Shown here one piece after another: positions 1-64,000 of a stretch of 64,000 nt of DNA. The stretch comes from a virus (taxonomy: Duplodnaviria > Caudoviricetes). Under the pieces are notes generated by a model. It made no database searches and had not been told where the DNA came from. It saw only the letters and a program-made list of their open reading frames with translations. The position numbers were made by a program, and so were the translations under genes. Position 1 is the stretch's first letter; every line of letters starts with the position of its first letter. The stretch lies in IMG/VR virus record IMGVR_UViG_3300037247_001786, positions 288,001 to 352,000 of that record; one strand, 5' to 3'.

Positions 1-61
1 ATACCGTTTTGGCGAACAAAAATACAAAATAACAGTAGAAAAAATTGAAGGAGTTTAAGTA

Positions 62-409
62 ATGGAAAAAGTCTGCTGCGTAGATATGGACGGGACAATA
101 TGTGAGTTCGCTTATCCTGATTTTGGAGAGCCTCAACCAGGCGTAAAAGAAGCTCTTCAGAAGATAAAAGATATGGGTTATGAGATTGAGATATTATCTT
201 GTAGAACTAATCATGAACTTAAAAAATACCCTATTGATAGACAAGAGCAAGTTAGGATGATGGAAGAATATCTTAATAAGCATGAGATACCATATGATAG
301 AGTTCTAAATAAAGACAAGCCTCTGGCTATTTGGTATATAGATGATAGGGCAATAGGGTTCAGAGATAATTGGGAAGATGTAGTTAAGGAAATTGAAGAA
401 AATGGATAA
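62..409 (+). CDS. HAD-superfamily phosphatase (small, cap-less)
   Basis: DMDGT motif I, SCR motif II, KP...YIDDRA motifs III/IV. Confidence 0.75.
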   Translation: MEKVCCVDMDGTICEFAYPDFGEPQPGVKEALQKIKDMGYEIEILSCRTNHELKKYPIDRQEQVRMMEEYLNKHEIPYDRVLNKDKPLAIWYIDDRAIGFRDNWEDVVKEIEENG

Positions 410-1034
410 TAGAAAAAAAGCAGAATTGGTATTCGAAGAAGAACTAGCATTTATAAAAAACATTTTAATAAAAGAGTTTGTATTAGAATGTTTTGATAAG
501 TTAACGCCTGATTATTTTTGGGATGGTCCTGCATCTTCGACTGGCAAACATCATCCTAAAATTTCAAATAAAAAACATGGACTCGTTCTTCATACTAAAC
601 TTTGTGTTTGGTGGGGGCGTAAATTGCATGAGACTTTGTATGCCGGAGAAACTGATTTAGATATTTGTATTGCAGCTTGTCTCTTGCATGATTTGCAAAA
701 ATTCGGCACTACTCTAAATAAAGATGGCTCCCCCACACTTCCCAAATATTCAAGTATCCACGGGATATTATTAGCAGTGCAATTAGAAGATATCGATTCT
801 TCTATGACTTGTTTTTGTAAAATAAAAGATAAGACACAGTCCATAATTGATGCTGTAGCTATGCATATGGGGAACTGGACAAATGAAAAAATAAGAAGCA
901 AATGGTTTGAAGGTAATGATTCCTTACAAGAAGAAATGCTTATAGTTCATTTAGCAGATTATTGTGCTTCGAAAAAAGTGTACGAGAAAATGGACAAATT
1001 GGATAAGTGGGAATTCCCAGAGGAAGCAAAATAA
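393..1034 (+). CDS. HD-domain phosphohydrolase
   Basis: HT...LLHD...H...MHMG...HLAD metal-binding pattern. Confidence 0.75.
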   Translation: MKKMDNRKKAELVFEEELAFIKNILIKEFVLECFDKLTPDYFWDGPASSTGKHHPKISNKKHGLVLHTKLCVWWGRKLHETLYAGETDLDICIAACLLHDLQKFGTTLNKDGSPTLPKYSSIHGILLAVQLEDIDSSMTCFCKIKDKTQSIIDAVAMHMGNWTNEKIRSKWFEGNDSLQEEMLIVHLADYCASKKVYEKMDKLDKWEFPEEAK

Positions 1035-1409
1035 TGGCATGGATCAATTTAGAAGTAATGGGTGACGGTGATAAAGTCAAAGATATTAAAAGCGTTAGAA
1101 TTATGACGGATGACGATGGAGAGCCTGCTATGTTCGCAACGATGGCAGAAGCAGATTATTGGTGTGAGTCCCATTACGAGCCGGGAGCATTGTATGAACA
1201 GATTGAGATATGGGGATGACGAAAAAGAAATTAGAGCAATTATTCGATCTCGCCGAAGAATTATATTTGGAAGAGTTGAAAAAATCAGGAATGGCAGTAT
1301 TGCCTTATGCTTGGGCAAAAAATGATGAAACAGGAGCATTTTTGGCTTTTTCTTGGTTCGGAAAATGTTCAGATAAAATGGAAGAAAAACTTAAGGAGAT
1401 AAAAGACGC

Positions 1410-1814
1410 ATGAAAATTAGAAGAGGCTTTGTAAGTAATAGCAGTTCAAGTAGTTTTATAGCTGGCTTCCCAAAAGATATGAGTGACGAAAATAGGAAAG
1501 AACGAGTTATCGAAGAGCTGGGAGTTGATGAAAATTCATTTTTCTATGATGTAGCAAAACAGATTGCTGATTGTATAGTTGATTCAATTGTTATAAAAGA
1601 TAGAGAAGAGTTTGCGAAAGAGAATTATCTTGATTCTTGGGATCTCATTGAAGAATATGAAAAATCACTCTTTATAAAGTGTGAAGATCAAGGATTTGAT
1701 TACCTGACAGGATCTGCTAGTAATGAATCGTTTGACGATATGGGAGAGATGATATTGTACGATAGGTGTTGGGGAGTAGATGAGGATGATTTTTTTATAG
1801 TTAAAAATTATTAG
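1410..1814 (+). CDS. Phage hypothetical protein of the MKIRxGFVSNSSSSSF type
   Basis: N-terminus MKIRRGFVSNSSSSSFI, a motif common in large-phage proteins of unknown function. Confidence 0.7.
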   Translation: MKIRRGFVSNSSSSSFIAGFPKDMSDENRKERVIEELGVDENSFFYDVAKQIADCIVDSIVIKDREEFAKENYLDSWDLIEEYEKSLFIKCEDQGFDYLTGSASNESFDDMGEMILYDRCWGVDEDDFFIVKNY

Positions 1815-2016
1815 AGAGAAAATATTTTATGGCAAGTGATTCAAGAGAAATACAAATTATGAGGGCTATATGTTGGGAAAGAGCTAAGGGGGAGTTGGGA
1901 GCTTTGGTCGAGACATATTGGGAAGAGGGTAACTGCAAAAAGATGCAAGAAGAAATTAATAAATTTATAGACATAGTTGAAAATGACGAACTTTTTACAT
2001 AGGGAGAAATATTTAG

Positions 2017-2553
2017 ATGATAAGAAGAATTAACTTTTTTGGTGGACCTTGTACTTGCAAAAGTACGAATGCGGCTTTTATTTTCGCGGAATTAAAAAAG
2101 AGAGGATTAAGTGCTGAATTGGTAGATGAATATATTAAGTTCTGGACGTATATTCCGAGAGTACCAAAAGGTTTCGATTCATTATATGTTCAAGCGAAAC
2201 AAATACATAAAGAAGATACAATCCTAAGAGCAGGAACAGATTTTATTGTAAGCGACTCACCAATTATGCTTCAATATTATTACGCTAAGCACCATAATAC
2301 TCCTGCTCAAAAACAAATGTTAGAGATAGCATGTGAATTTGAAGAAATGTATCCTTCCATCAATATCCTACTAACTAGGAATGACGCCGATTATAATGAA
2401 TTGGGAAGATATGAAACCCTAGAACAAGCTAAAGAGATTGATATGGAGCTGGAGGAAGTTCTTGACAATACTTGTACTTGGTACGAATGTCGAGATTGCC
2501 ACGATAATGAAGGAATATTAGATTATGTATTGGGAGAGATAGATAATGAATAG
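2017..2553 (+). CDS. P-loop nucleotide kinase/ATPase (AAA_28/NadR-like)
   Basis: N-terminal GGPCTCKST Walker A variant, VSDSP, RYET motifs. Confidence 0.65.
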   Translation: MIRRINFFGGPCTCKSTNAAFIFAELKKRGLSAELVDEYIKFWTYIPRVPKGFDSLYVQAKQIHKEDTILRAGTDFIVSDSPIMLQYYYAKHHNTPAQKQMLEIACEFEEMYPSINILLTRNDADYNELGRYETLEQAKEIDMELEEVLDNTCTWYECRDCHDNEGILDYVLGEIDNE

Positions 2554-3049
2554 TAGTTATGTTGTTGAAAGAACATGGATGACGGAATCTGGATTAAAAG
2601 CTTGTTGTGTTCTTTGTAGAGGAACACATAGATGCGGATATGTTGGAGTTAATGAAGATAATTTTCTTTATGGAGTAAAATGTAGCCAATCTATAGAAAA
2701 GCTTAAAGACGCATATCATAAAGCAATGGATATAAATATGGATGATAATAAAAGAAATAGTATTTCTATCTTATCTAATTCCATGAAAGATGAGGAAGAG
2801 AGGTACAGCCCAGAGATGGCATTTAATGTTCATGGGGGATTAACATTTTCTAACGGAGGAGGGGACAATGACTACCCTATACCTGGAGATACTTGGTGGT
2901 TTGGTTTCGATTGTGCTCATTTAGGAGATGCGAATATAGATGGTTCAGGATATTGCGAAGACGATGCTGTTGTTAGAAGTTTTGACTACGTCGTCGATGA
3001 GTGCGAAAACTTAGCTCAACAAATTGCATTAGTAACAAAAAATAAATAG
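2546..3049 (+). CDS. Conserved phage hypothetical protein
   Basis: CGYVG, HGGLTF and WWFGFDCAH motifs typical of a widespread phage family. Confidence 0.6.
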   Translation: MNSSYVVERTWMTESGLKACCVLCRGTHRCGYVGVNEDNFLYGVKCSQSIEKLKDAYHKAMDINMDDNKRNSISILSNSMKDEEERYSPEMAFNVHGGLTFSNGGGDNDYPIPGDTWWFGFDCAHLGDANIDGSGYCEDDAVVRSFDYVVDECENLAQQIALVTKNK

Positions 3050-3065
3050 GAGATTTTTTACTGTA

Positions 3066-4097
3066 ATGAGTCGTTATCAAATAATAGAAGGCGATTCGTC
3101 TGAAGCTCTAAAGCAGTTTCCAGATAATCATTTTCATTGTATAGTTACCAGCCCTCCATATTGGCAGTTGAGGGACTATTTCTGTGAGGGGCAGTTAGGT
3201 ATGGAAGCTACTCCAAATGAGTATGTGAGCAATCTGGTGGCGATTATGAGGGAATCTAAAAGAGTTCTTCGTAAGGATGGGGTAATGTGGATGGTTATGG
3301 GAGATACATACTCTACACCTAAGAAGGGGAATACCCAAGATAACGTCAATAGCAAACTGAGAAGAGATAAACTTCACGATCAACATATTGACAAAAAGAC
3401 CCCTAAAGGGATGAAGAAGAAGAATCTTATAGGAATTCCTTGGAAAGTAGCTTTCGGTCTTCAAGATGATGGTTGGATATTGCGTTGTGATATAATTTGG
3501 AGTAAAGTTAATCCAATGCCAGATGGGGCTAAAGATCGTCCAACTCGTTCTCATGAATATGTTTTTATGTTTACTAAAGAAGAGAAATATTATTACGACC
3601 ACTTTGCTGTAATGGAAAAAGCTAAAACAAAGAAAAAAAATACGAGAAAGTTCGGAGCCAATAATCAGAAAGGCACTTTTCGTCAAGACCAGGATAGATT
3701 TTTTACTGATAATGGAAAAAGAAATAAGAGATCAGTATGGACAACTCCTGTAGCGAGTAGTGGAGGTAAACATTTTGGAGTTTTTCCAGAAAAGTTAATT
3801 GAACCTTGTATTTTATCGAGTACTTCTTCTTACGGGTGTTGTTCTGTTTGCAACTCTCCTTGGAAAATGAAGTACGATAAGAAACAGGATGAGTATGATT
3901 GGATACCTACTTGTAAGTGTGGGGAAAAGAATAGTATAGTTAACTGTCGAGTTTTAGATCCTTTTTCTGGAGTTTCGACTACGGGTGTAGTTTGTGTAAA
4001 GTATGATGTTGATTATGTTGGGATAGAACTAAACCCAGAATATGTTGAAGCTGCTCAGGAGAGGTTAGATATGATTGATCCTATTTTTGGAGATTAA
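3066..4097 (+). CDS. DNA amino-methyltransferase (N4-C/N6-A, beta class)
   Basis: TSPPYW catalytic motif IV near the N-terminus, HFGVFP, DPFSGVSTTG SAM-binding motif I near the C-terminus; internal CxxC insert. Confidence 0.92.
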   Translation: MSRYQIIEGDSSEALKQFPDNHFHCIVTSPPYWQLRDYFCEGQLGMEATPNEYVSNLVAIMRESKRVLRKDGVMWMVMGDTYSTPKKGNTQDNVNSKLRRDKLHDQHIDKKTPKGMKKKNLIGIPWKVAFGLQDDGWILRCDIIWSKVNPMPDGAKDRPTRSHEYVFMFTKEEKYYYDHFAVMEKAKTKKKNTRKFGANNQKGTFRQDQDRFFTDNGKRNKRSVWTTPVASSGGKHFGVFPEKLIEPCILSSTSSYGCCSVCNSPWKMKYDKKQDEYDWIPTCKCGEKNSIVNCRVLDPFSGVSTTGVVCVKYDVDYVGIELNPEYVEAAQERLDMIDPIFGD

Positions 4098-4284
4098 ACT
4101 ATGAAAGGCGATAAGCATAAACCAAAAGGTACTTTTGCTAGATGGGTAGACGCATTTTGCGATGGGCTATATGCACCAAAAGAACCACATTATAGAGTTC
4201 CATCTATGACTGATGGCAAAAAGTATACAAGAAGATGGAGACGAAGAAAAGAAAAGTTAGAATTAAAAGACGAGAAAAATAAAT

Positions 4285-4509
4285 ATGAAGAATAACTGGA
4301 CAGAAGAGTTTGAAAATATGATAGTAGAGGATGAGTGTCCTCGATGCAGTTGGTATCCTGATTGCGATGATTGCATTATTGCATATAGTCCTCAAAGATA
4401 CTCCCACAGTCTATCTATGTTGTCCTCATTTCCCCAATATACTTGGACCGAGATATATGATTGTCCAGAATGTTCTACTAAATTTAAAATGGGGGCTGAA
4501 TCATGTTAG
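4285..4509 (+). CDS. Small Cys-rich (zinc-binding) hypothetical protein
   Basis: CPRC, CDDC, CPEC motifs. Confidence 0.5.
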   Translation: MKNNWTEEFENMIVEDECPRCSWYPDCDDCIIAYSPQRYSHSLSMLSSFPQYTWTEIYDCPECSTKFKMGAESC

Positions 4510-5039
4510 AAAAAAAATATGAAGTTAAAAGCAGATTAAAAGTATGTGGTTGTTGTCAGTCATTTGATAAGGATACTGGAGAATATTTTCCTCCCAAAAA
4601 ATTTGAAGAACATAAAGATTATTTAGAATGTACCAATCCAGAATGTTTAGAAGTTTTTAGTACCATACCTATGTTTGAATTTGCTTATTGTTGTCCAGAT
4701 TGCGGTTTTGATTGTCCAGTAGAGGACGAACATTATCAAGTTAGAGACGATGGCTCTTGGAACATATTTCCATATGAACTATTAAATTATAAACCAGTGA
4801 TTACTGAATCTAAAGAAACAGACCCTAACATTATCCTAATAGAAGAAATGGATAAAATTATGAAGGTCAAATTACCTCCTATGCCAGACGATCTAAAAGA
4901 ACTTGAAATTATTGAAGGTAAAGATATTTATCCAAAATGTACAGACGAGTATCTTGATTATGAGGGAAATTATAGTTGGACAGAAACTCATTACTGTCCT
5001 CACTGTAAAAAAGAATATGATTTTTTTAATGGGAATTAA
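4503..5039 (+). CDS. Cys-rich hypothetical protein
   Basis: Several CxxC motifs; stop/start overlap with neighbours. Confidence 0.5.
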   Translation: MLEKKYEVKSRLKVCGCCQSFDKDTGEYFPPKKFEEHKDYLECTNPECLEVFSTIPMFEFAYCCPDCGFDCPVEDEHYQVRDDGSWNIFPYELLNYKPVITESKETDPNIILIEEMDKIMKVKLPPMPDDLKELEIIEGKDIYPKCTDEYLDYEGNYSWTETHYCPHCKKEYDFFNGN

Positions 5040-5478
5040 AATATGGATCATCAATTACCAAGTTGGCAATGTCAATGTTGCGGGAAAAATTATTATGAAG
5101 ACCTAAAAACAATGGGTTATAAATGTACAAAGTGCGGAGCTGAATATAAATTTGGTTATACAGTGACGCATGTCGATAAAGATGGAGTAGAGGAAGTATT
5201 ACATAGGAAAGAGATAAAATGATAAAAACTAAGACAGTAACTTATGAGCATAACGTAGTTGTTTCTAAGATTTGCGATAAATGTAAAAAAGAATATGATG
5301 CAGAAAAGGATAGAGATGAATGTCAGGAGTTTCATGCGGTCAGTTTCGTAGGAGGATATGGATCTATCTTCGGTGACGGTACGGGAATTCATTGCGACTT
5401 ATGCCAGCATTGTCTCCTCGATATTATAAAAGATTATATGAGAATAAGTGAGTATAAATATTATTAGGATTTATATAA

Positions 5479-5694
5479 ATGAAGTATTGTGTAAAATTAG
5501 GTAATTGTTTAGATGAGTTGAAGAATATACCAGATGGGTCTTGTCGATGTTGCGTCACTTCTCCACCATATTGGGGTTTAAGACAATATCTATTCGATGG
5601 TGCGGTCATACTAGATAACAAGTTAAGCGATGAGGAAAAAGAGATTATCGAAAAAGAGTTAGAGGACTATGGAATCAAACCCAAATCATCTTAA
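5479..5694 (+). CDS. N-terminal part of a split DNA methyltransferase
   Basis: GNCLDELKNIPDGSCRCCVTSPPYWGLRQY matches the N-terminus of the 3066 MTase, then 30+ unrelated residues and TAA. Confidence 0.85.
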   Translation: MKYCVKLGNCLDELKNIPDGSCRCCVTSPPYWGLRQYLFDGAVILDNKLSDEEKEIIEKELEDYGIKPKSS

Positions 5695-5730
5695 TAAAGA
5701 TTGGATATATGAACATAAGGATTTTATAAA

Positions 5731-6675
5731 ATGAAAATATGGGATATAAAAGAGATACCTGAACATCTTAAAAAACATTTTGCTCCAGCACCTGAACTTG
5801 GAATGGAAGATACTCCCCAAGAATTTGTTCAAAATATGGTTAAAGTTTTTCGCGAAGTAAAAAGGATATTAACACCAGATGGAACTTTTTGGTTGAATAT
5901 CGGAGATAGCTATGTATCTGCTCCAACTGGTTCAAGAGGTAAATGTACTGGTAAGGATCAAGGCTTTGGAGAGAACCATAAACATTCCGGTGCTGCTTTG
6001 AAGAGAAGAGATAAAAGACTTAAAGGGTTATCAGAAAAGAATCTTATAGGAGTTCCTTGGAGATTAGCCTTGGCTCTTCAGGACGATGGCTGGATATTGA
6101 GACAAGATATTATTTGGGCTAAACCTAATCCCATGCCGGAATCGGTAAAAGATAGATGTACTAAATCTCATGAATATATTTTTCTTCTTACCAAACAAAA
6201 AAAGTATTTTTATGACCATGAAGCTATTTTTGAAAAAGCTGCTTTTGACGGAAGGAAAGATACTAAATTAAAAGGTTCTCAAAAATATGAGAGTGGAGAG
6301 TTTCTTCCTGGAAAGAATGAGAATACTTTTCACTCCCAAGCTCATGAGAGATGGCCTAATATGAAGGATGGAGTCAGAATGAGAAATAAGCGTGACGTAT
6401 GGCATATAAATACTGCACAGTTTAAAGGTTCTCATTTCGCTGTTATGCCGATAGAGTTAGCTCAGACTTGTATTAAGGCTGGATCAGAAAAGGGAGATTG
6501 GATACTAGATCCATTTTCAGGAGCTGCTACCACTGGCGTCGCCGCATTAGGAATAGATAGAAATTATATTGGTACAGAACTTAGTCCTGACTTTAGAGAG
6601 ATAAGTTTAGAGAGATTAAATGGGGTAGACCCAATTTTTTCGGAAGAAGTAGAAGGAGTAGAAAATGATACCTAA
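5731..6675 (+). CDS. C-terminal part of a split DNA methyltransferase
   Basis: ELGMEDTPQEFV...HFAVMP...DPFSGAATTG; lacks SPPY, which lies in 5479-5694; AAGGA RBS upstream. Confidence 0.88.
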   Translation: MKIWDIKEIPEHLKKHFAPAPELGMEDTPQEFVQNMVKVFREVKRILTPDGTFWLNIGDSYVSAPTGSRGKCTGKDQGFGENHKHSGAALKRRDKRLKGLSEKNLIGVPWRLALALQDDGWILRQDIIWAKPNPMPESVKDRCTKSHEYIFLLTKQKKYFYDHEAIFEKAAFDGRKDTKLKGSQKYESGEFLPGKNENTFHSQAHERWPNMKDGVRMRNKRDVWHINTAQFKGSHFAVMPIELAQTCIKAGSEKGDWILDPFSGAATTGVAALGIDRNYIGTELSPDFREISLERLNGVDPIFSEEVEGVENDT

Positions 6676-7618
6676 AATAGATAAATACAGAGGAGCGATG
6701 TTAGGGTTGGCTGTAGGCGATGCATTAGGAGTATCTCTTGAGTTTATGCCTCCTGGAAGTTTCGTAGAAGTAACAGAGATGTTGGGAGGAGGTCCATTTA
6801 ATCTTAAACCAGGAGAATGGACAGATGACACTTCTATGGCTCTATGTCTTGCCTCTAGTTTAATAGAATGCGACAAGTTTGATGCTCATGATCAAATGAC
6901 AAGGTATTTGGATTGGAGAGATAACGGTTACATGAGTTCTAGAGGAGGAGGAAAACCATGTGTCGATATCGGAAATACTACAACTGGTGCTATATCTAAT
7001 TTTGAGGAAACGGGTGATCCATTTTCTGGTCCAAAAGAATCTCATACATCAGGTAATGGATCTATAATGAGACTTGTCCCTATTCCTTTGTATTATGGAG
7101 GTAGCCCTATTGATACTTTTGCTTTTGCAGGCGAAAGCTCAATAACAACTCATGGTTCAAAGGAGTGTAAGGATGCTTGTCGATATATGGCATTAATAAT
7201 TAATGGAGCAATTAATGGATTAGTGAAAGAAGACTTGTTATCATCAGATTATATGAAAGATATCGATTTGGATCCTCAAATAAAAGATATTGCAAATGGT
7301 TCTTTCAAAGAGAAAGAGCCTCCAGAAATAAAGGGAACAGGATATGTTGTAGAAAGTTTAGAAGCGGCTTTATGGGCTTTCTATAAGAATGATACTTTTG
7401 AAGATGGTTTAATAGCGGCAGTTAATCTTGGCGATGACGCTGATACAACAGGAGCTGTTTTTGGGCAGATAGCAGGAGCCTATTACGGAGTTGATTTTAT
7501 ACCTGAAAGATGGATAGAGAAGATAGTGGACGCTGACGGAATAATGTATATAGCTGAAACTTTATATGATATGGCGATAGAAAGATATGGAGAAGAGTAT
7601 GGGAACGACAAAGAATGA
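6665..7618 (+). CDS. ADP-ribosylglycohydrolase (DraG/ARH family)
   Basis: GLAVGDALG, WTDDTSM, GNGSIMR, GDDADTTGAVFGQIAGAYYG. Confidence 0.93.
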   Translation: MIPKIDKYRGAMLGLAVGDALGVSLEFMPPGSFVEVTEMLGGGPFNLKPGEWTDDTSMALCLASSLIECDKFDAHDQMTRYLDWRDNGYMSSRGGGKPCVDIGNTTTGAISNFEETGDPFSGPKESHTSGNGSIMRLVPIPLYYGGSPIDTFAFAGESSITTHGSKECKDACRYMALIINGAINGLVKEDLLSSDYMKDIDLDPQIKDIANGSFKEKEPPEIKGTGYVVESLEAALWAFYKNDTFEDGLIAAVNLGDDADTTGAVFGQIAGAYYGVDFIPERWIEKIVDADGIMYIAETLYDMAIERYGEEYGNDKE

Positions 7619-8504
7619 TATTAGAAATTGGTTAAAAGAAAAAGACAAATCAGAAGTAAGCCATGTATTGATAGTATGCGATACTTTCGATCATTCGGAC
7701 TATCCTGTTCAAGTGCCTATTGGTAAACATGTCGATGATATTATAAGTCAATATCATGGATCGGATATGCAAAAAGTAATGGAAGTTTATAATCTAAATA
7801 TGGATATAGAAGAACAGTTAAACGAGCATAGAGCTTGGAATAACCAGTCAGCTCCAAAGAAGTTGATCACTTTGAAAGATGCAATAGAGCAGAGGACAAA
7901 GAAAAGAGCTGACGAGATGAGAGATATTCCTGCGTATGATAAGTTCGGTCGTCCATGTCGAGATTTGTATTTTATGAATTTAGCGTTTGAGGTAGCATGG
8001 AAATCTATCGACCCTAATACGAAACACGGTTGTGTAGCGGTCGATAAGAGAGGAGGAGTTATAACTACTGGTTACAATGGACCTCCTCAAGGTTGTAATG
8101 ATGAAAAAATTCCCTTGACAGCTCCAGAGAAATATCGGTTTTTAGAACATTCGGAAAGGAATGTTATAGAAATTTCTGGAGCAACAGGAAGAGCCTTAGA
8201 AGGAAGCACCTTCTATGTGACAGGTTTGCCTTGTTATGAATGTTTAAGGGCGATAATGGGAGCGAGAGTTAGTAGAATCATCTACGGACCTCTTAATTCT
8301 ATTATGTGTATGGAGGAAGGGTATTTTGATGATTATGAAATATTTTTAGAAGGACATCCTTTAGTTGTAGAAAGATTTAGATACGATGAAGAACTATTTG
8401 CTAGAAATAACGAGGCAAAAAAAGCTGTAGAAAATAAACCACCCGTGAATATAGTTAAAGAGTTTAATCTAGGAAATTTTTATGGCAGAGAGACCAATAG
8501 ATAG
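7587..8504 (+). CDS. dCMP deaminase with an extra N-terminal domain
   Basis: SIDPNTKHGCV, TGYNG, HSERN, PCYEC zinc-deaminase motifs; about 110-aa N-terminal extension. Confidence 0.85.
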   Translation: MEKSMGTTKNDIRNWLKEKDKSEVSHVLIVCDTFDHSDYPVQVPIGKHVDDIISQYHGSDMQKVMEVYNLNMDIEEQLNEHRAWNNQSAPKKLITLKDAIEQRTKKRADEMRDIPAYDKFGRPCRDLYFMNLAFEVAWKSIDPNTKHGCVAVDKRGGVITTGYNGPPQGCNDEKIPLTAPEKYRFLEHSERNVIEISGATGRALEGSTFYVTGLPCYECLRAIMGARVSRIIYGPLNSIMCMEEGYFDDYEIFLEGHPLVVERFRYDEELFARNNEAKKAVENKPPVNIVKEFNLGNFYGRETNR

Positions 8505-9255
8505 GAGAGTTAGTCAATATTTTGAAGGAAAAATTACAGAAGAAAAATTAAATAAGCAAATAGAAGAATACCTAAAAGATGGTATCGCAAGCGGCAAGTT
8601 CACTGATAAAATAATGGCTAGACTTGACCGCAGGAAAGATGCCAACGGTAAGAAAAAAGGCAGAACGTATGCTAGATTCTTCATTGAAATATCCGAAGGC
8701 ATCCGAAAGGAACATGCTATATTTTTAAAATGGATAGAGCATATGGAGAAGATTGGCTATGAAATGAAGTGGGAAAAATATGGTACAGATGCTATTGGGT
8801 TAGCTTTTGTAGAGGTCAAAGATGATAGACCTGATTATCTGGTATCTATAAATAATTCTCCCTTTTTTGTAGTTGATGCTAAGACTTGCCCAATAGAAAC
8901 AAAGAATACTTTTAAAACAGGTGACTTAAGGCATTATGAAAAATATAATGCCAGCATGGTGGTATGTATGGGTAAAATTGGATTAGATAATCAAGAACTG
9001 AAATCATTTTCATTTTATGGACCGCTGGCCATTAGACATCTATTGAAGTTAAAAAGTACAACCTATCCAGAATTTGCTCCAAACAAACAAGCTGTTAGAG
9101 CTTCTTATAAAAAAACGATGAAAAGCAATAGGGCTCAAGTTTCTTTTGAAGAGTTATTAAAGGATGGAACTATGGAGATGGTTAAGGTAACTGAAAAGGA
9201 TCCAGAATTTAGAGGTCCTTTAAAAAGAATTATTGATGGTCACTATTTATTTTAA
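8482..9255 (+). CDS. Putative PD-(D/E)xK nuclease (restriction endonuclease-like)
   Basis: E...RPDY-x9-VDAK pattern; directly upstream of an MTase. Confidence 0.45.
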   Translation: MAERPIDRRVSQYFEGKITEEKLNKQIEEYLKDGIASGKFTDKIMARLDRRKDANGKKKGRTYARFFIEISEGIRKEHAIFLKWIEHMEKIGYEMKWEKYGTDAIGLAFVEVKDDRPDYLVSINNSPFFVVDAKTCPIETKNTFKTGDLRHYEKYNASMVVCMGKIGLDNQELKSFSFYGPLAIRHLLKLKSTTYPEFAPNKQAVRASYKKTMKSNRAQVSFEELLKDGTMEMVKVTEKDPEFRGPLKRIIDGHYLF

Positions 9256-9266
9256 GAAGAAGTTTT

Positions 9267-9989
9267 ATGATAAACACAATTATACATGGCGATTGTAGGA
9301 AGATTTTTCCAGAGATACTAAAGGAGCATAAAGTTTCTTTAGTAGCCTCTGATCCTCCTTACAATATTTGTTTTGGCAAATATGAAGATAAGGGAGGGAA
9401 GGGGTATAAGGACAATTTACCTGATGATGAATACATAGAATTGTTATCTACATTTAAGGGGTGCCCTTCTGCTATTATACATTACCCAGAAGAGATGATG
9501 AAATACGTTGTCCCTGCTTTGGGAGTCCCTGAAGAAGTTCTAGCTTGGTGCTATCCATCTAACATAGGAAAAAAGTTTAGATTGATTAATATCTATGGCA
9601 AAAAACCTAAATTTTCAAAAGTAAGACGACCATATAAAAATCTAAATGATAAGAGGATTCAAGAACGTATCCGTAATGGTAGTAAAGGTGCTCCTTTGTA
9701 TGATTGGTTTGATGACATAAATATAGTCAAAAATGTCAGTAAGGAGAAGACAATTCACCCTTGCCCGATACCTATAGCCCTAATGGAAAGGATTATTTTA
9801 CTACTGACAGATGAGGGAGATTTAGTTATAGACCCGTTTTCTGGTTCAGGAACAACGGCTTTAGCCTGTATTAGATTAAAAAGACAATATATCGGTATAG
9901 AGATGTCAAAAAAGTATTGTGATTTAGCTAATGAGCGTATTAAATTGGAGAAAGAGAAGGTTGATATTTTTAAAGGACTTTCTACTTGA
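9267..9989 (+). CDS. DNA amino-methyltransferase (beta class)
   Basis: SDPPYN, HPCPIP, DPFSGSGTT. Confidence 0.92.
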   Translation: MINTIIHGDCRKIFPEILKEHKVSLVASDPPYNICFGKYEDKGGKGYKDNLPDDEYIELLSTFKGCPSAIIHYPEEMMKYVVPALGVPEEVLAWCYPSNIGKKFRLINIYGKKPKFSKVRRPYKNLNDKRIQERIRNGSKGAPLYDWFDDINIVKNVSKEKTIHPCPIPIALMERIILLLTDEGDLVIDPFSGSGTTALACIRLKRQYIGIEMSKKYCDLANERIKLEKEKVDIFKGLST

Positions 9990-10013
9990 AAGTGATAATA
10001 TATTCGATACAAT
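9986..10013 (+). promoter_or_regulatory. Sigma70-like promoter, TTGAAAGTG family
   Basis: TTGAAA-16nt-TACAAT; -35 overlaps the MTase stop codon. Confidence 0.7.
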
Positions 10014-10099
10014 ATGCTTAGGTATATATTTAATAGTTCTACCATAGAATAGCGTGAGGGACTATTAAAAAAATAATATGCTATTCAGAGGGTTAAGTA

Positions 10100-10237
10100 A
10101 TGATAGCCAAAATCAAGAATTGGGGAATTTGTGCATGGGTAAAGAAAAGATCGTATGAAAGAAAAAGATATAAAGATTTAAAAGAGATAGCAAAGCAAGA
10201 AAGATTATGGGATATGAGATTAAGAGGAGAAAGATAA
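10100..10237 (+). CDS. Small basic hypothetical protein (45 aa, below the ORF-track cutoff)
   Basis: GAGGG-like RBS then ATG; MIAKIKNWGICAWVKKRSYERK...; downstream of the 9986 promoter. Confidence 0.45.
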   Translation: MIAKIKNWGICAWVKKRSYERKRYKDLKEIAKQERLWDMRLRGER

Positions 10238-10249
10238 TAAAAAAAATAC

Positions 10250-10277
10250 TTGAAAGTGATTAATTTTCTGGTACAAT
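10250..10277 (+). promoter_or_regulatory. Sigma70-like promoter driving the ncRNA candidate
   Basis: TTGAAA-16nt-TACAAT with TGn extended -10; predicted start about 10284-10285. Confidence 0.75.
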
Positions 10278-10284
10278 GAGTAAC

Positions 10285-10680
10285 GTAATAAAAGTATTTG
10301 CGGTGCTGTGTGAAAACGTTGAGAGGCGAAGCACTGAGACCACTTGAAAAGCTTTTATCCCGTTTGCAACCGAAGAGGTCAGGGTCAAAGAGTTTAATAG
10401 ATGGTGGGTATAAAAACTTGTCCCACGGTATCGAGGGCGTTTGGAAGCTGATCTAGACAGCAAACCATAAATCGTAGCAAGTAGCAGAGAAGTGCAGGAA
10501 AAAGATATTGTTCTGCATGGAGCCAATCTTGCCAAACACTTTTATTGCATTTTAAAAATAGAATGTCAGTGGCGTGAGTAAAAGGAGAGTTCGGAACAAT
10601 TACTTGCGTGCATTCAGGTGCAACGGCCGCAGGATACTTACGAATTATCGAAGCTGTTATCAAATTCCTGCCTGACATTT
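10285..10680 (+). ncRNA. Large structured non-coding RNA candidate (unassigned class)
   Basis: No credible ORF; GC-richer than flanks; helices 10285-10300/10533-10548, 10301-10307/10330-10336, 10338-10346/10371-10380, 10404-10408/10422-10426, 10477-10481/10528-10532, 10492-10499/10511-10518, 10562-10569/10672-10679, many with G-U pairs; T-run after 10677. Confidence 0.75.
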
Positions 10681-10708
10681 TATTTTTTTATTATGGGAAA
10701 GAAGAACT

Positions 10709-10915
10709 ATGACTAAAACTTTAATTGAGTTAAGAGAAGAATTTGAAGAGATGGCAGTAAATTGCATGTTCGATATAGAACGTAATTCAAATGGTGAATA
10801 TGAAAACACCGGAAGAAACACTTTTATGTTATGGGCAGGGTATTGGGAATGTGCTAGGATTAATGGTATAATAATCGGCAAAGATGCAGAATTTAAAAAT
10901 GCAAATAAAATTTAG
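10709..10915 (+). CDS. Hypothetical protein between the ncRNA and tmRNA
   Basis: 68-aa ORF with purine-rich RBS; its TAG ends on the first G of the tmRNA. Confidence 0.6.
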   Translation: MTKTLIELREEFEEMAVNCMFDIERNSNGEYENTGRNTFMLWAGYWECARINGIIIGKDAEFKNANKI

Positions 10916-11263
10916 GGGGTAAAAGGCATCGATTCCTATAGTTGAAAATTAAATAGCGTGTACGAGATGGTAGTTGGCTCGTTAAAAATCTACTAAAGTT
11001 GACTTAATTGACAACAGTTTTGCAATGGCTGCCTAGTCCGAAACTAGGTTGTTTACTCCTGATTCCTGTTAGGGAAGTAAGCACGATAACAGGATAGTTG
11101 AATGTTATTTGTCTCAAGATGACCTGATGCGAAAATGATTTGGGATAGAAAATATGAACCACGTTAATTTGGGTCAAATTTTTGAAATCTAAATAGTTAA
11201 CTACACACGTAGACGTTTAGTTGGAAAGTAGAGAAGACGCGAGTTCGAATCTCGCTACCTCCA
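10915..11263 (+). ncRNA. ssrA: tmRNA (transfer-messenger RNA)
   Basis: 5' GGGGGUAAAAGGCAUCGA; 3' GACGCGAGUUCGAAUCUCGCUACCUCCA; 7-bp acceptor stem with G3-U; internal tag ORF ending ...DNSFAMAA* (TAG 11034-11036); CCA not encoded. Confidence 0.95.
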
Positions 11264-11265
11264 AT

Positions 11266-11301
11266 AAAAGCCCTGACTTTTAATTAAGTTGGGGCTTTTT
11301 T
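11266..11301 (+). terminator. Intrinsic terminator after tmRNA
   Basis: AAAAGCCCTGACTT-loop-AAGTTGGGGCTTTT followed by T-run. Confidence 0.85.
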
Positions 11302-11303
11302 CT

Positions 11304-11331
11304 TTGTAAGTGATTTTATTTAGGTTATAAT
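11304..11331 (+). promoter_or_regulatory. Sigma70-like promoter
   Basis: TTGTAAGTGATT...TATAAT, 16-nt spacer. Confidence 0.65.
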
Positions 11332-11570
11332 AGAATTTAAGTATTAGTAAATGTTAATAATAATTTTAATTAAAGTAAAGGACGTAAAAATGAAGAATGA
11401 AAAGAAACAATCAGTTTTGGAAGAGTATTGTAGTTACGAAGCAATCCCTGCGGCTAAAAAAGCATGGATCACAATTAGAGCTAAAAAAGATGGTAAGAAT
11501 CCCGTAATGGTTCATGCAGGTTATAAAGCTCATTTTAGTAGACGTAACAAGAAGTAAATAAACTTCTTAC

Positions 11571-11599
11571 TTGAAAGTGATTTTATTATATGATATATT
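11571..11599 (+). promoter_or_regulatory. Sigma70-like promoter
   Basis: TTGAAAGTGATT...TGn TATATT, 17-nt spacer. Confidence 0.65.
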
Positions 11600-11623
11600 A
11601 GGGTTTTAGAGAAAGGTCTGATT

Positions 11624-12205
11624 ATGAGTTTAAAATTAATCGCAGAAACTAAGTGGTTAAAATTCTTTACGCGTACTTATCAAGATAAGAAAGAATTATG
11701 GCGTAAATGGGATTTCATTTCGAGAAAAGATAATCCTGATAACAAAACCGATAGGGCTGACGCTGTCGTTATCGTTCCTTTCTTAGAAGATGGGAGAATG
11801 GTTCTTATTAAACAATTTAGACCTGCAATTAATGATTATATCATAGAAAGTGTAGCAGGCTTAATCGACCCAACTGATAAAGATATCGATGACGCTGCTA
11901 TTAGAGAATTAGAAGAGGAAGTTGGTTTAGAGATAACTTCTTACTGGGGCTATAATCAAAAATTATATAACTCAGTGGGCATCACTGACGAAAGTTGTTC
12001 TTATATTTTCTGCAAGGCAAAAGGGGAACCTTCTACAGAAAAAAATGAAGATTCTGAAGATATTGAGATAGTTATTGTCAATAGGGAAGAAGCTAGAGAA
12101 TTAACTTTTGATGTTAAGCAAAAAATATCTGCAAAATGTTGGCTAGTTCTTATGGCTTATGCTAATGGTTTTGATTGGTATGAAGATGGAGGAAATAAAT
12201 TTTGA
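11624..12205 (+). CDS. NUDIX hydrolase (ADP-ribose pyrophosphatase-like)
   Basis: Nudix box AGLID-x7-AAIRELEEEVG; KQFRPAI resembles NudF. Confidence 0.88.
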   Translation: MSLKLIAETKWLKFFTRTYQDKKELWRKWDFISRKDNPDNKTDRADAVVIVPFLEDGRMVLIKQFRPAINDYIIESVAGLIDPTDKDIDDAAIRELEEEVGLEITSYWGYNQKLYNSVGITDESCSYIFCKAKGEPSTEKNEDSEDIEIVIVNREEARELTFDVKQKISAKCWLVLMAYANGFDWYEDGGNKF

Positions 12206-12765
12206 GTATATTAGAATTTTATAGAGATAATGAACCAAATCAAGAGGGTCTATTTCTCAGCGATATTATAAAGTTTAATGATGAACAACTTGAAGATAAT
12301 CATTGTTATATTCAATGGCTATTTCCTCTTAAAGAGGCAAGTTCCTGCGTTCCTGGGTCTCCTGTCTTGACAGAGGAAGATATAGAAGTTTTTACCTCTC
12401 ACCCCATGACCACTGAAGAGATGGGAGAGAATTTAAAATTAAGAGGGAAGTTTATAGATGCGTTTTATCTGATGATTCATTTTTATGGATTAAGATTAGA
12501 AATTTCAAAAGACGAAATGCCCAAATTGACGAATCTTTTTATAGCAATCGACCCGAACACATTCGACAGTAAATCGAAAAAATGGATTACTCCCAAAAAT
12601 CATAATTTTTTAAGAATAACTCGTATACTACGCTCTTTGATATTGTTAGGTCATGAGAGTTCAGCGAATATGTTCTATAAGTGTCTTTGTGAAATATATG
12701 AAGACCATAAAGATATCATAGGGTCTACAACAAAACAATTTTGGGACGAATCGATGGAGATATAA
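12202..12765 (+). CDS. Opioid growth factor receptor (OGFr) N-terminal-like domain protein
   Basis: LEDNHCYIQWLFPL and NHNFLRITRILRSL motifs; TTG start. Confidence 0.85.
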   Translation: MSILEFYRDNEPNQEGLFLSDIIKFNDEQLEDNHCYIQWLFPLKEASSCVPGSPVLTEEDIEVFTSHPMTTEEMGENLKLRGKFIDAFYLMIHFYGLRLEISKDEMPKLTNLFIAIDPNTFDSKSKKWITPKNHNFLRITRILRSLILLGHESSANMFYKCLCEIYEDHKDIIGSTTKQFWDESMEI

Positions 12766-12767
12766 AA

Positions 12768-13010
12768 ATTCCAACTTATCAATATCTATGTGAAAATTGT
12801 GAACATACTTTTGAGAAGATGCAGTCTATGTCTGCTGGCTCTTTAAGGAAGTGCCCAGAGTGTAAAAAACTTAAATTGGTTCGACTTATTGGAACTGGTT
12901 CAGGGATAATATTCAAGGGAGATGGATTTTACGAAACAGATTATAATAGAAGTAAGGATTATAAGAAGAGAAAGAATAAGGGCAAAGATAAGGTTAAAAA
13001 AGGGGCATAA
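12768..13010 (+). CDS. FmdB-family zinc-ribbon protein (probable ATT start)
   Basis: (M)PTYQYLCENC...CPEC...GSGIIFKGDGFYETDY; GGAG RBS before ATT at 12768. Confidence 0.8.
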   Translation: MPTYQYLCENCEHTFEKMQSMSAGSLRKCPECKKLKLVRLIGTGSGIIFKGDGFYETDYNRSKDYKKRKNKGKDKVKKGA

Positions 13011-13074
13011 GAGGATATTTCTCTTTTTTAATTGAATTATAATATATCTGCAATTTTAAAGATGGAGGTATATT

Positions 13075-13674
13075 ATGTTAAAGAGTGCTATCCTGAGTTT
13101 AGTTTTAATTTTTGTTATGATGTTGTCAAGCTGTTCCTTTCCTCAAGTGGTAGAAAAAGAAGTTGAATTTTGTAAGCAAAGTTATTTTATTAACTATGCT
13201 CTTGATCAGATGATTGAACAAATGCCAGATATAGATATGGTTAGTAAAAAAATATCATTGGTAAAGTTCGATACGAATATCGAAGATGATGTAATAAAAG
13301 AAAAAATATTAAATCATTTTACTGAAAAATTTAATAAAGATATCGTAGAGTTGGTCCCTCTTAAAGATTCAAATTACATATTAATTGTCGCTGTAAACCA
13401 TAGCGATCAAAAGGTAATGGTAACAGAAGCTTCTATTGGGGAGACTAAAGAAAAATCTAAAGGAGAATTTTTAAAAGTAAATTTTACTTTTGATGACCCT
13501 TTACTGTTTTCAAAAAACATATATAAATATCATACTAAACATGATGGAACTGTAACGTTAGTAATGATAATGGTAATTGACATGAGAACAGAAGAAACTA
13601 TTTATACCGATAACGCTACTTTTATAAATGTTTATAAGAGTTCCGGGAAGAGAACATTAAAAACTATTAACTAG
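13075..13674 (+). CDS. Putative lipoprotein
   Basis: Hydrophobic N-terminal signal ending in LSSC lipobox-like motif. Confidence 0.55.
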   Translation: MLKSAILSLVLIFVMMLSSCSFPQVVEKEVEFCKQSYFINYALDQMIEQMPDIDMVSKKISLVKFDTNIEDDVIKEKILNHFTEKFNKDIVELVPLKDSNYILIVAVNHSDQKVMVTEASIGETKEKSKGEFLKVNFTFDDPLLFSKNIYKYHTKHDGTVTLVMIMVIDMRTEETIYTDNATFINVYKSSGKRTLKTIN

Positions 13675-13681
13675 GAAACAC

Positions 13682-14308
13682 ATGGACGTACTATTCATCG
13701 TTGACGTAGAAGCAACTTGTTGGAAAGATAGATATGCCGCCTCAAGAAGATCTGAAATTATAGAGTTGGGAGGTACAACTCTAATGAATATTGATGGGGA
13801 ATTAGAGATATTAGGTTCTTTTTCTGAATTTATAAAACCTAAACTTCATCCTCGTCTTTCTAATTTTTGTAAAAAACTCACATCTATAAAACAAGAAGAT
13901 GTGAATAATGCCGATAACTTTACCAATGCTCTTAAAAGTTTTAGAGAAAAAGCAAAGGCAACAGTTAATGGAATGAGCTGTAGACGAATGATATTCGCTT
14001 CATGGAGTCCATACGATAGGAAGCAGATTAGACAAGATTGCAAACTTCATGAACTACGTTATCCATTCGGAAGGTATTGGGATCTCGAGAAAAGTTTTTC
14101 TGGCTACAAAAAGGAACAAAGATTATACAGTGTAACAAATGCCCTAATATCACTTGGAGAAGAATATAAGGGACAAATACATAGAGCTATATCAGACGCA
14201 GAAAATACCGCAACAATAGTTCAAAAATCAATGTCGGTAAATTGGAAGAAATATTTTGAAAAATTCGAAGAAGAAGCAAAAAGAAAAAGAATTCGTAGTG
14301 GTAAATAA
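13682..14308 (+). CDS. DEDDh 3'-5' exonuclease (ERI1/KapD-like)
   Basis: DVEATCW, EIIELG, HRAISDA. Confidence 0.85.
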   Translation: MDVLFIVDVEATCWKDRYAASRRSEIIELGGTTLMNIDGELEILGSFSEFIKPKLHPRLSNFCKKLTSIKQEDVNNADNFTNALKSFREKAKATVNGMSCRRMIFASWSPYDRKQIRQDCKLHELRYPFGRYWDLEKSFSGYKKEQRLYSVTNALISLGEEYKGQIHRAISDAENTATIVQKSMSVNWKKYFEKFEEEAKRKRIRSGK

Positions 14309-15269
14309 AATAATCTGCGGGGATTCAATTTCTTGTTTGAGGAAAATGCCCAGTGAATGTGTAGATTTAATTATTACTTCACCTCCCTATTTTAAACAAA
14401 GAACCTATATAGAAGGTAAAGATCTAGAGATTGGCAATGAAGAATTTGCTATCGATTATTTAGACATACTGGATAAGGTCTTCTCAGAATGTTTAAGAGT
14501 ATGTAAACGAAATGGTAATATCGTTTTTAATCTTGGGGATAAGTATTTAAAAGGAGATCTCGCACTACTACCTTATCGCTTTGCAATTAGAGTAAAGGAC
14601 AGATATTCTCCTCCTCTAAAACTTATCAATAATATTACTTGGGTTAAAAGTAATCCGACTCCAAGGCAATATGACAGAAGATTAGTCAATTCCACAGAAC
14701 CATTTTTTCACTTCGCTAGAAGTAAAGACTACTATTATGATAGAGATGCTTTCCAATATAGTGAAATAGAGCAAAAAGAGATTACAGCTACAAAGGGTCT
14801 TGCTTATTTAGACAAGATATATAATTCCCGTCTCACCGATACAGAAAAAATAGCGGCAGTAACCGCTATGTATCAAGCAAGACAAGAAATAAGCGATGGC
14901 AAAATAACTGATTTTAGGATGAAAATAAGGGGAGTACATAAATTAGCTTTTGGAGGTCAACAGGGGGGAAGGAATAACGAGATAAAGAATAACGGCTTTA
15001 CTGTTATTAAGATGACTGGACAGAAAATGAAGAGAGATGTGATTGAAAGTCCTGTTGATAATAACAAAGGGATTGACCATCCAGCAATTTTTCCCTTGAA
15101 AGTGATTAAGGATATGGTATTATTGTTATCACCTCAAGATGGTATTGTCTTAGACCCATTTTGCGGGAGTGGCACAACTTGTCTTGCTGCTAAAGAATTA
15201 AATAGAAAGTATATAGGAATAGATCTATCAGAAAAATTTTGTGATATGAGTAGAGAAAGACTTAAATGA
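14256..15269 (+). CDS. DNA amino-methyltransferase (beta class); real start possibly GTG 14298
   Basis: TSPPYF, HPAIFP, DPFCGSGTT. Confidence 0.92.
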   Translation: MKNSKKKQKEKEFVVVNKIICGDSISCLRKMPSECVDLIITSPPYFKQRTYIEGKDLEIGNEEFAIDYLDILDKVFSECLRVCKRNGNIVFNLGDKYLKGDLALLPYRFAIRVKDRYSPPLKLINNITWVKSNPTPRQYDRRLVNSTEPFFHFARSKDYYYDRDAFQYSEIEQKEITATKGLAYLDKIYNSRLTDTEKIAAVTAMYQARQEISDGKITDFRMKIRGVHKLAFGGQQGGRNNEIKNNGFTVIKMTGQKMKRDVIESPVDNNKGIDHPAIFPLKVIKDMVLLLSPQDGIVLDPFCGSGTTCLAAKELNRKYIGIDLSEKFCDMSRERLK

Positions 15270-16034
15270 TACATCTCAGTAAAAAAGGAATAAGATACAA
15301 TAACAATTACAACACTGACTGTGATGAGTATGTTGACAGAATGGTTGAAACACTGATTCCTCATCTTCGCGATGAGGTTACTCTCTCTGACGACTATACT
15401 CTTGCCGACTTATTTAAGATATTGGAAAGCGAAGTTGATAATTTTAATCTCATTTTTGGTTCTCATCTCGGGCATTACCCCTTGTCTGATTATATCAAGG
15501 ATATTAACAAAGATGTTGTCGTTGATAACTCCGAACAGGGCATAGACTATTTAGAGGTCTATTGGACTTGTGTATGCGAGGACTATGAAGCAAGGGGATA
15601 TAAGGAGTGGAAAAAAGATATTAATTTTAATGCTGATTTTCACGGTTATGGAACTTGGGCTGATGACGAACATTCTCCCTACCCAGATAATTTCAAAGGA
15701 GGGATTGCTATAGAGTTCACTCCTCTTGCGGAGTTGAAAGATATTATTCTTAAAATAAGAAATAAGACCAAAGTAATTCTTGATGACGGTACTTATCATA
15801 AAAATGAAGATGGTGATTTAACAGACAAAGTTTTGTTCGAGGGAGATAGATATTTTTCTGTTTTCGATTTTATATCTACAATTCTTTATGAAATAAGCTA
15901 CGCTGGTTCTCCTGATATTAGGGATGAATCTTTGAAAGATTTAATATCAACTCATGAAGAGGTAAAAGAAAAAATAGATTCTGGAGACACCTCTTGCTTT
16001 AAAAATTTTGAAGAACTGAAAAAAGATTTAGAAA

Positions 16035-16718
16035 ATGAAGAAAGTTAAAGAAAAAGGAATAATATTCGACGCTGACATGGTAAGGGAGACCTTATCTGGG
16101 CGGAAGACTTCTATAAGGAGAGTTATAGAGTCACAGCCTCCTGAAGGCTCTTCGCCTATCTATGACTCTCTTGACTGCTACTGGGGTGAGGGTTGGGCTT
16201 TTCAATATCCTAAAAAAGTCTTTGAAGATTTAGTTTTTAATTCTATATTTGAGTTGCCTCAAAATGGTAGATGCCCCTATGGTAAGGTAGGTGATAGATT
16301 ATGGGTGAGAGAAAATTGGGGTTATCACGGTTCGGCATCAGGAGGGGATCCAGAAGTCCATAGCTCTAGTGTAAAATATCTAGCTGATGGGGAACGTAGA
16401 GAAATATATTTTGATAGCTTTGAAGAGATGAGTAACGCTTCTCCTGGGCAAAATATAAAATATCCTAAGTGGATAACTGAAATGGATGAGTTTGAGCAGC
16501 AATATCATACGAGTGAATTTTTGTATGATTGGTGGGAGAAACAAAAAAGTAAACCATCTACTCATATGCGTCGATGGGCTTCTCGGATAACTTTAAAAAT
16601 AACACATGTCGGGATATCGAGACTTCAAAATATTACTGCCGAAGAAGCTGTAAGAGAAGGCATATTAAATTGGGAAGAAAATCCTTGGGTATGGGTAGTT
16701 AAATTTAAGAAGATATAA
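16035..16718 (+). CDS. Conserved phage protein (ASCH/PUA-like)
   Basis: GDRLWVRE, PSTHMRRWASRITL, NPWVWVV motifs. Confidence 0.6.
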   Translation: MKKVKEKGIIFDADMVRETLSGRKTSIRRVIESQPPEGSSPIYDSLDCYWGEGWAFQYPKKVFEDLVFNSIFELPQNGRCPYGKVGDRLWVRENWGYHGSASGGDPEVHSSSVKYLADGERREIYFDSFEEMSNASPGQNIKYPKWITEMDEFEQQYHTSEFLYDWWEKQKSKPSTHMRRWASRITLKITHVGISRLQNITAEEAVREGILNWEENPWVWVVKFKKI

Positions 16719-18069
16719 TTATAGGTACTTTATAATGATACATATTATTAAACAAAAGAAAATTAAGAAGAAACAATTGGTTTGTGATATCGGTGATATT
16801 ATCTATGGTGAAAAATATTTTATTAAACCACAGAAAACCCATTATGGAGATAGAAAATTTCTTTCTATAAATTCTATCTCCTATAATGTTTGGGACTCTT
16901 TAGAGGTTCTTGGAATAGATTTTGAAGACTTTAAAAAAGAAGTTTCTTATATCTGTCCATATACAAAAAATACATATTTTTGGGCTATCCCAATTTATTT
17001 ATTTTCGGATAGAGTAGATGAGATTGTTGACGATACGCAACATATACCTTGGAAGCAAATGTATAAAGACCATGAGTGGGCAGTAGATTTTTATTTTAAA
17101 AAGTATGGCCGTAAAGAAAAAAGCGAGTTTGTAGCAACCAGTATACATGAAGCTTTTTTAGGACCAGGTTATACGTCAGGAACTCGTCCCTGTGATGGGG
17201 GAGGCAATTTAAAAGATGCTGTTATTGATTTGGATAATGGCGACCAACTTGGCTGTAAAGTTTGGGTTTGGTATAATAAATGATTAAAAAAATATTATGT
17301 AAGTTAGGTTTTCATAAATACGAGAGAACAGACACTATGCTTACTCACTCTGTTTGTACTACAGTAGAGTGTAAAAGGTGCGGTCATAGTCTTTCTTCTA
17401 GTAATTTAAAGACAAGAAAAGAGATAGATAAAGAGTTTGTCGAAACGTTCATGAAAGAATTACCATAAAGGAATATCGTATGATTAATTTAGCAGGAAAA
17501 GAAGATTGCGATTCAGCTATTATTGAAGAACTAATAAAAGCTGGCATAAACCCAGTTTCTTTAGAAAAAAGTAATCATCCAGAAGTAAAATCTCTGTACA
17601 AAGGAGAGTTGCTCGGTTGGACATTTAGTAGGCAATGGTACTATTGGAGTGCTTCTTGCGAAAATAAATTTAAAGATGGATTGGATATAAAATACGCTTC
17701 TCCTTTACATGCAATTGTCGGAGAAGAAGTTCGCCTAGCCGGTCATTGTTGCTGCCCTTCTCCTGATGATGGTTTCTGGATGGATAAATTCGACAAAGAC
17801 GGTAACGAGTTGATGCGTCAAGAAGAATTGGATGACTGCGAGAAGAAAGCAGAGAATTCAGATTTAATGAGAGAGACATGCGAACACTTATTAGAAGAAT
17901 ACCGAGCTGTTGATAACCCTCTTGAATATGCGAGAGAGAAAGGTAAGTTGCTTGCGACCTCTTATCATATTGACTCTCAACTGGGTTTAGAAATGTTCTG
18001 TGCGGTTCTCCGTAGGCAAAAAGTTCACAACTCTCGTCAACTGAAGGATTGAAAAAGTTATAGGGATGT

Positions 18070-18576
18070 ATGAATCAAGAAAAAGAAATTAAATATTATG
18101 CTGGCATTGGAAGTAGGGAAACCCCAGATGACATTCTGGAGATAATGACAGAAATAGCCATAGCAGCAGAAAAAAAAGATTATATTCTTCGTTCAGGAGG
18201 TGCGGCAGGAGCAGACTCCGCTTTTGAAAAAGGTGCAGGCGATAAAAAAATTATATATATTCCTTGGGAAGGTTTTAACGATAGCAAAGAGAAAGCCATC
18301 TCTATAACTACGGAAGCTTTAAAGATGGCAAGCGAGTTTCATCCTGCTTGGCATTATTTGTCTTATGGAGCAAGAAAACTGCAAGCAAGAAATTGCTATC
18401 AGATATTAGGGGAAGACCTTAAAACTCCTGTCAATTTTGTTATATGCTGGACATCCAATGGTAAAGACAAAGGTGGGACAGGACAAGCTATAAGACTAGC
18501 CAAAGCTAATGATATAACAGTATTTAATTTAGCTATCGAAGAACATCTTAATTTTTGGAAAGAAAAAATATGCTGA
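18070..18576 (+). CDS. SLOG/DprA-like Rossmann-fold nucleotide-binding protein
   Basis: YAGIGSRETP, LRSGGAAGADSAFE, GGTGQAIR. Confidence 0.75.
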   Translation: MNQEKEIKYYAGIGSRETPDDILEIMTEIAIAAEKKDYILRSGGAAGADSAFEKGAGDKKIIYIPWEGFNDSKEKAISITTEALKMASEFHPAWHYLSYGARKLQARNCYQILGEDLKTPVNFVICWTSNGKDKGGTGQAIRLAKANDITVFNLAIEEHLNFWKEKIC

Positions 18577-20045
18577 AACTTCCTTTGAATACGAAGCGAA
18601 AAAAATCTTCTAAGATGAGGACTTTGAGAATTCCTTTTCTAGAGGTTTTTGCAGATAGCCCTAACTACTGGACAGGATTATGCGAATATGGCAGAGTAAA
18701 TATAACTTCAAATGAAAAGATGTTAAGAATAACTGTATCTAAATCCAAAGGCAAAAACGCTCAACATATAACATGCAAATATGATAAATACGGAAATTTC
18801 AGAGCATATTATTCATGCAATAAGGGAGTTCGAGATATAGTATATAATCTCCCTTTTGCATTAAGCTCTTATATTGAATCTCTATTAAATAAGATAACTA
18901 ATGTTAATCAAAATAGATACGCCTCTGATAAAGTTCTAAAAGAATATAGATCTAGATTTATAAGAATATTTGGAGAAGATGCTAGCAATATAGATAAAAT
19001 AGCAAATGTTAAATTCGACGCATTAATTTGGAAACTTATATATCCTTTAAATAGCTACGAAAAGGGAGTTCACTCTGTAGTCCCTTCTTTTATACGAAGA
19101 CCTATGAGATCAAATGATCCAAAAGAGTTCACGATGAGACTTTTTGGGAAAGCTCCCAAGAGTTTAGTGAAGTCGGTTATATTGCATATGCCTTTCACGG
19201 ACGAATTTCTCGATATTCTGTTCTTGGCTAAGATTTTTTATCATATTTGGCCAATAGATAAGGTCGTTGAATTTCTTCGTAAAGCGGCAGAAACTAGAGT
19301 TGAACATGGGAGAGGTTATCGTTCTCTTATTTTTAGACATATGTATCCGACAAGAGATAATTCTAATATTATGCAGATAAGAGTATGGAGAAGTTTTCTT
19401 AGAAAATTTACTCCTAATAAAATTATTAATTCTTTTTGTAAATACCGTTTAGAATTCGGACAATTAGTATGCGATACCTTAAAACAATTATCTGAATTTA
19501 AAGAACGAAATATAAAAGTAACGATATCTAGTAAGATGGATATAAATCAAGTTCATGATGTCGTCTCAAGATATTATATGCGATTGAGCAGGCCAGAGAA
19601 GGCTTTGCCAGTTTATGACTTATTTTATGAGATCAATAACGAAGATATAATGGGATATAAGGTTGTTTTCCCTAAAACAAATTATGATTTAATTAATTGG
19701 GGAAAAAAGATGCAGATATGTGTTGGGTCATATGCAAGTTCTGTAGAGAGAGGGAATAGCGTTATCTTTGCATTATTTAAAGATAGAGTTCCTAAATATT
19801 GTGTTGAGTATAGACCCAAAATAGACGGAGGGTTCCGAATGGCAGCATGTAAAGGGAGGTCTAATAAGAACGCTACAGACGAGATGAGGGAAGCGATAAA
19901 TAAAAAATGTTGGGCACCTACATTAGGACTCGATGCAGGGCAAGTAGAGAATGCTAAATTGGTATATCCAGAATCTCATAAAATAAAAGTTAAGGAGTTG
20001 CCTGATCATATTAATTTAGAAAAAGAAGAACTAGTAGGAGTATAA
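18570..20045 (+). CDS. PcfJ-domain protein
   Basis: C-terminal LINWGKKMQICVGSY motif. Confidence 0.65.
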   Translation: MLKLPLNTKRKKSSKMRTLRIPFLEVFADSPNYWTGLCEYGRVNITSNEKMLRITVSKSKGKNAQHITCKYDKYGNFRAYYSCNKGVRDIVYNLPFALSSYIESLLNKITNVNQNRYASDKVLKEYRSRFIRIFGEDASNIDKIANVKFDALIWKLIYPLNSYEKGVHSVVPSFIRRPMRSNDPKEFTMRLFGKAPKSLVKSVILHMPFTDEFLDILFLAKIFYHIWPIDKVVEFLRKAAETRVEHGRGYRSLIFRHMYPTRDNSNIMQIRVWRSFLRKFTPNKIINSFCKYRLEFGQLVCDTLKQLSEFKERNIKVTISSKMDINQVHDVVSRYYMRLSRPEKALPVYDLFYEINNEDIMGYKVVFPKTNYDLINWGKKMQICVGSYASSVERGNSVIFALFKDRVPKYCVEYRPKIDGGFRMAACKGRSNKNATDEMREAINKKCWAPTLGLDAGQVENAKLVYPESHKIKVKELPDHINLEKEELVGV

Positions 20046-20046
20046 A

Positions 20047-20622
20047 ATGAAAATATTATTAGCAGTAACAGGCTCGATTGCCGCATATAAAGCATGTAGT
20101 ATCACTTCTGTCCTTGTAGATAAGGGGCATGAAGTTCAAGTTGTGATGACAGATAATGCACAGAAGTTTATTACTCCTATGAGTTTATGTGCATTGTCTC
20201 AAAGACCTGTCTTAACAAATGAAGATGAGTGGAAATGTACTGATGGAAAGATACCTCATATTTATTACACTCAAGAGTGGTGCGATATATTCGTGATAGT
20301 ACCAGCTACAGCTAATATCATAGGTAAGATACTTAATGGTATTGCAGATGATATCGTTAGTGCAATGGCTATTGCAACTCCTAAAAGTGTTGAGAAAATG
20401 ATATACCCAGCTATGAACTCGGTGATGTTAGAAAATGCTTATATGAATAAGTTGGGAGAACTTAAAGAAAAGGATTGGCATCTTGGAGATACTCAAGAAA
20501 AGAGATTAGCTTGTGGGTCAGTTGGTAAAGGTGCTTTACAGTCAACAAAAGAGATAGTTAGCATGATGGAATATATGTACGAACGTTGGATTTTGAATAG
20601 GAAGTCGAAAAATGAATGCTGA
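20047..20622 (+). CDS. coaC: Phosphopantothenoylcysteine decarboxylase-like flavoprotein (HFCD family)
   Basis: ILLAVTGSIAAYKA, PATANIIGK, PAMN, C-terminal LACG..GKG. Confidence 0.85.
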   Translation: MKILLAVTGSIAAYKACSITSVLVDKGHEVQVVMTDNAQKFITPMSLCALSQRPVLTNEDEWKCTDGKIPHIYYTQEWCDIFVIVPATANIIGKILNGIADDIVSAMAIATPKSVEKMIYPAMNSVMLENAYMNKLGELKEKDWHLGDTQEKRLACGSVGKGALQSTKEIVSMMEYMYERWILNRKSKNEC

Positions 20623-20945
20623 GATATTAATTGCTCAAGGATATAGAAGAGTTTCTAATAAGTTTAGGACTATTGCCAGAATAGATAGGGCAGATTGGGT
20701 CTATGATACTTATTTTGATAAGTTCGGACATACGGATATTGGTATAGCTCAGGCCGTAAGAACGTTCTACGAAGGTAAGCCAATAGATGATTTTGGTTTT
20801 ATGAAAGACTCCGTATTGTATGAGGCAAAATGTGCAGCTGACCATTATCGCAGGTGCATGACTAAAGATAGGATAACAGATGTTTCAATAGAGATATTCA
20901 AAGATATACCGTCTTCGGATTGGGACCAAATAGGATTTGTGAATA

Positions 20946-21785
20946 ATGAAAGTTAAATGGTTAATAGAAGATTATGAACATGATAGCTCTCTTGAACCCT
21001 TAATGGCTGAGGTTAGGAAGCAAGGCATGGACCTTGAGGTTGTTAAATATGAGCCTTGGGAAAGTGGAACTTTCGATAATTATGACAATGAAGATTGCGT
21101 TGTTTTTTATGGAACCCTTAATTTGGGAAGACAACTACAAAGACAAAAGGGTTGGGTACCTGGAGTTTATTGTAATTTTAAAAATCTGTGTTGTAAAGCA
21201 TATTATTCTTATTGGGGAGAATATTTATTTAACCAAGACTATATAATGCTTCCTATGATGGAGATACTTCGTAGAAGAGAAGAAATTTTTAAACAATTTG
21301 GTGTAGATGATACAATTTGGATTCGTCCCGATTCTGGTGCTAAAACTTTTACAGGGCAAACTGTCCCATTAGAACTTTTAGATAAAGAATTTAAATTATT
21401 TGGAAATTATGCTGCTAAACCATTGGATGATATTATAGCAGTTATTTCTTCTCCAAAGGTTATCGATGCCGAGTGGAGAATTGTTGTCGTTGAGGGGAAA
21501 CCCGTAGCTGCAAGTCAGTATAAAAAGGATGACAAATTAGATATTGAAGAAGGATGCGATTATGATGCTTGGAATTTAGCAAGTTCCATAGCATCAGAAG
21601 ATTGGCAACCTGACGTTGCCTATACTCTTGATATATGTTTATCTAATGGAGTTTATCATTTGTTGGAAGCGAATAGCTTTAGTTGTAGTGGTTTGTATGA
21701 ATCCGACCCAAAATTTATTGTTAAGGCTATATCGGAAGTTGCTCTAAAAGAATGGAAAGATTATTATGAGGTGGAAGAAGTATAA
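20946..21785 (+). CDS. ATP-grasp domain protein (R2K-like)
   Basis: WIRPDSGAKTFTG, EWRIVVV, YTLDI, LLEANSFSCSGLY. Confidence 0.7.
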   Translation: MKVKWLIEDYEHDSSLEPLMAEVRKQGMDLEVVKYEPWESGTFDNYDNEDCVVFYGTLNLGRQLQRQKGWVPGVYCNFKNLCCKAYYSYWGEYLFNQDYIMLPMMEILRRREEIFKQFGVDDTIWIRPDSGAKTFTGQTVPLELLDKEFKLFGNYAAKPLDDIIAVISSPKVIDAEWRIVVVEGKPVAASQYKKDDKLDIEEGCDYDAWNLASSIASEDWQPDVAYTLDICLSNGVYHLLEANSFSCSGLYESDPKFIVKAISEVALKEWKDYYEVEEV

Positions 21786-22198
21786 TGACTAAAAATGTTG
21801 AATACGCTGGTAAGAGAATAGATAATAAAGAATGGGTTTATGGGTATTATGTCAAGATAGAGGATAAATCTTTTATTGCCCCACCTAACGCCAAACTACA
21901 TTACCCAAGGGAATTAAACTTCAACTCATGCATTGTTGTTTTAGAAGAAGTCCATCCAGATTCAGTTAGCAGATGGATAGGCGAACTAGATACAATCGGT
22001 GTCAAGATATATGAAGATAGCATAGTAACTGATTTCGAAGGAAATAGAGGAGTTGTTATCTTTACAAAAGCTGCATTTTGGTGTAGAGAAATAGTCACCA
22101 AGCGAGTAGGATCTCATGGTCCTATTTTTCATGATTGGGATGAGCTACAAGTAATCGGTAACATGACAGATAATCCAGAATTAGCAGAGGATATATAA
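21785..22198 (+). CDS. YopX-family protein
   Basis: WVYGYY, KIYEDSIV, LQVIGNMTDNPEL. Confidence 0.75.
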   Translation: MTKNVEYAGKRIDNKEWVYGYYVKIEDKSFIAPPNAKLHYPRELNFNSCIVVLEEVHPDSVSRWIGELDTIGVKIYEDSIVTDFEGNRGVVIFTKAAFWCREIVTKRVGSHGPIFHDWDELQVIGNMTDNPELAEDI

Positions 22199-23059
22199 TG
22201 GCTAAAAAGAAAAAAGAAGTCGAAGAAATTCTTAATGGATGGAGAGAACGTATGGAAGAGGGAAAACGTCAAGAGAAGAAAGCTGAAGCGTCAATTATGA
22301 GATGGTGTAAAAATCATTATCCAGATGAGGGTATGGAAAGGGATAAGCATCAAAACAGTTATAAGTGTTTAGCTAAGGCTCTTGAATATTTTGATGTTCA
22401 ATGTCCAAAAGAAGTTGGACAGCTATATCTAGAATGGATGGTAGAAACTTTTGCGAAAATTAAAATAACTAAAAATATACCAGATATAGATTTCATTTAT
22501 CAACAATTGGTTAAGAATGACTATAGTGAAGATAACTCATACGAATATAATGATATGGATAATCACTTATTTTATATACCTACTGATTATGTAGATAGTT
22601 ATGATCGAAGTTTTAATATTTTTGCCATAACCACTCAAAGTACGAATTATCTTGTTATTAGAAAAATACATAAGGATAGAGACTGGGGCAAAAAATATGA
22701 TGAGACTTGTCTTTATAGATATTGGGATTCATATGATTTTGAATCTGAAGATAAACTCGATATTGAAGAAATGGAACTGTTCAAAAAAGAAGGAGTAAGA
22801 AAAGCTATTTTAATGTCCGAGTGGCTTAATTGGAACTATAGTGATAATATTGAAGGTAGACAATATGACCCCGCTAGACCAGACCTTAAATGGTATAAAG
22901 AGAATGACTTTAAAACAAGTTTATTTTGTGGATCTATTTTTAAAGTGGGAGGACCTATAAGTCAAGAACAAGGTGCTATTTTTAAATTTGATGATGTTAA
23001 ATTCGTTATCTTTTTTCTGAGAACTGCTTTTGAAGAATGTGAAAAGATGGAGAAAGAAA

Positions 23060-23602
23060 ATGACTAAATGGCAATTCCCTCTTATGATGCACGTTAATGG
23101 AAAGACTTCGGACTCTATGTCTTTTCAAAATATAAATTTGGAAAATGAAGTCGAGATTCCAGTTGAACAACATGTAGGGGCTTTTGGAGTGCAAAGGAAG
23201 AAGCATATTCATAATGGGATAGATCTTTATTGCGAGCCTCTGGAGGCAGTTTACTCGGTAGAAAGGGGAACTGTAGTAGATTATAGACAATGGACAGGTG
23301 AAGCCGCTTCCTCGCCCTGGTGGAACGATACATGGGCTATACTTGTGGAGGGGGAATCATCGGTAGTCGCCTATGGAGAAATCTATCCAGTTGAAGTAGA
23401 TATAATTGGAGATAAAGTAGAGGCGGGAGAATTAATAGGTTTCGTTAAAACGGTTTTAAAAAAGGATAAAGGACGACCTATGACAATGCTCCACTTACAG
23501 TGCTACAAACATGGGCATCTATGTGCTGGAGGCTGGAAGACTAACGACCCGAAACCAGATACATTGATTGATCCTACTAATTTTTTATTGGAGGCAGAAT
23601 AA
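23060..23602 (+). CDS. M23-family metallopeptidase
   Basis: HNGIDL and HLQ zinc motifs; YGEI; ATG 23060 overlaps the upstream stop. Confidence 0.75.
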   Translation: MTKWQFPLMMHVNGKTSDSMSFQNINLENEVEIPVEQHVGAFGVQRKKHIHNGIDLYCEPLEAVYSVERGTVVDYRQWTGEAASSPWWNDTWAILVEGESSVVAYGEIYPVEVDIIGDKVEAGELIGFVKTVLKKDKGRPMTMLHLQCYKHGHLCAGGWKTNDPKPDTLIDPTNFLLEAE

Positions 23603-24085
23603 TGAAAATAGATGAAGAAGAAATAAGATATAAAAGAATATAGAAATTGTTAGGTAATGTTCGTTTTATGCCTTATCTAGATGAACCAGATGAAATTACT
23701 TTTGGAAGGAATCCTATATATATAAATGCGGCGATAGATTTGTATATGAATGACTATCAAGAGGATGATAATTTTTCAAAAGAATACTGTATGGCGATAA
23801 TAATGCAAGCAAGTAAGGGACAGATAAGTCCCAAAATCGTTAAAGCTCATATTGATGATAGATGGAAAACAGACGAATGAGAATGACCGAATTTTTTAGT
23901 CACGTTAATAGCGAGATACCATTAGGGTATGTTCCTTATCATCTAGATTTGACCGCCGTCAGACAAGATAAAAAAGTGAGAGCATTGAAAAAAGCAATAA
24001 CGAAGAGAAGAAAAGAAGAGAGTAAATTAGAAAATAAGGGTAGAAGAGACGGCACAGAAGATATAGATATTTTTGAGGATATGTA

Positions 24086-24568
24086 ATGGCAAAAATATAT
24101 TGTAAAGAATGTAAGCACATAGCAATATATAAAGAAGTGGTGTATATGGACTATGTTTACACATATAGATGCGATAATGATGTTTGTTTTCAAGGAGGAA
24201 TAGAAGAAGTTGATACTCCGTTAGCAAGAAAAAAAATAGATAGAACGAGGAGAATACTTGATAAGGATATGCTTAACGCTAATAACGGCTGCACTCATTT
24301 CGAGAAAAAAAAGAGATGGATAGATTTTTTCAAAGGAGAAAAACCCGACAATTCTCGGAGTGTTGAAAGCGTCGAAATAGATACGAGTTTAAACGACAGT
24401 GTATTGGAAATAGCTGTACTATATGATAGAATAAAAAAATTGCAGAAAGCGATATCTGATAAAGATGAAACTATATCGAGTCAAGCTCAGATAATCGAAA
24501 GACAAAATAATGTAATGTTTACCAGCACAAAAGGAAAAACTGTTTTTGATAATATAGATTTAGATTAA
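24086..24568 (+). CDS. Cys-motif hypothetical protein, paralog A
   Basis: YCKECKH...C..DVCF...N.NNGCTHFE shared with 24578. Confidence 0.6.
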   Translation: MAKIYCKECKHIAIYKEVVYMDYVYTYRCDNDVCFQGGIEEVDTPLARKKIDRTRRILDKDMLNANNGCTHFEKKKRWIDFFKGEKPDNSRSVESVEIDTSLNDSVLEIAVLYDRIKKLQKAISDKDETISSQAQIIERQNNVMFTSTKGKTVFDNIDLD

Positions 24569-24577
24569 GGATATGTA

Positions 24578-24853
24578 ATGGAAAAAGTATATTGTAAAGA
24601 ATGTAGACATGTAAGTAAAATAGATGTAGGATATGCGGGAACACCAGAACATCATTGTTTCCACGATGTTTGTTTTGAAAATATCGACAAAGATACTCCA
24701 TTTAGCAAAGGTAGGGACTATAGAGGAGAATGCACCTCTAGAAGAGTTTCTGATTTCCATCAATTGAATGAAAGCAATAATTGTGAGTATTTTGAACTAA
24801 GAGTAAATATTTTTAAACGTATAGCGAATAGCATTAAGGAGTGTTTTGCATGA
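24578..24853 (+). CDS. Cys-motif hypothetical protein, paralog B
   Basis: YCKECRH...C.HDVCF...NESNNCEYFE. Confidence 0.6.
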   Translation: MEKVYCKECRHVSKIDVGYAGTPEHHCFHDVCFENIDKDTPFSKGRDYRGECTSRRVSDFHQLNESNNCEYFELRVNIFKRIANSIKECFA

Positions 24854-25647
24854 AGAAGATTTTAATTACAAGCGGCGGAACAAGAGAGGCAGTTGATAGC
24901 ATTCGAGTACTGACCAATATCAGTTCAGGAAAATTAGGATCAGAGATAGCAGAGACTTTTTGCGATACCAATTATCCCGAAGATATTTTAACTAAAGAAA
25001 AAATATGGGTTAAAGAGTCACCTCATGGTTCTGAAAAACATATGCTTAAAGATTTTCCAGATCCAGAGTATAAAGTTTATTATCTTCATTCTAAAACTGC
25101 TATAAAGCCTAGAGGAAAAACTATTAAGATGGAATGGAATATGCAATATCCTCTTATGTGGTCAACTAATAGCAGTACAATAGAGATGATAGAAGTTAAT
25201 TCAGTTAATGAAGTTTATGATAAGATGGAAGAACTTGTACCAGAAATGGATGTAGTCATTCATTGCATGGCAGTTAGTGACTTTACATTCAATAGGGATA
25301 ATCCAGTAAAGTTAAAGAGTAATGATGCAGATGGTTTTATAGATTATATGAGGGAAAATATCGTTAAAGCTCCTAAAATCATAACAAAAATAAAAGAGTG
25401 GAATCCAGATGTATTTTTAGTAGGATTTAAGTTTGAAGTTGGGCTGACAGAAAAAGAATTAATTTCTGTTGCAAGTGATTCTATATTAGTATATAATGGC
25501 GATATAGTTGTGGCAAATGATAAGCAACAGATGATAGAAGCTAATGAGCATGTGGCTTATATTTGCAGAAATAAAGATGATTATTATAAAGTTTCTGGAA
25601 AACCAGAAATTGCGAGAACTATATTAAAGGAAAGTACAGGTATTTAA
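24850..25647 (+). CDS. coaB: Phosphopantothenate-cysteine ligase-like protein
   Basis: ILITSGGTRE..D.IR.LTNISSGKLG, AVSDF, LVGFKFE, VVAND. Confidence 0.88.
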   Translation: MKKILITSGGTREAVDSIRVLTNISSGKLGSEIAETFCDTNYPEDILTKEKIWVKESPHGSEKHMLKDFPDPEYKVYYLHSKTAIKPRGKTIKMEWNMQYPLMWSTNSSTIEMIEVNSVNEVYDKMEELVPEMDVVIHCMAVSDFTFNRDNPVKLKSNDADGFIDYMRENIVKAPKIITKIKEWNPDVFLVGFKFEVGLTEKELISVASDSILVYNGDIVVANDKQQMIEANEHVAYICRNKDDYYKVSGKPEIARTILKESTGI

Positions 25648-26489
25648 AATGATAGCTAAAGAATGGTTAACAAAAAAACTGAAGAAAGAATTAACAAAAA
25701 TAAGAGTTTATTCGGTTTTTTGGTGTACCCTTTATATCTTAACTTTTTTGTTGAAGTATATACCTCTATTAAATAGAATACATTATTTTTTCGAAAGAGC
25801 ATATATGGGTTTTGCTATGGCTTATTCAGATACAACACATGCTATTAGAGACTGCGAGGAACATCATAGAGTTATGGGCGTTAGCTCAGAAGAGATTAGT
25901 ATGTTGTATGAAAGTAGAAGTGACGAAGAAAAAATGAAGACATTTCCATAAGGTATTTAAAATGATAAAAAAGATGTTAATAGTATTGGTTTGCCTATCT
26001 CTATTTGGATGTAAAAATATTTCAGATGAAGAGAAAGCAGAGCGGGAAGAAGCTTTGAAGCACTCTAATAGAAGGATCAAATTTACTTCAGAGGATGGCA
26101 CTATTGTTCTTAATATCCGCAGAAGTAGATTTCATCAAATACATATGGAAGACGGTAAAGAGCATTGGTGCTTACATTGAAAAAGATGTTGATATGTACT
26201 CGGTGTGAAATCGAGATGAGGTATATAAAGACTACCGGGAAAGAACCTGGAATGAGGACAGTCTTACATTTTAAGTGTCTTAAGTGCGGATCAAAATCTA
26301 TGCTTGATGCGAAATGGTATAAAAAATTATATAGAAATGGAAGAAGAGTAAAATGAAATGTTCTAAGTGTGGGGAAACAATAAAATGCGTAGAGGCTGTA
26401 CTTAAAAATGGTACGTTCTCTTTTGTATGCCCAAAATGTAACGCAAAGAATTCATTTAAAGCGGAAGTGCAGAAAAAGGAAAATAAATT

Positions 26490-27608
26490 ATGAGTAGTAG
26501 TTTAATAGTAAATGTATGCGAAGTTAAGAAAGTTTACCCACATAAAAACGCCGACCGCTTAGAGTTGGCCGAAATTAAAGGTTGGCAAACGGTCATTGGT
26601 AAAGGACAGTATAAGGTTGGGGATATTGTTATCTTTATCCCACCTGATACTTTGGTCCCAGAAGAGTTAGCCGATGAATTAGGTATCAGGAACTATCTTG
26701 GCGGAAAAGATAAGACTAGAGTAAAGACTGTTCGTCTTCGTGGCGAGATGTCCTTTGGTCTTACTATTGATATTCCAGAAGGTAAAGATTGGGAAGTTGG
26801 TTACAACTGTGCAGATGATCTTGGTATTACTAAGTACTTTCCTCCTCTTAGGGCTACTTGCGGAGATTCCGCTCCTGAAGATGCTTTCTTTACGAAATAC
26901 ACTGATATCGAAAATATCAGAAACTTCCCTGATGTTATCAAAGAGGGAGAAAGAGTTATAGCAACAGAAAAGATAGATGGAACGAATTGCCGTACTGGTA
27001 TAAGTTTTTCTATTCTTGAAGATGGAACAGAAACTTACGAGTGGAAAGCTGGTTCTCATAAGCTTAAGAGGAAACGTCCAGAAGATGGTGTTCTTAAAGA
27101 TCATATTTACTGGTACCCTTATACATTAGACAGTGTTCGCAATATGATTGAAACTATTCATAATGCTCCAGAGTTTAAAGCTAAAGAGATTACCCTTTAT
27201 GGTGAGGTATATGGCAAAACAAGAGGTGGTCATAAGTCTCTTCATTATGGAAGAGTTGGTTCTCTCAATTTCGTGGCTTTTGATATGAAGTGGGATGGAG
27301 TTTATGTCAGTTGGGATATTTTCGAAACTCTTTGTTTGGAGTATGGCGTTCCAACAGTTCCGATTGTAGCAGAGTTCGATTTTAGTTTAGAGCAAGCTAA
27401 AGCTCTATCTACTGGTCACTCTCTTCTTGCCGAGGACAATGGTATGGAAGAGCCTCATATGAGAGAAGGCATTGTTATCAAGCCTATCAATGAGAGGCGA
27501 GACCCTACTGTCGGTAGAGTTGTAGTTAAGTTTATTAATGATGATTATATTATCTTAAAGAACAAGGCTTACGATAAAGGAGAAGTCACTGATTTCACCG
27601 ATGAATAA
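26490..27608 (+). CDS. RNA ligase (Rnl2-like, DRB0094 type)
   Basis: N-terminal HKNADRLELA OB-like domain; TEKIDGTN motif I, YGEV, FDM, EGIVIK. Confidence 0.88.
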   Translation: MSSSLIVNVCEVKKVYPHKNADRLELAEIKGWQTVIGKGQYKVGDIVIFIPPDTLVPEELADELGIRNYLGGKDKTRVKTVRLRGEMSFGLTIDIPEGKDWEVGYNCADDLGITKYFPPLRATCGDSAPEDAFFTKYTDIENIRNFPDVIKEGERVIATEKIDGTNCRTGISFSILEDGTETYEWKAGSHKLKRKRPEDGVLKDHIYWYPYTLDSVRNMIETIHNAPEFKAKEITLYGEVYGKTRGGHKSLHYGRVGSLNFVAFDMKWDGVYVSWDIFETLCLEYGVPTVPIVAEFDFSLEQAKALSTGHSLLAEDNGMEEPHMREGIVIKPINERRDPTVGRVVVKFINDDYIILKNKAYDKGEVTDFTDE

Positions 27609-28143
27609 GGAACATGTAAAATTAAGTAGGCTTCTTAGCAAAGTGTTACGTCACGCTCCAGAAAGTATTGGCATAACACTGGATGAAAATGGTTGGGTAG
27701 AGGTTCAAGAACTTCTTAAACGTATTGGCAAGCGTATCACTTTGGAAGACTTGGTCTACATTGTTGTCAATAATAACAAGAAGAGATTTGAATTCTCTAC
27801 CGACCAGAAAGAAATACGGGCTTGTCAGGGACATTCTATTGAAGTAGATTTGGAACTCAAGCCCGTATCTCCTCCTGATATTCTTTATCATGGCACATCT
27901 ATAAAAACTGTCGAGTATATTAAACGAGATGGTATCATCAAAATGAACAGGAACCATGTTCACTTGTCTTTTGATTATGACACAGCACATAATGTAGGTC
28001 AACGACATGGCAAACCCTCAATTCTTTTAGTCGATGCCAAAAAGATGCATGAACACGGTATGGAGTTTTTTACTTCTACTAATCATGTTTGGCTCACAGA
28101 TTTTGTTCCGAAAGAATATATCTTAAATATAAATTACGTTTGA
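27601..28143 (+). CDS. kptA: RNA 2'-phosphotransferase (Tpt1/KptA)
   Basis: LRHAPE, KKRFE, CQGHS, YHGT, RNHVHLS, VWLTDFVP. Confidence 0.93.
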   Translation: MNKEHVKLSRLLSKVLRHAPESIGITLDENGWVEVQELLKRIGKRITLEDLVYIVVNNNKKRFEFSTDQKEIRACQGHSIEVDLELKPVSPPDILYHGTSIKTVEYIKRDGIIKMNRNHVHLSFDYDTAHNVGQRHGKPSILLVDAKKMHEHGMEFFTSTNHVWLTDFVPKEYILNINYV

Positions 28144-28168
28144 AAAGTGATTGCTAATTTAGTACCAT
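28140..28168 (+). promoter_or_regulatory. Sigma70-like promoter
   Basis: TTGAAAAGTGATT...TACCAT, 17-nt spacer. Confidence 0.55.
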
Positions 28169-28514
28169 ATTTTTAGTAATAATATTTAAGAGGAATAAAA
28201 ATGGACAACATAGGCACTTTAATGACTACTTTTTCATCAGACGATTATATTGGTGGAACTTGTGTTGAGTTAGCATACTATTATGGTTATGAAGCTAGTA
28301 AATGTACTGTATGCGGTAATTTCAATGAAAGCGAATATTGTAGTGAGTGTGACGATGCAGATAGGGACTGGTGTTTTACAGTAAGAAATCTTAGCCATGA
28401 GAGGATATTCGTTAAAACTTATAGAGAACTTGGGGCGGAGAATATGTTCGATTTAAGAGATTGCTTTATAAGAGGAGTAATGAGTTATGTCGAGTCGTTA
28501 AAGGAGGGGCAAGA

Positions 28515-29228
28515 ATGATCATACCAAATTATGATGATGGAACAGTAGATGTCCATATAGACCCGATAGATTTAGGAAAATGTAAGCAGTTGGCTAGTGT
28601 TTTTAGCAAGCTTGGACAATGGGGAGGTCTGGATACTTACGGTGGAGGCAGTGGCAATACAGTTGATGATACCAAAAGAGTTGAACGTACTGGAGCTTTG
28701 GGGGAAAGGGCTTTTAGCAAGATGACTGGTATTCCGATGAACGAGGAGTACAAAGCAAACGGCGATGCTGGTTTTGATTTTCAAGTTCCTTCTTTTTCTA
28801 TTGATGTTAAATGCCATACAAGAAATCCAAATCAAGCAGAGGAGTGGGGATATCATGGAGAGTTTTTTACGAAGGCTCATTTTAGAAATGGTTCCTATAT
28901 TCCTCCCAGAGCTGATATTCTTATTTTCAGTGCTATTGTGGCAGGAGATGCTACTACGAATAAATATGGTGATGATTGGGGCGAATTTGGGGTAAATAGT
29001 AAAATAGCAGATAATTTAATTATTAGATTTTTTGGAGCTATCAGTAGTAAGAAAGTTTTCAATAATTACCAAGAAAGATTGGGAGCTAAATTACAGAGAG
29101 GTGGACCTAATAGTCATAGTGAGTTTAAAAATTATTACATAAAAAAAGAAGAGTTGTTGCCGATGATAGATTTTCTTTTTAAATATAAAACAGAATTACT
29201 TACAGCTAAAAGTGGTGTTATTATATAA
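28515..29228 (+). CDS. Putative PD-(D/E)xK nuclease
   Basis: GALGERAF, GDAGFDF, IDVK motifs; overlaps the start of the Dam-like MTase. Confidence 0.55.
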   Translation: MIIPNYDDGTVDVHIDPIDLGKCKQLASVFSKLGQWGGLDTYGGGSGNTVDDTKRVERTGALGERAFSKMTGIPMNEEYKANGDAGFDFQVPSFSIDVKCHTRNPNQAEEWGYHGEFFTKAHFRNGSYIPPRADILIFSAIVAGDATTNKYGDDWGEFGVNSKIADNLIIRFFGAISSKKVFNNYQERLGAKLQRGGPNSHSEFKNYYIKKEELLPMIDFLFKYKTELLTAKSGVII

Positions 29229-30193
29229 TGGCATGTTTCCGTTACCCAGGTGGTAAAGCAAAAGTTAAGAAAGAAATAATAGGTAGAATAGGGCGTTATT
29301 ACGATGATAATAAGTGTTACGATACTTGCCAATATGTAGAGCCCTTTTTTGGGGCTGGAGCTATAGGTATGCAGTTTATATCTTCTAGCAATATAAAAAG
29401 TGTTATGATATGTGATGCAGATCCAGCTATATCTGCTTTTTGGAACGCGGTGATTTCCGCTCCTAGTTTTCTCTGCCGAATGGTAGAGGAGTTCGAACCC
29501 TCAGTAGAGGCTTTTTTTAGATTTAAGGAACTATTAACTTCCGACGAGATGCGTACTCTCACTTTTGATTCTTCATGGAGATTTGTAGAAGTTGGTTTTG
29601 CTAAGTTAGCTTTGCATCAAATTTCATATTCGGGATTAGGGACAATGTCAGGTGGACCATTGGGAGGAGTAAATCAGGAATCCGAATATAAGATAGATTG
29701 TCGTTGGAATCCTGATAACATCAAGAAGAATATAAAAGAAGCCCATAAAGTTCTAAGTTCTGTAGATGTCTACAGGGGAGATTGTATGGAGATAGATTTC
29801 TCTTGTGCTATCGACTTACAGAAGGAATTGAGGGATTGGAAGGAGATGGGAGTGGAACCCGAATATGAGATAGAAGAACTTGATTCTAGGTTCTTCTATC
29901 TCGACCCTCCTTACTACGAAAAAGGTGGGGAGTTGTATCAATATAGTTTTAATGAAGAAGATCATAAAAGATTAATGAACATGCTAAAAGAGACAAAGCA
30001 TCCTTGGTTATTATCCTATGACAGTGCGGAGGAGATAAGGGAGCTATACGATTGGGCTTGTATCTCTGAACTGTCATTGACCTATACGATTAATGCTAAG
30101 GATAAGGGGCGGCAAAAGAAAGAATTTCTTATTGCTCCCCCAGAATATAGTTATCTGTTAGATGACTTGTACGAAAATGATATTTTTAATTAG
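29228..30193 (+). CDS. DNA adenine methyltransferase (D12/Dam-like, alpha class)
   Basis: RYPGGKA, YVEPFFGAG, YLDPPYY. Confidence 0.92.
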   Translation: MACFRYPGGKAKVKKEIIGRIGRYYDDNKCYDTCQYVEPFFGAGAIGMQFISSSNIKSVMICDADPAISAFWNAVISAPSFLCRMVEEFEPSVEAFFRFKELLTSDEMRTLTFDSSWRFVEVGFAKLALHQISYSGLGTMSGGPLGGVNQESEYKIDCRWNPDNIKKNIKEAHKVLSSVDVYRGDCMEIDFSCAIDLQKELRDWKEMGVEPEYEIEELDSRFFYLDPPYYEKGGELYQYSFNEEDHKRLMNMLKETKHPWLLSYDSAEEIRELYDWACISELSLTYTINAKDKGRQKKEFLIAPPEYSYLLDDLYENDIFN

Positions 30194-30202
30194 AGGAAAA
30201 AA

Positions 30203-30544
30203 ATGAGTATTAGAGTTTTAAAATTGAAGAGTGGAGAAGAAGTAATTGCCGATTTAACTGGAGAGTCTGAAGTCGGGGGAAAATCTGTTTTACAAGAAGA
30301 GTTAATTCTTGGGAATCCCCTATCTATTCATATGATGCTGCAAGAAGATGGTATAGAAATACAGTTGCTGCCATACGCCATTTATGCCAAAAATCATAAA
30401 AACATTGTTATAAAAAAAGAGAATGTTATGTTTTGCGTAGAACCCTCTATAAGGGTTAGAAATCAATACGCAGTGATGGTGGGTATACCCGTTATTCCTG
30501 ATGATACAATTATAATTCCTGATGATACGATTATAGGTTCTTAA
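30203..30544 (+). CDS. Sm-like-fold phage protein
   Basis: VLKLKSGEEVIA N-terminus seen in T4-like phage hypotheticals. Confidence 0.5.
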   Translation: MSIRVLKLKSGEEVIADLTGESEVGGKSVLQEELILGNPLSIHMMLQEDGIEIQLLPYAIYAKNHKNIVIKKENVMFCVEPSIRVRNQYAVMVGIPVIPDDTIIIPDDTIIGS

Positions 30545-30937
30545 TGAAAATATGGAAATATATTAAATTATGTTTTAATTACTTTAGGATCCCTAAAGGT
30601 GACTACTGTTCACAATTTAAAAGAAGAGTGGATGAGCCTGATGGTAGTTTTTATCATGAGATGAGACGATGTCCTTACTGGGATAAAATTGAAGGTAGGC
30701 ATCATCAAGAAGATGGGTATTGCCACTGGTTAGAGTGGGGAGACTATGATAAAAATAATGATGAAACTATTATTCTTGAGCAGACAGATGTTAAATCAGG
30801 TGTAACAAAAAAAATTACTGCTCCAGAATTACCTTTCGGTATCAGTCTTTTATGGGATGGAGTTAAAGAGTGTGGGTTAAGAAGATACACAGAAAGGGAT
30901 GAAAAAAAAATGTTAAAAGCTGCGAGGAGAACTAAAA

Positions 30938-31909
30938 ATGAGTATCATAAAAGATACATGGGAAATAGTTGATCAGTTTACAAAAGATCCTTCTTACGTT
31001 ACTATCAATAAAGAAGCTATTTCGGTTTTGTCTAAAAACATAAAAGAATATCTCCCTGCCGCGAAAGATTTTTTTATAGGTGAGCCAAGATGGATGAAAG
31101 ATATTAAATGGGATAGTTCTGCTTATAATAAAGTATATGAACTTGTCGCTTATGAATTAATATTTGATTCGGTTAACTATAATTATTGGTATGGTAAGGG
31201 GACAGTTCGACCTAATGGATCCTCTTCATATGAGATGTCTAAATTATTGGATGAATCTTTTATCGAGGCTCACTCTTTTGTAGATGCTCATGCCTTTCTC
31301 ATGGGAGAATCTACTGGACCTTCGAAAGAAATATGTTTCATAGCTGTTACTGTATTTCGTAAAAAATTAAAAAAGAATCGCTATCCTAATATCGAAAATA
31401 GGATTAAGCATCTTGCTGAAGTGCAAACAACTTTTAGTAAGGAGTTCGATTCTATTACTTGGATAGAAGAGTTAATAGAAAAAGTATTAAATGGCAAAGA
31501 GAGTATAGAAGAAACTTTAGAAATTATAACTAATCGTTACACTGGATATTCTTCTGATATGTTTTTAAAAAGAGCCTTTCTCTTTATTATTGAAATGAAT
31601 AGGAGAGTGGGTTGGTATAAGGATGAGATACATTTAGTCCCTATTCCTGCGGACTATCATATACCCAAGATGCTCGATTATCATGGGGTTTTAGATTATG
31701 CTGGTATCTTGCAGAGCAAAATCTTTAATAGAGAACTAATATCATCTGGTTCTTTACAAGAGTGCGAGATAAGGGCTTCTTCTATGAAGGCTTGTCAATT
31801 AATTGCTAAAAAAGCAAAAGTTACGATGGCTGACGTAGATACTTATTTATTTGCAAATAGGAACGTTTGCACTTGTCCTTTTCATCTAACGATAACAACG
31901 GACTATTAA
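30938..31909 (+). CDS. Queuosine-salvage N-glycosylase (QNG1/DUF2419-like)
   Basis: DSVNYNYW, LKRA, ADYHIPKML, EIRA, D.YLF, C-terminal PFHLTITTDY. Confidence 0.82.
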   Translation: MSIIKDTWEIVDQFTKDPSYVTINKEAISVLSKNIKEYLPAAKDFFIGEPRWMKDIKWDSSAYNKVYELVAYELIFDSVNYNYWYGKGTVRPNGSSSYEMSKLLDESFIEAHSFVDAHAFLMGESTGPSKEICFIAVTVFRKKLKKNRYPNIENRIKHLAEVQTTFSKEFDSITWIEELIEKVLNGKESIEETLEIITNRYTGYSSDMFLKRAFLFIIEMNRRVGWYKDEIHLVPIPADYHIPKMLDYHGVLDYAGILQSKIFNRELISSGSLQECEIRASSMKACQLIAKKAKVTMADVDTYLFANRNVCTCPFHLTITTDY

Positions 31910-32526
31910 GGGGATGCTACAGGCTTTACAATAAGATAATATTTAAATCCTATTCTACCTATAGTTATTGGTACTCCACCAAGACTTATATATTTAAGGT
32001 CTACTGACCCGGTATTAGGATCATCTTGAACTTCATCGAAAGTAAAACCAGAATCATTAAATATTAGCTCATCCGATATCCCTGTCGCTTGAGGTGTTCC
32101 TTGAAAAGTTATCTTATTTTTAGGTTCAGATGTCGTTCCAATATCAATAACATTAAGGTAGTACAATGAATTAATAACACTTATTTCTATTTTATTCCCG
32201 TTCCAGGTCGCATGTTGTGCGATTCCAGATTGGTCTAAGGAAGAAGTATCGTCGGGTGAGTTAGTGTTTTCTATGATATCGATAGCAAAGAAATTACCTA
32301 CTACATCTCCAGTTGCGTCATCTACTGTTGGGTCATAGAATTGAGTTACAGAAATAGGCATACCTCCCCAGTTAAGAGTGGGGGTTTGGGGATCATTCTC
32401 TATTGCTTGTGAGGGGTCTGCGTATGAACATAAAAGTGTATTTGGTGTACTGAATTCAGAATATCCATCTGGATAGGAAACGCTCAATACTGATGTTCCT
32501 ATTGTTATTGTTCTAGTTTGACTCAT
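31906..32526 (-). CDS. Hypothetical protein; the only convincing minus-strand gene
   Basis: 206-aa ORF with GGAG RBS, Thr/Ser/Asp/Ile-rich; fills a gap with no plus-strand ORF. Confidence 0.75.
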   Translation of the reverse strand: MSQTRTITIGTSVLSVSYPDGYSEFSTPNTLLCSYADPSQAIENDPQTPTLNWGGMPISVTQFYDPTVDDATGDVVGNFFAIDIIENTNSPDDTSSLDQSGIAQHATWNGNKIEISVINSLYYLNVIDIGTTSEPKNKITFQGTPQATGISDELIFNDSGFTFDEVQDDPNTGSVDLKYISLGGVPITIGRIGFKYYLIVKPVASP

Positions 32527-32665
32527 TTATATTATCTCCAATTATGAGGTATATATATATTATTCGACAAAATGAATAAAAATCCTACATCTCAATATTT
32601 AGATTAGAAAAGTGAAAGAGATGATAGTATAATTCGTTCTAATATTAAAATAAAGGAAATAAAAT

Positions 32666-34192
32666 ATGAATGGAGATGGATGTACCAAACCAGCAAAAGG
32701 GGGAAGTAACCTTACCTCAACAATAACAGAGCCATATCGACGAGCTGATATAGTTGTTTCAGCCGAAGATCGAATGTACGAACGTGATGAGTGCAAAAAC
32801 GAGTGTACTCCGGCACCTCTAGGTTGCGGAGAAGATAGTCTAGGAAGAAAAATTGAAGGAAAAGAGATAGATATTTCCACGGTGAATTTTGCTAATGAGA
32901 TCAAAGTAGACTTTATCCCTTCTATTGATTATAGAATAATGTGCCGTTTTCTGGGGCTTTCTGTTGTCACTGAAGTTAAAAATCATCCTTATTCTGAGTG
33001 TCCTCTCATTACGTTAATGTTGATGGAAAATTTGATAGATTTTATGAAAAAAGAGGGCTATGCTTTTGCCGGAGAATTAAATTTTGATAGAAGTGGGCAG
33101 TCAGTTCCAGTTGATAAAACGGTTTGGAAGATTAAGAATAAAGAGATATCTTTCACTTCAACAGGATTCATGTATTTCGAGAACATCAAAAAGAAAGACA
33201 AACAGAGTAATTTGATTTTTTACTTGTCAACGATATTGGATCATGGATCAGCATCGATAACTTGCTTTACCAATGATGAAAAAAAATCTGAACGAGTGAT
33301 TAAAGACCTAGAGGCTTATTCTAAGGACTATAATTGTTTAAGAGGAGCTAAGATTAGAGATATTAATATGTATGGAGCTAGTTTCTCAGAAGTCGCCTAT
33401 AGAGAGGAATGCACTTGGGATAACTACTATTACACTGATGATGTTAAAGATATTTTTGAATTAGAAGTATTCGGATTTCTTAAAAATGTAAAACAATATA
33501 ATCTTCATGGCATAACTAAAAGAGGCTTGATAATTTACGGTCCTCCAGGAACAGGTAAAACTACTATCGGACATATTCTATGTAACAATCTCCCAGATCA
33601 TACTGTTATATGGATAACTCCAGAAATTATACAGGAGAATCAACATCACTCTTATTCCTCTATTAAGTTGTTGTATAAGCTTGCAGATTTTGTTTCGCCA
33701 TCAGTTATTATATTAGAAGACTTAGATCTATTTAGTAATGACAGAGAGAGGGGAGGGGACATGTTAGGATTGGGATCTCTTATGAATGTTTTAGATGGCG
33801 TTAACTCAATATACAATGCCGTTACTCTCGGAACGACTAATAGGTTAGAAACTATTGAAAAAGCTCTCACAAACCGTCCTGGGCGTTTTGATAGGATAGT
33901 AGAGATATCTCCCCTCGACGATGATTTGAGAAGAAGGATGTTCGAAAATAGATTAGAGGAATGGGAATATGAGGATGAGGTACTTGAACATCTTATTGCA
34001 AAAACTGGGGAATGGACTGGGGCAGAGTCTCAAGAGTTTATAAATACACTTAATCTTAAATTAATCAGTTCTGATAATGAAGATAAGAAAATAGATATTG
34101 AACTGGTAAACGAAATCATCGAGATAATGCAAAAATTTGGCGTTGGAGAGAGTTCAGGAAAAGTGCTTGGTTTCGGTCAAAGAGATAAGTAG
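32666..34192 (+). CDS. AAA+ ATPase
   Basis: GPPGTGKT, ILEDLD, TTNR, RPGRFD. Confidence 0.9.
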   Translation: MNGDGCTKPAKGGSNLTSTITEPYRRADIVVSAEDRMYERDECKNECTPAPLGCGEDSLGRKIEGKEIDISTVNFANEIKVDFIPSIDYRIMCRFLGLSVVTEVKNHPYSECPLITLMLMENLIDFMKKEGYAFAGELNFDRSGQSVPVDKTVWKIKNKEISFTSTGFMYFENIKKKDKQSNLIFYLSTILDHGSASITCFTNDEKKSERVIKDLEAYSKDYNCLRGAKIRDINMYGASFSEVAYREECTWDNYYYTDDVKDIFELEVFGFLKNVKQYNLHGITKRGLIIYGPPGTGKTTIGHILCNNLPDHTVIWITPEIIQENQHHSYSSIKLLYKLADFVSPSVIILEDLDLFSNDRERGGDMLGLGSLMNVLDGVNSIYNAVTLGTTNRLETIEKALTNRPGRFDRIVEISPLDDDLRRRMFENRLEEWEYEDEVLEHLIAKTGEWTGAESQEFINTLNLKLISSDNEDKKIDIELVNEIIEIMQKFGVGESSGKVLGFGQRDK

Positions 34193-34231
34193 TTTATGTA
34201 TAACGAGTTATGAAAAATAGATATTTTTTTC

Positions 34232-34260
34232 TTGACAAAGACTTGGATTTATGGTAGATT
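34232..34260 (+). promoter_or_regulatory. Sigma70-like promoter
   Basis: TTGACA-17nt-TAGATT with TGn. Confidence 0.55.
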
Positions 34261-34293
34261 ATAAATAATTAAGTAAGAAAATAATAAAATAAA

Positions 34294-34989
34294 GTGATTT
34301 TTAGCGTTGATTTTGCCGATAGGTATGTAGCTAATAAGATATCAGTACTTAATGATTCGAAAGGAATCCTCATGAACGTCATGAAAACAAGAACCCGAAA
34401 AACAGATAGAAGTAAATTTTTCGATATTTTACTTGGGAATAAAGTGTTGAACGCTATGCCTATAAAGAGACAAAGGTTTATGATGAAAAAGATTATGGAT
34501 GATCTGGATAAAGATGGAACATTAGACCCTATTAACTACGATGATGAGATGGATACAATAGACGATGCTTTAAGCGAAATAGAGTTTGATACAACAAAGA
34601 CTCCAAAGGAAAAAGCTCTTGCAATAGAATTTTTGACCAAGACCAAAGAAGAAGAAGAGCAAGAGTTTTCCAATGTTATTTCTTTGCAAAGTTTAGAAAG
34701 AATTAGAAAAAAAAGAATAGAAATGTCTGAAGATATTGATACTGAAATTATTTTGACTCCAGAAGATACGGATCCAGTAAGTGATACTGATATGCCTAAT
34801 TCATATGGTAGAAGCTCTCTTCATGAGGCTATCGGCATGAGAAATCTTGAAATGATACAAGAATACGTTAAGGAAAAGAGATATTTAGATGTGATAGACA
34901 ACAACGGAAATACTCCGTATCAAATGGCTTATCAAGAAGGTTATGAAGAAGCAATTAAAATATTTGTGACAGCGGGCGTCGCTGTTTAA
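34294..34989 (+). CDS. Protein with C-terminal ankyrin repeats
   Basis: YGRSSLHEA...NLEMIQEYV and DNNGNTPYQMA...EAIKIF. Confidence 0.75.
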   Translation: MIFSVDFADRYVANKISVLNDSKGILMNVMKTRTRKTDRSKFFDILLGNKVLNAMPIKRQRFMMKKIMDDLDKDGTLDPINYDDEMDTIDDALSEIEFDTTKTPKEKALAIEFLTKTKEEEEQEFSNVISLQSLERIRKKRIEMSEDIDTEIILTPEDTDPVSDTDMPNSYGRSSLHEAIGMRNLEMIQEYVKEKRYLDVIDNNGNTPYQMAYQEGYEEAIKIFVTAGVAV

Positions 34990-35379
34990 ATAGAATATTA
35001 TTAGATTTATTGGAGATGTATTAAAATGTTTATTAATCATTCAGATGGAAGAAGTTTTAAGGTAACGTTCTCAAGCCACTTTGTTAAAAATAGTGTGGGT
35101 AGGGAAGTTCGAGAGACGACTTGTAAGTTTGCTACTGTTGACGATGCAAAAACGGGTCGTGATAAATATGAGACGGTTGCTACTGGAGTGGCTCGTCAGA
35201 ATAGTAAGGACAGGGATAGCCGCTCTGTCGGACAGAGAGTAGCTCTTGGTCGTGCTATTCAAGGCTTTCCTAAAAATGAAAGAGCGTCTTTATGGCTACA
35301 GTATGACCCGAATATGCAAATTGATAGAGAGGCGGTTGTCTCTGCATAAGTAAGACGGAAAAATATAGGTTTATATTTA

Positions 35380-35412
35380 AGGGAGTCCGTCACTGGCGGA
35401 TTCCCTTTTTTT
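35380..35412 (+). terminator. Intrinsic terminator
   Basis: GGGAGTCCG-loop-CGGATTCCC followed by 8 T. Confidence 0.85.
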
Positions 35413-35422
35413 TGGTGATATT

Positions 35423-36655
35423 ATGAAAGATTTAGTTAAGACAATTAAAAAAATAAGCAAGAGACACCCAGGATATCTAGGAGATTTTTTGCCTATAAGA
35501 TTATTGAAGTATAATTTCTTGAAGAGAGGTTTAGATAGAGAAGTTAAAGCTGACATGGTGAATGTACAGTCTCATCCACAGTTTCCTCATCTAAAAATAT
35601 ACAAGTACTCTCAAGACGCAGTTTGCGAAAGAAATTGGAACGAGATAACTCTTATAGCTAGAGGTCTGATAGTAGATACAGAAGCTAAAAAAGTTATAGC
35701 TACTCCTTTTGTAAAATTCTTTAATTATTCAGAGTTGATACCTATCGCTGAAATAATGGAAAAAGAATTTGTTGCTTTAGAGAAACTTGACGGATCAATG
35801 GGTATATGCTTCTTTTACGAGAACAAATGGAGAATAGCTACTTGCGGTTCTTTTGCTTCTGAGCAGTCTCAGTGGGCTAATAAATATTTTGCAAAGTATA
35901 TACAAGATAGGCATCTTGAAGAAGATACTACATACTTATTAGAAATAATATACCCAGAGAATAAGATAGTTGTTCCTTACTCAAAAGAAACTTTATGTTT
36001 GTTATCAGCTTACAGAAAAGGTTACGAGTTAGAGAAAAAAGAGTTAGATATAGTGGCTTTTAAATCTGGATTTTCTGTTCCAGAAACTTATGACTTTAAT
36101 AAATTGGATAAGATATTACACGAAGCATCTATCATAGATCATACTCAAGAAGGTTTTGTAGTTAGGTTTAAGTCTGGTGTTAGAGTTAAGATAAAAGGTG
36201 ACGAATATTGTCGTATCCATAAGTTGATATCTAGAGTAACTCCTATTGCCGTATGGGAGATGTTGGTAAGCGGCGATGATATGGAATCTGTGAAAAAAGA
36301 TCTTCCAGAAGAGATGGAGTTCGACTACGATAACATAGTTTCTATCTTAAGAGCTATGTTGCAAGAAACTCTTGACGGTATAGATCATGCTTACGAAGCG
36401 ACAAAACACTTGTCTGATAAAGAACTTGGTTTGGACTTGTCTAACAAAGAATCAGAGTATCTTAAAGACGAGATAGTGAAACAATTTAAGTCTTATATTT
36501 TTCCTAGGAGAAAAAACACATTTGAGGAGCAGTTCAATGATGTTGATTCTTTGATGAGAAGGAAGATATTTAAGTTGTTTAGACCTAAGAGCAACTTTTT
36601 AGAAGGGTACGTTCCTTCTTCTGCTATGAACAGGTTTCAAGACGGAGTGAATTAA
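35423..36655 (+). CDS. RNA ligase (T4 Rnl1/RnlA-like)
   Basis: ARGLIVD, PFVKFFNY, EKLDGSM, LEII, EGFVV, VKIKGDEY. Confidence 0.88.
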   Translation: MKDLVKTIKKISKRHPGYLGDFLPIRLLKYNFLKRGLDREVKADMVNVQSHPQFPHLKIYKYSQDAVCERNWNEITLIARGLIVDTEAKKVIATPFVKFFNYSELIPIAEIMEKEFVALEKLDGSMGICFFYENKWRIATCGSFASEQSQWANKYFAKYIQDRHLEEDTTYLLEIIYPENKIVVPYSKETLCLLSAYRKGYELEKKELDIVAFKSGFSVPETYDFNKLDKILHEASIIDHTQEGFVVRFKSGVRVKIKGDEYCRIHKLISRVTPIAVWEMLVSGDDMESVKKDLPEEMEFDYDNIVSILRAMLQETLDGIDHAYEATKHLSDKELGLDLSNKESEYLKDEIVKQFKSYIFPRRKNTFEEQFNDVDSLMRRKIFKLFRPKSNFLEGYVPSSAMNRFQDGVN

Positions 36656-36694
36656 TCACTGTCAAGTATCTACATTTTCTACTTGACAGTGATT
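36654..36694 (+). repeat. Perfect 15-bp inverted repeat (terminator-like) overlapping a promoter
   Basis: AATCACTGTCAAGTA (36654-36668) / TACTTGACAGTGATT (36680-36694), then CTCTTTT. Confidence 0.8.
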
Positions 36695-36711
36695 CTCTTT
36701 TATGCTATAAT
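36683..36711 (+). promoter_or_regulatory. Consensus sigma70 promoter
   Basis: TTGACA-17nt-TATAAT with TGn. Confidence 0.85.
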
Positions 36712-37489
36712 GCCTCTTATCGTATTATTTACAACTAGAGGAATTTATAAATGGAAAAAAAGTATGTATTGCTAGCATGTCCCATATTAAAAGATGGTAA
36801 AGATATAATAGGAAACCCTTTTGTATCTGGTGAGTTTATTCAATCTAAAGTTTTTGTTCGAGATGGAAATATCGATACTGGTTTGAGAGGTTTCTTATGG
36901 GGAAAATGTCCTAGATTTCGTCATAAAAATATTTTAAAATTTGACTGGGCGGTAGTGAAAACAGAAGTAAACGAAAATTTACTTTTGTTAGATAATGTCA
37001 CTAACGAGACCAAATTTAAAAGGGGGATAATACTTTATATCGGAAAGATACAAAGTTGTGCAGATTTCATCTTAAATATTAAAGATGATGAACAGCAGTA
37101 TTTTCTTGATGAAATAAAATCTTTAACATTAGAACAAATACTTGGAACAGAAGAATGGAAAAGGAAACAAGAAAAATGGTAAAACCAATTACGCCAGAAG
37201 AAATTACGACTACAAAAGAAGATCTTATTCCAGATGAAGTTATAGAATCATTTAACGAAATGATTGTTGCGAAATGGAATGGAACAGAATCTTTTTTCAG
37301 GCTAAAAGAGATAACTACTGTAGCCAAGAGAAAATTAAATCTGCGAAAACCAAAAAAAGAATTCGATAGTAAATGGTTAGATGTAGAAGACATTTATCGA
37401 AGATTAGGTTGGAACGTAGTATATATGTCTCCCGACTGGGGCGAAGATTATGATGCTTATTTTACATTTAGCAAAAAGGATAAAAAATA

Positions 37490-38167
37490 ATGTTCCTGAT
37501 CGGCGACGTTCATGGCGAGTGGAAAACTTATAGACATATCATAGAAAAGATGCAACTTAAGGGTGGCAGAAAAGGTATGGACTGCTCTCTCGTTCTAGGC
37601 GATATGGGTATAGGTTTTGAAGATTTCTCAAATGATAGCATTAGAGATAGAAGTTTCATAAAAGATATCCCTCTTCAACATAAATTCATAGTGGGGAACC
37701 ACGACGATCGTGATTTAGCAAATACTCATCCTAATTGTTTGGGAGATTTTGGATATCATGAAAAGAGTGAACTGTTTTATGTGTCAGGTGGTTTTTCAAT
37801 TGATTATGAATGGAGAGAAAAAGATATTACTTGGTGGGAGAACGAAGAGCTTTCTGCCAAGCAAATAGATGAGGCTCTTGAGTTGTACTCGAAAGTTAAG
37901 CCAAAAATAATAGTGGCTCATGAGTGTCCTACAGAGGTGAAATATTTTGTTATTACTAATCCTCTAAAAAGAGAGATTAAATCAAGGACGGAGAAGATGC
38001 TTCAAAAGATGATAGAAATTCATCGTCCAGATTATTTTATTTTTGGGCATCATCACCAAAGAGAAGAAACTAATATAGATGGAACTCAATATATCTGTTT
38101 GGGAACTTTAAGTTACGATGGATACTCACAATGTATCTTTGAGATACCAGGAATAACATGGGAATAA
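37490..38167 (+). CDS. Calcineurin-like metallophosphoesterase
   Basis: GDVHG, GD, GNHD, HE, FGHHH. Confidence 0.88.
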   Translation: MFLIGDVHGEWKTYRHIIEKMQLKGGRKGMDCSLVLGDMGIGFEDFSNDSIRDRSFIKDIPLQHKFIVGNHDDRDLANTHPNCLGDFGYHEKSELFYVSGGFSIDYEWREKDITWWENEELSAKQIDEALELYSKVKPKIIVAHECPTEVKYFVITNPLKREIKSRTEKMLQKMIEIHRPDYFIFGHHHQREETNIDGTQYICLGTLSYDGYSQCIFEIPGITWE

Positions 38168-38814
38168 AAAAGAAAATAATTTATTGCATAAGTGATATGC
38201 ATGGTTGCATCTCGGAACTAACTATTCCTGAGTGTGATATATTGCTGATAGCGGGAGATGTATCTCGTTATGGTAGGCAACTCTATAAAGACGCGAATTG
38301 GCTGGAAGACCACTTTAATAAGTGGCTTGGAGAGCAACCCGCTAAACATATTGTTATGACTCCTGGTAATCATGATATTATTTTTGAGAAGATGCCAGGA
38401 CTAATTCCTAAAATAAATTGTCATGTTCTTATAGATGAAATGATAGAGATTGAAGGGATAAAGATATATGGATCTCCTTGGACTATCGAATTTTATCATT
38501 GGGCTTTTAATCTGAAAGAAGAAAATCTTAAAATGGTTTGGGACCAGATACCAGATGATACCGATATATTGCTTGTTCATTCTCCTCCTTATTGCATCTT
38601 TGACATGACTAACTCACCAGGATATCCTAGAAAAAGAATAGGTAGTAAGAGTCTTAAAAAGAGGATAGAAGAGGTGCGTCCTAAATATGTTATCTTTGGG
38701 CATAATCATGGAGAAGTAGGCGTAAAGGAAGAAAAGGGCATTACTTATATTAATGCTTCTCTCCTTGACGACTTATATATGATGGTTAATTCTCCCATTT
38801 TAATAGAGATATAA
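38158..38814 (+). CDS. Calcineurin-like metallophosphoesterase
   Basis: SDMHG, AGD, GNHD, HSPP, FGHNH. Confidence 0.88.
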   Translation: MGIKKKIIYCISDMHGCISELTIPECDILLIAGDVSRYGRQLYKDANWLEDHFNKWLGEQPAKHIVMTPGNHDIIFEKMPGLIPKINCHVLIDEMIEIEGIKIYGSPWTIEFYHWAFNLKEENLKMVWDQIPDDTDILLVHSPPYCIFDMTNSPGYPRKRIGSKSLKKRIEEVRPKYVIFGHNHGEVGVKEEKGITYINASLLDDLYMMVNSPILIEI

Positions 38815-38815
38815 T

Positions 38816-48523: not shown

Positions 48524-50600
48524 TAGTAAAGTTAAAGCAAGAAAGGGCTTTATGTTCGATAAAAAAATCATAAGAGTATATTACTTAACAAGGGACGAAC
48601 AAGGTAGAGTTGAGCTTTGGGAGTCAAAACCCGTTTTTGTTCATGCCGAAGATGGAAATGGTTTTTTTGTGGATGTAAGAAATCCAGAAAATCAGCTATC
48701 TCTCGATGATCCATTTAATAGAGTTCTCTCTCATAGAGTTCTTGTTTTGAATAGTACTTGTCAAACTGTTATAGTAAATATGACAAAAAAAGGCAGTACT
48801 ATATTGCTCGGCGAAACCTTTTCTTATAAAGAAAGTAAAGAATTATGCAAGATATAGATACAAAATATGCTAGTAAAGTGGATAAAGTTTTAAAGTCTTT
48901 AATAGTAGTTACGTCACTCGGAGCAGTTCTTTTCTATTTCTATTGTACTTATCAAACCAAATATGCAAAAATAGAAGTTGATGCTCTTGCTGTCGTTACT
49001 GAGGATATAGGCAGCCTCGTCAGGTCTCCATGGGATCAAAAGAAATATATTGACAAATATATCAAAGAAGGCTCTCCCCTATCTACATACAATGAGCCAT
49101 TTGGTTATTCGTATAGTTATTATAAATATGAAGATGATAAAATTATAGTATTGACTAGCGAGAGAGACAGAGCAAGTTGGTCTTTTGCAAGATATATCAG
49201 AGAAGGGCAACAAACTTATATCTATTTAAAAATGGATGAACCTATTTTGGTGTATCATAGTATGTTACCCGATAATTTTATAGATCCAACTCCCAGACGA
49301 TTAGAGAGAAATAGAGAGAACCTAATTTGTCATGAAGGTCAATGGATCGAGTATTTAGACGTTATAGCGGAAAAAAGGAAAAAGGATGTTCGCTCAAAAG
49401 CGAAAGCTGATGCTAAGAGGCTTAAGGCAGAATGGAGAGCCTCTCAAAAGCTTTCAAAAAAGCTTTCTAGGGATATGTCTGAAGAAGATAAGAAGAAACA
49501 AAAAGCCATCGAAGAGAAAGAACGCAAAGAGAAGATGACGGAAGAACAGAAAGAATCTGAACGTTTAGAAAAAGACACCACCTTGATAGATGATAGTCTT
49601 TTATTTCTCGCGGAGAAGAATAATGACGCAAAAATTGATAATTAAATTACTCATTCAAATTATTAGAAATCAAGTAAGATCTTTGAATAATCAGAGTATC
49701 ATCATCTCGACTTTAGATAGTCGTCCAGCCGCCGATATGGTTCATAAAAATTTAGAGCAAGTAGAGCAGTCAACATTACTGCTCGCTGAGGCGAAAGAAT
49801 TTATTGGAGAAGAATAATGGCTGACTATATTTGTTACGCTTGTGACGGATTAGAAGACAACCCCCCAAACTGCATTATCTCTAATTCTGGTTGGGGAAAG
49901 CCAACAATTTGCCCGTATGACGGCACAAGAAATTGTGATTTTAAAGAAAAAAAGGAAATAGTATTATGCCAACATCAAACGATAAGTTGCCAGAAGAGAT
50001 AACAGCGGAACTCGAAAAGTAATGACTGTCACGATAATACTAATAACGCTTGGTACTCTAAATCTTATTTTAGGCGTATTTAATTTTATAGCAAATAGAA
50101 AAGTTTTGGCAGAAGAGATAAAACAAAATAAAAGATTGAGAATAGATAATGAATAAATATGACTACTATAATTTGATACAGAGAGTATACACTCAAGGTA
50201 TAACTAAAGAGGGGCTTACTCCAAATCTTCTTGACGAAATAAGAAATGTTATAGAAGCAGATAAAATAAATGTTAACTGCGTATTTGGTATAGGCTACTA
50301 TCCAGAATATGAACCAGATGTGCTATGTGTTTTTATCTCTGATATGAAAGTTTGGAAAGAAGAAGGGTGCTGTTCAGATTATTCTACAGATGAAGTTTAC
50401 GAAGCTTTAACTACTATGGGTTTTCGTGAGCAAGAAGATGGTATCTGGGCGACAGGTGATATCGGTTTTGATAAAGAAGATGGGCGAACAATTAGGATCA
50501 ATCAATTGAGTAGAGAAAAAATATACGAAAAATTATCAAACTTAGGATTTCATTACGACGAAAAATTTGAATATTTTATGATGGACGTTTAAATTTTATC

Positions 50601-50629
50601 TTGTAAGTGATTTTTTGATATGCTATCAT
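50601..50629 (+). promoter_or_regulatory. Sigma70-like promoter
   Basis: TTGTAAGTGATT...TGn TATCAT, 17-nt spacer. Confidence 0.6.
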
Positions 50630-50691
50630 ATTAGTATGAAAACGATGTATCTCATTTTAACAGCTTTGATAGCTATATTGGCAATGGTCGT

Positions 50692-51081
50692 TTGGAATAT
50701 TATAGGGTAATAATGGGAATTAATGGACTTACATTACAACATGCTTGGTGGGTACCTGTAACTATATTTTATTATATTGTATATAGTTGGTTGTCCAAGT
50801 ACCAGAACGACCACGCTCTTGATGGAGACGTATGGTATAAGCAGTTTCAGTTCTGGTTGATGTTCGCTTGGGGGGCTTTGTGTCCTCTCTGGTTAGTTAT
50901 CAGTCGAATATCTAAAAATATAACTTTCGACGGGATGCTATATGACAATATAATGTTTTTAACATTTGTTGGGACAATGGCGGTAATGGGAGCAGGAAGT
51001 AAATTTGAGGCTCATCAGTGGATAGGGGTTGCTTTAATAGTTTTCGGCTCTATATTAATGAGAGTAGAATTGCAAGGGTAA
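50692..51081 (+). CDS. Small multi-TM membrane protein (possibly DMT/EamA-like)
   Basis: Four hydrophobic segments, C-terminal QWIGVALIVFGSILM. Confidence 0.45.
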   Translation: MEYYRVIMGINGLTLQHAWWVPVTIFYYIVYSWLSKYQNDHALDGDVWYKQFQFWLMFAWGALCPLWLVISRISKNITFDGMLYDNIMFLTFVGTMAVMGAGSKFEAHQWIGVALIVFGSILMRVELQG

Positions 51082-51334
51082 CGATGATAGTTAGAAAATC
51101 AAAAAAAACTAAAGAGGAGTCAAAATGTTAGCAAGTATATTAATGATGGCTATATCAATAGCCTTATGGAAGGTATTGTTAGGTATAACGATAGTCACTC
51201 TTTTTATCGCTATTTATTTAGAGAATAAAGAAACGGCATCGTATATCCAGATCCCTGTTTGGATTCCTATATGGTTGTTTTGGAATCTTGTAATGTGGCT
51301 TATTTATTTTATAATTAATTAGAAAGACAGTAAA

Positions 51335-51763
51335 ATGTCAAAAGTAAGATTACTTGCTACTTATCCAGCAGAAGAGATACTTTCTCAAGTAAAGGATAAG
51401 GCGAAAATAGAGTTGACTGTGGGAGAGGAAACATACTCTTTGGCGTTATGCTCTGTACGTTTAAAAACGTTTAAAAGAAGTCCCGTATGTGTTTGTTGCG
51501 GCAAAAAAGGGACACTTATGGGATTAGACCTACCTTGTGGACACAATAAGCCTCATCTTAATCTCTATCACATAAGCAGAAAAGGAAAACCTTTGCTAAT
51601 GACCAGAGATCACATTATACCGAGATGTCTCGGAGGTAGAAATCATATCTCTAATATGCAAACTATGTGTACTGTTTGTAATGGGAAAAAGGGGTCTAAA
51701 ACTCCTGAAGAATATGAAATTTATTTAAAAGCCAGAAGAGATTCAAAGCCTAAAAAACGTTAA
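51335..51763 (+). CDS. HNH endonuclease
   Basis: CVCC, TRDHIIPRCLGG, NMQTMCTVCNGKKG. Confidence 0.85.
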   Translation: MSKVRLLATYPAEEILSQVKDKAKIELTVGEETYSLALCSVRLKTFKRSPVCVCCGKKGTLMGLDLPCGHNKPHLNLYHISRKGKPLLMTRDHIIPRCLGGRNHISNMQTMCTVCNGKKGSKTPEEYEIYLKARRDSKPKKR

Positions 51764-52324
51764 AAGGATAAAATTATGCTTGACTTAATTGCGATAAATG
51801 AGAGAGAAACCCTTCGAATTGTAAAAAGGGGAAAGTTGTATATTTTCCAGGTATATGTTTTGGGAGAATGGGGACCTTCTAAAGAAACAGATAAAGAATG
51901 GTTAGCCTCTAAGTGGATATTGCAATTTGATATGAGGGTATCTACTGACTATCCAACTATCGAAGAGATAAAAAATCAACAAAAATAATTTGCCAGAGTG
52001 TGAAAAAACATAATTTATATAGTTGAAAGGATATAAGATGATTTGTAAATTTAGAAGAGCAATAGTTATTGAAGCTATAAGATTTGAAGATACTAAAGAA
52101 AGTTTCGACGAGATAAGAGCTTGGGTAGGAGATAACTTTTATTATGATTATCAAAATGCTCCAAGAGTTTTCCTTAAAGATGCCGATGGAAGGGGAATGC
52201 CTATAAATGAGAATGATTGGGTAGTTAAAGAAGAGAATATCTTCTTAGTTCGTTCCGATACAGACATGAGCTATTTTACAAAAATGTCACATGATGAGAA
52301 AGCCATCTTTAAGAGATATGAGTA

Positions 52325-52777
52325 ATGAAGCCTTATAGGAAATTTAAAAATTTTCAGATAAGATGGAAAGAAGCATTAGGTAGACCAGAATGTCCTTATC
52401 TTTATAGATGGACATTCTTATTCTTCGGTTTTTCTATAAGAATTCATCACTGGTTAAAGTCCGATGATAGGAGATATTTTCACGATCATAGCGGAGACCT
52501 TATTTCGATGGTCGTCAAAGGTATTTATAAGAACGTAGTTCCTGACCCTGACAGCCCTGATGGTAAGAGGGAGATTCAAGTCAAAAGATGGAGACCTTGG
52601 AAGTTTAAGGCAGAAGAAAGACATTATCTCGACATACCTAAAGAAGGTGCTTGGACATTATTGTTATTTTGGCCGAAAAGAAGAAACTGGGGCTTCTGGG
52701 ATAGAGAAAATCATATGTTGAGACCTCTAGAATATTTTCACAGACATGGCATAATACAAGATGAGAATTACCAGTAA
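52325..52777 (+). CDS. Cupin-like phage protein
   Basis: IHHWLKSDD...FHDH, E.RHY, WTL, R.WGFW. Confidence 0.55.
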   Translation: MKPYRKFKNFQIRWKEALGRPECPYLYRWTFLFFGFSIRIHHWLKSDDRRYFHDHSGDLISMVVKGIYKNVVPDPDSPDGKREIQVKRWRPWKFKAEERHYLDIPKEGAWTLLLFWPKRRNWGFWDRENHMLRPLEYFHRHGIIQDENYQ

Positions 52778-53252
52778 GGAATAATCTTATGGGCATTATT
52801 ATTACATTAGGTATTTTGGCATTTATTGCTGCTTGCGTCGCCGCGAATGCCGATGACGACAGTAACGTTTTCTATAAACAGCAATGGTATAACGATGCTG
52901 CGAAAGAGTTCGGAGAGGATTACTATTATCCTCCATCTACTCATAGGAGCATTATGAATTCTTCTGGTACCGTTATTCGAAATTCACAACATTATCGACC
53001 AGTTAGAAGTTCAACTTACTCATCTGCTTTTGACAAACTGACTCCCTGGTTTATTGATACCAAAGCCGTTTACAACGGAGGATGCGAAAAGTTGTTAGAA
53101 AGAAAATTTAATTAATAGATATTTTGGTTCTTTAAAAAGAGTGTCAAGAGATGAATACTGATAACGAATAGATGTGATTTTAAGATATTTAAAGGATTTT
53201 AAGCATTTTCTCTTAATTATAGTTATAATAAAACTATTTTAGGAGAAAAATT

Positions 53253-54134
53253 ATGGAAGATCGTTTTATCGGCAAGCGTATTGGAAGAGTTGTAGTATTA
53301 AAGCAGATTGGTGTCAAAAAGAAAAGAAAAGCTTACGAATGCCTATGTTCTTGTGGGAAAAAAGATATATTAAGTTCTGATCAATTATCAAGAAATAAGA
53401 ATCCTGGGTGTAAGAAATGTAGCCGTAGAATTAAATTTACAGATTTAAAAGGGCAAAGATTTAACAAATTAGTAGTTATAAAAGAAGATGTAAGTTATAA
53501 AGGTAACGGGGTAAAATGGCATTGCCTCTGTGACTGTGGGAATAAGACAGTCGTTTTGTCGGGGTCATTAAAAAACGGACATACAAAATCTTGCAGTTGC
53601 TTACAAAAAGAAAAAGTCAGTAAAATAAAAGTTAATTTAACAGGACAGAAATTTGGGAAATTAACAGTTATAAAAAAAGAGCCCGAGAACGCTAAGTGGC
53701 TGTGCAAGTGTGAATGTGGCAATGAAGTTATTACTCGCTCAACGTCTTTGTACTCTGGGGCGACGAAGTCTTGCGGTTGTATTCGTATAGAAATGCACAC
53801 CGGCCCAAATAGTAGATTTTGGAAAGGTGGTATAACTTTAATTAATAGGGGTATTAAAAAATCTTCTAAATATTGGAAGTGGGTAAGATATGTAAAAAAA
53901 AGAGATCAATATACTTGCCAATGTTGTTCTTTGCAAGCAATTAGTAAGAAATTACATGCTCATCATATAAGAAATTTTGCTGATAATATTGATGTAGCTT
54001 TTGATACTAATAATGGGATTACTCTATGTGAGGGATGCCATAAAAAATTTCATGCTGTTTATGGAAAAATTAAAACAGATAATAAACAATTAACGGAATT
54101 TATTAAAAATGAAAAAATCAAAAATAAAACTTGA
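53253..54134 (+). mobile_element. Free-standing HNH homing endonuclease with repeated CxCxCG DNA-binding modules
   Basis: Three L.G.(R/K)(F/I)..(L/V).V...C.C.CG repeats, WKGG, CQCC, HAHHI, NGITLCEGCHKKFH; very AT-rich. Confidence 0.85.
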
Positions 54135-55113
54135 AGATATTGGTTTCTATACCTTATATGAAGAGAGGTGTAAATATGCTAATGCGACAAGCCCTATGAT
54201 TAGAGCGGAACTTATTATAACTAGTTTTTGTAATTTTAATTGTCCCTACTGCCGAGGTATGAGAGAAGAATGTAGAGGCGACATGTCATTATTCCAAGCT
54301 CTTCGAACCATTTATTTTTGGACAGATGATAACCTCAAAAACATTCGCTTCTCAGGAGGAGAGCCAACTCTTCATAAAGGTTTAATGGATATGGTTCGCT
54401 ATGCTAAAGAAAGAGGAGTAGAAAGAATTGCTCTCTCCACAAATGGTAGTGCGAAAACAGAATTATATGATGAACTTGTCGAAGCTGGCGTTAACGATTT
54501 CTCGATTTCTTTAGATGCCTGCTGCTCAACTTATGCAGATAAAATGGCTGGCGTTGACGGTCAGTTCCAAAAAATTATTGATAATATTAAGTATCTTTCA
54601 GAGAAGACTTATGTAACTGTCGGCGTTGTGTTTACCGAAGAAACTGTTGATAGTATTGTAGAGGTTATACAATTGGCTAATGACTTGGGCGTATCTGATA
54701 TTCGTATCATCTCTGCTGCTCAAGAGAGTGAAACATATTTCAAATTTTCAAAGTCAGTTTCTGTCTTCGGCACAGGTTTCAGAAAGAGATATCCTATATT
54801 AGCGTATAGGTTAGAAAATATCGAAGAAAATGTTCCTGTCAGAGGTTTGATAGAGAGCGATTCTCATAGATGCGGTTTGATGACAGATGACAGTATGGTT
54901 GCTGGTAAGTGGCATTATCCTTGCATCATACATTTCAGAGAGGGAGGAGACCCTATCGGAGAAGTTGGTCCTAATATGAGAAAAGAGAGAATAGATTGGT
55001 TAAAGACACATGATACCCACTCTGATCCTATCTGCAAAAAAAATTGTTTGGATGTATGCGTAGCATATAATAACAGATTCGCAAAATATTCTGGCATGAG
55101 AAAGAATATTTAA
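54109..55113 (+). CDS. Radical SAM enzyme
   Basis: CNFNCPYC, FSGGEPT, STNG, ISLD; C-terminal Cys cluster. Confidence 0.9.
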   Translation: MKKSKIKLEDIGFYTLYEERCKYANATSPMIRAELIITSFCNFNCPYCRGMREECRGDMSLFQALRTIYFWTDDNLKNIRFSGGEPTLHKGLMDMVRYAKERGVERIALSTNGSAKTELYDELVEAGVNDFSISLDACCSTYADKMAGVDGQFQKIIDNIKYLSEKTYVTVGVVFTEETVDSIVEVIQLANDLGVSDIRIISAAQESETYFKFSKSVSVFGTGFRKRYPILAYRLENIEENVPVRGLIESDSHRCGLMTDDSMVAGKWHYPCIIHFREGGDPIGEVGPNMRKERIDWLKTHDTHSDPICKKNCLDVCVAYNNRFAKYSGMRKNI

Positions 55114-55114
55114 C

Positions 55115-55143
55115 TTGAAAGTGATTTTTAAATATGATATAGT
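55115..55143 (+). promoter_or_regulatory. Sigma70-like promoter upstream of a small TM ORF and the tRNA
   Basis: TTGAAAGTGATT...TGn TATAGT, 17-nt spacer. Confidence 0.65.
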
Positions 55144-55373
55144 ATTGTTTTAAGATAAAAGGAGATAAATATGTTATATATTTTAGTTGGTATCGTTTGG
55201 GGAATATTCTCTGTAAAAATGCAGCAAAAGTTCCATCCTACTTGCAGCGATAAAAGAGATTTAGCCATTAACTTTATTGTTAATGGGGTGATATGGCCTA
55301 TCAGTATGGTTGTCGCCGCTTATCGTTATTTCACTAAAACTGGTTGGGCAAAGAATTTATAGTATTGTAATAA

Positions 55374-55530
55374 CGGCTCGTACCTCAGAGGACAGAGGGT
55401 CTAGCTCATGTAGTCATGTCCATGCCTAATTTCGAAATACGGCTAAGGAGAAGACGGAGTCATTCTAGAATAAGACTTTAATACGTGAGAACTACTAGAA
55501 AGTCGCAGTGTTCGAATCCTGCCGGGCCGA
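55374..55530 (+). tRNA. tRNA with CAU anticodon (Met/Ile2 type) interrupted by an ~83-nt insert in the anticodon loop
   Basis: Acceptor CGGCUCG/CGGGCCG+A; D-arm CCUC/GAGG; anticodon stem UCUAG(55400-55404)/CUAGA(55495-55499); CU-CAU at 55405-55409; T-loop UUCGAAU. Confidence 0.75.
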
Positions 55531-55769
55531 TTTTTTTGGAAAGGAAAGTGTTATGGCTAGTTTTATATGTTTATTAATTATAGCGGGATTAATTTATTGT
55601 TTCGTAAATAAGGACAACGAAATAGTAGAGTGCATAGTCGCTGCAATCGTAACTATCTTTTTACTATTGGTAGCTTTGATCATTGCTTATTTTCCTTATA
55701 TTCTTATCGCATGTGCAGTAGTCCTCCTTGCTAAAGGTTGTTAGCAAAGAGGAAGAAAGGTAATGTCGT

Positions 55770-56633
55770 ATGAAGATACAAACTTTTTCAATAGTAATAG
55801 GTGATAAAAGATGTAATGCTAGATGCCCTTATTGCGTTTCTAAAATGACGGGCGATGAAGGGCTTGAGTGCGGTTCTCAAGGCATCAATTACAGAAACCT
55901 TAAGAAGGCTTGTGAGTTCGCAAAGATGTCAGGAGTTAGTACTATACTGCTAACTGGTAAAGGAGAGCCTTTACTCCATATAGATCAAATCACAGAATAT
56001 CTCCGTTTAATAGATGGATATAATTTCCCATTTATCGAATTACAAACCAATGGGATAAAACTGTCTGAACCCGTAACTCAATCCACACTTGGACTTTGGT
56101 ATAGCCTCGGATTAACTACTGTATCTCTCTCTTGTGTTCATTGGGACGATAGCTATAATCAAAGAATTTTCGGCAAAAATTATGGTTCTTTAAAAGAATA
56201 TGTTGACATATTACATGATAATTTTCTTTCTGTAAGATTAAGTTGCGTAATGTGTAAAGGTTATATTCATAATCTTCAAATGGTTCAAGCTTTTGCCAGA
56301 ACATGTAAGAGATGGGGAGTTGAGCAGTTTACTGTACGTCCAGTTAATTATGCTACTGGAGGTAACGAGAAGATAGAAAACTGGGTCAGAGACCATTTTG
56401 TAACTGAAGGTATGATGAATAGCATTGAGAGATTTCTTGATAGGAGTAAAGAATCTACTCTATTATTAGAACTCGCTCATGGAGCGAAAGTGTATGATTA
56501 TATGGGTCAGAACCTCTCCTTAAGTTCTTGCTTGACTAGTAGTCCTAATCCAGATGATATAAGACAACTAATATTTTTTCCAGACGGGCACTTGAAATAT
56601 TCTTGGACCGAGGCTGGAGCAATTTTATTTTAG
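55770..56633 (+). CDS. Radical SAM enzyme
   Basis: CNARCPYC, LTGKGEP, QTNG. Confidence 0.88.
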   Translation: MKIQTFSIVIGDKRCNARCPYCVSKMTGDEGLECGSQGINYRNLKKACEFAKMSGVSTILLTGKGEPLLHIDQITEYLRLIDGYNFPFIELQTNGIKLSEPVTQSTLGLWYSLGLTTVSLSCVHWDDSYNQRIFGKNYGSLKEYVDILHDNFLSVRLSCVMCKGYIHNLQMVQAFARTCKRWGVEQFTVRPVNYATGGNEKIENWVRDHFVTEGMMNSIERFLDRSKESTLLLELAHGAKVYDYMGQNLSLSSCLTSSPNPDDIRQLIFFPDGHLKYSWTEAGAILF

Positions 56634-56855
56634 AAAGGTTTTACAATGTTATTTACGATAGCCATGTCAGCAGTCGGTTTGATAATCGTTCTATCAATAT
56701 TATGTCAATCCAACGATTTTTTAGATTGGGTTGTGAGGCTTGATGATCCTGAGTGGTCAGAATTATATAAGGAGAAACTACCTGATATCATCAGAGCGAG
56801 AGATAGTATAAGAAACCGCAAAGAAGAACTAAAATGGGGTAAATAGATTTTTTAC

Positions 56856-56884
56856 TTGAAAGTGTTTTAGTTTTCCCCTAAAAT
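56856..56884 (+). promoter_or_regulatory. Sigma70-like promoter
   Basis: TTGAAAGTGTTT...TAAAAT, 17-nt spacer. Confidence 0.6.
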
Positions 56885-57885
56885 AGGAAATAGTTATTTA
56901 ATAGGATAAAAAATATGACAATAGTATGTAAATATTTTATAATGTTTGTCATCGTCTCTACTCTATCCCTTGTGGATAAGTTTAAGGATGACCCTCATAT
57001 GGATAGTTTCGAGAAATTCATATCAGTATTAGTTTCTTTACTGTACGGATTATTATGGCCTATTACGATATGGGTAAGTGCCGTTCAATGGATAGTTTCA
57101 AAAGAGATTCCTGCTTGGGCAGAAGTTCTAATGAACGCCTTAAAATCTATTACTAAATTTATAACGAATAAGTTGCCGGAGTAAGATATGAAAATCGAAG
57201 AAAATTTACAACTTTTCTGGGATGATATAAGATTTAAAAATGGATTATTTGGTTTAATCGTAGGGTCTATTTTTCTCATTATGATAACCGCTTTTGTCGC
57301 CGGTACTACTTTTTTTATTATAACGTCTAACATTGATTTCTTGGGGTTATCTGCTGGTATCGGACTTGTTTTCTTTATGATATCTTCGTATGGTCAAAAT
57401 AGAAAGATACAGGAGTTAGAAAATACTATCAAAGAGCAGAAAAACTCGCACCGGGGAACCGATAGAAGATTTAGCGTGGATAGAAAAGTTAGTGTGAAGA
57501 ATATAGACGCACAGATGAAGGAGATGAATGAAGAAGATAGGTAAAAAGATATTAAGTTTTTATGCTGAATGCTCTCAAGAGGTCTCGGAAAAAAGAAAGA
57601 TAAGGAAACAAAAAAGAGAGGCAAAGGCGGAGCAAGAAAGACTCTTACAAGAAAGAAGAGAGTCCGCTTTTTGCCCTCATTGTAATACTCAACATACTTC
57701 TTCTTATTACTATTCTCATAGTACTAAGAAAGAAGATATCGAGATAAGAGAAGAACATGTCCACCGTCATATAAATTTTTTAAAGTGTTCTGAATGTAAA
57801 TGTTTATTTGGAGTAGAGGGTAGGTATTGCTTTGTGCATAGTCTTGATCTATCGAGAACGACTTTTAAACTAGAGGATAGGGAAA

Positions 57886-58248
57886 ATGTTTAACTGGTTT
57901 AAGAAAAAAGATAATAGAGAAAAAATAGTTCTTAATGTAGTAGATTTTTCTGTGTCACCTGGAGCTAGGTATATCGCTGATGGAGATTTCTCAGGTGAGT
58001 TATTTAGAAAAAATTATCTATATCCGAAATTAGCTGAGGCAATGTGTAACGATAAGATTTTAGTCGTTTGTTTAGATGGAGGTTATGGATATGGTGTCGC
58101 ATTTTTAGAAGAAGCTTTTGGCGGATTAGTAAGGGTTGAGGGAGAATCAGCCGTAGAGATAAAAAATCACCTTGAAATAATATCCGATGAAGAGCCTAAT
58201 CTTATTAATGAAGTTATGAATTATTTAGATGAAGCAAAATTAATATAA
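57886..58248 (+). CDS. STAS-like (DUF4325-type) protein
   Basis: FSVSPGARY..DGDFSGELFR, LDGGYGYGVAFLEEAFGGLVR. Confidence 0.75.
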   Translation: MFNWFKKKDNREKIVLNVVDFSVSPGARYIADGDFSGELFRKNYLYPKLAEAMCNDKILVVCLDGGYGYGVAFLEEAFGGLVRVEGESAVEIKNHLEIISDEEPNLINEVMNYLDEAKLI

Positions 58249-58705
58249 GGACAAATAGCATGGTAGAAATACTTATAGAAATGACAGAGGAACAAAAGGC
58301 TTCTTTAGATGAAATTGCTAAAGAACTCGGGACAACAGATGTCGAAACTTTTCAGGCATCATTGGACATACTAAAACATATGATGGCAGAAACGAAAAAT
58401 GGAGATGTGAGGGCGGTAAGAGAGATGAGTGAACTTATAAATAATATAAAAAAGGCAAAGAAAAATGTTTAACTGGTTGCGTAAGAGAAGAGAAATAAAA
58501 AAGATTAAAGCTATAAGAGCGAATCTCGATAAAGCAGTTGGTGAATTGGAAACGATACGAGATCGAACAATTATCGGAGAATCCCTTGAAGAATTTCATA
58601 TCACAGAAACGATTGTTAATCTCTATAAAGTAATCGAGGAAATAGATAAAGAAGTAGATGACAGGACGAGAGTAAGGAAGTCCATCTTCCAGGAGAAAGA
58701 CTGTA

Positions 58706-59161
58706 ATGAACATGAAATTTAACAATATGTTCCAAAAAGCATTAGATACTATGAAGAACGGTATCGTCAATATCACTAAAGATATGCAATCTGAAGAAAA
58801 AGTTAAAACTATCAAGATAAGGAAAAGTAATAATATGAATGTTAGTACCGTAACTATAAATGGTTCTCATATATTTCAAACTTCTAATTGTATTCAAATT
58901 AATATAGAAGGAGACGTTCACTCGGTAGACTCTCAAGGCTCTGTAACTTGTGAGAATGTTACTGGTGATGTTAATACTCAAGGATCAGTTACTTGTCACG
59001 ATGTTGGAGGCGAGGTGGACACTCAAGGCTCTGTAAGGTGCGAGAATGTTAAAGGGTCTATTAGTACTATGGGGTCGGTAAGGGCAAATGACGTTTACGG
59101 AGATATAGATACAATGGGAACGGTTACAGTTAATAGGAGAAAACAACATGGTATGTCTTAG
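58706..59161 (+). CDS. Beta-helix repeat protein
   Basis: Five tandem ~16-aa repeats V.GDV(D/N)(T/S)QGSV.C. Confidence 0.7.
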   Translation: MNMKFNNMFQKALDTMKNGIVNITKDMQSEEKVKTIKIRKSNNMNVSTVTINGSHIFQTSNCIQINIEGDVHSVDSQGSVTCENVTGDVNTQGSVTCHDVGGEVDTQGSVRCENVKGSISTMGSVRANDVYGDIDTMGTVTVNRRKQHGMS

Positions 59162-61582
59162 TACCTTAGAAGAAAATCGTAGAAAAAGTGATATGGCTAT
59201 GAAGAAAGATAGTATAGTGGTCAATCCCTCTGTCCTAGAACAAAAACTGGGAGAGATATTCTACAAGTTATCAGTTAAAGAAATTATGGCTATTATTAAA
59301 AAATGTGATATGGTAGAACCAGAGATAGAGCCGACTGTTATTTTAAATAATAGCTCGAAAGGAATGAAAGAGCTAATAAAAATGATAGAGGCAGGCGAAC
59401 CACATGATTGGAAAAGATTACGCTCTTGTGATCCAAGGGCGATGCGTGGAGGAGAAGCTAATTGGAGATGTTCCAAATGTGACCAAGAGATAACTGCTTC
59501 TTACGCCTGTCTGCCCGTTAAAGGATGTAAAAAATAATTTAGTAATCACAGTATATTAATTTAAGGAAATAAAATGAAAAAGTTTTTAGTAATTTTACTA
59601 TTGTTGGTATGTATTAACTCAGCCCAAGCCGATAAGTGGGTTGTATTGAAGAAATTTAAGGATGTTGTACCTGTCAGTATCTCTTATGGCAGCAAAGCGT
59701 ATACCATTACATTAGAGTCAGGAAGATGGTTTGTATGTGCTGATTCATATGCGGATGCCTCTGTCGAGAAGATGATATTAGGTTCAACTGGTACATATTA
59801 TTGGAAGGTTTCGGCTGATGGCAAATTTATTCGCGAAGATGATACTGTTAAATGGGTAGAAAATAAGGAATTAACAAAAAAGGGAAAACAACTTAAGAAG
59901 ATAGAAGATACTTCAGAGAATAAAAAAGTATTCTCTTCTAGAAAAATTAAAGAGACTCCCTCAACTTGGGTAGAAGTATTTAGAAAATTGCCTCCAAAAG
60001 ACACTGTTGTTCTGGTTAAATATACCAATGGGGTTATCACTACCGCATATGTTAATTTTAAAAATGAGTGGAAACTTACAACAGATAAAGGTAGGATTAG
60101 CGGTGGAGTGACACTGAAGTCCGTCTCTGAGTGGAAAACAATAAATTAATAACTAAGGAAATGTAGCCATGTGTCTGAAAACTAAATTATCAATAAAAGA
60201 ACAAAATAAAATAACAAAAGATATAGGCAAAGAAGGGATAGAAGTCTATAAGGTGGTAGGCATCGGAGTAAGGGGGTATCATCCTCTTTGCATCAGGAAT
60301 AAAGGATCATATAAAGAAGGCATAGATGAGGCTGATGGAGGTTCAATATATGATTTCGGCATAGTTTCCTATAAAGCAGGGTTTCACTTCTATCTGACTA
60401 AAAAAGATGCAGACAAGGCTCTAGTAGAAGTAAACCATTGTTTCGTGTTGAACCAACTTGCAGAGTTTGTCTTCCAAGGAGAATATAAAGTTATTAAATG
60501 CATCGTTAAAAAATCATGGATAACAACAATCGGAGAGGATAATATGTCGGGTATATTTGCGACTACTCTCGTAGCCAAAAAAGCAATTTTTCCTAAATTC
60601 AGAGAATAGATATGGAAGTAGATAATAAATGGAATACCAAAGATTATAATTATTGCGAAGAACATAACATGTTTTATAGAAAATATTGTTTAGGCTGTGC
60701 CTTATGCCCATATGACGAAACAGAGAAACAAAATGAAAACAATAGCACAAAAAGCAGAGGAATATATAAGGAGCATTAACGGCACCGGAGTTATGTGGGG
60801 AGATGGAAGCCTGTTACATAACATCGCTGAGTATTGCGGCATACCTCACGAAGGACTTAAAACAGAAGATAGGATATTAAATGCCATTGATAGGGGACAC
60901 AAAGGAGTGTTCAAAAAAAGTTTTGTAAGGATACATGTTGGGATGCATAATCGGGAAACTCTAGTTAGGAATTTTTCATTAATAGAAGAAGATGAGTAAA
61001 GAAAAAATATATACTGAAATACAGATAGTAAATGCGAGGGAAACTGAACTTGCAAAGATCGCTATATCTTATTTCTCACCGAGGTTGTGGACATGTGATA
61101 TTGATGTAGATGATTGGAATATCGCTATGATGATAAGAGATATAGTGATATGTGCTTATGGTTATGAGGAATTCGAATTTGGACTAAATCAAGTTTTGGG
61201 AGTAGACTACAAATTCCCCCATAAGGGAACCTCTCAAGATTATATTAAAGCTTCATGCATAGTAAGATTAAAAAAAGGAAAGATCAATGAGAATATGCCC
61301 TAAATGTAAGTCTAGAAAAGTAATCACTATCGATTCAGATAATGATTATTGCGAGAAATGTCAAGAATGGTTTCCCGCAGTAAAAGTATTTTGCGATGAT
61401 TGCGAAAAACCTCTTGGTACTCCGCATTTGCATAAGTGCGATCCCAGTTATAAAGATATCAAAGATGAGATAGAAAAGCTAAAATTGTTTCAAGATTATT
61501 CTTATTATGTTGGAACAGAAATAACGTGTGAGCGTATGCCTCTTAAATTTTCCCCTTGGTTAAGTGAAAGAAAGAAAAACAA

Positions 61583-62050
61583 ATGAAAAAAATAATGTTT
61601 GTAGCAATAATGATGTTGGTTGTATCGGTAAGTAATGCTTCATTTACTTATTCACTCACTACTAATAAAGAAACGTACAGTACTGATGAATCTATTTTTA
61701 TAGATTTTTCGGTAACTAACGAAACAGAAGAAGTTCTTATCTGGCCAAGAACATGGGGAACTCTAGGAGCAAAGATAATAAATACTGCTACAGATGAGGT
61801 CGTATGGTCGTCGCCGCGACCCGAAGTACATAGTATGATTTTTCTGCCGAATAAACTTCTCCCAGGAAAAACTTTTGAAATAGATTGGACAATAGATACA
61901 GGACTTCCTCATGGGCTTTATGATTTGGAAGGAACGTTTTTCGGATTAGACTATACTGAATATAGTGCTATAACCGTAATTCCAGAACCCAGTACATTAA
62001 TATTACTATCAATAGGAATTATGACGATCAGAAGGAGAAAAAGATGTTAA
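61583..62050 (+). CDS. PEP-CTERM sorting-domain protein with an Ig-like domain
   Basis: Signal peptide; C-terminus IPEPSTLILLSIGIMTIRRRKRC. Confidence 0.88.
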   Translation: MKKIMFVAIMMLVVSVSNASFTYSLTTNKETYSTDESIFIDFSVTNETEEVLIWPRTWGTLGAKIINTATDEVVWSSPRPEVHSMIFLPNKLLPGKTFEIDWTIDTGLPHGLYDLEGTFFGLDYTEYSAITVIPEPSTLILLSIGIMTIRRRKRC

Positions 62051-63339
62051 AAATACCAGAATCACAATTACAAAAAGTTATGTTCTATCTTTATGAGTGG
62101 ATAGAGGAAAATGAAGTTAGCAGAGCTTCCTTGCTCATAGAAGATGATAGATTAAGATTTGTAGCTGGAACGAAAGACAATGTTTACGATGATGCCTTTG
62201 AAGATGGTTTGTCGAAATTGGATTGGAATATAGCCCAGGATGAGGGTATATCAAAAATAGAGATGTCTGTGCAAAGTACTCCAAAAGATATCTTTGATGG
62301 TCTTGTTGAATCTTTTAATCCAATAGCTATAATCGAATTTGACGACATCGAGGGTAAATAAATGTTTGGAAGCGGATACGAAGCACGCATAAATAGAAAA
62401 GTACAAGAGCAAGCCAAAAGTCTAGACTACCGTAACGAGGAACTTGAATCAGAAATTAAAAATTTAAGACTCGTTATGCTTCAAGATAATAGTAATCTTG
62501 TTGATCTAGGAAGAAATGAAGTTCTAGATATAATAGCATCAGCCGCTTCTCCAGAGAATCACAATCGAAATATATCTATAAGTACTAGGAGACTACTAAG
62601 TACACCAGAAGGAGATCGTGTATATCGAGAAATAAATAAGCTACTAGAAGAAAAAAAAGAAAAGAGTGGAAGATTGCAGAAAGCCGAGCGGACATATCAA
62701 GAAATAATTAAATTATCGGAAAAAAGAAAAAATGGACAAACCTGATTGTTACAAATGCATACATAGAGGAAATACACCAGGAGACGCACATAGCTGCTGT
62801 CGGCATCCGAAAGTAGGAGATGACCCATTTGCTGCTATATTAACTATGCTCTCCACAGGGGGAGCAGTGGCTAATGAACTTAATATAAAAGGTAATGAAT
62901 ATGGGGTTCAAAGCGGTTGGTTTTTATGGCCAGCCAATTTCGATCCTGTATGGCTTGAAAGTTGTGATGGTTTCGAAGGAAATGATAAATGAAGGCGTAC
63001 AAAACATTTATAGTGAAAAGAGACGGAGTCTTAAGATCTATTTTTCATTTTTTTGATTTCCACGATGGAGAGAATGTATATAAAGAAAAAACCAGGGGAT
63101 TTCTTTCCTGGGCGACAAAAAAACAAGCGGAAAGGTATAGAGAAACACTAGTAGCTATTCATTTTTCTGAAGTGATAGTAAAAGAAATCGAGATAAAAAA
63201 AGAAGATATTATCAAAGAAGAAAAAGAAAGATTATATACAAAAGACGGTCAGAAGAAATTAAAAATCAAGAATCCATATGGAATAGCTATATACTCTACA
63301 AAGATATATATATAATAACTGTCTTCTAAATAAAAATAC

Positions 63340-63367
63340 TTGAAAGTGTTTTCTAAACTGGTATAAT
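63340..63367 (+). promoter_or_regulatory. Sigma70-like promoter
   Basis: TTGAAAGTGTTT...TGn TATAAT, 16-nt spacer. Confidence 0.7.
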
Positions 63368-64000
63368 AGATATCATGAATCTAAAAGATATTAAAGATGA
63401 TATAGATAAAATCGTTCATAACTACAAAGATAAGTGGATGAATTTTGTCTTTGAAGATGATCCAGAGACAGCAGTGGCTTTTAAAGAAAAACAGATATAC
63501 AAAGCTATGTATATTATGTCTAAAATTAACGCCTACTATTCTTTCATCAAAAACCCTATTGTGACCACTAGACAAGAGGGATTCGATTTCATATTTACCT
63601 GGGAATTCAAGAAAAGCAATCGTGTTAAATTAGAATTAGTTATTCCATGGGAAGGGAATATGTTATATATGGCACATTTTATTCACGGTATGGACAGGTC
63701 GGAAAATGAATATTTTGACAAAAGTTTTTCATCCATAGGTCAGGAGATTTCGGATATTGGAGTAATGTTAAAAGAAGCGACAATAGAGGAGACTATAAAT
63801 GGCAGTAAATAATGACTTATTACTATATATTGAGCCGAAAACAGACCCATCTGTGATGCCAGTAATAGATGCTCTTACTTGTTCAATGGTTCATGCTTTG
63901 AGAAAAGCGAAAGAGGGAAGTGTTAATTACTGGACTGAACCTCCATATACTTTCGAAGAAGGTAACGGATATAAAGGTTGGCATAGGTGTTCCTGTGGAG

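What the first reader, a model, noticed from the sequence alone, without database searches (positions are those of the whole stretch)
10285..10680. Unassigned ~395-nt ornate ncRNA with its own promoter, next to the tmRNA
Seen: the predicted TSS of the 10250 promoter coincides with the first base of a 16-bp helix (one mismatch; 10285-10300/10533-10548). This helix closes a ~265-nt multibranch domain of at least five further helices (e.g. CGGUGCU/AGCACUG, GACC-CUU/AAG-GGUC, GUGGG/CCCAC, GCAAG/CUUGC, GUGCAGGA/UUCUGCAU). A second ~118-nt domain is closed by AAUGUCAG/CUGACAUU, contains GCGUGAGUAA/UUACUUGCGU and GCAGGA/UCCUGC, and runs into a U-tract. Frequent G-U pairs indicate selection on RNA rather than DNA pairing. 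I could not match hallmark motifs of RNase P, SRP, 6S, group I/II introns or known riboswitches, and no RT or nuclease lies beside it. Known: large phages and prophages carry big ornate RNAs (GOLLD, ROOL) near tRNA genes. Inference: a new large phage ncRNA class or a divergent member of one, possibly acting with the adjacent tmRNA in translation takeover or as a scaffold/decoy.
Basis: partly seen in the sequence, partly recalled or inferred. Interest (0 to 1): 0.88.

Follow-up and report, generated by a model that had tools for sequence, protein, structure and literature searches.

The report
New structured RNA heading phage tmRNA operon
A 264-base, intricately folded non-coding RNA that matches no catalogued RNA family is conserved in a group of giant marine-sediment phages, where it always lies upstream of the phage's ribosome-rescue RNA (tmRNA); what it does is unknown.

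Summary
The feature is real. Window 10285-10548 (+) encodes a 264-nt RNA that starts at the predicted start site of a phage-specific promoter and is closed by a 16-bp helix joining its two ends. I found 4 further distinct full-length homologues and 2 partial ones in other huge-phage and metagenome contigs. On their alignment, 90.5% of cells pair, against 35-44% in slid controls. 21 of 54 pairs change on both sides, against 2-4 in slid controls. The 22-nt P2 loop was identical in all 7 sequences, which were collected by exact match to 20 of its bases, and no run laid showed a variant there.

No Rfam 15 family matches, even at E<=10. There was no blastn match among GenBank phage records. Exact searches with two motifs found no true copy in 185,579 prokaryote genomes, and I found no description in the literature.

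In all 5 fetched loci with downstream sequence, and in 2 further run contigs, a tmRNA follows on the same strand, 21 to about 1,170 nt away. Three loci, the window among them, show the layout promoter, RNA, tmRNA, terminator. Contigs from two metatranscriptomes hold the RNA, and one joins it to the tmRNA.

- The GUGGG/CCCAC helix is not supported and is replaced by two covarying helices.
- The 118-nt second domain is an accessory module, seen only in the window, an X2 variant and perhaps L009.

Function is inferred, not shown. The same scan noted this stretch once more, on this same genome only.

The parts
10250..10277 (+). Phage-type promoter (TTGAAA, 16 nt, TG-TACAAT). The predicted start is about 10283-10285, at the first base of P1.
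   Evidence: The motif TTGAAAGTGAT with a -10 hexamer at fixed distance occurs 25 times in the genome. The same motif precedes the RNA in L009, L012, L013 and L014.
10285..10548 (+). Conserved 264-nt structured RNA. Six helices (P1, P2, Pa-P4, Pc, P5, P6) radiate from one junction.
   Evidence: Homologues are L008, L009, L013, L014/L023, L010 and L012. The core model scores 138-158 bits on homologues and finds one copy in the genome. No Rfam hit.
10285..10300 (+). P1 5' strand. It pairs with 10533-10548, with an A-C mismatch at 10296/10537.
   Evidence: helix 1: 16 pairs, 7 with changes on both sides.
10301..10336 (+). P2 hairpin: stem 10301-07/10330-36 around the 22-nt segment 10308-10329. 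That segment can form a small CGUU-GAGA-GGCG hairpin (GNRA tetraloop at 10321-24).
   Evidence: helix 2: 5 of 7 pairs covary. The 22 nt were identical in all 7 sequences, but 20 of them were the search pattern. The inner hairpin never varies, so it is untested.
10340..10407 (+). Pa (10340-43/10404-07) encloses P4 (base 10349-55/10389-95; the interior varies). A conserved internal loop lies between them.
   Evidence: Pa is 100% paired, with CCAC/GUGG, CCAU/AUGG and CCCAU/AUGGG variants. Three pairs of the P4 base covary.
10420..10438 (+). Pc, a tentative 3-4-bp hairpin (10422-24/10435-37) with a conserved loop that contains GGUAUCGA.
   Evidence: Read: GCCC/GGGC in L008 against GCUC/GAGC in L013. 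The aligned register shifts by 1 nt, so the counts show only 71% paired.
10439..10465 (+). P5: outer 10439-42/10462-65 and inner 10447-50/10458-61.
   Evidence: helices 7 and 8: GCUG/CAGC, GCCG/CGGC and GUC/GAC. L013 has an 11-bp hairpin of its own at the same place (read).
10477..10532 (+). P6 (10477-81/10528-32) carries the variable hairpin P6b (10492-99/10511-18) and the invariant internal-loop segment AGCCAAU (10521-27).
   Evidence: helix 9: 100% paired, G-C to G-U only. The length of P6b ranges from none (L008) to about 50 nt.
10562..10690 (+). Accessory 3' domain closed by AAUGUCAG/CUGACAUU (10562-69/10672-79), then a U-tract (10680-90). It may be a branched terminator or a second RNA.
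   Evidence: Fold. L009 has a look-alike with the closing helix UAGCAG/CUGCUA. An X2 contig about 85% identical carries A>G and C>T changes at 10602 and 10603 that keep pairs as G-U. Absent from L008, L013 and L014.
10709..10915 (+). 68-aa ORF between the RNA and the tmRNA. It is not a conserved part of the unit.
   Evidence: Its homologues sit in unrelated phage contexts. Other loci carry different ORFs at this place.
10915..11266 (+). tmRNA, the conserved downstream partner.
   Evidence: Rfam RF00023, 101.4 bits. tmRNA lies downstream in L008, L009, L013 and L014 at 84-125 bits.
11266..11299 (+). Intrinsic terminator that ends the unit (14-bp stem plus T-run).
   Evidence: L013 has the same layout.

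Best explanation
Window 10285-10548 is the gene of a stable, independently folding non-coding RNA of a family not yet catalogued. It is the promoter-proximal gene of a small non-coding operon whose last gene is the phage tmRNA.

Transcription starts at the first base of a 16-bp terminal helix (P1) that locks the 5' and 3' ends together. From P1 a six-way junction carries hairpins whose stems drift by compensatory change, while many loops and joining strands hardly vary.

Inferred mechanism: the RNA is cut out of the precursor. RNase P cutting at tmRNA G1, plus host endo- and exonucleases stopped by P1, would do this. It then acts in trans as a folded RNA whose conserved surfaces bind a partner, either a protein or the ribosome/tmRNA-SmpB machinery. 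Its role would lie in the phage's handling of host translation and ribosome rescue.

Shown: the fold, its conservation, the promoter, the linkage to tmRNA, and its absence from catalogues. Inferred: processing, action in trans, and any tie to trans-translation.
For: Structure:
- 90.5% of 304 cells pair, against 35-44% when partners are slid. 21 of 54 pairs change on both sides, against 2-4. No shuffle of 500 reaches the observed values for four of the five measures. The core model gives the same picture.
- The 22-nt P2 loop was identical in all 7 sequences. Note that they were collected by exact match to 20 of its bases. No variant inside the loop was listed in the runs laid.
- Indels of 1, 2, 4 and 8 nt between homologues break every reading frame.

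Own transcription:
- The promoter is one of a 25-copy phage family, and the same motif stands before the homologues.
- G+C is 0.42-0.48 against 0.34 for the genome.

Operon:
- tmRNA lies downstream on the same strand in the window, L008, L009, L013 and L014. The gaps are 21, 327, 345, 366 and about 1,170 nt.
- The first canonical terminator stands only after the tmRNA in the window and in L013.
- In L008 a 12/12 consensus promoter precedes everything, only a 9/12 match stands between it and the tmRNA, and the RNA ends 21 nt before tmRNA G1.
- A 7,168-nt DNA contig (X8) and a 645-nt contig from an RNA library (X5) also join the RNA to a tmRNA.

RNA libraries: two metatranscriptomes from two studies hold the core. 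In both, contigs were laid on the RNA and on the tmRNA but not on the coding flanks.

Novelty:
- No Rfam hit at E<=10.
- No blastn match among 50,697 phage records.
- No true match in one genome for each of 185,579 prokaryote species with two exact motifs.
Against: - No experiment and no raw reads exist. The RNA-library evidence is from assembled contigs, which cannot show ends, strand or size, and DNA carry-over is not excluded.
- There are only 5 distinct full-length sequences, all from one phage clade. Relatedness inflates the shuffle control, and some helices (P2b, P6) never vary.
- The single-sequence fold is only z = -1.65.
- Linkage to tmRNA shows co-inheritance and probable co-transcription, not shared function.
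- The one 7-nt complementarity to tmRNA (AGCCAAU with GUUGGCU in the first pseudoknot region) is lost in L013 and L014 without compensation.
- The phage has no SmpB gene that could mark a dedicated partner.
Confidence: 0.5

Rival explanations
1. It is a cis-acting precursor module. The fold exists only to help make the tmRNA, for example as a 5' stabiliser, a folding aid or a processing platform for RNase P or RNase E. It is discarded after cleavage.
For: It always lies 5' of the tmRNA in the same unit. In L008, and in the X5 contig by my estimate from the joint lengths, it lies only tens of bases from tmRNA G1.
Against: Many conserved loop and junction bases are more than a stabiliser needs. 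In most loci 327 to about 1,170 nt of unrelated ORFs, a homing-endonuclease gene or other elements separate it from the tmRNA. That distance is hard to reconcile with a local processing role. Bacterial tmRNA genes are not known to need such a leader (my knowledge).
Confidence: 0.17
2. It is a trans-acting RNA whose function has nothing to do with tmRNA, for example a decoy or sponge for a host defence or RNA-binding protein. It merely shares the stable-RNA transcription unit.
For: Phage stable RNAs of unknown role are known to ride in tRNA operons, such as T4 species 1 and 2 RNAs, and GOLLD and ROOL lie beside tRNA genes (my knowledge; PMC6582537 for GOLLD). No conserved base pairing with tmRNA was found.
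Against: The phage's 36 tRNA genes lie elsewhere (3 near 30-32 kb, 33 at 373-386 kb of the genome; the RNA is at 298 kb), yet the RNA stays with the tmRNA in every locus.
Confidence: 0.15
3. It is a ribozyme, either self-cleaving to free itself from the precursor or acting on other RNAs.
For: The junction strands are highly conserved and the fold is compact and multi-helix. It sits in a transcript that must be cut.
Against: No known ribozyme family matches at E<=10. By eye I did not find the RNase P motifs as I recall them from memory (GGAAAGUCC, ACAGAA...GGCUUA) in the sequence. Nothing marks a cleavage site.
Confidence: 0.08
4. It is a riboswitch-like leader that senses a ligand and controls read-through into the downstream genes and the tmRNA.
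For: It is a 5'-proximal ornate fold with conserved junctions. In the window it is followed by a stem plus U-tract (10672-10690).
Against: P1 is 11-16 bp long and pairs the very 5' end, which is too stable to switch. No conserved terminator or anti-terminator follows. The downstream ORFs differ between loci, and L008 has none.
Confidence: 0.06
5. It is a very divergent member of a known family (GOLLD, ROOL, RNase P, SRP, 6S or a group I intron), or not an RNA gene at all (a coding region or a chance fold).
For: It lies near a tRNA-like gene, as GOLLD and ROOL do. A 52-aa TTG ORF overlaps 10298-10456.
Against: No Rfam match even at E<=10, here or in L008. Its size is 220-276 nt, against about 580 nt for ROOL and about 800 nt for GOLLD (sizes from my knowledge). 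Frame-breaking indels and compensatory changes exclude coding and chance.
Confidence: 0.04

Closest known systems
GOLLD and ROOL RNAs (Rfam; large ornate RNAs of phages and prophages)
   Same: They are phage-borne, multi-helix and of unknown function. They lie next to genes for tRNA-like molecules (PMC6582537 places GOLLD inside a tRNA cluster).
   Different: No model match at E<=10. This RNA is 2-3 times smaller (220-276 nt). It is tied to tmRNA, not to the phage's tRNA clusters, which lie 75 kb or more away. No sequence motifs were seen in common.
Phage T4 species 1 and species 2 stable RNAs (rnaC, rnaD) in the tRNA operon (my knowledge)
   Same: They are stable non-coding RNAs of unknown role. 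They are co-transcribed with tRNA-type genes from a phage promoter and released by processing.
   Different: The T4 RNAs are shorter (about 120-140 nt) and simpler. I could not test for homology beyond the negative blastn of phage records.
tmRNA (RF00023), the neighbouring gene
   Same: Same transcription unit, same strand and same phage clade. Both have paired 5' and 3' ends.
   Different: This RNA has no tRNA-like acceptor or T-arm and no tag reading frame. It does not match the tmRNA model.
Large orphan bacterial RNAs such as raiA and OLE, and the roughly 8,500 candidate structured RNAs predicted from IMG/VR (PMC10690425)
   Same: Comparative evidence for structure without a known function. 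The IMG/VR set was mined from the collection that holds this phage.
   Different: raiA and OLE are in Rfam and do not match. Whether the IMG/VR candidate list holds this motif could not be checked, because no supplementary files are held. Only two IMG/VR records carry it.

Membership tests
GOLLD RNA | Match to the Rfam covariance model | tested here: not met
   No hit at E<=10 on 10150-10800, both strands. None on the L008 homologue.
GOLLD RNA | Length of about 800 nt with a two-half architecture (size from my knowledge) | tested here: not met
   The conserved unit is 264 nt here and 220-276 nt in homologues.
ROOL RNA | Match to the Rfam covariance model; length of about 580 nt (size from my knowledge) | tested here: not met
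   No hit at E<=10. The size is less than half.
RNase P RNA | Match to any Rfam RNase P model | tested here: not met
   No hit at E<=10.
RNase P RNA | Conserved P4 strands (GGAAAGUCC and ACAGAA...GGCUUA, recalled from memory) | tested here: not met
   I read the sequence by eye and did not find these motifs. No scripted pattern search was run.
SRP RNA, 6S RNA, group I and II introns, known riboswitches and self-cleaving ribozymes | Match to the Rfam covariance model | tested here: not met
   cmscan against all 4,227 families at E<=10 gave no matches.
tmRNA | tRNA-like end domain plus tag reading frame; match to RF00023 | tested here: not met
   RF00023 matches only 10915-11266 and nothing in 10150-10800.
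New family proposed here (tmRNA-upstream RNA) | P1 joining both ends, the P2 hairpin with its 22-nt loop, the Pa/P4, P5 and P6 helices, and a tmRNA downstream on the same strand | tested here: met
   core model 138-158 bits on all homologues; tmRNA downstream in all four homologous loci.
New family proposed here (tmRNA-upstream RNA) | A discrete transcript of about 265 nt | not testable with these tools
   Only assembled contigs from two RNA libraries are available. They show presence, not ends.

The most novel reading that the evidence does not exclude
The RNA is a dedicated RNA cofactor of phage trans-translation. On this reading, its conserved surfaces engage the phage tmRNA, host SmpB or the stalled ribosome. 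This would let a phage that has a tmRNA but no SmpB gene redirect or boost ribosome rescue during infection. Alternatively it could be a new ribozyme that matures the tmRNA precursor. Either would be the first RNA partner known for tmRNA.
Probability: 0.15. Interest if true: 0.92.

Novelty: categorically new. Interest (0 to 1): 0.68.

Why it matters
New large, multi-helix RNA folds with many conserved loop bases are uncommon. In the past such RNAs have turned out to be ribozymes, riboswitches or the cores of ribonucleoprotein machines.

This one is conserved in genomes of 351-461 kb that also carry many tRNA genes and a tmRNA. It is tied to the tmRNA gene in every locus seen. That linkage gives a concrete, testable lead on two open questions: why phages carry tmRNA at all, and whether trans-translation has RNA partners besides SmpB.

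The family is small and well defined: 264 nt, with a proposed six-way junction. That makes it a practical target for structure probing, cryo-EM and pull-downs. If its role turns out to be unrelated to tmRNA, it still adds a new member to the short list of ornate phage RNAs of unknown function.

Tried and rejected
- **Rfam.** Gathering thresholds over the whole window found only the tmRNA. At E<=10 the region gave nothing. The L008 and L013 neighbours gave only chance-level hits.
- **GenBank phages.** blastn found no match.
- **Synteny through neighbouring proteins.**
  - The 68-aa ORF has homologues, but in unrelated contexts.
  - The 257-aa protein found nothing in IMG/VR, and the 45-aa ORF found only itself.
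  - Methyltransferase homologues of 64-75% identity lie in other contexts. An 80%-identical one gave L023, whose RNA region is identical to L014. An 81%-identical one gave a contig that ends before the RNA site. One contig had no DNA.
- **Motif scans.** The pattern GGTATCGAG...AATCGTAGCAAG gave three chance hits in coding DNA. A third motif gave nothing in IMG/VR and four chance hits in prokaryote genomes, at most 19 bits against 138-158 for true members.
- **Paralogues.** The core model finds one copy in the genome.
- **Pairing with tmRNA.** Whole-length duplex prediction was uninformative. A 7-mer scan found AGCCAAU/GUUGGCU in 3 of 5 phages, and it is uncompensated in the other two, so I rejected it as a conserved contact.
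Rejected on the counts.
- **Domain 2.** The window and L009 share only the closing helix and the first bases. I did not establish it as a conserved RNA.
- **Coding.** Rejected, because 1-, 2-, 4- and 8-nt indels break every frame.
- **Literature.** Three searches found no description. No supplementary files of PMC10690425 are held.

Full report
**Setting.** The window is bases 288001-352000 of a 460,978-bp virus record with direct terminal repeats. Its G+C is 34% and it carries 36 tRNA genes. The only run that holds the whole stretch is a marine sediment metagenome, probably its source. Rfam confirms a tmRNA at 10915-11266 (101.4 bits). ARAGORN misses it.

- The stretch 10285-10690 lies in a gap between genes.
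- G+C rises to 0.46 against about 0.30 around it.
- A promoter-like site (TTGAAA, 16 nt, TACAAT, with an upstream TG) ends at 10277. Its extended -35 word TTGAAAGTGAT occurs 25 times in the genome, each time with a -10 hexamer at the same distance. My rough base-composition estimate of the chance number is under 1. It is therefore a genuine phage promoter class, and the predicted start falls on the first base of the terminal helix.
The single sequence alone proves little.

**Homologues.**
- Laying metagenome contigs on the stretch showed that a 55-nt core (10294-10350) and a second block (10460-10498) occur in many contigs with unrelated flanks, one of them from an RNA library.
- Exact-word scans with the core found a 350,866-bp IMG/VR phage (L008, the same contig as L011) and five metagenome contigs (L009, L010, L012, L013, L014).
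- A methyltransferase neighbour led to L023, which is identical to L014 in the RNA.
- This gives 5 distinct full-length sequences and 2 partial ones (alignment A1).
- L009, L014/L023 and L025 also share the upstream genes with the window, in part: the 257-aa protein, a methyltransferase and the 45-aa ORF. These are relatives of one phage clade.

**Structure.** On A1 I tested a nine-helix structure.
- 90.5% of 304 cells form standard pairs, against 35-44% when the partners are slid by 1-3 columns.
- 21 of 54 pairs change on both sides, against 2-4 in the slid controls.
- The covariation score is 0.235, against 0.03-0.05.
- No shuffle of 500 reaches the observed values for four of the five measures. 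For further pair types, 8 of 500 do.

Helix by helix:

| Helix | Window coordinates | Support |
|---|---|---|
| P1 | 10285-10300 / 10533-10548 | 7 covarying pairs |
| P2 | 10301-07 / 10330-36 | 5 of 7 pairs covary |
| Pa | 10340-43 / 10404-07 | always paired, three sequence variants |
| P4 base | 10349-55 / 10389-95 | 3 covarying pairs |
| P5 | 10439-42 / 10462-65 and 10447-50 / 10458-61 | GCUG/CAGC, GCCG/CGGC, GUC/GAC |
| P6 | 10477-81 / 10528-32 | always paired, varies only G-C to G-U |
| Pc | 10422-24 / 10435-37 | tentative: the double change GCCC/GGGC to GCUC/GAGC is seen by eye, but the alignment register shifts |

- A core model (142 positions) scores 138-158 bits on every homologue. Unrelated loci score at most 19 bits, and the phage genome holds a single copy.
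- The 22-nt P2 loop was identical in all seven sequences. They were found by exact match to 20 of those bases, so this is partly by construction. No variant inside the loop was listed in the runs laid.
- The loop can form a small hairpin capped by a GAGA tetraloop. As nothing varies there, this is untested.
- Several joining strands are also nearly invariant.
- Indels of 1, 2, 4 and 8 nt exclude a conserved reading frame.

**The second domain.** 10562-10679 folds as a branched structure closed by an 8-bp helix and followed by a U-run.
- It is missing in L008, L013 and L014.
- L009 has a look-alike at the same place with a closing helix that differs by two compensated pairs, but with no other similarity.
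- A variant contig about 85% identical carries A>G and C>T changes at 10602 and 10603 that keep pairs as G-U on the + strand.
- I treat it as an accessory module or a branched terminator, not as part of the conserved RNA.

**Context.**
- A tmRNA follows on the same strand in every locus with enough sequence. The gaps are 21 nt in L008, 327 nt in L013, 345 nt in L014, 366 nt here and about 1,170 nt in L009.
- A cold-seep DNA contig and a 645-nt contig from a sediment RNA library join the RNA to a tmRNA as well.
- What lies between differs: unrelated small ORFs, a LAGLIDADG gene, or other structured stretches.
- In the window and in L013 the first canonical terminator comes only after the tmRNA, and the next phage promoter follows it.
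- In L008 a perfect consensus promoter precedes a further structured stretch, then the RNA, then the tmRNA.
- The conserved layout is therefore promoter, RNA, variable insert, tmRNA, terminator.
- The phage has no SmpB gene. Most of its tRNA genes lie 75 kb or more away.

**Expression.**
- Two metatranscriptomes from two studies hold words of the core.
- On L013, their contigs were laid on the RNA and on the tmRNA but not on the coding flanks. A DNA run was laid on the flanks as well.
- This is suggestive only. Contigs show no ends or strand, the flanks are less conserved, and DNA carry-over is possible.

**What it is not.**
- No Rfam 15 family matches at E<=10, here or on the L008 homologue.
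- By eye I did not find the RNase P P4 motifs as I recall them.
- There is no match in 50,697 phage records.
- Two exact motifs find no true copy in one genome for each of 185,579 prokaryote species.
- Three literature searches found no description.
- A survey that predicted about 8,500 candidate RNAs from IMG/VR may or may not include it. Its tables are not held.

**How it most likely works.** The following is inference.
- A helix that joins the transcription start to the 3' end is, to my knowledge, typical of stable RNAs protected from exonucleases.
- Stems that drift while loops and junction strands stay fixed point to specific tertiary contacts or a bound partner.
- The RNA would be freed from the precursor when RNase P cuts at tmRNA G1 and other nucleases trim back to P1.
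- The strict linkage to tmRNA, rather than to the tRNA clusters, makes a role connected with ribosome rescue or translation the leading guess. I put that specific link at roughly one in three.
- I found no conserved base pairing with the tmRNA.
- The rivals are a cis-only precursor module, an unrelated trans-acting decoy, a ribozyme and a riboswitch-like leader. The last is unlikely because P1 is too long and stable to switch and no conserved expression platform follows.

**Verdict.** This is a real, conserved, structured RNA of a family that is not catalogued, and it heads a phage tmRNA operon. The scan noted the same stretch a second time on this genome (e1-5376659) and on no other DNA.

Noticed in passing
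window 9986, 10250, 11571, 15096, 41985, 43367, 48496, 55115 (and 17 more in the genome): A phage promoter family: (C)TTGAAAGTGAT(T), then about 11-12 nt, then a TAnAAT-like hexamer that often has an upstream TG. There are 25 copies in the 461-kb genome. The same motif occurs in related contigs.
   Followed up: partly
L008:1560-1790: A further G+C-rich, apparently structured stretch lies between a 12/12 consensus promoter and the RNA, so this phage has three structured RNAs in a row. It is partly conserved in L010. No credible Rfam hit at E<=10.
   Followed up: partly
L009:5350-5475 and L013:784-910: A roughly 125-nt element closed by UAUAG/CUAUA is 95% identical between the two loci and lies just 5' of the tmRNA. 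There is no Rfam hit, and it is absent from the window's genome.
   Followed up: partly
L014:906-1238 (- strand) and L023:2946-3278: A 110-aa LAGLIDADG-type ORF (weak Pfam hit) is inserted between the RNA and the tmRNA. It begins with the same residues as the small ORF at that place in L009.
   Followed up: no
window 10915-11266; whole genome: ARAGORN does not call the tmRNA, although Rfam scores it at 101 bits. The phage genome has no SmpB gene (PF01668) but has 36 tRNA genes, 33 of them at 373-386 kb of the genome.
   Followed up: partly
window 10100-10237: A 45-aa basic ORF upstream of the RNA promoter is conserved in L009, L014, L023 and L024. It was not found in the protein collection apart from the window's own copy.
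   Followed up: partly
L019:2121-3239, L020:1309-2427 and L022:6531-7694: TnpB/Cas12f-like genes lie near methyltransferase homologues in unrelated phage-like contigs fetched during the synteny search.
   Followed up: no

What the first reader, a model, noticed from the sequence alone, without database searches (positions are those of the whole stretch)
55374..55530. tRNA(CAU) split by a structured 83-nt insert that base-pairs with its own anticodon
Seen: all four tRNA arms are intact. Removing 55411-55493 (the canonical eukaryal/archaeal 37/38 position) gives a 74-nt tRNA with loop CU-CAU-GA. The insert's 3' end UACGUGAG (55482-55489) pairs with CUCAUGUA (55405-55412), masking the anticodon, and it holds two hairpins (GCC..AUUUCGAAAU..GGC; AGUC-AUUCUAGAAU-GACU). 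It is too short for a group I intron and is not a textbook bulge-helix-bulge (5-nt bulge on the 3' side only). The C1-G72 pair argues against an initiator; G37 is atypical and the T-stem has a 1-nt bulge. Inference: a protein-spliced or self-cleaving intron in a bacterial virus, possibly hiding the anticodon from host anticodon nucleases until the phage ligases/Tpt1 mature it.
Basis: partly seen in the sequence, partly recalled or inferred. Interest (0 to 1): 0.8.

Follow-up and report, generated by a model that had tools for sequence, protein, structure and literature searches.

The report
Structured non-ribozyme insert in phage tRNA
A tRNA gene of a 461-kb marine-sediment bacteriophage is split just after its anticodon by a conserved, folded 83-base insert that pairs with and hides the anticodon. 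It matches no known self-splicing intron, so it adds a well-supported case to the unsolved question of how giant phages use such tRNAs.

Summary
Window 55374-55530 (+) is a complete tRNA body, with an 83-nt insert (55411-55493) between positions 37 and 38. ARAGORN and Rfam miss the gene as it stands. Deleting exactly that insert gives tRNA(CAU).

It is not a decaying pseudogene. A homolog on a distantly related phage contig (L158) has the same architecture. Its proteins are only 34-50% identical to this phage's, yet 10 base pairs differ by changes on both sides. Marine metagenome contigs carry further variants.

The insert forms a three-way junction: P1 (anticodon loop paired with the insert's 3' end), a nearly invariant P2, and P3. 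It is more conserved (83%) than the exons (about 73%).

It is not a group I intron and matches no Rfam ribozyme. It is not a bulge-helix-bulge intron, and not a tRNA-shaped mini-intron.

The host is bacterial. The phage lacks EndA, RtcB, a 2H phosphoesterase and RNase III. It does encode Rnl1-like and Rnl5-like ligases, Tpt1, two metallophosphoesterases and AAA_33-type P-loop kinases.

Splicing is not shown, and no RNA data could be laid. Best reading (about 0.4): a protein-dependent intron. Main rival (about 0.3): an unspliced, tRNA-scaffolded RNA.

The closest precedent is the 'enigmatic' tRNA introns of Lak megaphages. This scan has noted other anticodon-loop inserts in phage tRNAs on other DNA, and several more in this genome.

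The parts
55374..55410 (+). 5' exon: acceptor 5' strand, D arm, anticodon stem 5' strand, loop positions 32-37 (C U C A U G)
   Evidence: Compensatory changes in the acceptor and D stems against L158.
55411..55493 (+). 83-nt insert (putative intron) at tRNA position 37/38
   Evidence: Only this deletion, or the one-base shift, gives a tRNA call. 83% identical to the L158 insert. No Rfam family matches. Unique in the genome.
55494..55530 (+). 3' exon: A38, anticodon stem 3' strand, variable loop, T arm with one bulged base (55509), acceptor 3' strand, discriminator A. No encoded CCA.
   Evidence: The T stem keeps its pairs through 3 double-sided changes.
55405..55412 (+). P1 5' strand: anticodon-loop positions 32-37 plus the first two insert bases. 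It pairs with 55482-55489.
   Evidence: 8 bp kept in four variants, given as 5' strand / 3' strand, each 5'->3': window CUCAUGUA/UACGUGAG; L158 CUUACACA/UGUGUAAG; two Logan-contig variants..
55482..55489 (+). P1 3' strand
55413..55455 (+). P2: long imperfect hairpin (GUC/GAC, UCC/GGA, GCC/GGC, 14-nt apical loop holding the palindrome AUUUCGAAAU). It is almost invariant between relatives.
   Evidence: The 28-nt stretch 55412-55439 is identical in L158. Contig depth peaks here.
55456..55479 (+). P3: 6-bp hairpin with a 12-nt loop
   Evidence: Two double-sided changes against L158. The Logan contigs show T55460C, and the letters printed after 55470-55471 put a G at 55475, its pairing partner.
55490..55494 (+). 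5-nt bulge R-A-C-U-A on the 3' strand. It contains the putative 3' splice site (55493|55494).
   Evidence: ACUA is conserved in all variants seen.
55115..55143 (+). Best sigma-70-like promoter upstream (TTGAAA-17-TATAGT, TG-extended). It would co-transcribe a 63-aa membrane ORF (55171-55362) with the tRNA.
   Evidence: This is a consensus match only, and such matches are no more frequent here than in shuffled sequence. ORF translated.
55531..55537 (+). Run of seven T directly after the discriminator (possible transcript end)
   Evidence: Not conserved in L158.
26490..27608 (+). Rnl5-type (Naegleria NgrRnl-like) RNA ligase whose gene overlaps the Tpt1 gene. Candidate partner; the link is inferred.
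   Evidence: Pfam PF09414 + PF21189. PDB 5cot, E 1e-15.
27601..28143 (+). Tpt1/KptA RNA 2'-phosphotransferase. Candidate partner; the link is inferred.
   Evidence: PF01885, 176 bits.
35423..36655 (+). T4 Rnl1-like RNA ligase, the family that reseals broken anticodon loops. Candidate exon ligase; inferred.
   Evidence: PF09511. PDB T4 Rnl1, E 3e-8.
37490..38814 (+). Two adjacent calcineurin-like metallophosphoesterases. Candidate end-healing enzymes; inferred.
   Evidence: PF00149.

Best explanation
The locus is a functional phage tRNA gene of the Met/Ile/Val identity group (anticodon CAU here). It carries a conserved, structured intervening sequence that is neither a group I intron nor a known ribozyme, at the canonical 37/38 position.

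In the precursor, the tRNA body folds normally. The six loop bases 32-37 plus two insert bases pair with the insert's 3' end (P1), so the anticodon is buried in an 8-bp helix. That helix closes a three-way junction with P2 and P3.

To decode, the RNA must be cut at 55410|55411 and 55493|55494 and the exons rejoined in the anticodon loop. The most likely agents are an unidentified protein endonuclease and the phage's own repair kit. The endonuclease would recognise the invariant anticodon stem, the RACUA bulge and P2. The kit comprises the Rnl1-like ligase and, depending on the end chemistry, AAA_33-type P-loop kinases that could act as polynucleotide kinases, metallophosphoesterases and Tpt1.

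Shown: gene anatomy, conservation, covariation, absence of known ribozyme cores, and presence of the ligase/healing genes.
Inferred: transcription, cleavage, ligation, and any role in timing or protection.
For: 1. The tRNA body is authentic. All four arms are present, along with the bases that make the usual tertiary contacts: U8, A14, G15/C48, the GG of the D loop and TTCGAAT. The exon stems are kept by compensatory changes.
2. Exact removal of the insert restores a 7-nt loop C-U-NNN-R-A in both full-length members. That gives tRNA(CAT) for the window and tRNA-Val(TAC) for L158. Other deletions do not work.
3. The insert is under strong purifying selection. It is 83% identical between phages whose proteins are 34-50% identical. 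P1 and P3 are kept by 5 double-sided changes in the two-sequence alignment. Two more P1 variants and one more P3 change appear in the metagenome contigs.
4. The three anticodons seen (CAU, UAU, UAC) all belong to the Met/Ile/Val group. In that group the discriminator is A73 and identity is set mainly by the anticodon (established knowledge: Schulman & Pelka 1988; Muramatsu 1988). A73 is kept in both full-length members.
5. The phage carries an Rnl1-like ligase, an Rnl5-like ligase overlapping Tpt1, two metallophosphoesterases and three AAA_33 kinases. That set can heal and seal a cut anticodon loop.
6. At least five other tRNA-like genes in this genome have 15-45 extra bases in the anticodon loop. 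This suggests a shared way of handling them.
7. Precedent: conserved non-classifiable tRNA introns in Lak megaphages (PMC6784885).
Against: - No RNA evidence: no spliced junction and no free intron.
- No intron-less allele was found that would fix the boundaries.
- The genome has no EndA, RtcB (15), RNase III (98) or 2H phosphoesterase (97). No protein-only tRNA splicing is known in bacteria.
- The 5' splice site lies inside a continuous helix whose pairs at positions 36, 37 and insert base 1 are actively maintained. No known splicing endonuclease uses such a substrate.
- G37 next to a CAU or UAU anticodon is atypical (A37/t6A is the rule). One short contig variant reads C at position 33. The T stem carries a bulge.
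- Three anticodons among four close variants is fast for a decoding tRNA.
- The genome already has three intact CAU tRNAs.
- The insert is more conserved than the exons, which suggests it has a function of its own.
- Ligase and Tpt1 kits are common in jumbo phages without any link to introns (PMC9503650).
- An earlier claim of this scan that proteins rejoin the halves of another split phage tRNA was later priced at 14/100.
Confidence: 0.4

Rival explanations
1. Unspliced tRNA-scaffolded RNA. The 158-nt molecule is itself the product. The tRNA body gives RNase P/3'-end processing and stability. The three-way junction in place of the anticodon loop is the working part, for example a protein-binding module or a decoy for tRNA-targeting enzymes. 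The 'anticodon' is just part of helix P1.
For: - The insert, and P2 above all, is more conserved than the exons.
- P1 evolves like any structural helix: 4 of 8 positions differ between the window and L158, all compensated. This gives three different 'anticodons' in four variants.
- Non-canonical tRNA features are tolerated: G37, a possible C33, a bulged T stem, and an A-U closing pair of the T loop in L158.
- No endonuclease or ribozyme was found.
- The genome already has intact CAU tRNAs.
Against: - In both full-length members, exact excision gives a canonical 7-nt loop with C32, U33, a purine at 37 and A38, plus a sense anticodon of one identity group. A mere helix has no need for that.
- No function or partner can be named.
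- No known natural RNA has this architecture.
Confidence: 0.3
2. The insert is the product. The tRNA acts as a processing cassette, and cleavage releases the 83-nt three-way-junction RNA, linear or circular, as a phage small RNA. Whether the exons are rejoined is secondary.
For: - P2 is almost invariant, and contig depth peaks over the insert.
- Functional RNAs released from tRNA introns are known in archaea and animals: C/D box RNAs and tricRNAs (PMC4536317, listed).
Against: - The same missing endonuclease.
- P1 uses exon bases, so the released RNA would lose its closing helix.
- No target complementarity was identified.
Confidence: 0.12
3. A new small self-cleaving or self-splicing ribozyme, with the invariant P2 as its catalytic core.
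For: - Strong sequence conservation of P2 with internal loops.
- A compact three-way junction.
- No protein endonuclease was found.
Against: - No match to any Rfam ribozyme, even at E<=10 with lax filters.
- No hammerhead, hairpin or HDV core motifs on inspection.
- 83 nt is far below any self-splicing intron.
- The junction has only two unpaired bases.
Confidence: 0.08
4. A tRNA-shaped intron cut out by RNase P and RNase Z and resealed by a ligase, as proposed by this scan for mini-tRNA inserts in other jumbo phages.
For: - P1/P2/P3 plus a single-stranded ACUA tail loosely resembles an acceptor stem with arms and an NCCA-like end.
- That route would give 3'-OH and 5'-phosphate ends that a ligase can join directly.
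Against: - The 5' strand of P1 is made of exon bases 32-37. RNase P cutting at the 5' end of P1 would therefore remove the anticodon and leave a 4-nt loop.
- Neither ARAGORN nor the Rfam tRNA model sees a tRNA in the insert.
Confidence: 0.04
5. A tRNA pseudogene disrupted by a small mobile or palindromic DNA element.
For: - The insert holds DNA palindromes (ATTTCGAAAT, TTCTAGAA).
- HNH genes lie near both copies.
Against: - The insert is unique in the genome.
- The two HNH proteins are unrelated.
- Ten compensatory pair changes, and conservation across phages whose proteins are 34-50% identical, exclude neutral decay.
- The second palindrome is not conserved.
Confidence: 0.03

Closest known systems
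'Enigmatic' tRNA introns of Lak megaphages (Devoto et al. 2019, Nat Microbiol, PMC6784885)
   Same: Huge phage of bacteria. The inserts sit in the anticodon loop of phage tRNA genes, are highly conserved between genomes, could not be classified with Rfam, and have no known mechanism. That paper already suggests such introns may be common in large phages.
   Different: Different phage lineage and habitat (marine sediment, not gut). Here the fold is defined and backed by covariation: a three-way junction whose closing helix contains the anticodon. One Lak intron was described as tRNA-like; this one is not.
Archaeal/eukaryal protein-spliced tRNA introns (bulge-helix-bulge; EndA/Sen endonuclease; RtcB, or Trl1 + Tpt1)
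   Same: Canonical 37/38 position. The intron pairs with the anticodon. The 3' splice site lies in a single-stranded bulge next to the anticodon stem. Tpt1 and ATP-dependent ligases are present in the genome.
   Different: No 5' bulge: positions 36, 37 and insert base 1 are kept paired. The 3' bulge is 5 nt, not 3. There is no EndA or RtcB in the phage. The host is bacterial. The insert sequence is more conserved than the exons.
Group I introns in bacterial and phage tRNA anticodon loops (tRNA-Leu UAA, fMet, Ile-CAU, Arg-CCU; Williams 2020, bioRxiv 10.1101/2020.01.27.920355)
   Same: Bacterial-world tRNA genes interrupted in the anticodon loop.
   Different: 83 nt against roughly 200 nt or more. 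No match to Rfam's Intron_gpI. The terminal insert base is U, not the usual G. The base before the 5' splice site is G, not U.
T4 Pnkp/Rnl1 repair of tRNA-Lys cut by the PrrC anticodon nuclease
   Same: An Rnl1-family ligase and end-healing enzymes encoded by a large phage. The substrate is a break in the anticodon loop held together by the tRNA body.
   Different: In T4 the break is a host attack on a host tRNA. Here the 'break' would be programmed excision of 83 nt from a phage tRNA. The Tpt1 and Rnl5-like genes are extra.
tRNA-shaped mini-introns in other jumbo-phage tRNAs
   Same: Non-group-I inserts in anticodon loops of jumbo-phage tRNAs, in genomes that carry RNA ligases.
   Different: Those inserts fold on their own into an acceptor/T-arm minihelix that RNase P/Z could cut out. 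This insert closes its main helix with exon bases, so that route would destroy the anticodon.

Membership tests
tRNA (Rfam RF00005 / ARAGORN cloverleaf) | Detected as a tRNA by standard models | tested here: not met
   As it stands it is not called: ARAGORN with or without -i; Rfam at gathering score and at E<=10.
tRNA (Rfam RF00005 / ARAGORN cloverleaf) | Four arms, a 7-nt anticodon loop and the conserved tertiary bases once the insert is removed | tested here: met
   ARAGORN calls tRNA(CAT), 74 nt, after deleting 55411-55493. U8, A14, G15/C48, GG and TTCGAAT are present. One bulged base in the T stem.
Bulge-helix-bulge (archaeal/eukaryal) tRNA intron | Intron at 37/38 or another position flanked by the motif | tested here: met
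   The position is 37/38.
Bulge-helix-bulge (archaeal/eukaryal) tRNA intron | Two 3-nt bulges on opposite strands separated by a 4-bp helix, with the splice sites in the bulges | tested here: not met
   The 5' site lies inside a continuous 8-bp helix. The pairs at 36, 37 and insert base 1 are maintained in four variants. The only bulge is 5 nt, on the 3' strand.
Bulge-helix-bulge (archaeal/eukaryal) tRNA intron | EndA/Sen-family splicing endonuclease available | tested here: not met
   PF01974 has no match in the complete 461-kb genome, while the control passes its cut-off only in the four archaea. The host is bacterial. The host genome is unknown.
Group I intron | Conserved P3-P8 catalytic core (typically about 200 nt or more), U before the 5' site, G at the 3' end | tested here: not met
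   83 nt. No Intron_gpI hit even at E<=10. The boundary bases are G|U...U|A.
Known small self-cleaving ribozymes (hammerhead, hairpin, HDV-like, twister, pistol, hatchet) | Match to the family covariance model or core motifs | tested here: not met
   No Rfam match on 55398-55502 or 55200-55700 at E<=10.
Lak-type 'enigmatic' phage tRNA introns | Conserved insert of no known class in the anticodon loop of a tRNA gene of a huge phage of bacteria | tested here: met
   461-kb phage with direct terminal repeats. Bacterial markers. Insert conserved and unclassifiable. The family has no molecular definition beyond this.
Lak-type 'enigmatic' phage tRNA introns | Removal from the RNA (a true intron) | not testable with these tools
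   One metatranscriptome run (X7) held 3% of the sampled words, but the single read-laying run had been used.
tRNA-shaped (RNase P/Z-excisable) mini-intron | The insert's own 5' and 3' ends form an acceptor-like stem with a T arm, so that cuts at the ends of that stem leave intact exons | tested here: not met
   Six of the eight bases in P1's 5' strand are exon bases 32-37.

The most novel reading that the evidence does not exclude
Giant phages of bacteria run their own protein-dependent tRNA splicing pathway. An undiscovered endonuclease would recognise the anticodon stem, the RACUA bulge and the invariant P2 arm of a three-way-junction intron. Phage Rnl1-type ligase, with kinase, phosphoesterase and Tpt1, would rejoin the exons. 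Until spliced, the anticodon is locked in a helix, so the tRNA is invisible to host anticodon nucleases and becomes active only once phage enzymes are made.
Probability: 0.2. Interest if true: 0.85.

Novelty: new variant of a known kind. Interest (0 to 1): 0.62.

Why it matters
Protein-dependent tRNA splicing is regarded as a trait of archaea and eukaryotes. Bacteria and their viruses are only known to have self-splicing group I introns in tRNAs.

Since 2019, huge phages have been known to carry unexplained tRNA 'introns'. This locus gives that puzzle a small, sharply defined and evolutionarily validated substrate: 158 nt, with a fold backed by covariation, fixed candidate cut sites, and an invariant arm that looks like a recognition element. 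The same genome carries a full set of RNA end-healing and sealing genes.

That makes a bench test straightforward. If the insert is spliced, it would reveal a new endonuclease and a physiological substrate for bacterial-world Tpt1 and Rnl ligases. If it is not spliced, it is a new class of tRNA-scaffolded phage RNA. Either way, standard tRNA finders miss it.

Tried and rejected
Searches for more family members:
- IMG/VR scans with the 3' exon, a 15-mer and a 20-mer of P2, a gapped P2 pattern and the bulge/3' exon gave only chance hits or unrelated tRNAs. The 120 hits are the start of an unrelated coding gene (MSELLESRWQ...).
- Two scans of genome contigs gave nothing or a chance hit.
- The metagenome scan gave the single homolog, L158.
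- Covariance model R1 found no copy in 35 related phage records. The one hit was an ordinary tRNA-Ile.
- Syntenic loci of the flanking radical SAM genes lack the element.
- INPHARED phages: no match.

RNA evidence:
- No RNA holder was listed for the 2.4-kb stretch.
- One metatranscriptome run (X7) held 3% of the words of the 631-nt stretch.

Ideas rejected:
- Coding insert. A 21-codon frame (55416-55481) is open in both members, but some contigs have a 1-nt deletion at 55435 and there is no ribosome-binding site.
- Homing linked to the nearby HNH genes. The two HNH proteins are unrelated.
- Repeat or MITE. The insert is unique in the genome.
- Archaeal host. The phage has a sigma-70 factor, a tmRNA and an initiator-type tRNA with a 1:72 mismatch.
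- RNase III cutting of P1. The staggered cut would leave 8 extra bases, and the phage has no RNase III.
- 'The only tRNA-Tyr is intron-bearing'. This is false: a normal type II tRNA-Tyr(GUA) lies at genome 375824-375907.

Hunt for an endonuclease near the repair genes:
- PHROGs and ESM Atlas gave nothing for 38816-39703.
- They gave a restriction-endonuclease / T4 Endo IV-like reading for 28461-29228. That gene abuts a Dam-type methylase, so it is probably DNA-directed.

Full report
**What is there**

The window is bases 288001-352000 of a complete 460,978-bp virus record with direct terminal repeats. The only run that holds the whole stretch is a marine sediment metagenome, which may be its source.

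At 55374-55530 (+) the sequence has every part of a tRNA:
- a 7-bp acceptor stem, C1-G72 to G7-C66, with one G-U;
- U8 and A9;
- a 4-bp D stem with a GG-containing loop;
- a 5-bp anticodon stem (UCUAG/CUAGA);
- a 5-nt variable loop ending in C48;
- a T arm with the loop TTCGAAT;
- discriminator A.

Between loop positions 37 and 38 lie 83 extra bases (55411-55493). ARAGORN (with or without intron mode) and Rfam (gathering score, or E<=10) report nothing here. Joining 55410 to 55494 gives a 74-nt tRNA(CAT) at default settings. Of 55 alternative deletions, only this one and its one-base shift are called.

The minimum-free-energy fold of the 158 nt is a cloverleaf whose anticodon arm continues into further structure:
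- P1, an 8-bp helix (55405-12 with 55482-89) made of loop bases 32-37 plus two insert bases;
- a 5-nt bulge on the 3' strand (55490-94);
- P2, a long imperfect hairpin (55413-55455);
- P3, a 6-bp hairpin (55456-55479).

These helices meet in a three-way junction with only two unpaired junction bases.

**It is conserved and under structural selection**

A metagenome contig (L158, 1916 nt) holds a 158-nt homolog with the same architecture. That contig comes from a distant relative of this phage. Four of its five ORFs tested match scattered genes of this genome at only 34-50% amino-acid identity.

Even so, the tRNA plus insert is 78% identical in nucleotides. The insert alone is 83% identical, above the roughly 73% I counted for the exons from the alignment. 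A 28-nt stretch of P2 is identical.

On the two-sequence alignment, 98.9% of cells are standard pairs, and 10 of 44 pairs differ on both sides. These are 1 in the acceptor, 1 in the D stem, 3 in P1, 2 in P3 and 3 in the T stem. With partners slid by 1-3 columns, pairing is 40-44% and double-sided changes number 0-2. RNAalifold predicts the same fold without guidance.

Contigs of four marine metagenome runs carry further copies, about 84% identical, in other flanking contexts, and depth peaks over the insert. Their printed differences and loose ends give:
- two more P1 variants (5' strand CUUAUGCA, with 3' strand UGUGUAAG or UGUAUAGG), all 8 bp paired;
- T55460C, with a G at its P3 partner 55475 in the letters printed after 55470-55471;
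- other acceptor stems (CGGCGCA, CGGCGAG).

The extra base in the 5' strand of the T stem is present in L158 too, so it is a family trait.

No further members were found in IMG/VR, in 35 related phage records or in the prokaryote genome set. The insert is unique within the genome.

**What it is not**

- Not a group I intron. It is 83 nt, has no Intron_gpI match, and the boundary bases are wrong (compare Williams 2020).
- No Rfam family, ribozymes included, matches even with lax filters.
- Not a bulge-helix-bulge intron. In that motif, positions 36, 37 and the first intron base are bulged. Here those are exactly the positions kept paired through compensatory changes, and the only bulge is 5 nt on the 3' strand.
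- Not a 'tRNA-shaped' mini-intron of the kind this scan noted in other jumbo phages. The 5' strand of its closing helix consists of exon bases, so cuts by RNase P/Z at the ends of that helix would remove the anticodon.
- Not coding. The 21-codon frame is broken by a 1-nt deletion in some contigs.
- Not tied to the HNH genes that lie near both copies, which are unrelated to each other.

**Host and enzymes**

The virus infects bacteria. It encodes a sigma-70 family factor, a family that matched only the ten bacterial control genomes. It also has a tmRNA and an initiator-type tRNA with a 1:72 mismatch.

The genome has about 37 other tRNA genes, mostly at 373-386 kb, including three intact CAU tRNAs.

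It has no EndA, RtcB, 2H phosphoesterase or RNase III. It does have:
- an Rnl5-type ligase (nearest solved structure: Naegleria NgrRnl) whose gene overlaps Tpt1 (26490-28143);
- a T4 Rnl1-like ligase (35423-36655);
- two metallophosphoesterases (37490-38814);
- three AAA_33 kinases elsewhere in the genome.

Such kits are known in jumbo phages and are usually read as repair of tRNAs cut by host nucleases (PMC9503650). Their presence makes splicing chemically feasible but does not show it.

**How it most likely works**

Two readings remain close.

(A) Spliced intron, about 0.4.
- The exons form a bona fide tRNA body.
- Exact excision yields a canonical loop (C32, U33, a purine at 37, A38) in both full-length members.
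- The three anticodons seen (CAU, UAU, UAC) all belong to the Met/Ile/Val group. That group shares A73, and identity there is set mainly by the anticodon (established knowledge).
- The invariant anticodon stem, RACUA bulge and P2 would be recognition elements for an unknown endonuclease.
- The Rnl1-like ligase is the natural sealer of an anticodon-loop break.
- At least five other tRNA-like genes in this genome also have enlarged anticodon loops.

(B) Unspliced tRNA-scaffolded RNA, about 0.3.
- The insert is more conserved than the exons.
- P1 changes as fast as any structural helix, so the 'anticodon' differs in three of four variants.
- G37, a possible C33 and the bulged T stem are odd for a decoder.
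- No cutting enzyme is in sight.

Lesser options are release of the insert as the functional RNA (0.12), a new small ribozyme (0.08), RNase P/Z excision (0.04) and a pseudogene (0.03).

**Comparison and novelty**

The closest precedent is the set of conserved, unclassifiable tRNA introns of Lak megaphages. Their authors called them enigmatic and guessed they were common in large phages (PMC6784885 and its preprint). I found no later paper in the library that explains them.

This locus is a new structural variant of that kind. It has a fold backed by covariation, an anticodon-masking helix, and an arm more conserved than the tRNA itself.

This scan has already noted related inserts on other DNA and in this genome. 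One earlier claim of protein-mediated rejoining of another split phage tRNA was later priced low (14/100), which tempers reading (A).

**Verdict**

- Observation: confirmed.
- Interpretation: partly supported.
- Kind: real, conserved, and either an intron or a scaffolded RNA of unknown mechanism.
- Interest: 0.62.

Noticed in passing
genome 374207-374295 (= L295:1808-1896), outside the window: tRNA with perfect acceptor, D and T arms (Rfam 60 bits). Its 4-bp anticodon stem closes 24 nt instead of 9, including the palindrome GTCTGGCCAGAC. Removing 17 nt between positions 32 and 33 would give a Phe(GAA) loop, UUGAAAU.
   Followed up: partly
genome 32000-32108 and 32164-32253 (minus strand; L296): Two adjacent tRNA-like genes with intact arms but 25- to 45-nt anticodon loops containing hairpins. 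Rfam scores the second at 36.8 bits, with 24 nt in place of 6 loop positions.
   Followed up: partly
genome 372524-372612 and 382465-382555: Two more tRNA-like genes with enlarged anticodon loops or odd arms. In the first, the stem CCUCA/UGAGG closes 26 nt that include a CCGG...CCGG hairpin. The hairpin loop, GUCA, can pair with the would-be anticodon region UGAC.
   Followed up: partly
genome 375824-375907: A bacterial-type (long variable arm) tRNA-Tyr(GUA). ARAGORN misses it; Rfam finds it at 35 bits. With it, the phage's intact tRNAs cover all 20 amino acids.
   Followed up: partly
window 10915-11266 (+): A phage-encoded tmRNA (Rfam 101 bits, full length) that ARAGORN does not report.
   Followed up: no
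window 26490-28143 (+): The Rnl5-type (NgrRnl-like) RNA ligase gene overlaps the Tpt1/KptA gene by 8 nt, which suggests a translationally coupled pair. Downstream lie a restriction-endonuclease / T4 Endo IV-like ORF (28461-29228) and a Dam-type methylase (29228-30193).
   Followed up: partly
window 46444-47589 (+): A 381-aa protein combining a periplasmic solute-binding domain with a potassium-channel pore (GluR0-like ligand-gated channel). This is unusual cargo for a phage. A PspA/IM30 homolog lies at 45365-46033.
   Followed up: no
window 54109-55113 and 55770-56633 (+): Two radical SAM proteins flank the split tRNA. In distant relatives (L029, L034), ordinary tRNA genes sit just upstream of the homolog of the second one. 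A queuosine-salvage-like gene lies at 30938-31909.
   Followed up: partly
L040:7880-8010 (IMGVR_UViG_3300036770_007848): An unrelated viral contig with a tRNA-like 3' end (the same T arm and acceptor 3' strand). It is preceded by about 100 nt of GC-rich structured sequence that is not a normal tRNA.
   Followed up: no
window 55411-55414 and 55491-55494: The insert's first bases, UAGU, are complementary to the bulge ACUA. The core AGU/ACU is conserved in L158. This is a possible alternative 3-4-bp helix that would bring the two putative splice sites together and free bases 32-37. It cannot be tested by covariation, because both sides are invariant.
   Followed up: partly

What the first reader, a model, noticed from the sequence alone, without database searches (positions are those of the whole stretch)
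61583..62050. Phage gene carrying a PEP-CTERM exosortase signal
Seen: signal peptide, Ig-like beta domain, then PEP, a TM helix and an Arg cluster at the extreme C-terminus. Known: PEP-CTERM proteins are processed by host exosortase and surface-displayed in EPS-producing diderm bacteria such as Planctomycetota, Verrucomicrobiota and many Proteobacteria. Inference: the phage uses host exosortase to decorate the infected cell surface (receptor masking, superinfection exclusion). It also limits the host to exosortase-positive lineages; the FmdB-type gene would be compatible with a Planctomycetota host, which is only a guess.
Basis: partly seen in the sequence, partly recalled or inferred. Interest (0 to 1): 0.7.

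Follow-up and report, generated by a model that had tools for sequence, protein, structure and literature searches.

The report
Giant-phage exosortase-tagged protease-inhibitor-like protein
A complete 461-kb marine-sediment phage carries a small exported protein whose tail is a genuine PEP-CTERM sorting tag, which only a host enzyme (exosortase) can read, and whose body belongs to a protease-inhibitor fold that bacteria often encode beside secreted subtilisin-type proteases, so the phage probably plants a protease-binding protein on the envelope of the cell it infects.

Summary
Window 61583-62050 (+) encodes 155 aa: a signal peptide, a beta-sandwich and a PEP / membrane-helix / RRRKR tail. The tail passes the curated cut-offs (TIGR02595 25.5 bits against 16; PF07589 22.9 against 20.7). 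It is the only such tail in a complete 460,978-bp phage genome that has no exosortase.

The gene is under selection. A related phage fragment holds a 68%-identical copy (dN/dS about 0.23) in which all three PEP codons differ only synonymously.

The body is not a generic Ig domain. It is an IPI/BsuPI-fold domain, and its best structural match is B. subtilis IPI (3isy, Z 13.1). It belongs to an unnamed family of small proteins with the same three parts. Five of eleven bacterial and metagenomic copies lie directly upstream of a secreted S8 subtilase. A controlled complex model of one such pair passed (score 0.85, best control 0.00) and puts a variable loop on the catalytic triad.

Two independent clues point to a Phycisphaerae (Planctomycetota) host, a lineage rich in exosortase and PEP-CTERM.

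Receptor masking or superinfection exclusion has no evidence. Envelope-anchored subtilase binding fits better but is inferred for the phage copy.

This scan has already noted phage-borne PEP-CTERM proteins on many other genomes. I found no dedicated paper.

The parts
61583..62050 (+). Whole gene, 155 codons plus TAA. GC 34.8%, the same as the phage.
   Evidence: A 68%-identical homologue (P0002) lies in a related phage fragment, dN/dS 0.21/0.92.
61583..61642 (+). Sec-type signal peptide, residues 1-20 (KK, hydrophobic core, SNA|S)
   Evidence: Direct reading; hydrophobic core mean KD 2.3; N-terminal helix in the models. No SignalP-type tool was available.
61643..61972 (+). IPI/BsuPI-fold beta-sandwich, residues 21-130
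   Evidence: PF12690 scores 18.0 bits, below the cut-off of 22.9. Homologue P0002 scores 26.4 and passes. The family profile matches 3isy at E 2.4e-6. 3isy_A is the top match of 48,161 chains: Z 13.1, rmsd 2.5, 110 aligned. The Atlas structure hits are BsuPI clusters.
61808..61852 (+). Loop, residues 76-90 (SSPRPEVHSMIFLPN). It aligns with the loop of homologue P0016 that is modelled in the subtilase active site.
   Evidence: pLDDT is lowest here (block 81-90 = 60). The loop is hypervariable across the family but 10 of 12 identical between the two phage copies.
61979..62047 (+). PEP-CTERM sorting domain, residues 133-155: PEP, membrane helix, RRRKR
   Evidence: PEP is invariant in all 15 aligned family members. 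The three PEP codons differ synonymously between the two phage copies.
61287..61586 (+). Upstream 99-aa Cys-rich (zinc-ribbon-like) gene. Its stop overlaps the start codon of the PEP-CTERM gene (ATGA).
62044..62361 (+). Downstream 105-aa ORFan. Its ATG overlaps the end of the PEP-CTERM gene. The gene sits inside a tightly packed, co-directional run of small accessory genes (about 59574-63315).

Best explanation
This is a real, selectively maintained accessory gene of a complete 461-kb phage.

Proposed pathway:
1. The product is exported by the host Sec pathway through its signal peptide.
2. It is held in the inner membrane by the C-terminal helix.
3. Because the phage has no exosortase, it is handed to the host's exosortase, which recognises the PEP motif. 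This releases or attaches the roughly 110-residue IPI/BsuPI-fold domain in the envelope or slime layer of the infected cell.

Proposed activity: by homology with a family of small PEP-CTERM proteins that bacteria often encode directly upstream of secreted S8 subtilases, the domain most likely binds, and probably blocks, a subtilisin-type protease. It would do so by laying a variable loop (residues about 76-90) into the active-site cleft. The likely target is a secreted protease of the host or its neighbours. The likely benefit is protection of phage-made envelope proteins or released virions, or silencing of a protease-dependent host response.

The host is most likely a marine-sediment member of the Phycisphaerae (Planctomycetota).

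Shown:
- the gene, the tag, the fold and purifying selection;
- absence of a phage exosortase;
- the family link to subtilases;
- exosortase richness of the candidate host lineage.

Inferred:
- processing by exosortase (odds about 0.7);
- subtilase binding by the phage copy itself (about 0.45);
- the host assignment (about 0.55);
- the benefit to the phage (speculative).
For: Tag:
- It passes both curated cut-offs and is unique in the genome.
- PEP is invariant in 15 family members that share only 19-29% identity otherwise.
- Between the two phage copies, all three PEP codons changed synonymously, helix replacements are hydrophobic-for-hydrophobic, and R changes to K.

Selection and residence:
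- dN/dS is 0.21/0.92.
- Gene GC equals phage GC at 34.8%, against 44-64% for bacterial homologues.

No phage exosortase: PF09721 gives nothing, and TIGR04178 gives only a sub-threshold 15-bit fragment with stops.

Fold:
- The family profile matches 3isy at E 2.4e-6.
- 3isy is the top structural match: Z 13.1, rmsd 2.5, 110 of 117 aligned, about 2 Z above the next row.

Link to subtilases:
- An S8 gene lies immediately downstream of family members in L005, L099, L106, L107 and L113.
- These genomes hold only 1-5 S8 genes each.

Complex model of P0016(23-134) with its neighbour's S8 domain:
- Score 0.85, best of 3 controls 0.00. This mark was reached by 58 of 80 solved complexes and 2 of 110 mismatched pairs; the counts hold only roughly because my own alignment was used.
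- The runs agree in at least 87% of contacts, and the partner pLDDT is at least 91.
- Partner residues 79-82 contact catalytic H218 and the G393-S395 segment, and catalytic D162 is among the interface residues.
- The only IPI-family entry found in the PDB by sequence is the free protein 3isy, so I found no solved like complex.

Host:
- The FN3 module (51% GC in a 34% GC genome) is 82-86% identical in protein, and up to 79% in DNA, to Planctomycetota/Phycisphaerae MAGs.
- The only named family member is from Sedimentisphaerales.
- At E<=1e-12, full-length matches (domain plus tail) occur in 4 of 151 Phycisphaerae. There are none in 151 Verrucomicrobiota, none in 151 genomes of a 'Deltaproteobacteria' MAG's phylum, and only tail-less domains in 4 of 151 Acidobacteriota.
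- Exosortase is present in 4 of 5 candidate MAGs, with 3-36 PEP-CTERM tails each.
Against: - No experiment shows export, cleavage or surface location. Exosortase processing is itself largely inferred in the literature (Haft 2006, PMC1569441).
- The phage copy has no subtilase neighbour, and its loop sequence differs from that of the modelled homologue.
- P0001 alone misses the Pfam BsuPI cut-off (18.0 against 22.9).
- Six of eleven bacterial and metagenomic family contexts show no adjacent S8. L113 and L107 are probably the same orthologous locus.
- The IPI authors themselves doubt that IPI is a true inhibitor rather than a general protein binder (PMC3901451).
- The complex model tested a 25%-identical bacterial homologue, not the phage protein. 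Many canonical subtilisin-inhibitor complexes of other families are solved, so general memory of that binding mode cannot be excluded.
- The host clues are indirect. The FN3 module family also occurs in Verrucomicrobiota, Kiritimatiellota and others at 60-79% identity.
- No CRISPR or prophage link was obtained.
Confidence: 0.55

Rival explanations
1. The exosortase-sorted protein simply coats the infected cell and masks a receptor or excludes superinfecting phages. The beta-sandwich acts as a passive shield or adhesin and has nothing to do with proteases.
For: The same export and sorting evidence applies. IPI's nearest structural neighbours, such as RbmA, are protein-protein or matrix-binding modules (PMC3901451). 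The phage also carries a type IV pilin-like gene with an N-terminal methylation motif, which suggests wider envelope tampering.
Against: Nothing links the protein to a receptor. The family is repeatedly paired with S8 subtilases, and the homologue's loop is modelled in the catalytic cleft. Both point to a specific partner rather than passive coating.
Confidence: 0.2
2. The tail works only as a C-terminal membrane anchor. The domain stays tethered to the outer face of the inner membrane, and exosortase plays no part.
For: The helix plus basic cluster would anchor a protein by itself. No processing has been shown. The phage has a single such protein rather than the usual multi-copy set.
Against: PEP is invariant in all 15 family members and is kept through synonymous change in the phage pair. 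A plain anchor would not require this. The candidate host lineage has exosortase and many such tails.
Confidence: 0.12
3. The target is the phage's own S8 subtilase (genome 93,783-94,619, 278 aa). The pair would work like B. subtilis IPI and Isp1, with the inhibitor restraining the phage protease.
For: The phage does encode an S8 subtilase (98 bits). IPI was first described as the inhibitor of an intracellular subtilisin (PMC3901451).
Against: The phage subtilase has no signal peptide, whereas the IPI-like protein has one, so they should be in different compartments. The genes lie 255 kb apart. The phage S8 is only about 22% identical to the S8 type found beside family members.
Confidence: 0.08
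4. It is a virion-decoration Ig-like protein (Hoc-like), and the terminal hydrophobic segments are incidental.
For: Ig-like domains are common on phage particles (general knowledge). The fold is an Ig-like sandwich.
Against: A signal peptide and a PEP-CTERM tail are incompatible with cytoplasmic virion assembly. The gene lies among small accessory ORFans, about 225-280 kb from the structural genes identified at genome 71-127 kb. No PHROG matches it.
Confidence: 0.03

Closest known systems
Bacterial PEP-CTERM / exosortase (EpsH, XrtA) substrates (Haft et al. 2006, PMC1569441; TIGR02595, PF07589)
   Same: Signal peptide, variable body, and PEP + membrane helix + basic cluster at the extreme C-terminus, scoring above both curated cut-offs. 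The sediment habitat is also typical.
   Different: It is encoded by a virus that has no exosortase and only this one tagged protein. It is translationally coupled inside a run of small phage genes, not a single-gene operon behind a large regulatory region. The body has an assignable fold.
B. subtilis intracellular proteinase inhibitor IPI/BsuPI (PDB 3isy; Pfam PF12690; Rigden et al. 2013, PMC3901451)
   Same: The same unusual Ig-like fold (Z 13.1, rmsd 2.5, 110 residues) with profile-level sequence similarity (E 2.4e-6). As with many IPI homologues, the protein carries a signal peptide and a cell-surface attachment device.
   Different: Only about 16% identical. The attachment device is PEP-CTERM, not SLH domains or none. 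That paper found no IPI gene next to a subtilisin gene, whereas this sub-family is often directly upstream of one. Inhibition is untested here and was questioned even for IPI.
Unnamed family of small signal-peptide + IPI-like + PEP-CTERM proteins assembled here (alignment A3; e.g. the Sedimentisphaerales MAG protein P0027, and metagenomic P0016, P0022, P0029, P0035)
   Same: The same three-part architecture, the same invariant Tyr32 and PEP, and similar size (155-190 aa).
   Different: The two phage copies are the shortest and lack the N-terminal extension of most bacterial members. They have phage-like 35% GC, no subtilase neighbour and their own conserved loop sequence.
Phage-borne PEP-CTERM proteins noted earlier in this scan on other genomes (e.g. 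e1-3507778, e1-3299303, e1-5325584); one passing mention of a PEP-CTERM domain in virus-like IME1 elements (bioRxiv 10.64898/2026.09.15.751708)
   Same: A virus with no exosortase carries a secreted protein with the exosortase tag.
   Different: Those are mostly 40-50-kb phages with cargo of unknown fold. Here the carrier is a 461-kb phage and the cargo has an identifiable protease-inhibitor fold with a candidate partner class. I did not re-test those notes.

Membership tests
PEP-CTERM sorting domain (TIGR02595 / PF07589) | Score above the curated HMM cut-off | tested here: met
   TIGR02595 25.5 bits against 16; PF07589 22.9 against 20.7. 29.1 bits in the six-frame genome search.
PEP-CTERM sorting domain (TIGR02595 / PF07589) | Near-invariant Pro-Glu-Pro, then a transmembrane helix, then a basic cluster, at the extreme C-terminus | tested here: met
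   Residues 134-136 are PEP, 137-149 are hydrophobic (mean KD 2.15) and 150-154 are RRRKR; the protein ends at 155. A helix spans 136-154 in the model.
PEP-CTERM sorting domain (TIGR02595 / PF07589) | N-terminal signal peptide on the same protein | tested here: met
   By reading and hydrophobicity only: KK, a 14-residue core, SNA|S. No dedicated predictor was available.
PEP-CTERM sorting domain (TIGR02595 / PF07589) | An EpsH-type exosortase present in the cell that makes the protein | tested here: inconclusive
   None in the phage genome. Present at 175-190 bits in 4 of 5 candidate host-lineage MAGs and in the genome that carries family member P0034. The host itself is not proven.
PEP-CTERM sorting domain (TIGR02595 / PF07589) | Cleavage or attachment by exosortase | not testable with these tools
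   Needs expression in wild type against an exosortase mutant.
IPI / BsuPI (Pfam PF12690) | Score above Pfam's gathering cut-off | tested here: not met
   P0001 scores 18.0 bits against 22.9. Its 68%-identical phage homologue P0002 scores 26.4, and P0024 and P0015 score 27.2 and 27.6, so all three pass. I therefore call it a divergent relative, not a model-certified member.
IPI / BsuPI (Pfam PF12690) | Sequence-profile similarity to the solved founder 3isy | tested here: met
   Profile of A2 against PDB sequences: 3isy_A E 2.4e-6, covering 90 of 120 residues; next hit E 0.005.
IPI / BsuPI (Pfam PF12690) | The variant Ig-like fold of IPI | tested here: met
   3isy_A is the top match among 48,161 representative chains: Z 13.1, rmsd 2.5, 110 aligned. 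The Atlas structure search is led by BsuPI clusters at TM 0.65. The first, shallower model gave only generic Fn3/MG-like Foldseek hits.
IPI / BsuPI (Pfam PF12690) | Binds or inhibits a subtilisin-type protease | not testable with these tools
   Indirect only. Gene neighbourhood of homologues. A controlled complex model of homologue P0016 with its neighbouring S8: 0.85 against best control 0.00. The phage protein itself was not modelled with a protease.
Small signal-peptide + IPI-like + PEP-CTERM family (alignment A3, unnamed) | Three-part architecture with invariant Tyr and PEP | tested here: met
   Alignment of 15 members: Y32, P134, E135 and P136 are invariant; E36, N46, G111 and G145 are nearly so.
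Small signal-peptide + IPI-like + PEP-CTERM family (alignment A3, unnamed) | S8 subtilase gene immediately downstream (frequent, not universal) | tested here: not met
   The phage neighbours are ORFans. The related phage fragment L003 has no S8 either. The phage's only S8 lies 255 kb away.

The most novel reading that the evidence does not exclude
A giant phage hijacks the host's exosortase pathway to install a dedicated subtilase inhibitor in the envelope or slime layer of the infected Planctomycetota cell. This disarms secreted proteases that would otherwise destroy phage envelope proteins or newly released virions, or that drive a protease-dependent defence. It would be the first phage cargo of the PEP-CTERM route with a defined biochemical activity. 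It would also define an undescribed bacterial module: an exosortase-anchored IPI-type inhibitor paired with a secreted subtilase.
Probability: 0.3. Interest if true: 0.75.

Novelty: new variant of a known kind. Interest (0 to 1): 0.6.

Why it matters
- PEP-CTERM/exosortase sorting is widespread in sediment, soil and biofilm bacteria, but it remains poorly understood and most of its cargo has no assignable function. A virus-borne cargo that depends on the host enzyme is a compact natural test case for what the pathway does with a protein.
- The tag also serves as a host-range marker for uncultured phages.
- The cargo here has a recognisable fold and a candidate partner class, so the hypothesis can be tested directly in vitro.
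- The bacterial relatives suggest an undescribed pairing of exosortase-anchored IPI-type proteins with secreted subtilases. This bears on the old question of whether IPI proteins are real protease inhibitors.
- It gives one of the few concrete host clues for a complete 461-kb marine-sediment phage.

Tried and rejected
- Megablast of window 55000-64000 against GenBank phages gave no match.
- Relatives of the protein were sought in IMG/VR and in species-representative genomes with patterns from the two phage copies. None was found. A wider alignment had no stretch conserved enough to search with.
- The 200-aa neighbour gene found no viral relatives. The 86-aa Cys-rich neighbour found 12 distant phage loci, but none holds a PEP-CTERM or IPI-like gene within 10 kb.
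- PHROGs has no family for the protein, and its ten neighbours are ORFans.
- The promoter and terminator scan showed no enrichment over shuffles.
- The first AF2 model (7 sequences, pLDDT 70.6) gave only generic Fn3/MG-like Foldseek hits. The 15-sequence model resolved the fold.
- Long 'proteins' with many internal PEP-CTERM tails in the exhaustive search match the tail only and say nothing about the domain.
- A2 and A3 matches in the five candidate host MAGs are tail-only, so no close homologue lies there.
- Sequencing runs: no RNA holder is listed, so expression could not be examined.
- A survey of PEP-CTERM tails across viral databases could not be run.
- Literature searches found no paper on phage-encoded PEP-CTERM proteins or on PEP-CTERM-anchored protease inhibitors.

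Full report
**1. What is there**

Window 61583..62050 (+) is a 155-codon ORF.
- Its ATG overlaps the stop of the upstream 99-aa Cys-rich gene (ATGA).
- Its last codons overlap the ATG of the downstream 105-aa gene.
- It therefore sits inside a tightly packed, co-directional run of small genes (about 59574-63315) that match no Pfam or PHROG family with a known function.

The product has three parts:
- a Sec-type signal peptide (KK, a 14-residue hydrophobic core with mean Kyte-Doolittle 2.3, then SNA|S);
- an all-beta body (residues 21-130);
- a tail reading IPEPSTLILLSIGIMTIRRRKRC.

The tail passes both curated models: TIGR02595 25.5 bits against 16, and PF07589 22.9 against 20.7.

Chance is not a serious explanation. 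A six-frame TIGR02595 scan of the whole genome finds this one site. A PEP-helix-basic regex hits 1 of 1757 open frames.

**2. The carrier is a phage**

- The window is part of a single 460,978-bp IMG/VR virus record with direct terminal repeats, 100% complete by CheckV.
- GC is 34%, and there are 36 tRNAs.
- It has a portal protein (E 1e-49), a head maturation protease and a tape measure protein.
- The source is a marine sediment metagenome.
- Short near-identical contigs (0-2 differences in 151-229 nt) covering parts of the gene occur in marine metagenomes of a second study.
- The genome has no exosortase. PF09721 gives nothing, and TIGR04178 gives only a 15-bit fragment with stops.

**3. The gene is maintained by selection**

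- One 68%-identical homologue (P0002) lies on a 2.5-kb contig. Its other genes are 51-70% identical to phage genes nearby but in a different order, so it is a related phage and the region is variable.
- dN/dS is 0.21/0.92.
- In the tail, all three PEP codons differ synonymously. Helix replacements are L/M and I/L, and R changes to K.
- Gene GC (34.8%, GC3 24%) equals that of the phage, whereas bacterial homologues sit in DNA of 44-64% GC. The gene is an old resident, not a recent passenger.

**4. The body is an IPI/BsuPI-fold domain**

- P0001 alone is just below Pfam's cut-off for PF12690 (18.0 against 22.9). P0002, P0024 and P0015 pass.
- A 7-sequence profile hits the B. subtilis intracellular proteinase inhibitor 3isy at E 2.4e-6.
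- With a 15-sequence alignment the AF2 model reaches pLDDT 83. An exhaustive structural comparison with 48,161 representative chains puts 3isy_A first: Z 13.1, rmsd 2.5, 110 of 117 residues. This is about 2 Z above the alpha-2-macroglobulin MG domain, Spo0M and RbmA.
- The Atlas structure search agrees.
- Rigden et al. (PMC3901451) describe IPI as an unusual Ig-like fold. Its homologues often carry signal peptides and cell-surface devices, and its status as a true inhibitor is plausible but unproven.

**5. A family, and its partner**

Exhaustive and profile searches recover about 18 small proteins (155-230 aa) with the same three-part architecture. Y32 and PEP are invariant at 19-29% overall identity.

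Gene contexts of family members:

| Context | Locus | S8 subtilase immediately downstream? |
|---|---|---|
| P0016 | L005 | yes (with signal peptide and fervidolysin-type prodomain) |
| P0022 | L099 | yes |
| P0035 | L106 | yes (a cluster of several family members and several S8 genes) |
| P0029 | L107 | yes |
| Phycisphaerae genome G139 | L113 | yes |
| Six other contexts | L103, L109, L110, L114, L115, L116 | none adjacent |

- L113 and L107 are probably orthologous loci, because their S8 genes are 50% identical.
- These genomes hold only 1-5 S8 genes each, so four or five adjacencies in eleven is far from chance.
- In G083 the single S8 gene is likewise preceded by a PEP-CTERM protein with a partial family match.
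- In G001, one of five S8-matching genes, 49% identical to that of L005, follows a small signal-peptide + PEP-CTERM gene of another kind.

- The score was 0.85 in each of three runs, and the best of three controls was 0.00.
- That mark was reached by 58 of 80 solved complexes and 2 of 110 mismatched pairs. The counts are only rough because my own alignment was used.
- The runs share at least 87% of their contacts, and the partner pLDDT is at least 91.
- The lowest-error contacts put partner residues 79-82 on catalytic His218 and the Gly393-Ser395 segment. Catalytic Asp162 and residues 308-314, which include the AAGN motif Asn311, are among the interface residues. That is a substrate-like loop in the cleft.
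- By sequence, the only IPI-family entry in the PDB is the free protein, so I found no solved like complex. Many canonical subtilisin-inhibitor complexes of other families exist, however, and the model supports binding without showing it.
- The corresponding loop in the phage protein (residues about 76-90) has the lowest confidence in the domain. It is hypervariable across the family, yet 10 of 12 identical between the two phage copies.

**6. Host**

An earlier first-reader note pointed to a GC-rich FN3 module elsewhere in the genome. I confirmed it: genome 273193-273474, 51% GC.
- Its best matches among 185,579 species genomes are marine-sediment Planctomycetota/Phycisphaerae MAGs: 82-86% protein identity and up to 79% DNA identity.
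- Planctomycetota dominate the 61 hits. Other PVC lineages and a few others follow at lower identity.

Independently, the only named member of the protein family is from a Sedimentisphaerales MAG (order in Phycisphaerae).

Family matches at E<=1e-12 in even samples of 151 genomes:

| Group sampled | Genomes with a match | Kind of match |
|---|---|---|
| Phycisphaerae | 4 of 151 | full length, domain plus tail |
| Verrucomicrobiota | 0 of 151 | none |
| Phylum of a 'Deltaproteobacteria' MAG | 0 of 151 | none |
| Acidobacteriota | 4 of 151 | domain only, no tail |

- Four of the five best FN3-hit MAGs carry 1-3 exosortase genes (175-190 bits), and all carry 3-36 PEP-CTERM tails. The 14 control genomes gave none at that threshold.
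- The lineage fits, but no CRISPR or prophage link was obtained. I put the Phycisphaerae host at about 0.55.

**7. Mechanism and rivals**

The most likely course is as follows.
- The protein is exported by Sec.
- It is retained by the C-terminal helix.
- The host exosortase recognises the PEP motif.
- The IPI-like domain is placed in the envelope or matrix, where it binds a secreted subtilase.

The gene, tag, fold, selection, family-subtilase link and host-lineage exosortase are shown. Processing, the activity of the phage copy and its benefit are inferred.

The rivals:
- Passive coating, receptor masking or exclusion remains possible. It has no evidence of its own.
- A plain membrane anchor is disfavoured by the strict conservation of PEP.
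- The phage's own S8 (278 aa, no signal peptide) is an unlikely target because of compartment and distance, but it was not modelled.
- A virion-decoration role conflicts with the export signals and the gene's position.

**8. Novelty**

- PEP-CTERM cargo and IPI domains are both known.
- I found no paper on phage-encoded PEP-CTERM proteins. There is one passing mention in virus-like IME1 elements.
- I found none on PEP-CTERM-anchored IPI proteins paired with subtilases. The IPI paper reports no such gene proximity.
- This scan has already noted phage-borne PEP-CTERM proteins in many other genomes, and I did not re-test those notes. What is new here is the giant-phage carrier, the identifiable cargo fold and a testable partner class.

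Noticed in passing
G000 genome 356428-356832 (L006:16428-16832), 4.4 kb beyond the window's end: A 134-aa type IV pilin-like gene with a canonical N-terminal methylation motif (PF07963 32.7 bits; PHROG 'pilin'). This is another phage protein that would need host envelope machinery.
   Followed up: partly
G000 genome 93783-94619 (L086:1363-2199): The phage encodes its own 278-aa S8 subtilase (98 bits) with no signal peptide. Its role, and any relation to the IPI-like protein, are untested.
   Followed up: partly
window 59574-60149: A 191-aa ORF with a clear signal peptide (MKKFLVILLLLVCINSAQA) and no family match, 1.4 kb upstream of the PEP-CTERM gene in the same gene run. It is a second exported accessory protein.
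   Followed up: no
G000 genome 271954-274344 (L007:954-3344): A 796-aa protein with one 51%-GC FN3 module, 82-86% identical to repeats of Planctomycetota MAG proteins, followed by about nine YIYLAN...GLRAYTF repeats. The module looks host-derived and is the best host clue in the genome.
   Followed up: yes
L106 (JGI 3300044799 contig, 1-9987): A 10-kb metagenomic contig that interleaves at least two IPI-like PEP-CTERM genes, further unassigned small ORFs and four S8 subtilase or fervidolysin-prodomain genes (some look fragmented). It looks like a diversified inhibitor/protease array.
   Followed up: partly
L112:1704-3136 (G001, Phycisphaerae MAG CS2-K091, contig C16): A small signal-peptide gene and a PEP-CTERM-ending frame overlap in different frames (probably one frameshifted gene of another family). 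They lie directly upstream of an S8 subtilase 49% identical to that of L005. The 'small PEP-CTERM protein then subtilase' layout may be broader than the IPI-like family.
   Followed up: partly
Proteins P0003, P0005, P0007, P0008, P0010, P0012, P0013, P0020 of the representative library: Predicted 'proteins' of 800-2500 aa with 2-7 complete PEP-CTERM tails, most of them internal. They look like tandem PEP-CTERM genes read through their stop codons by gene callers.
   Followed up: no
L003 against window 61583-64000: In the related phage fragment the PEP-CTERM gene is followed directly by the homologue of the gene at window 63799 onwards, and the homologue of 62732-62992 lies further on. Gene order in this accessory region is therefore shuffled between close relatives.
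   Followed up: partly
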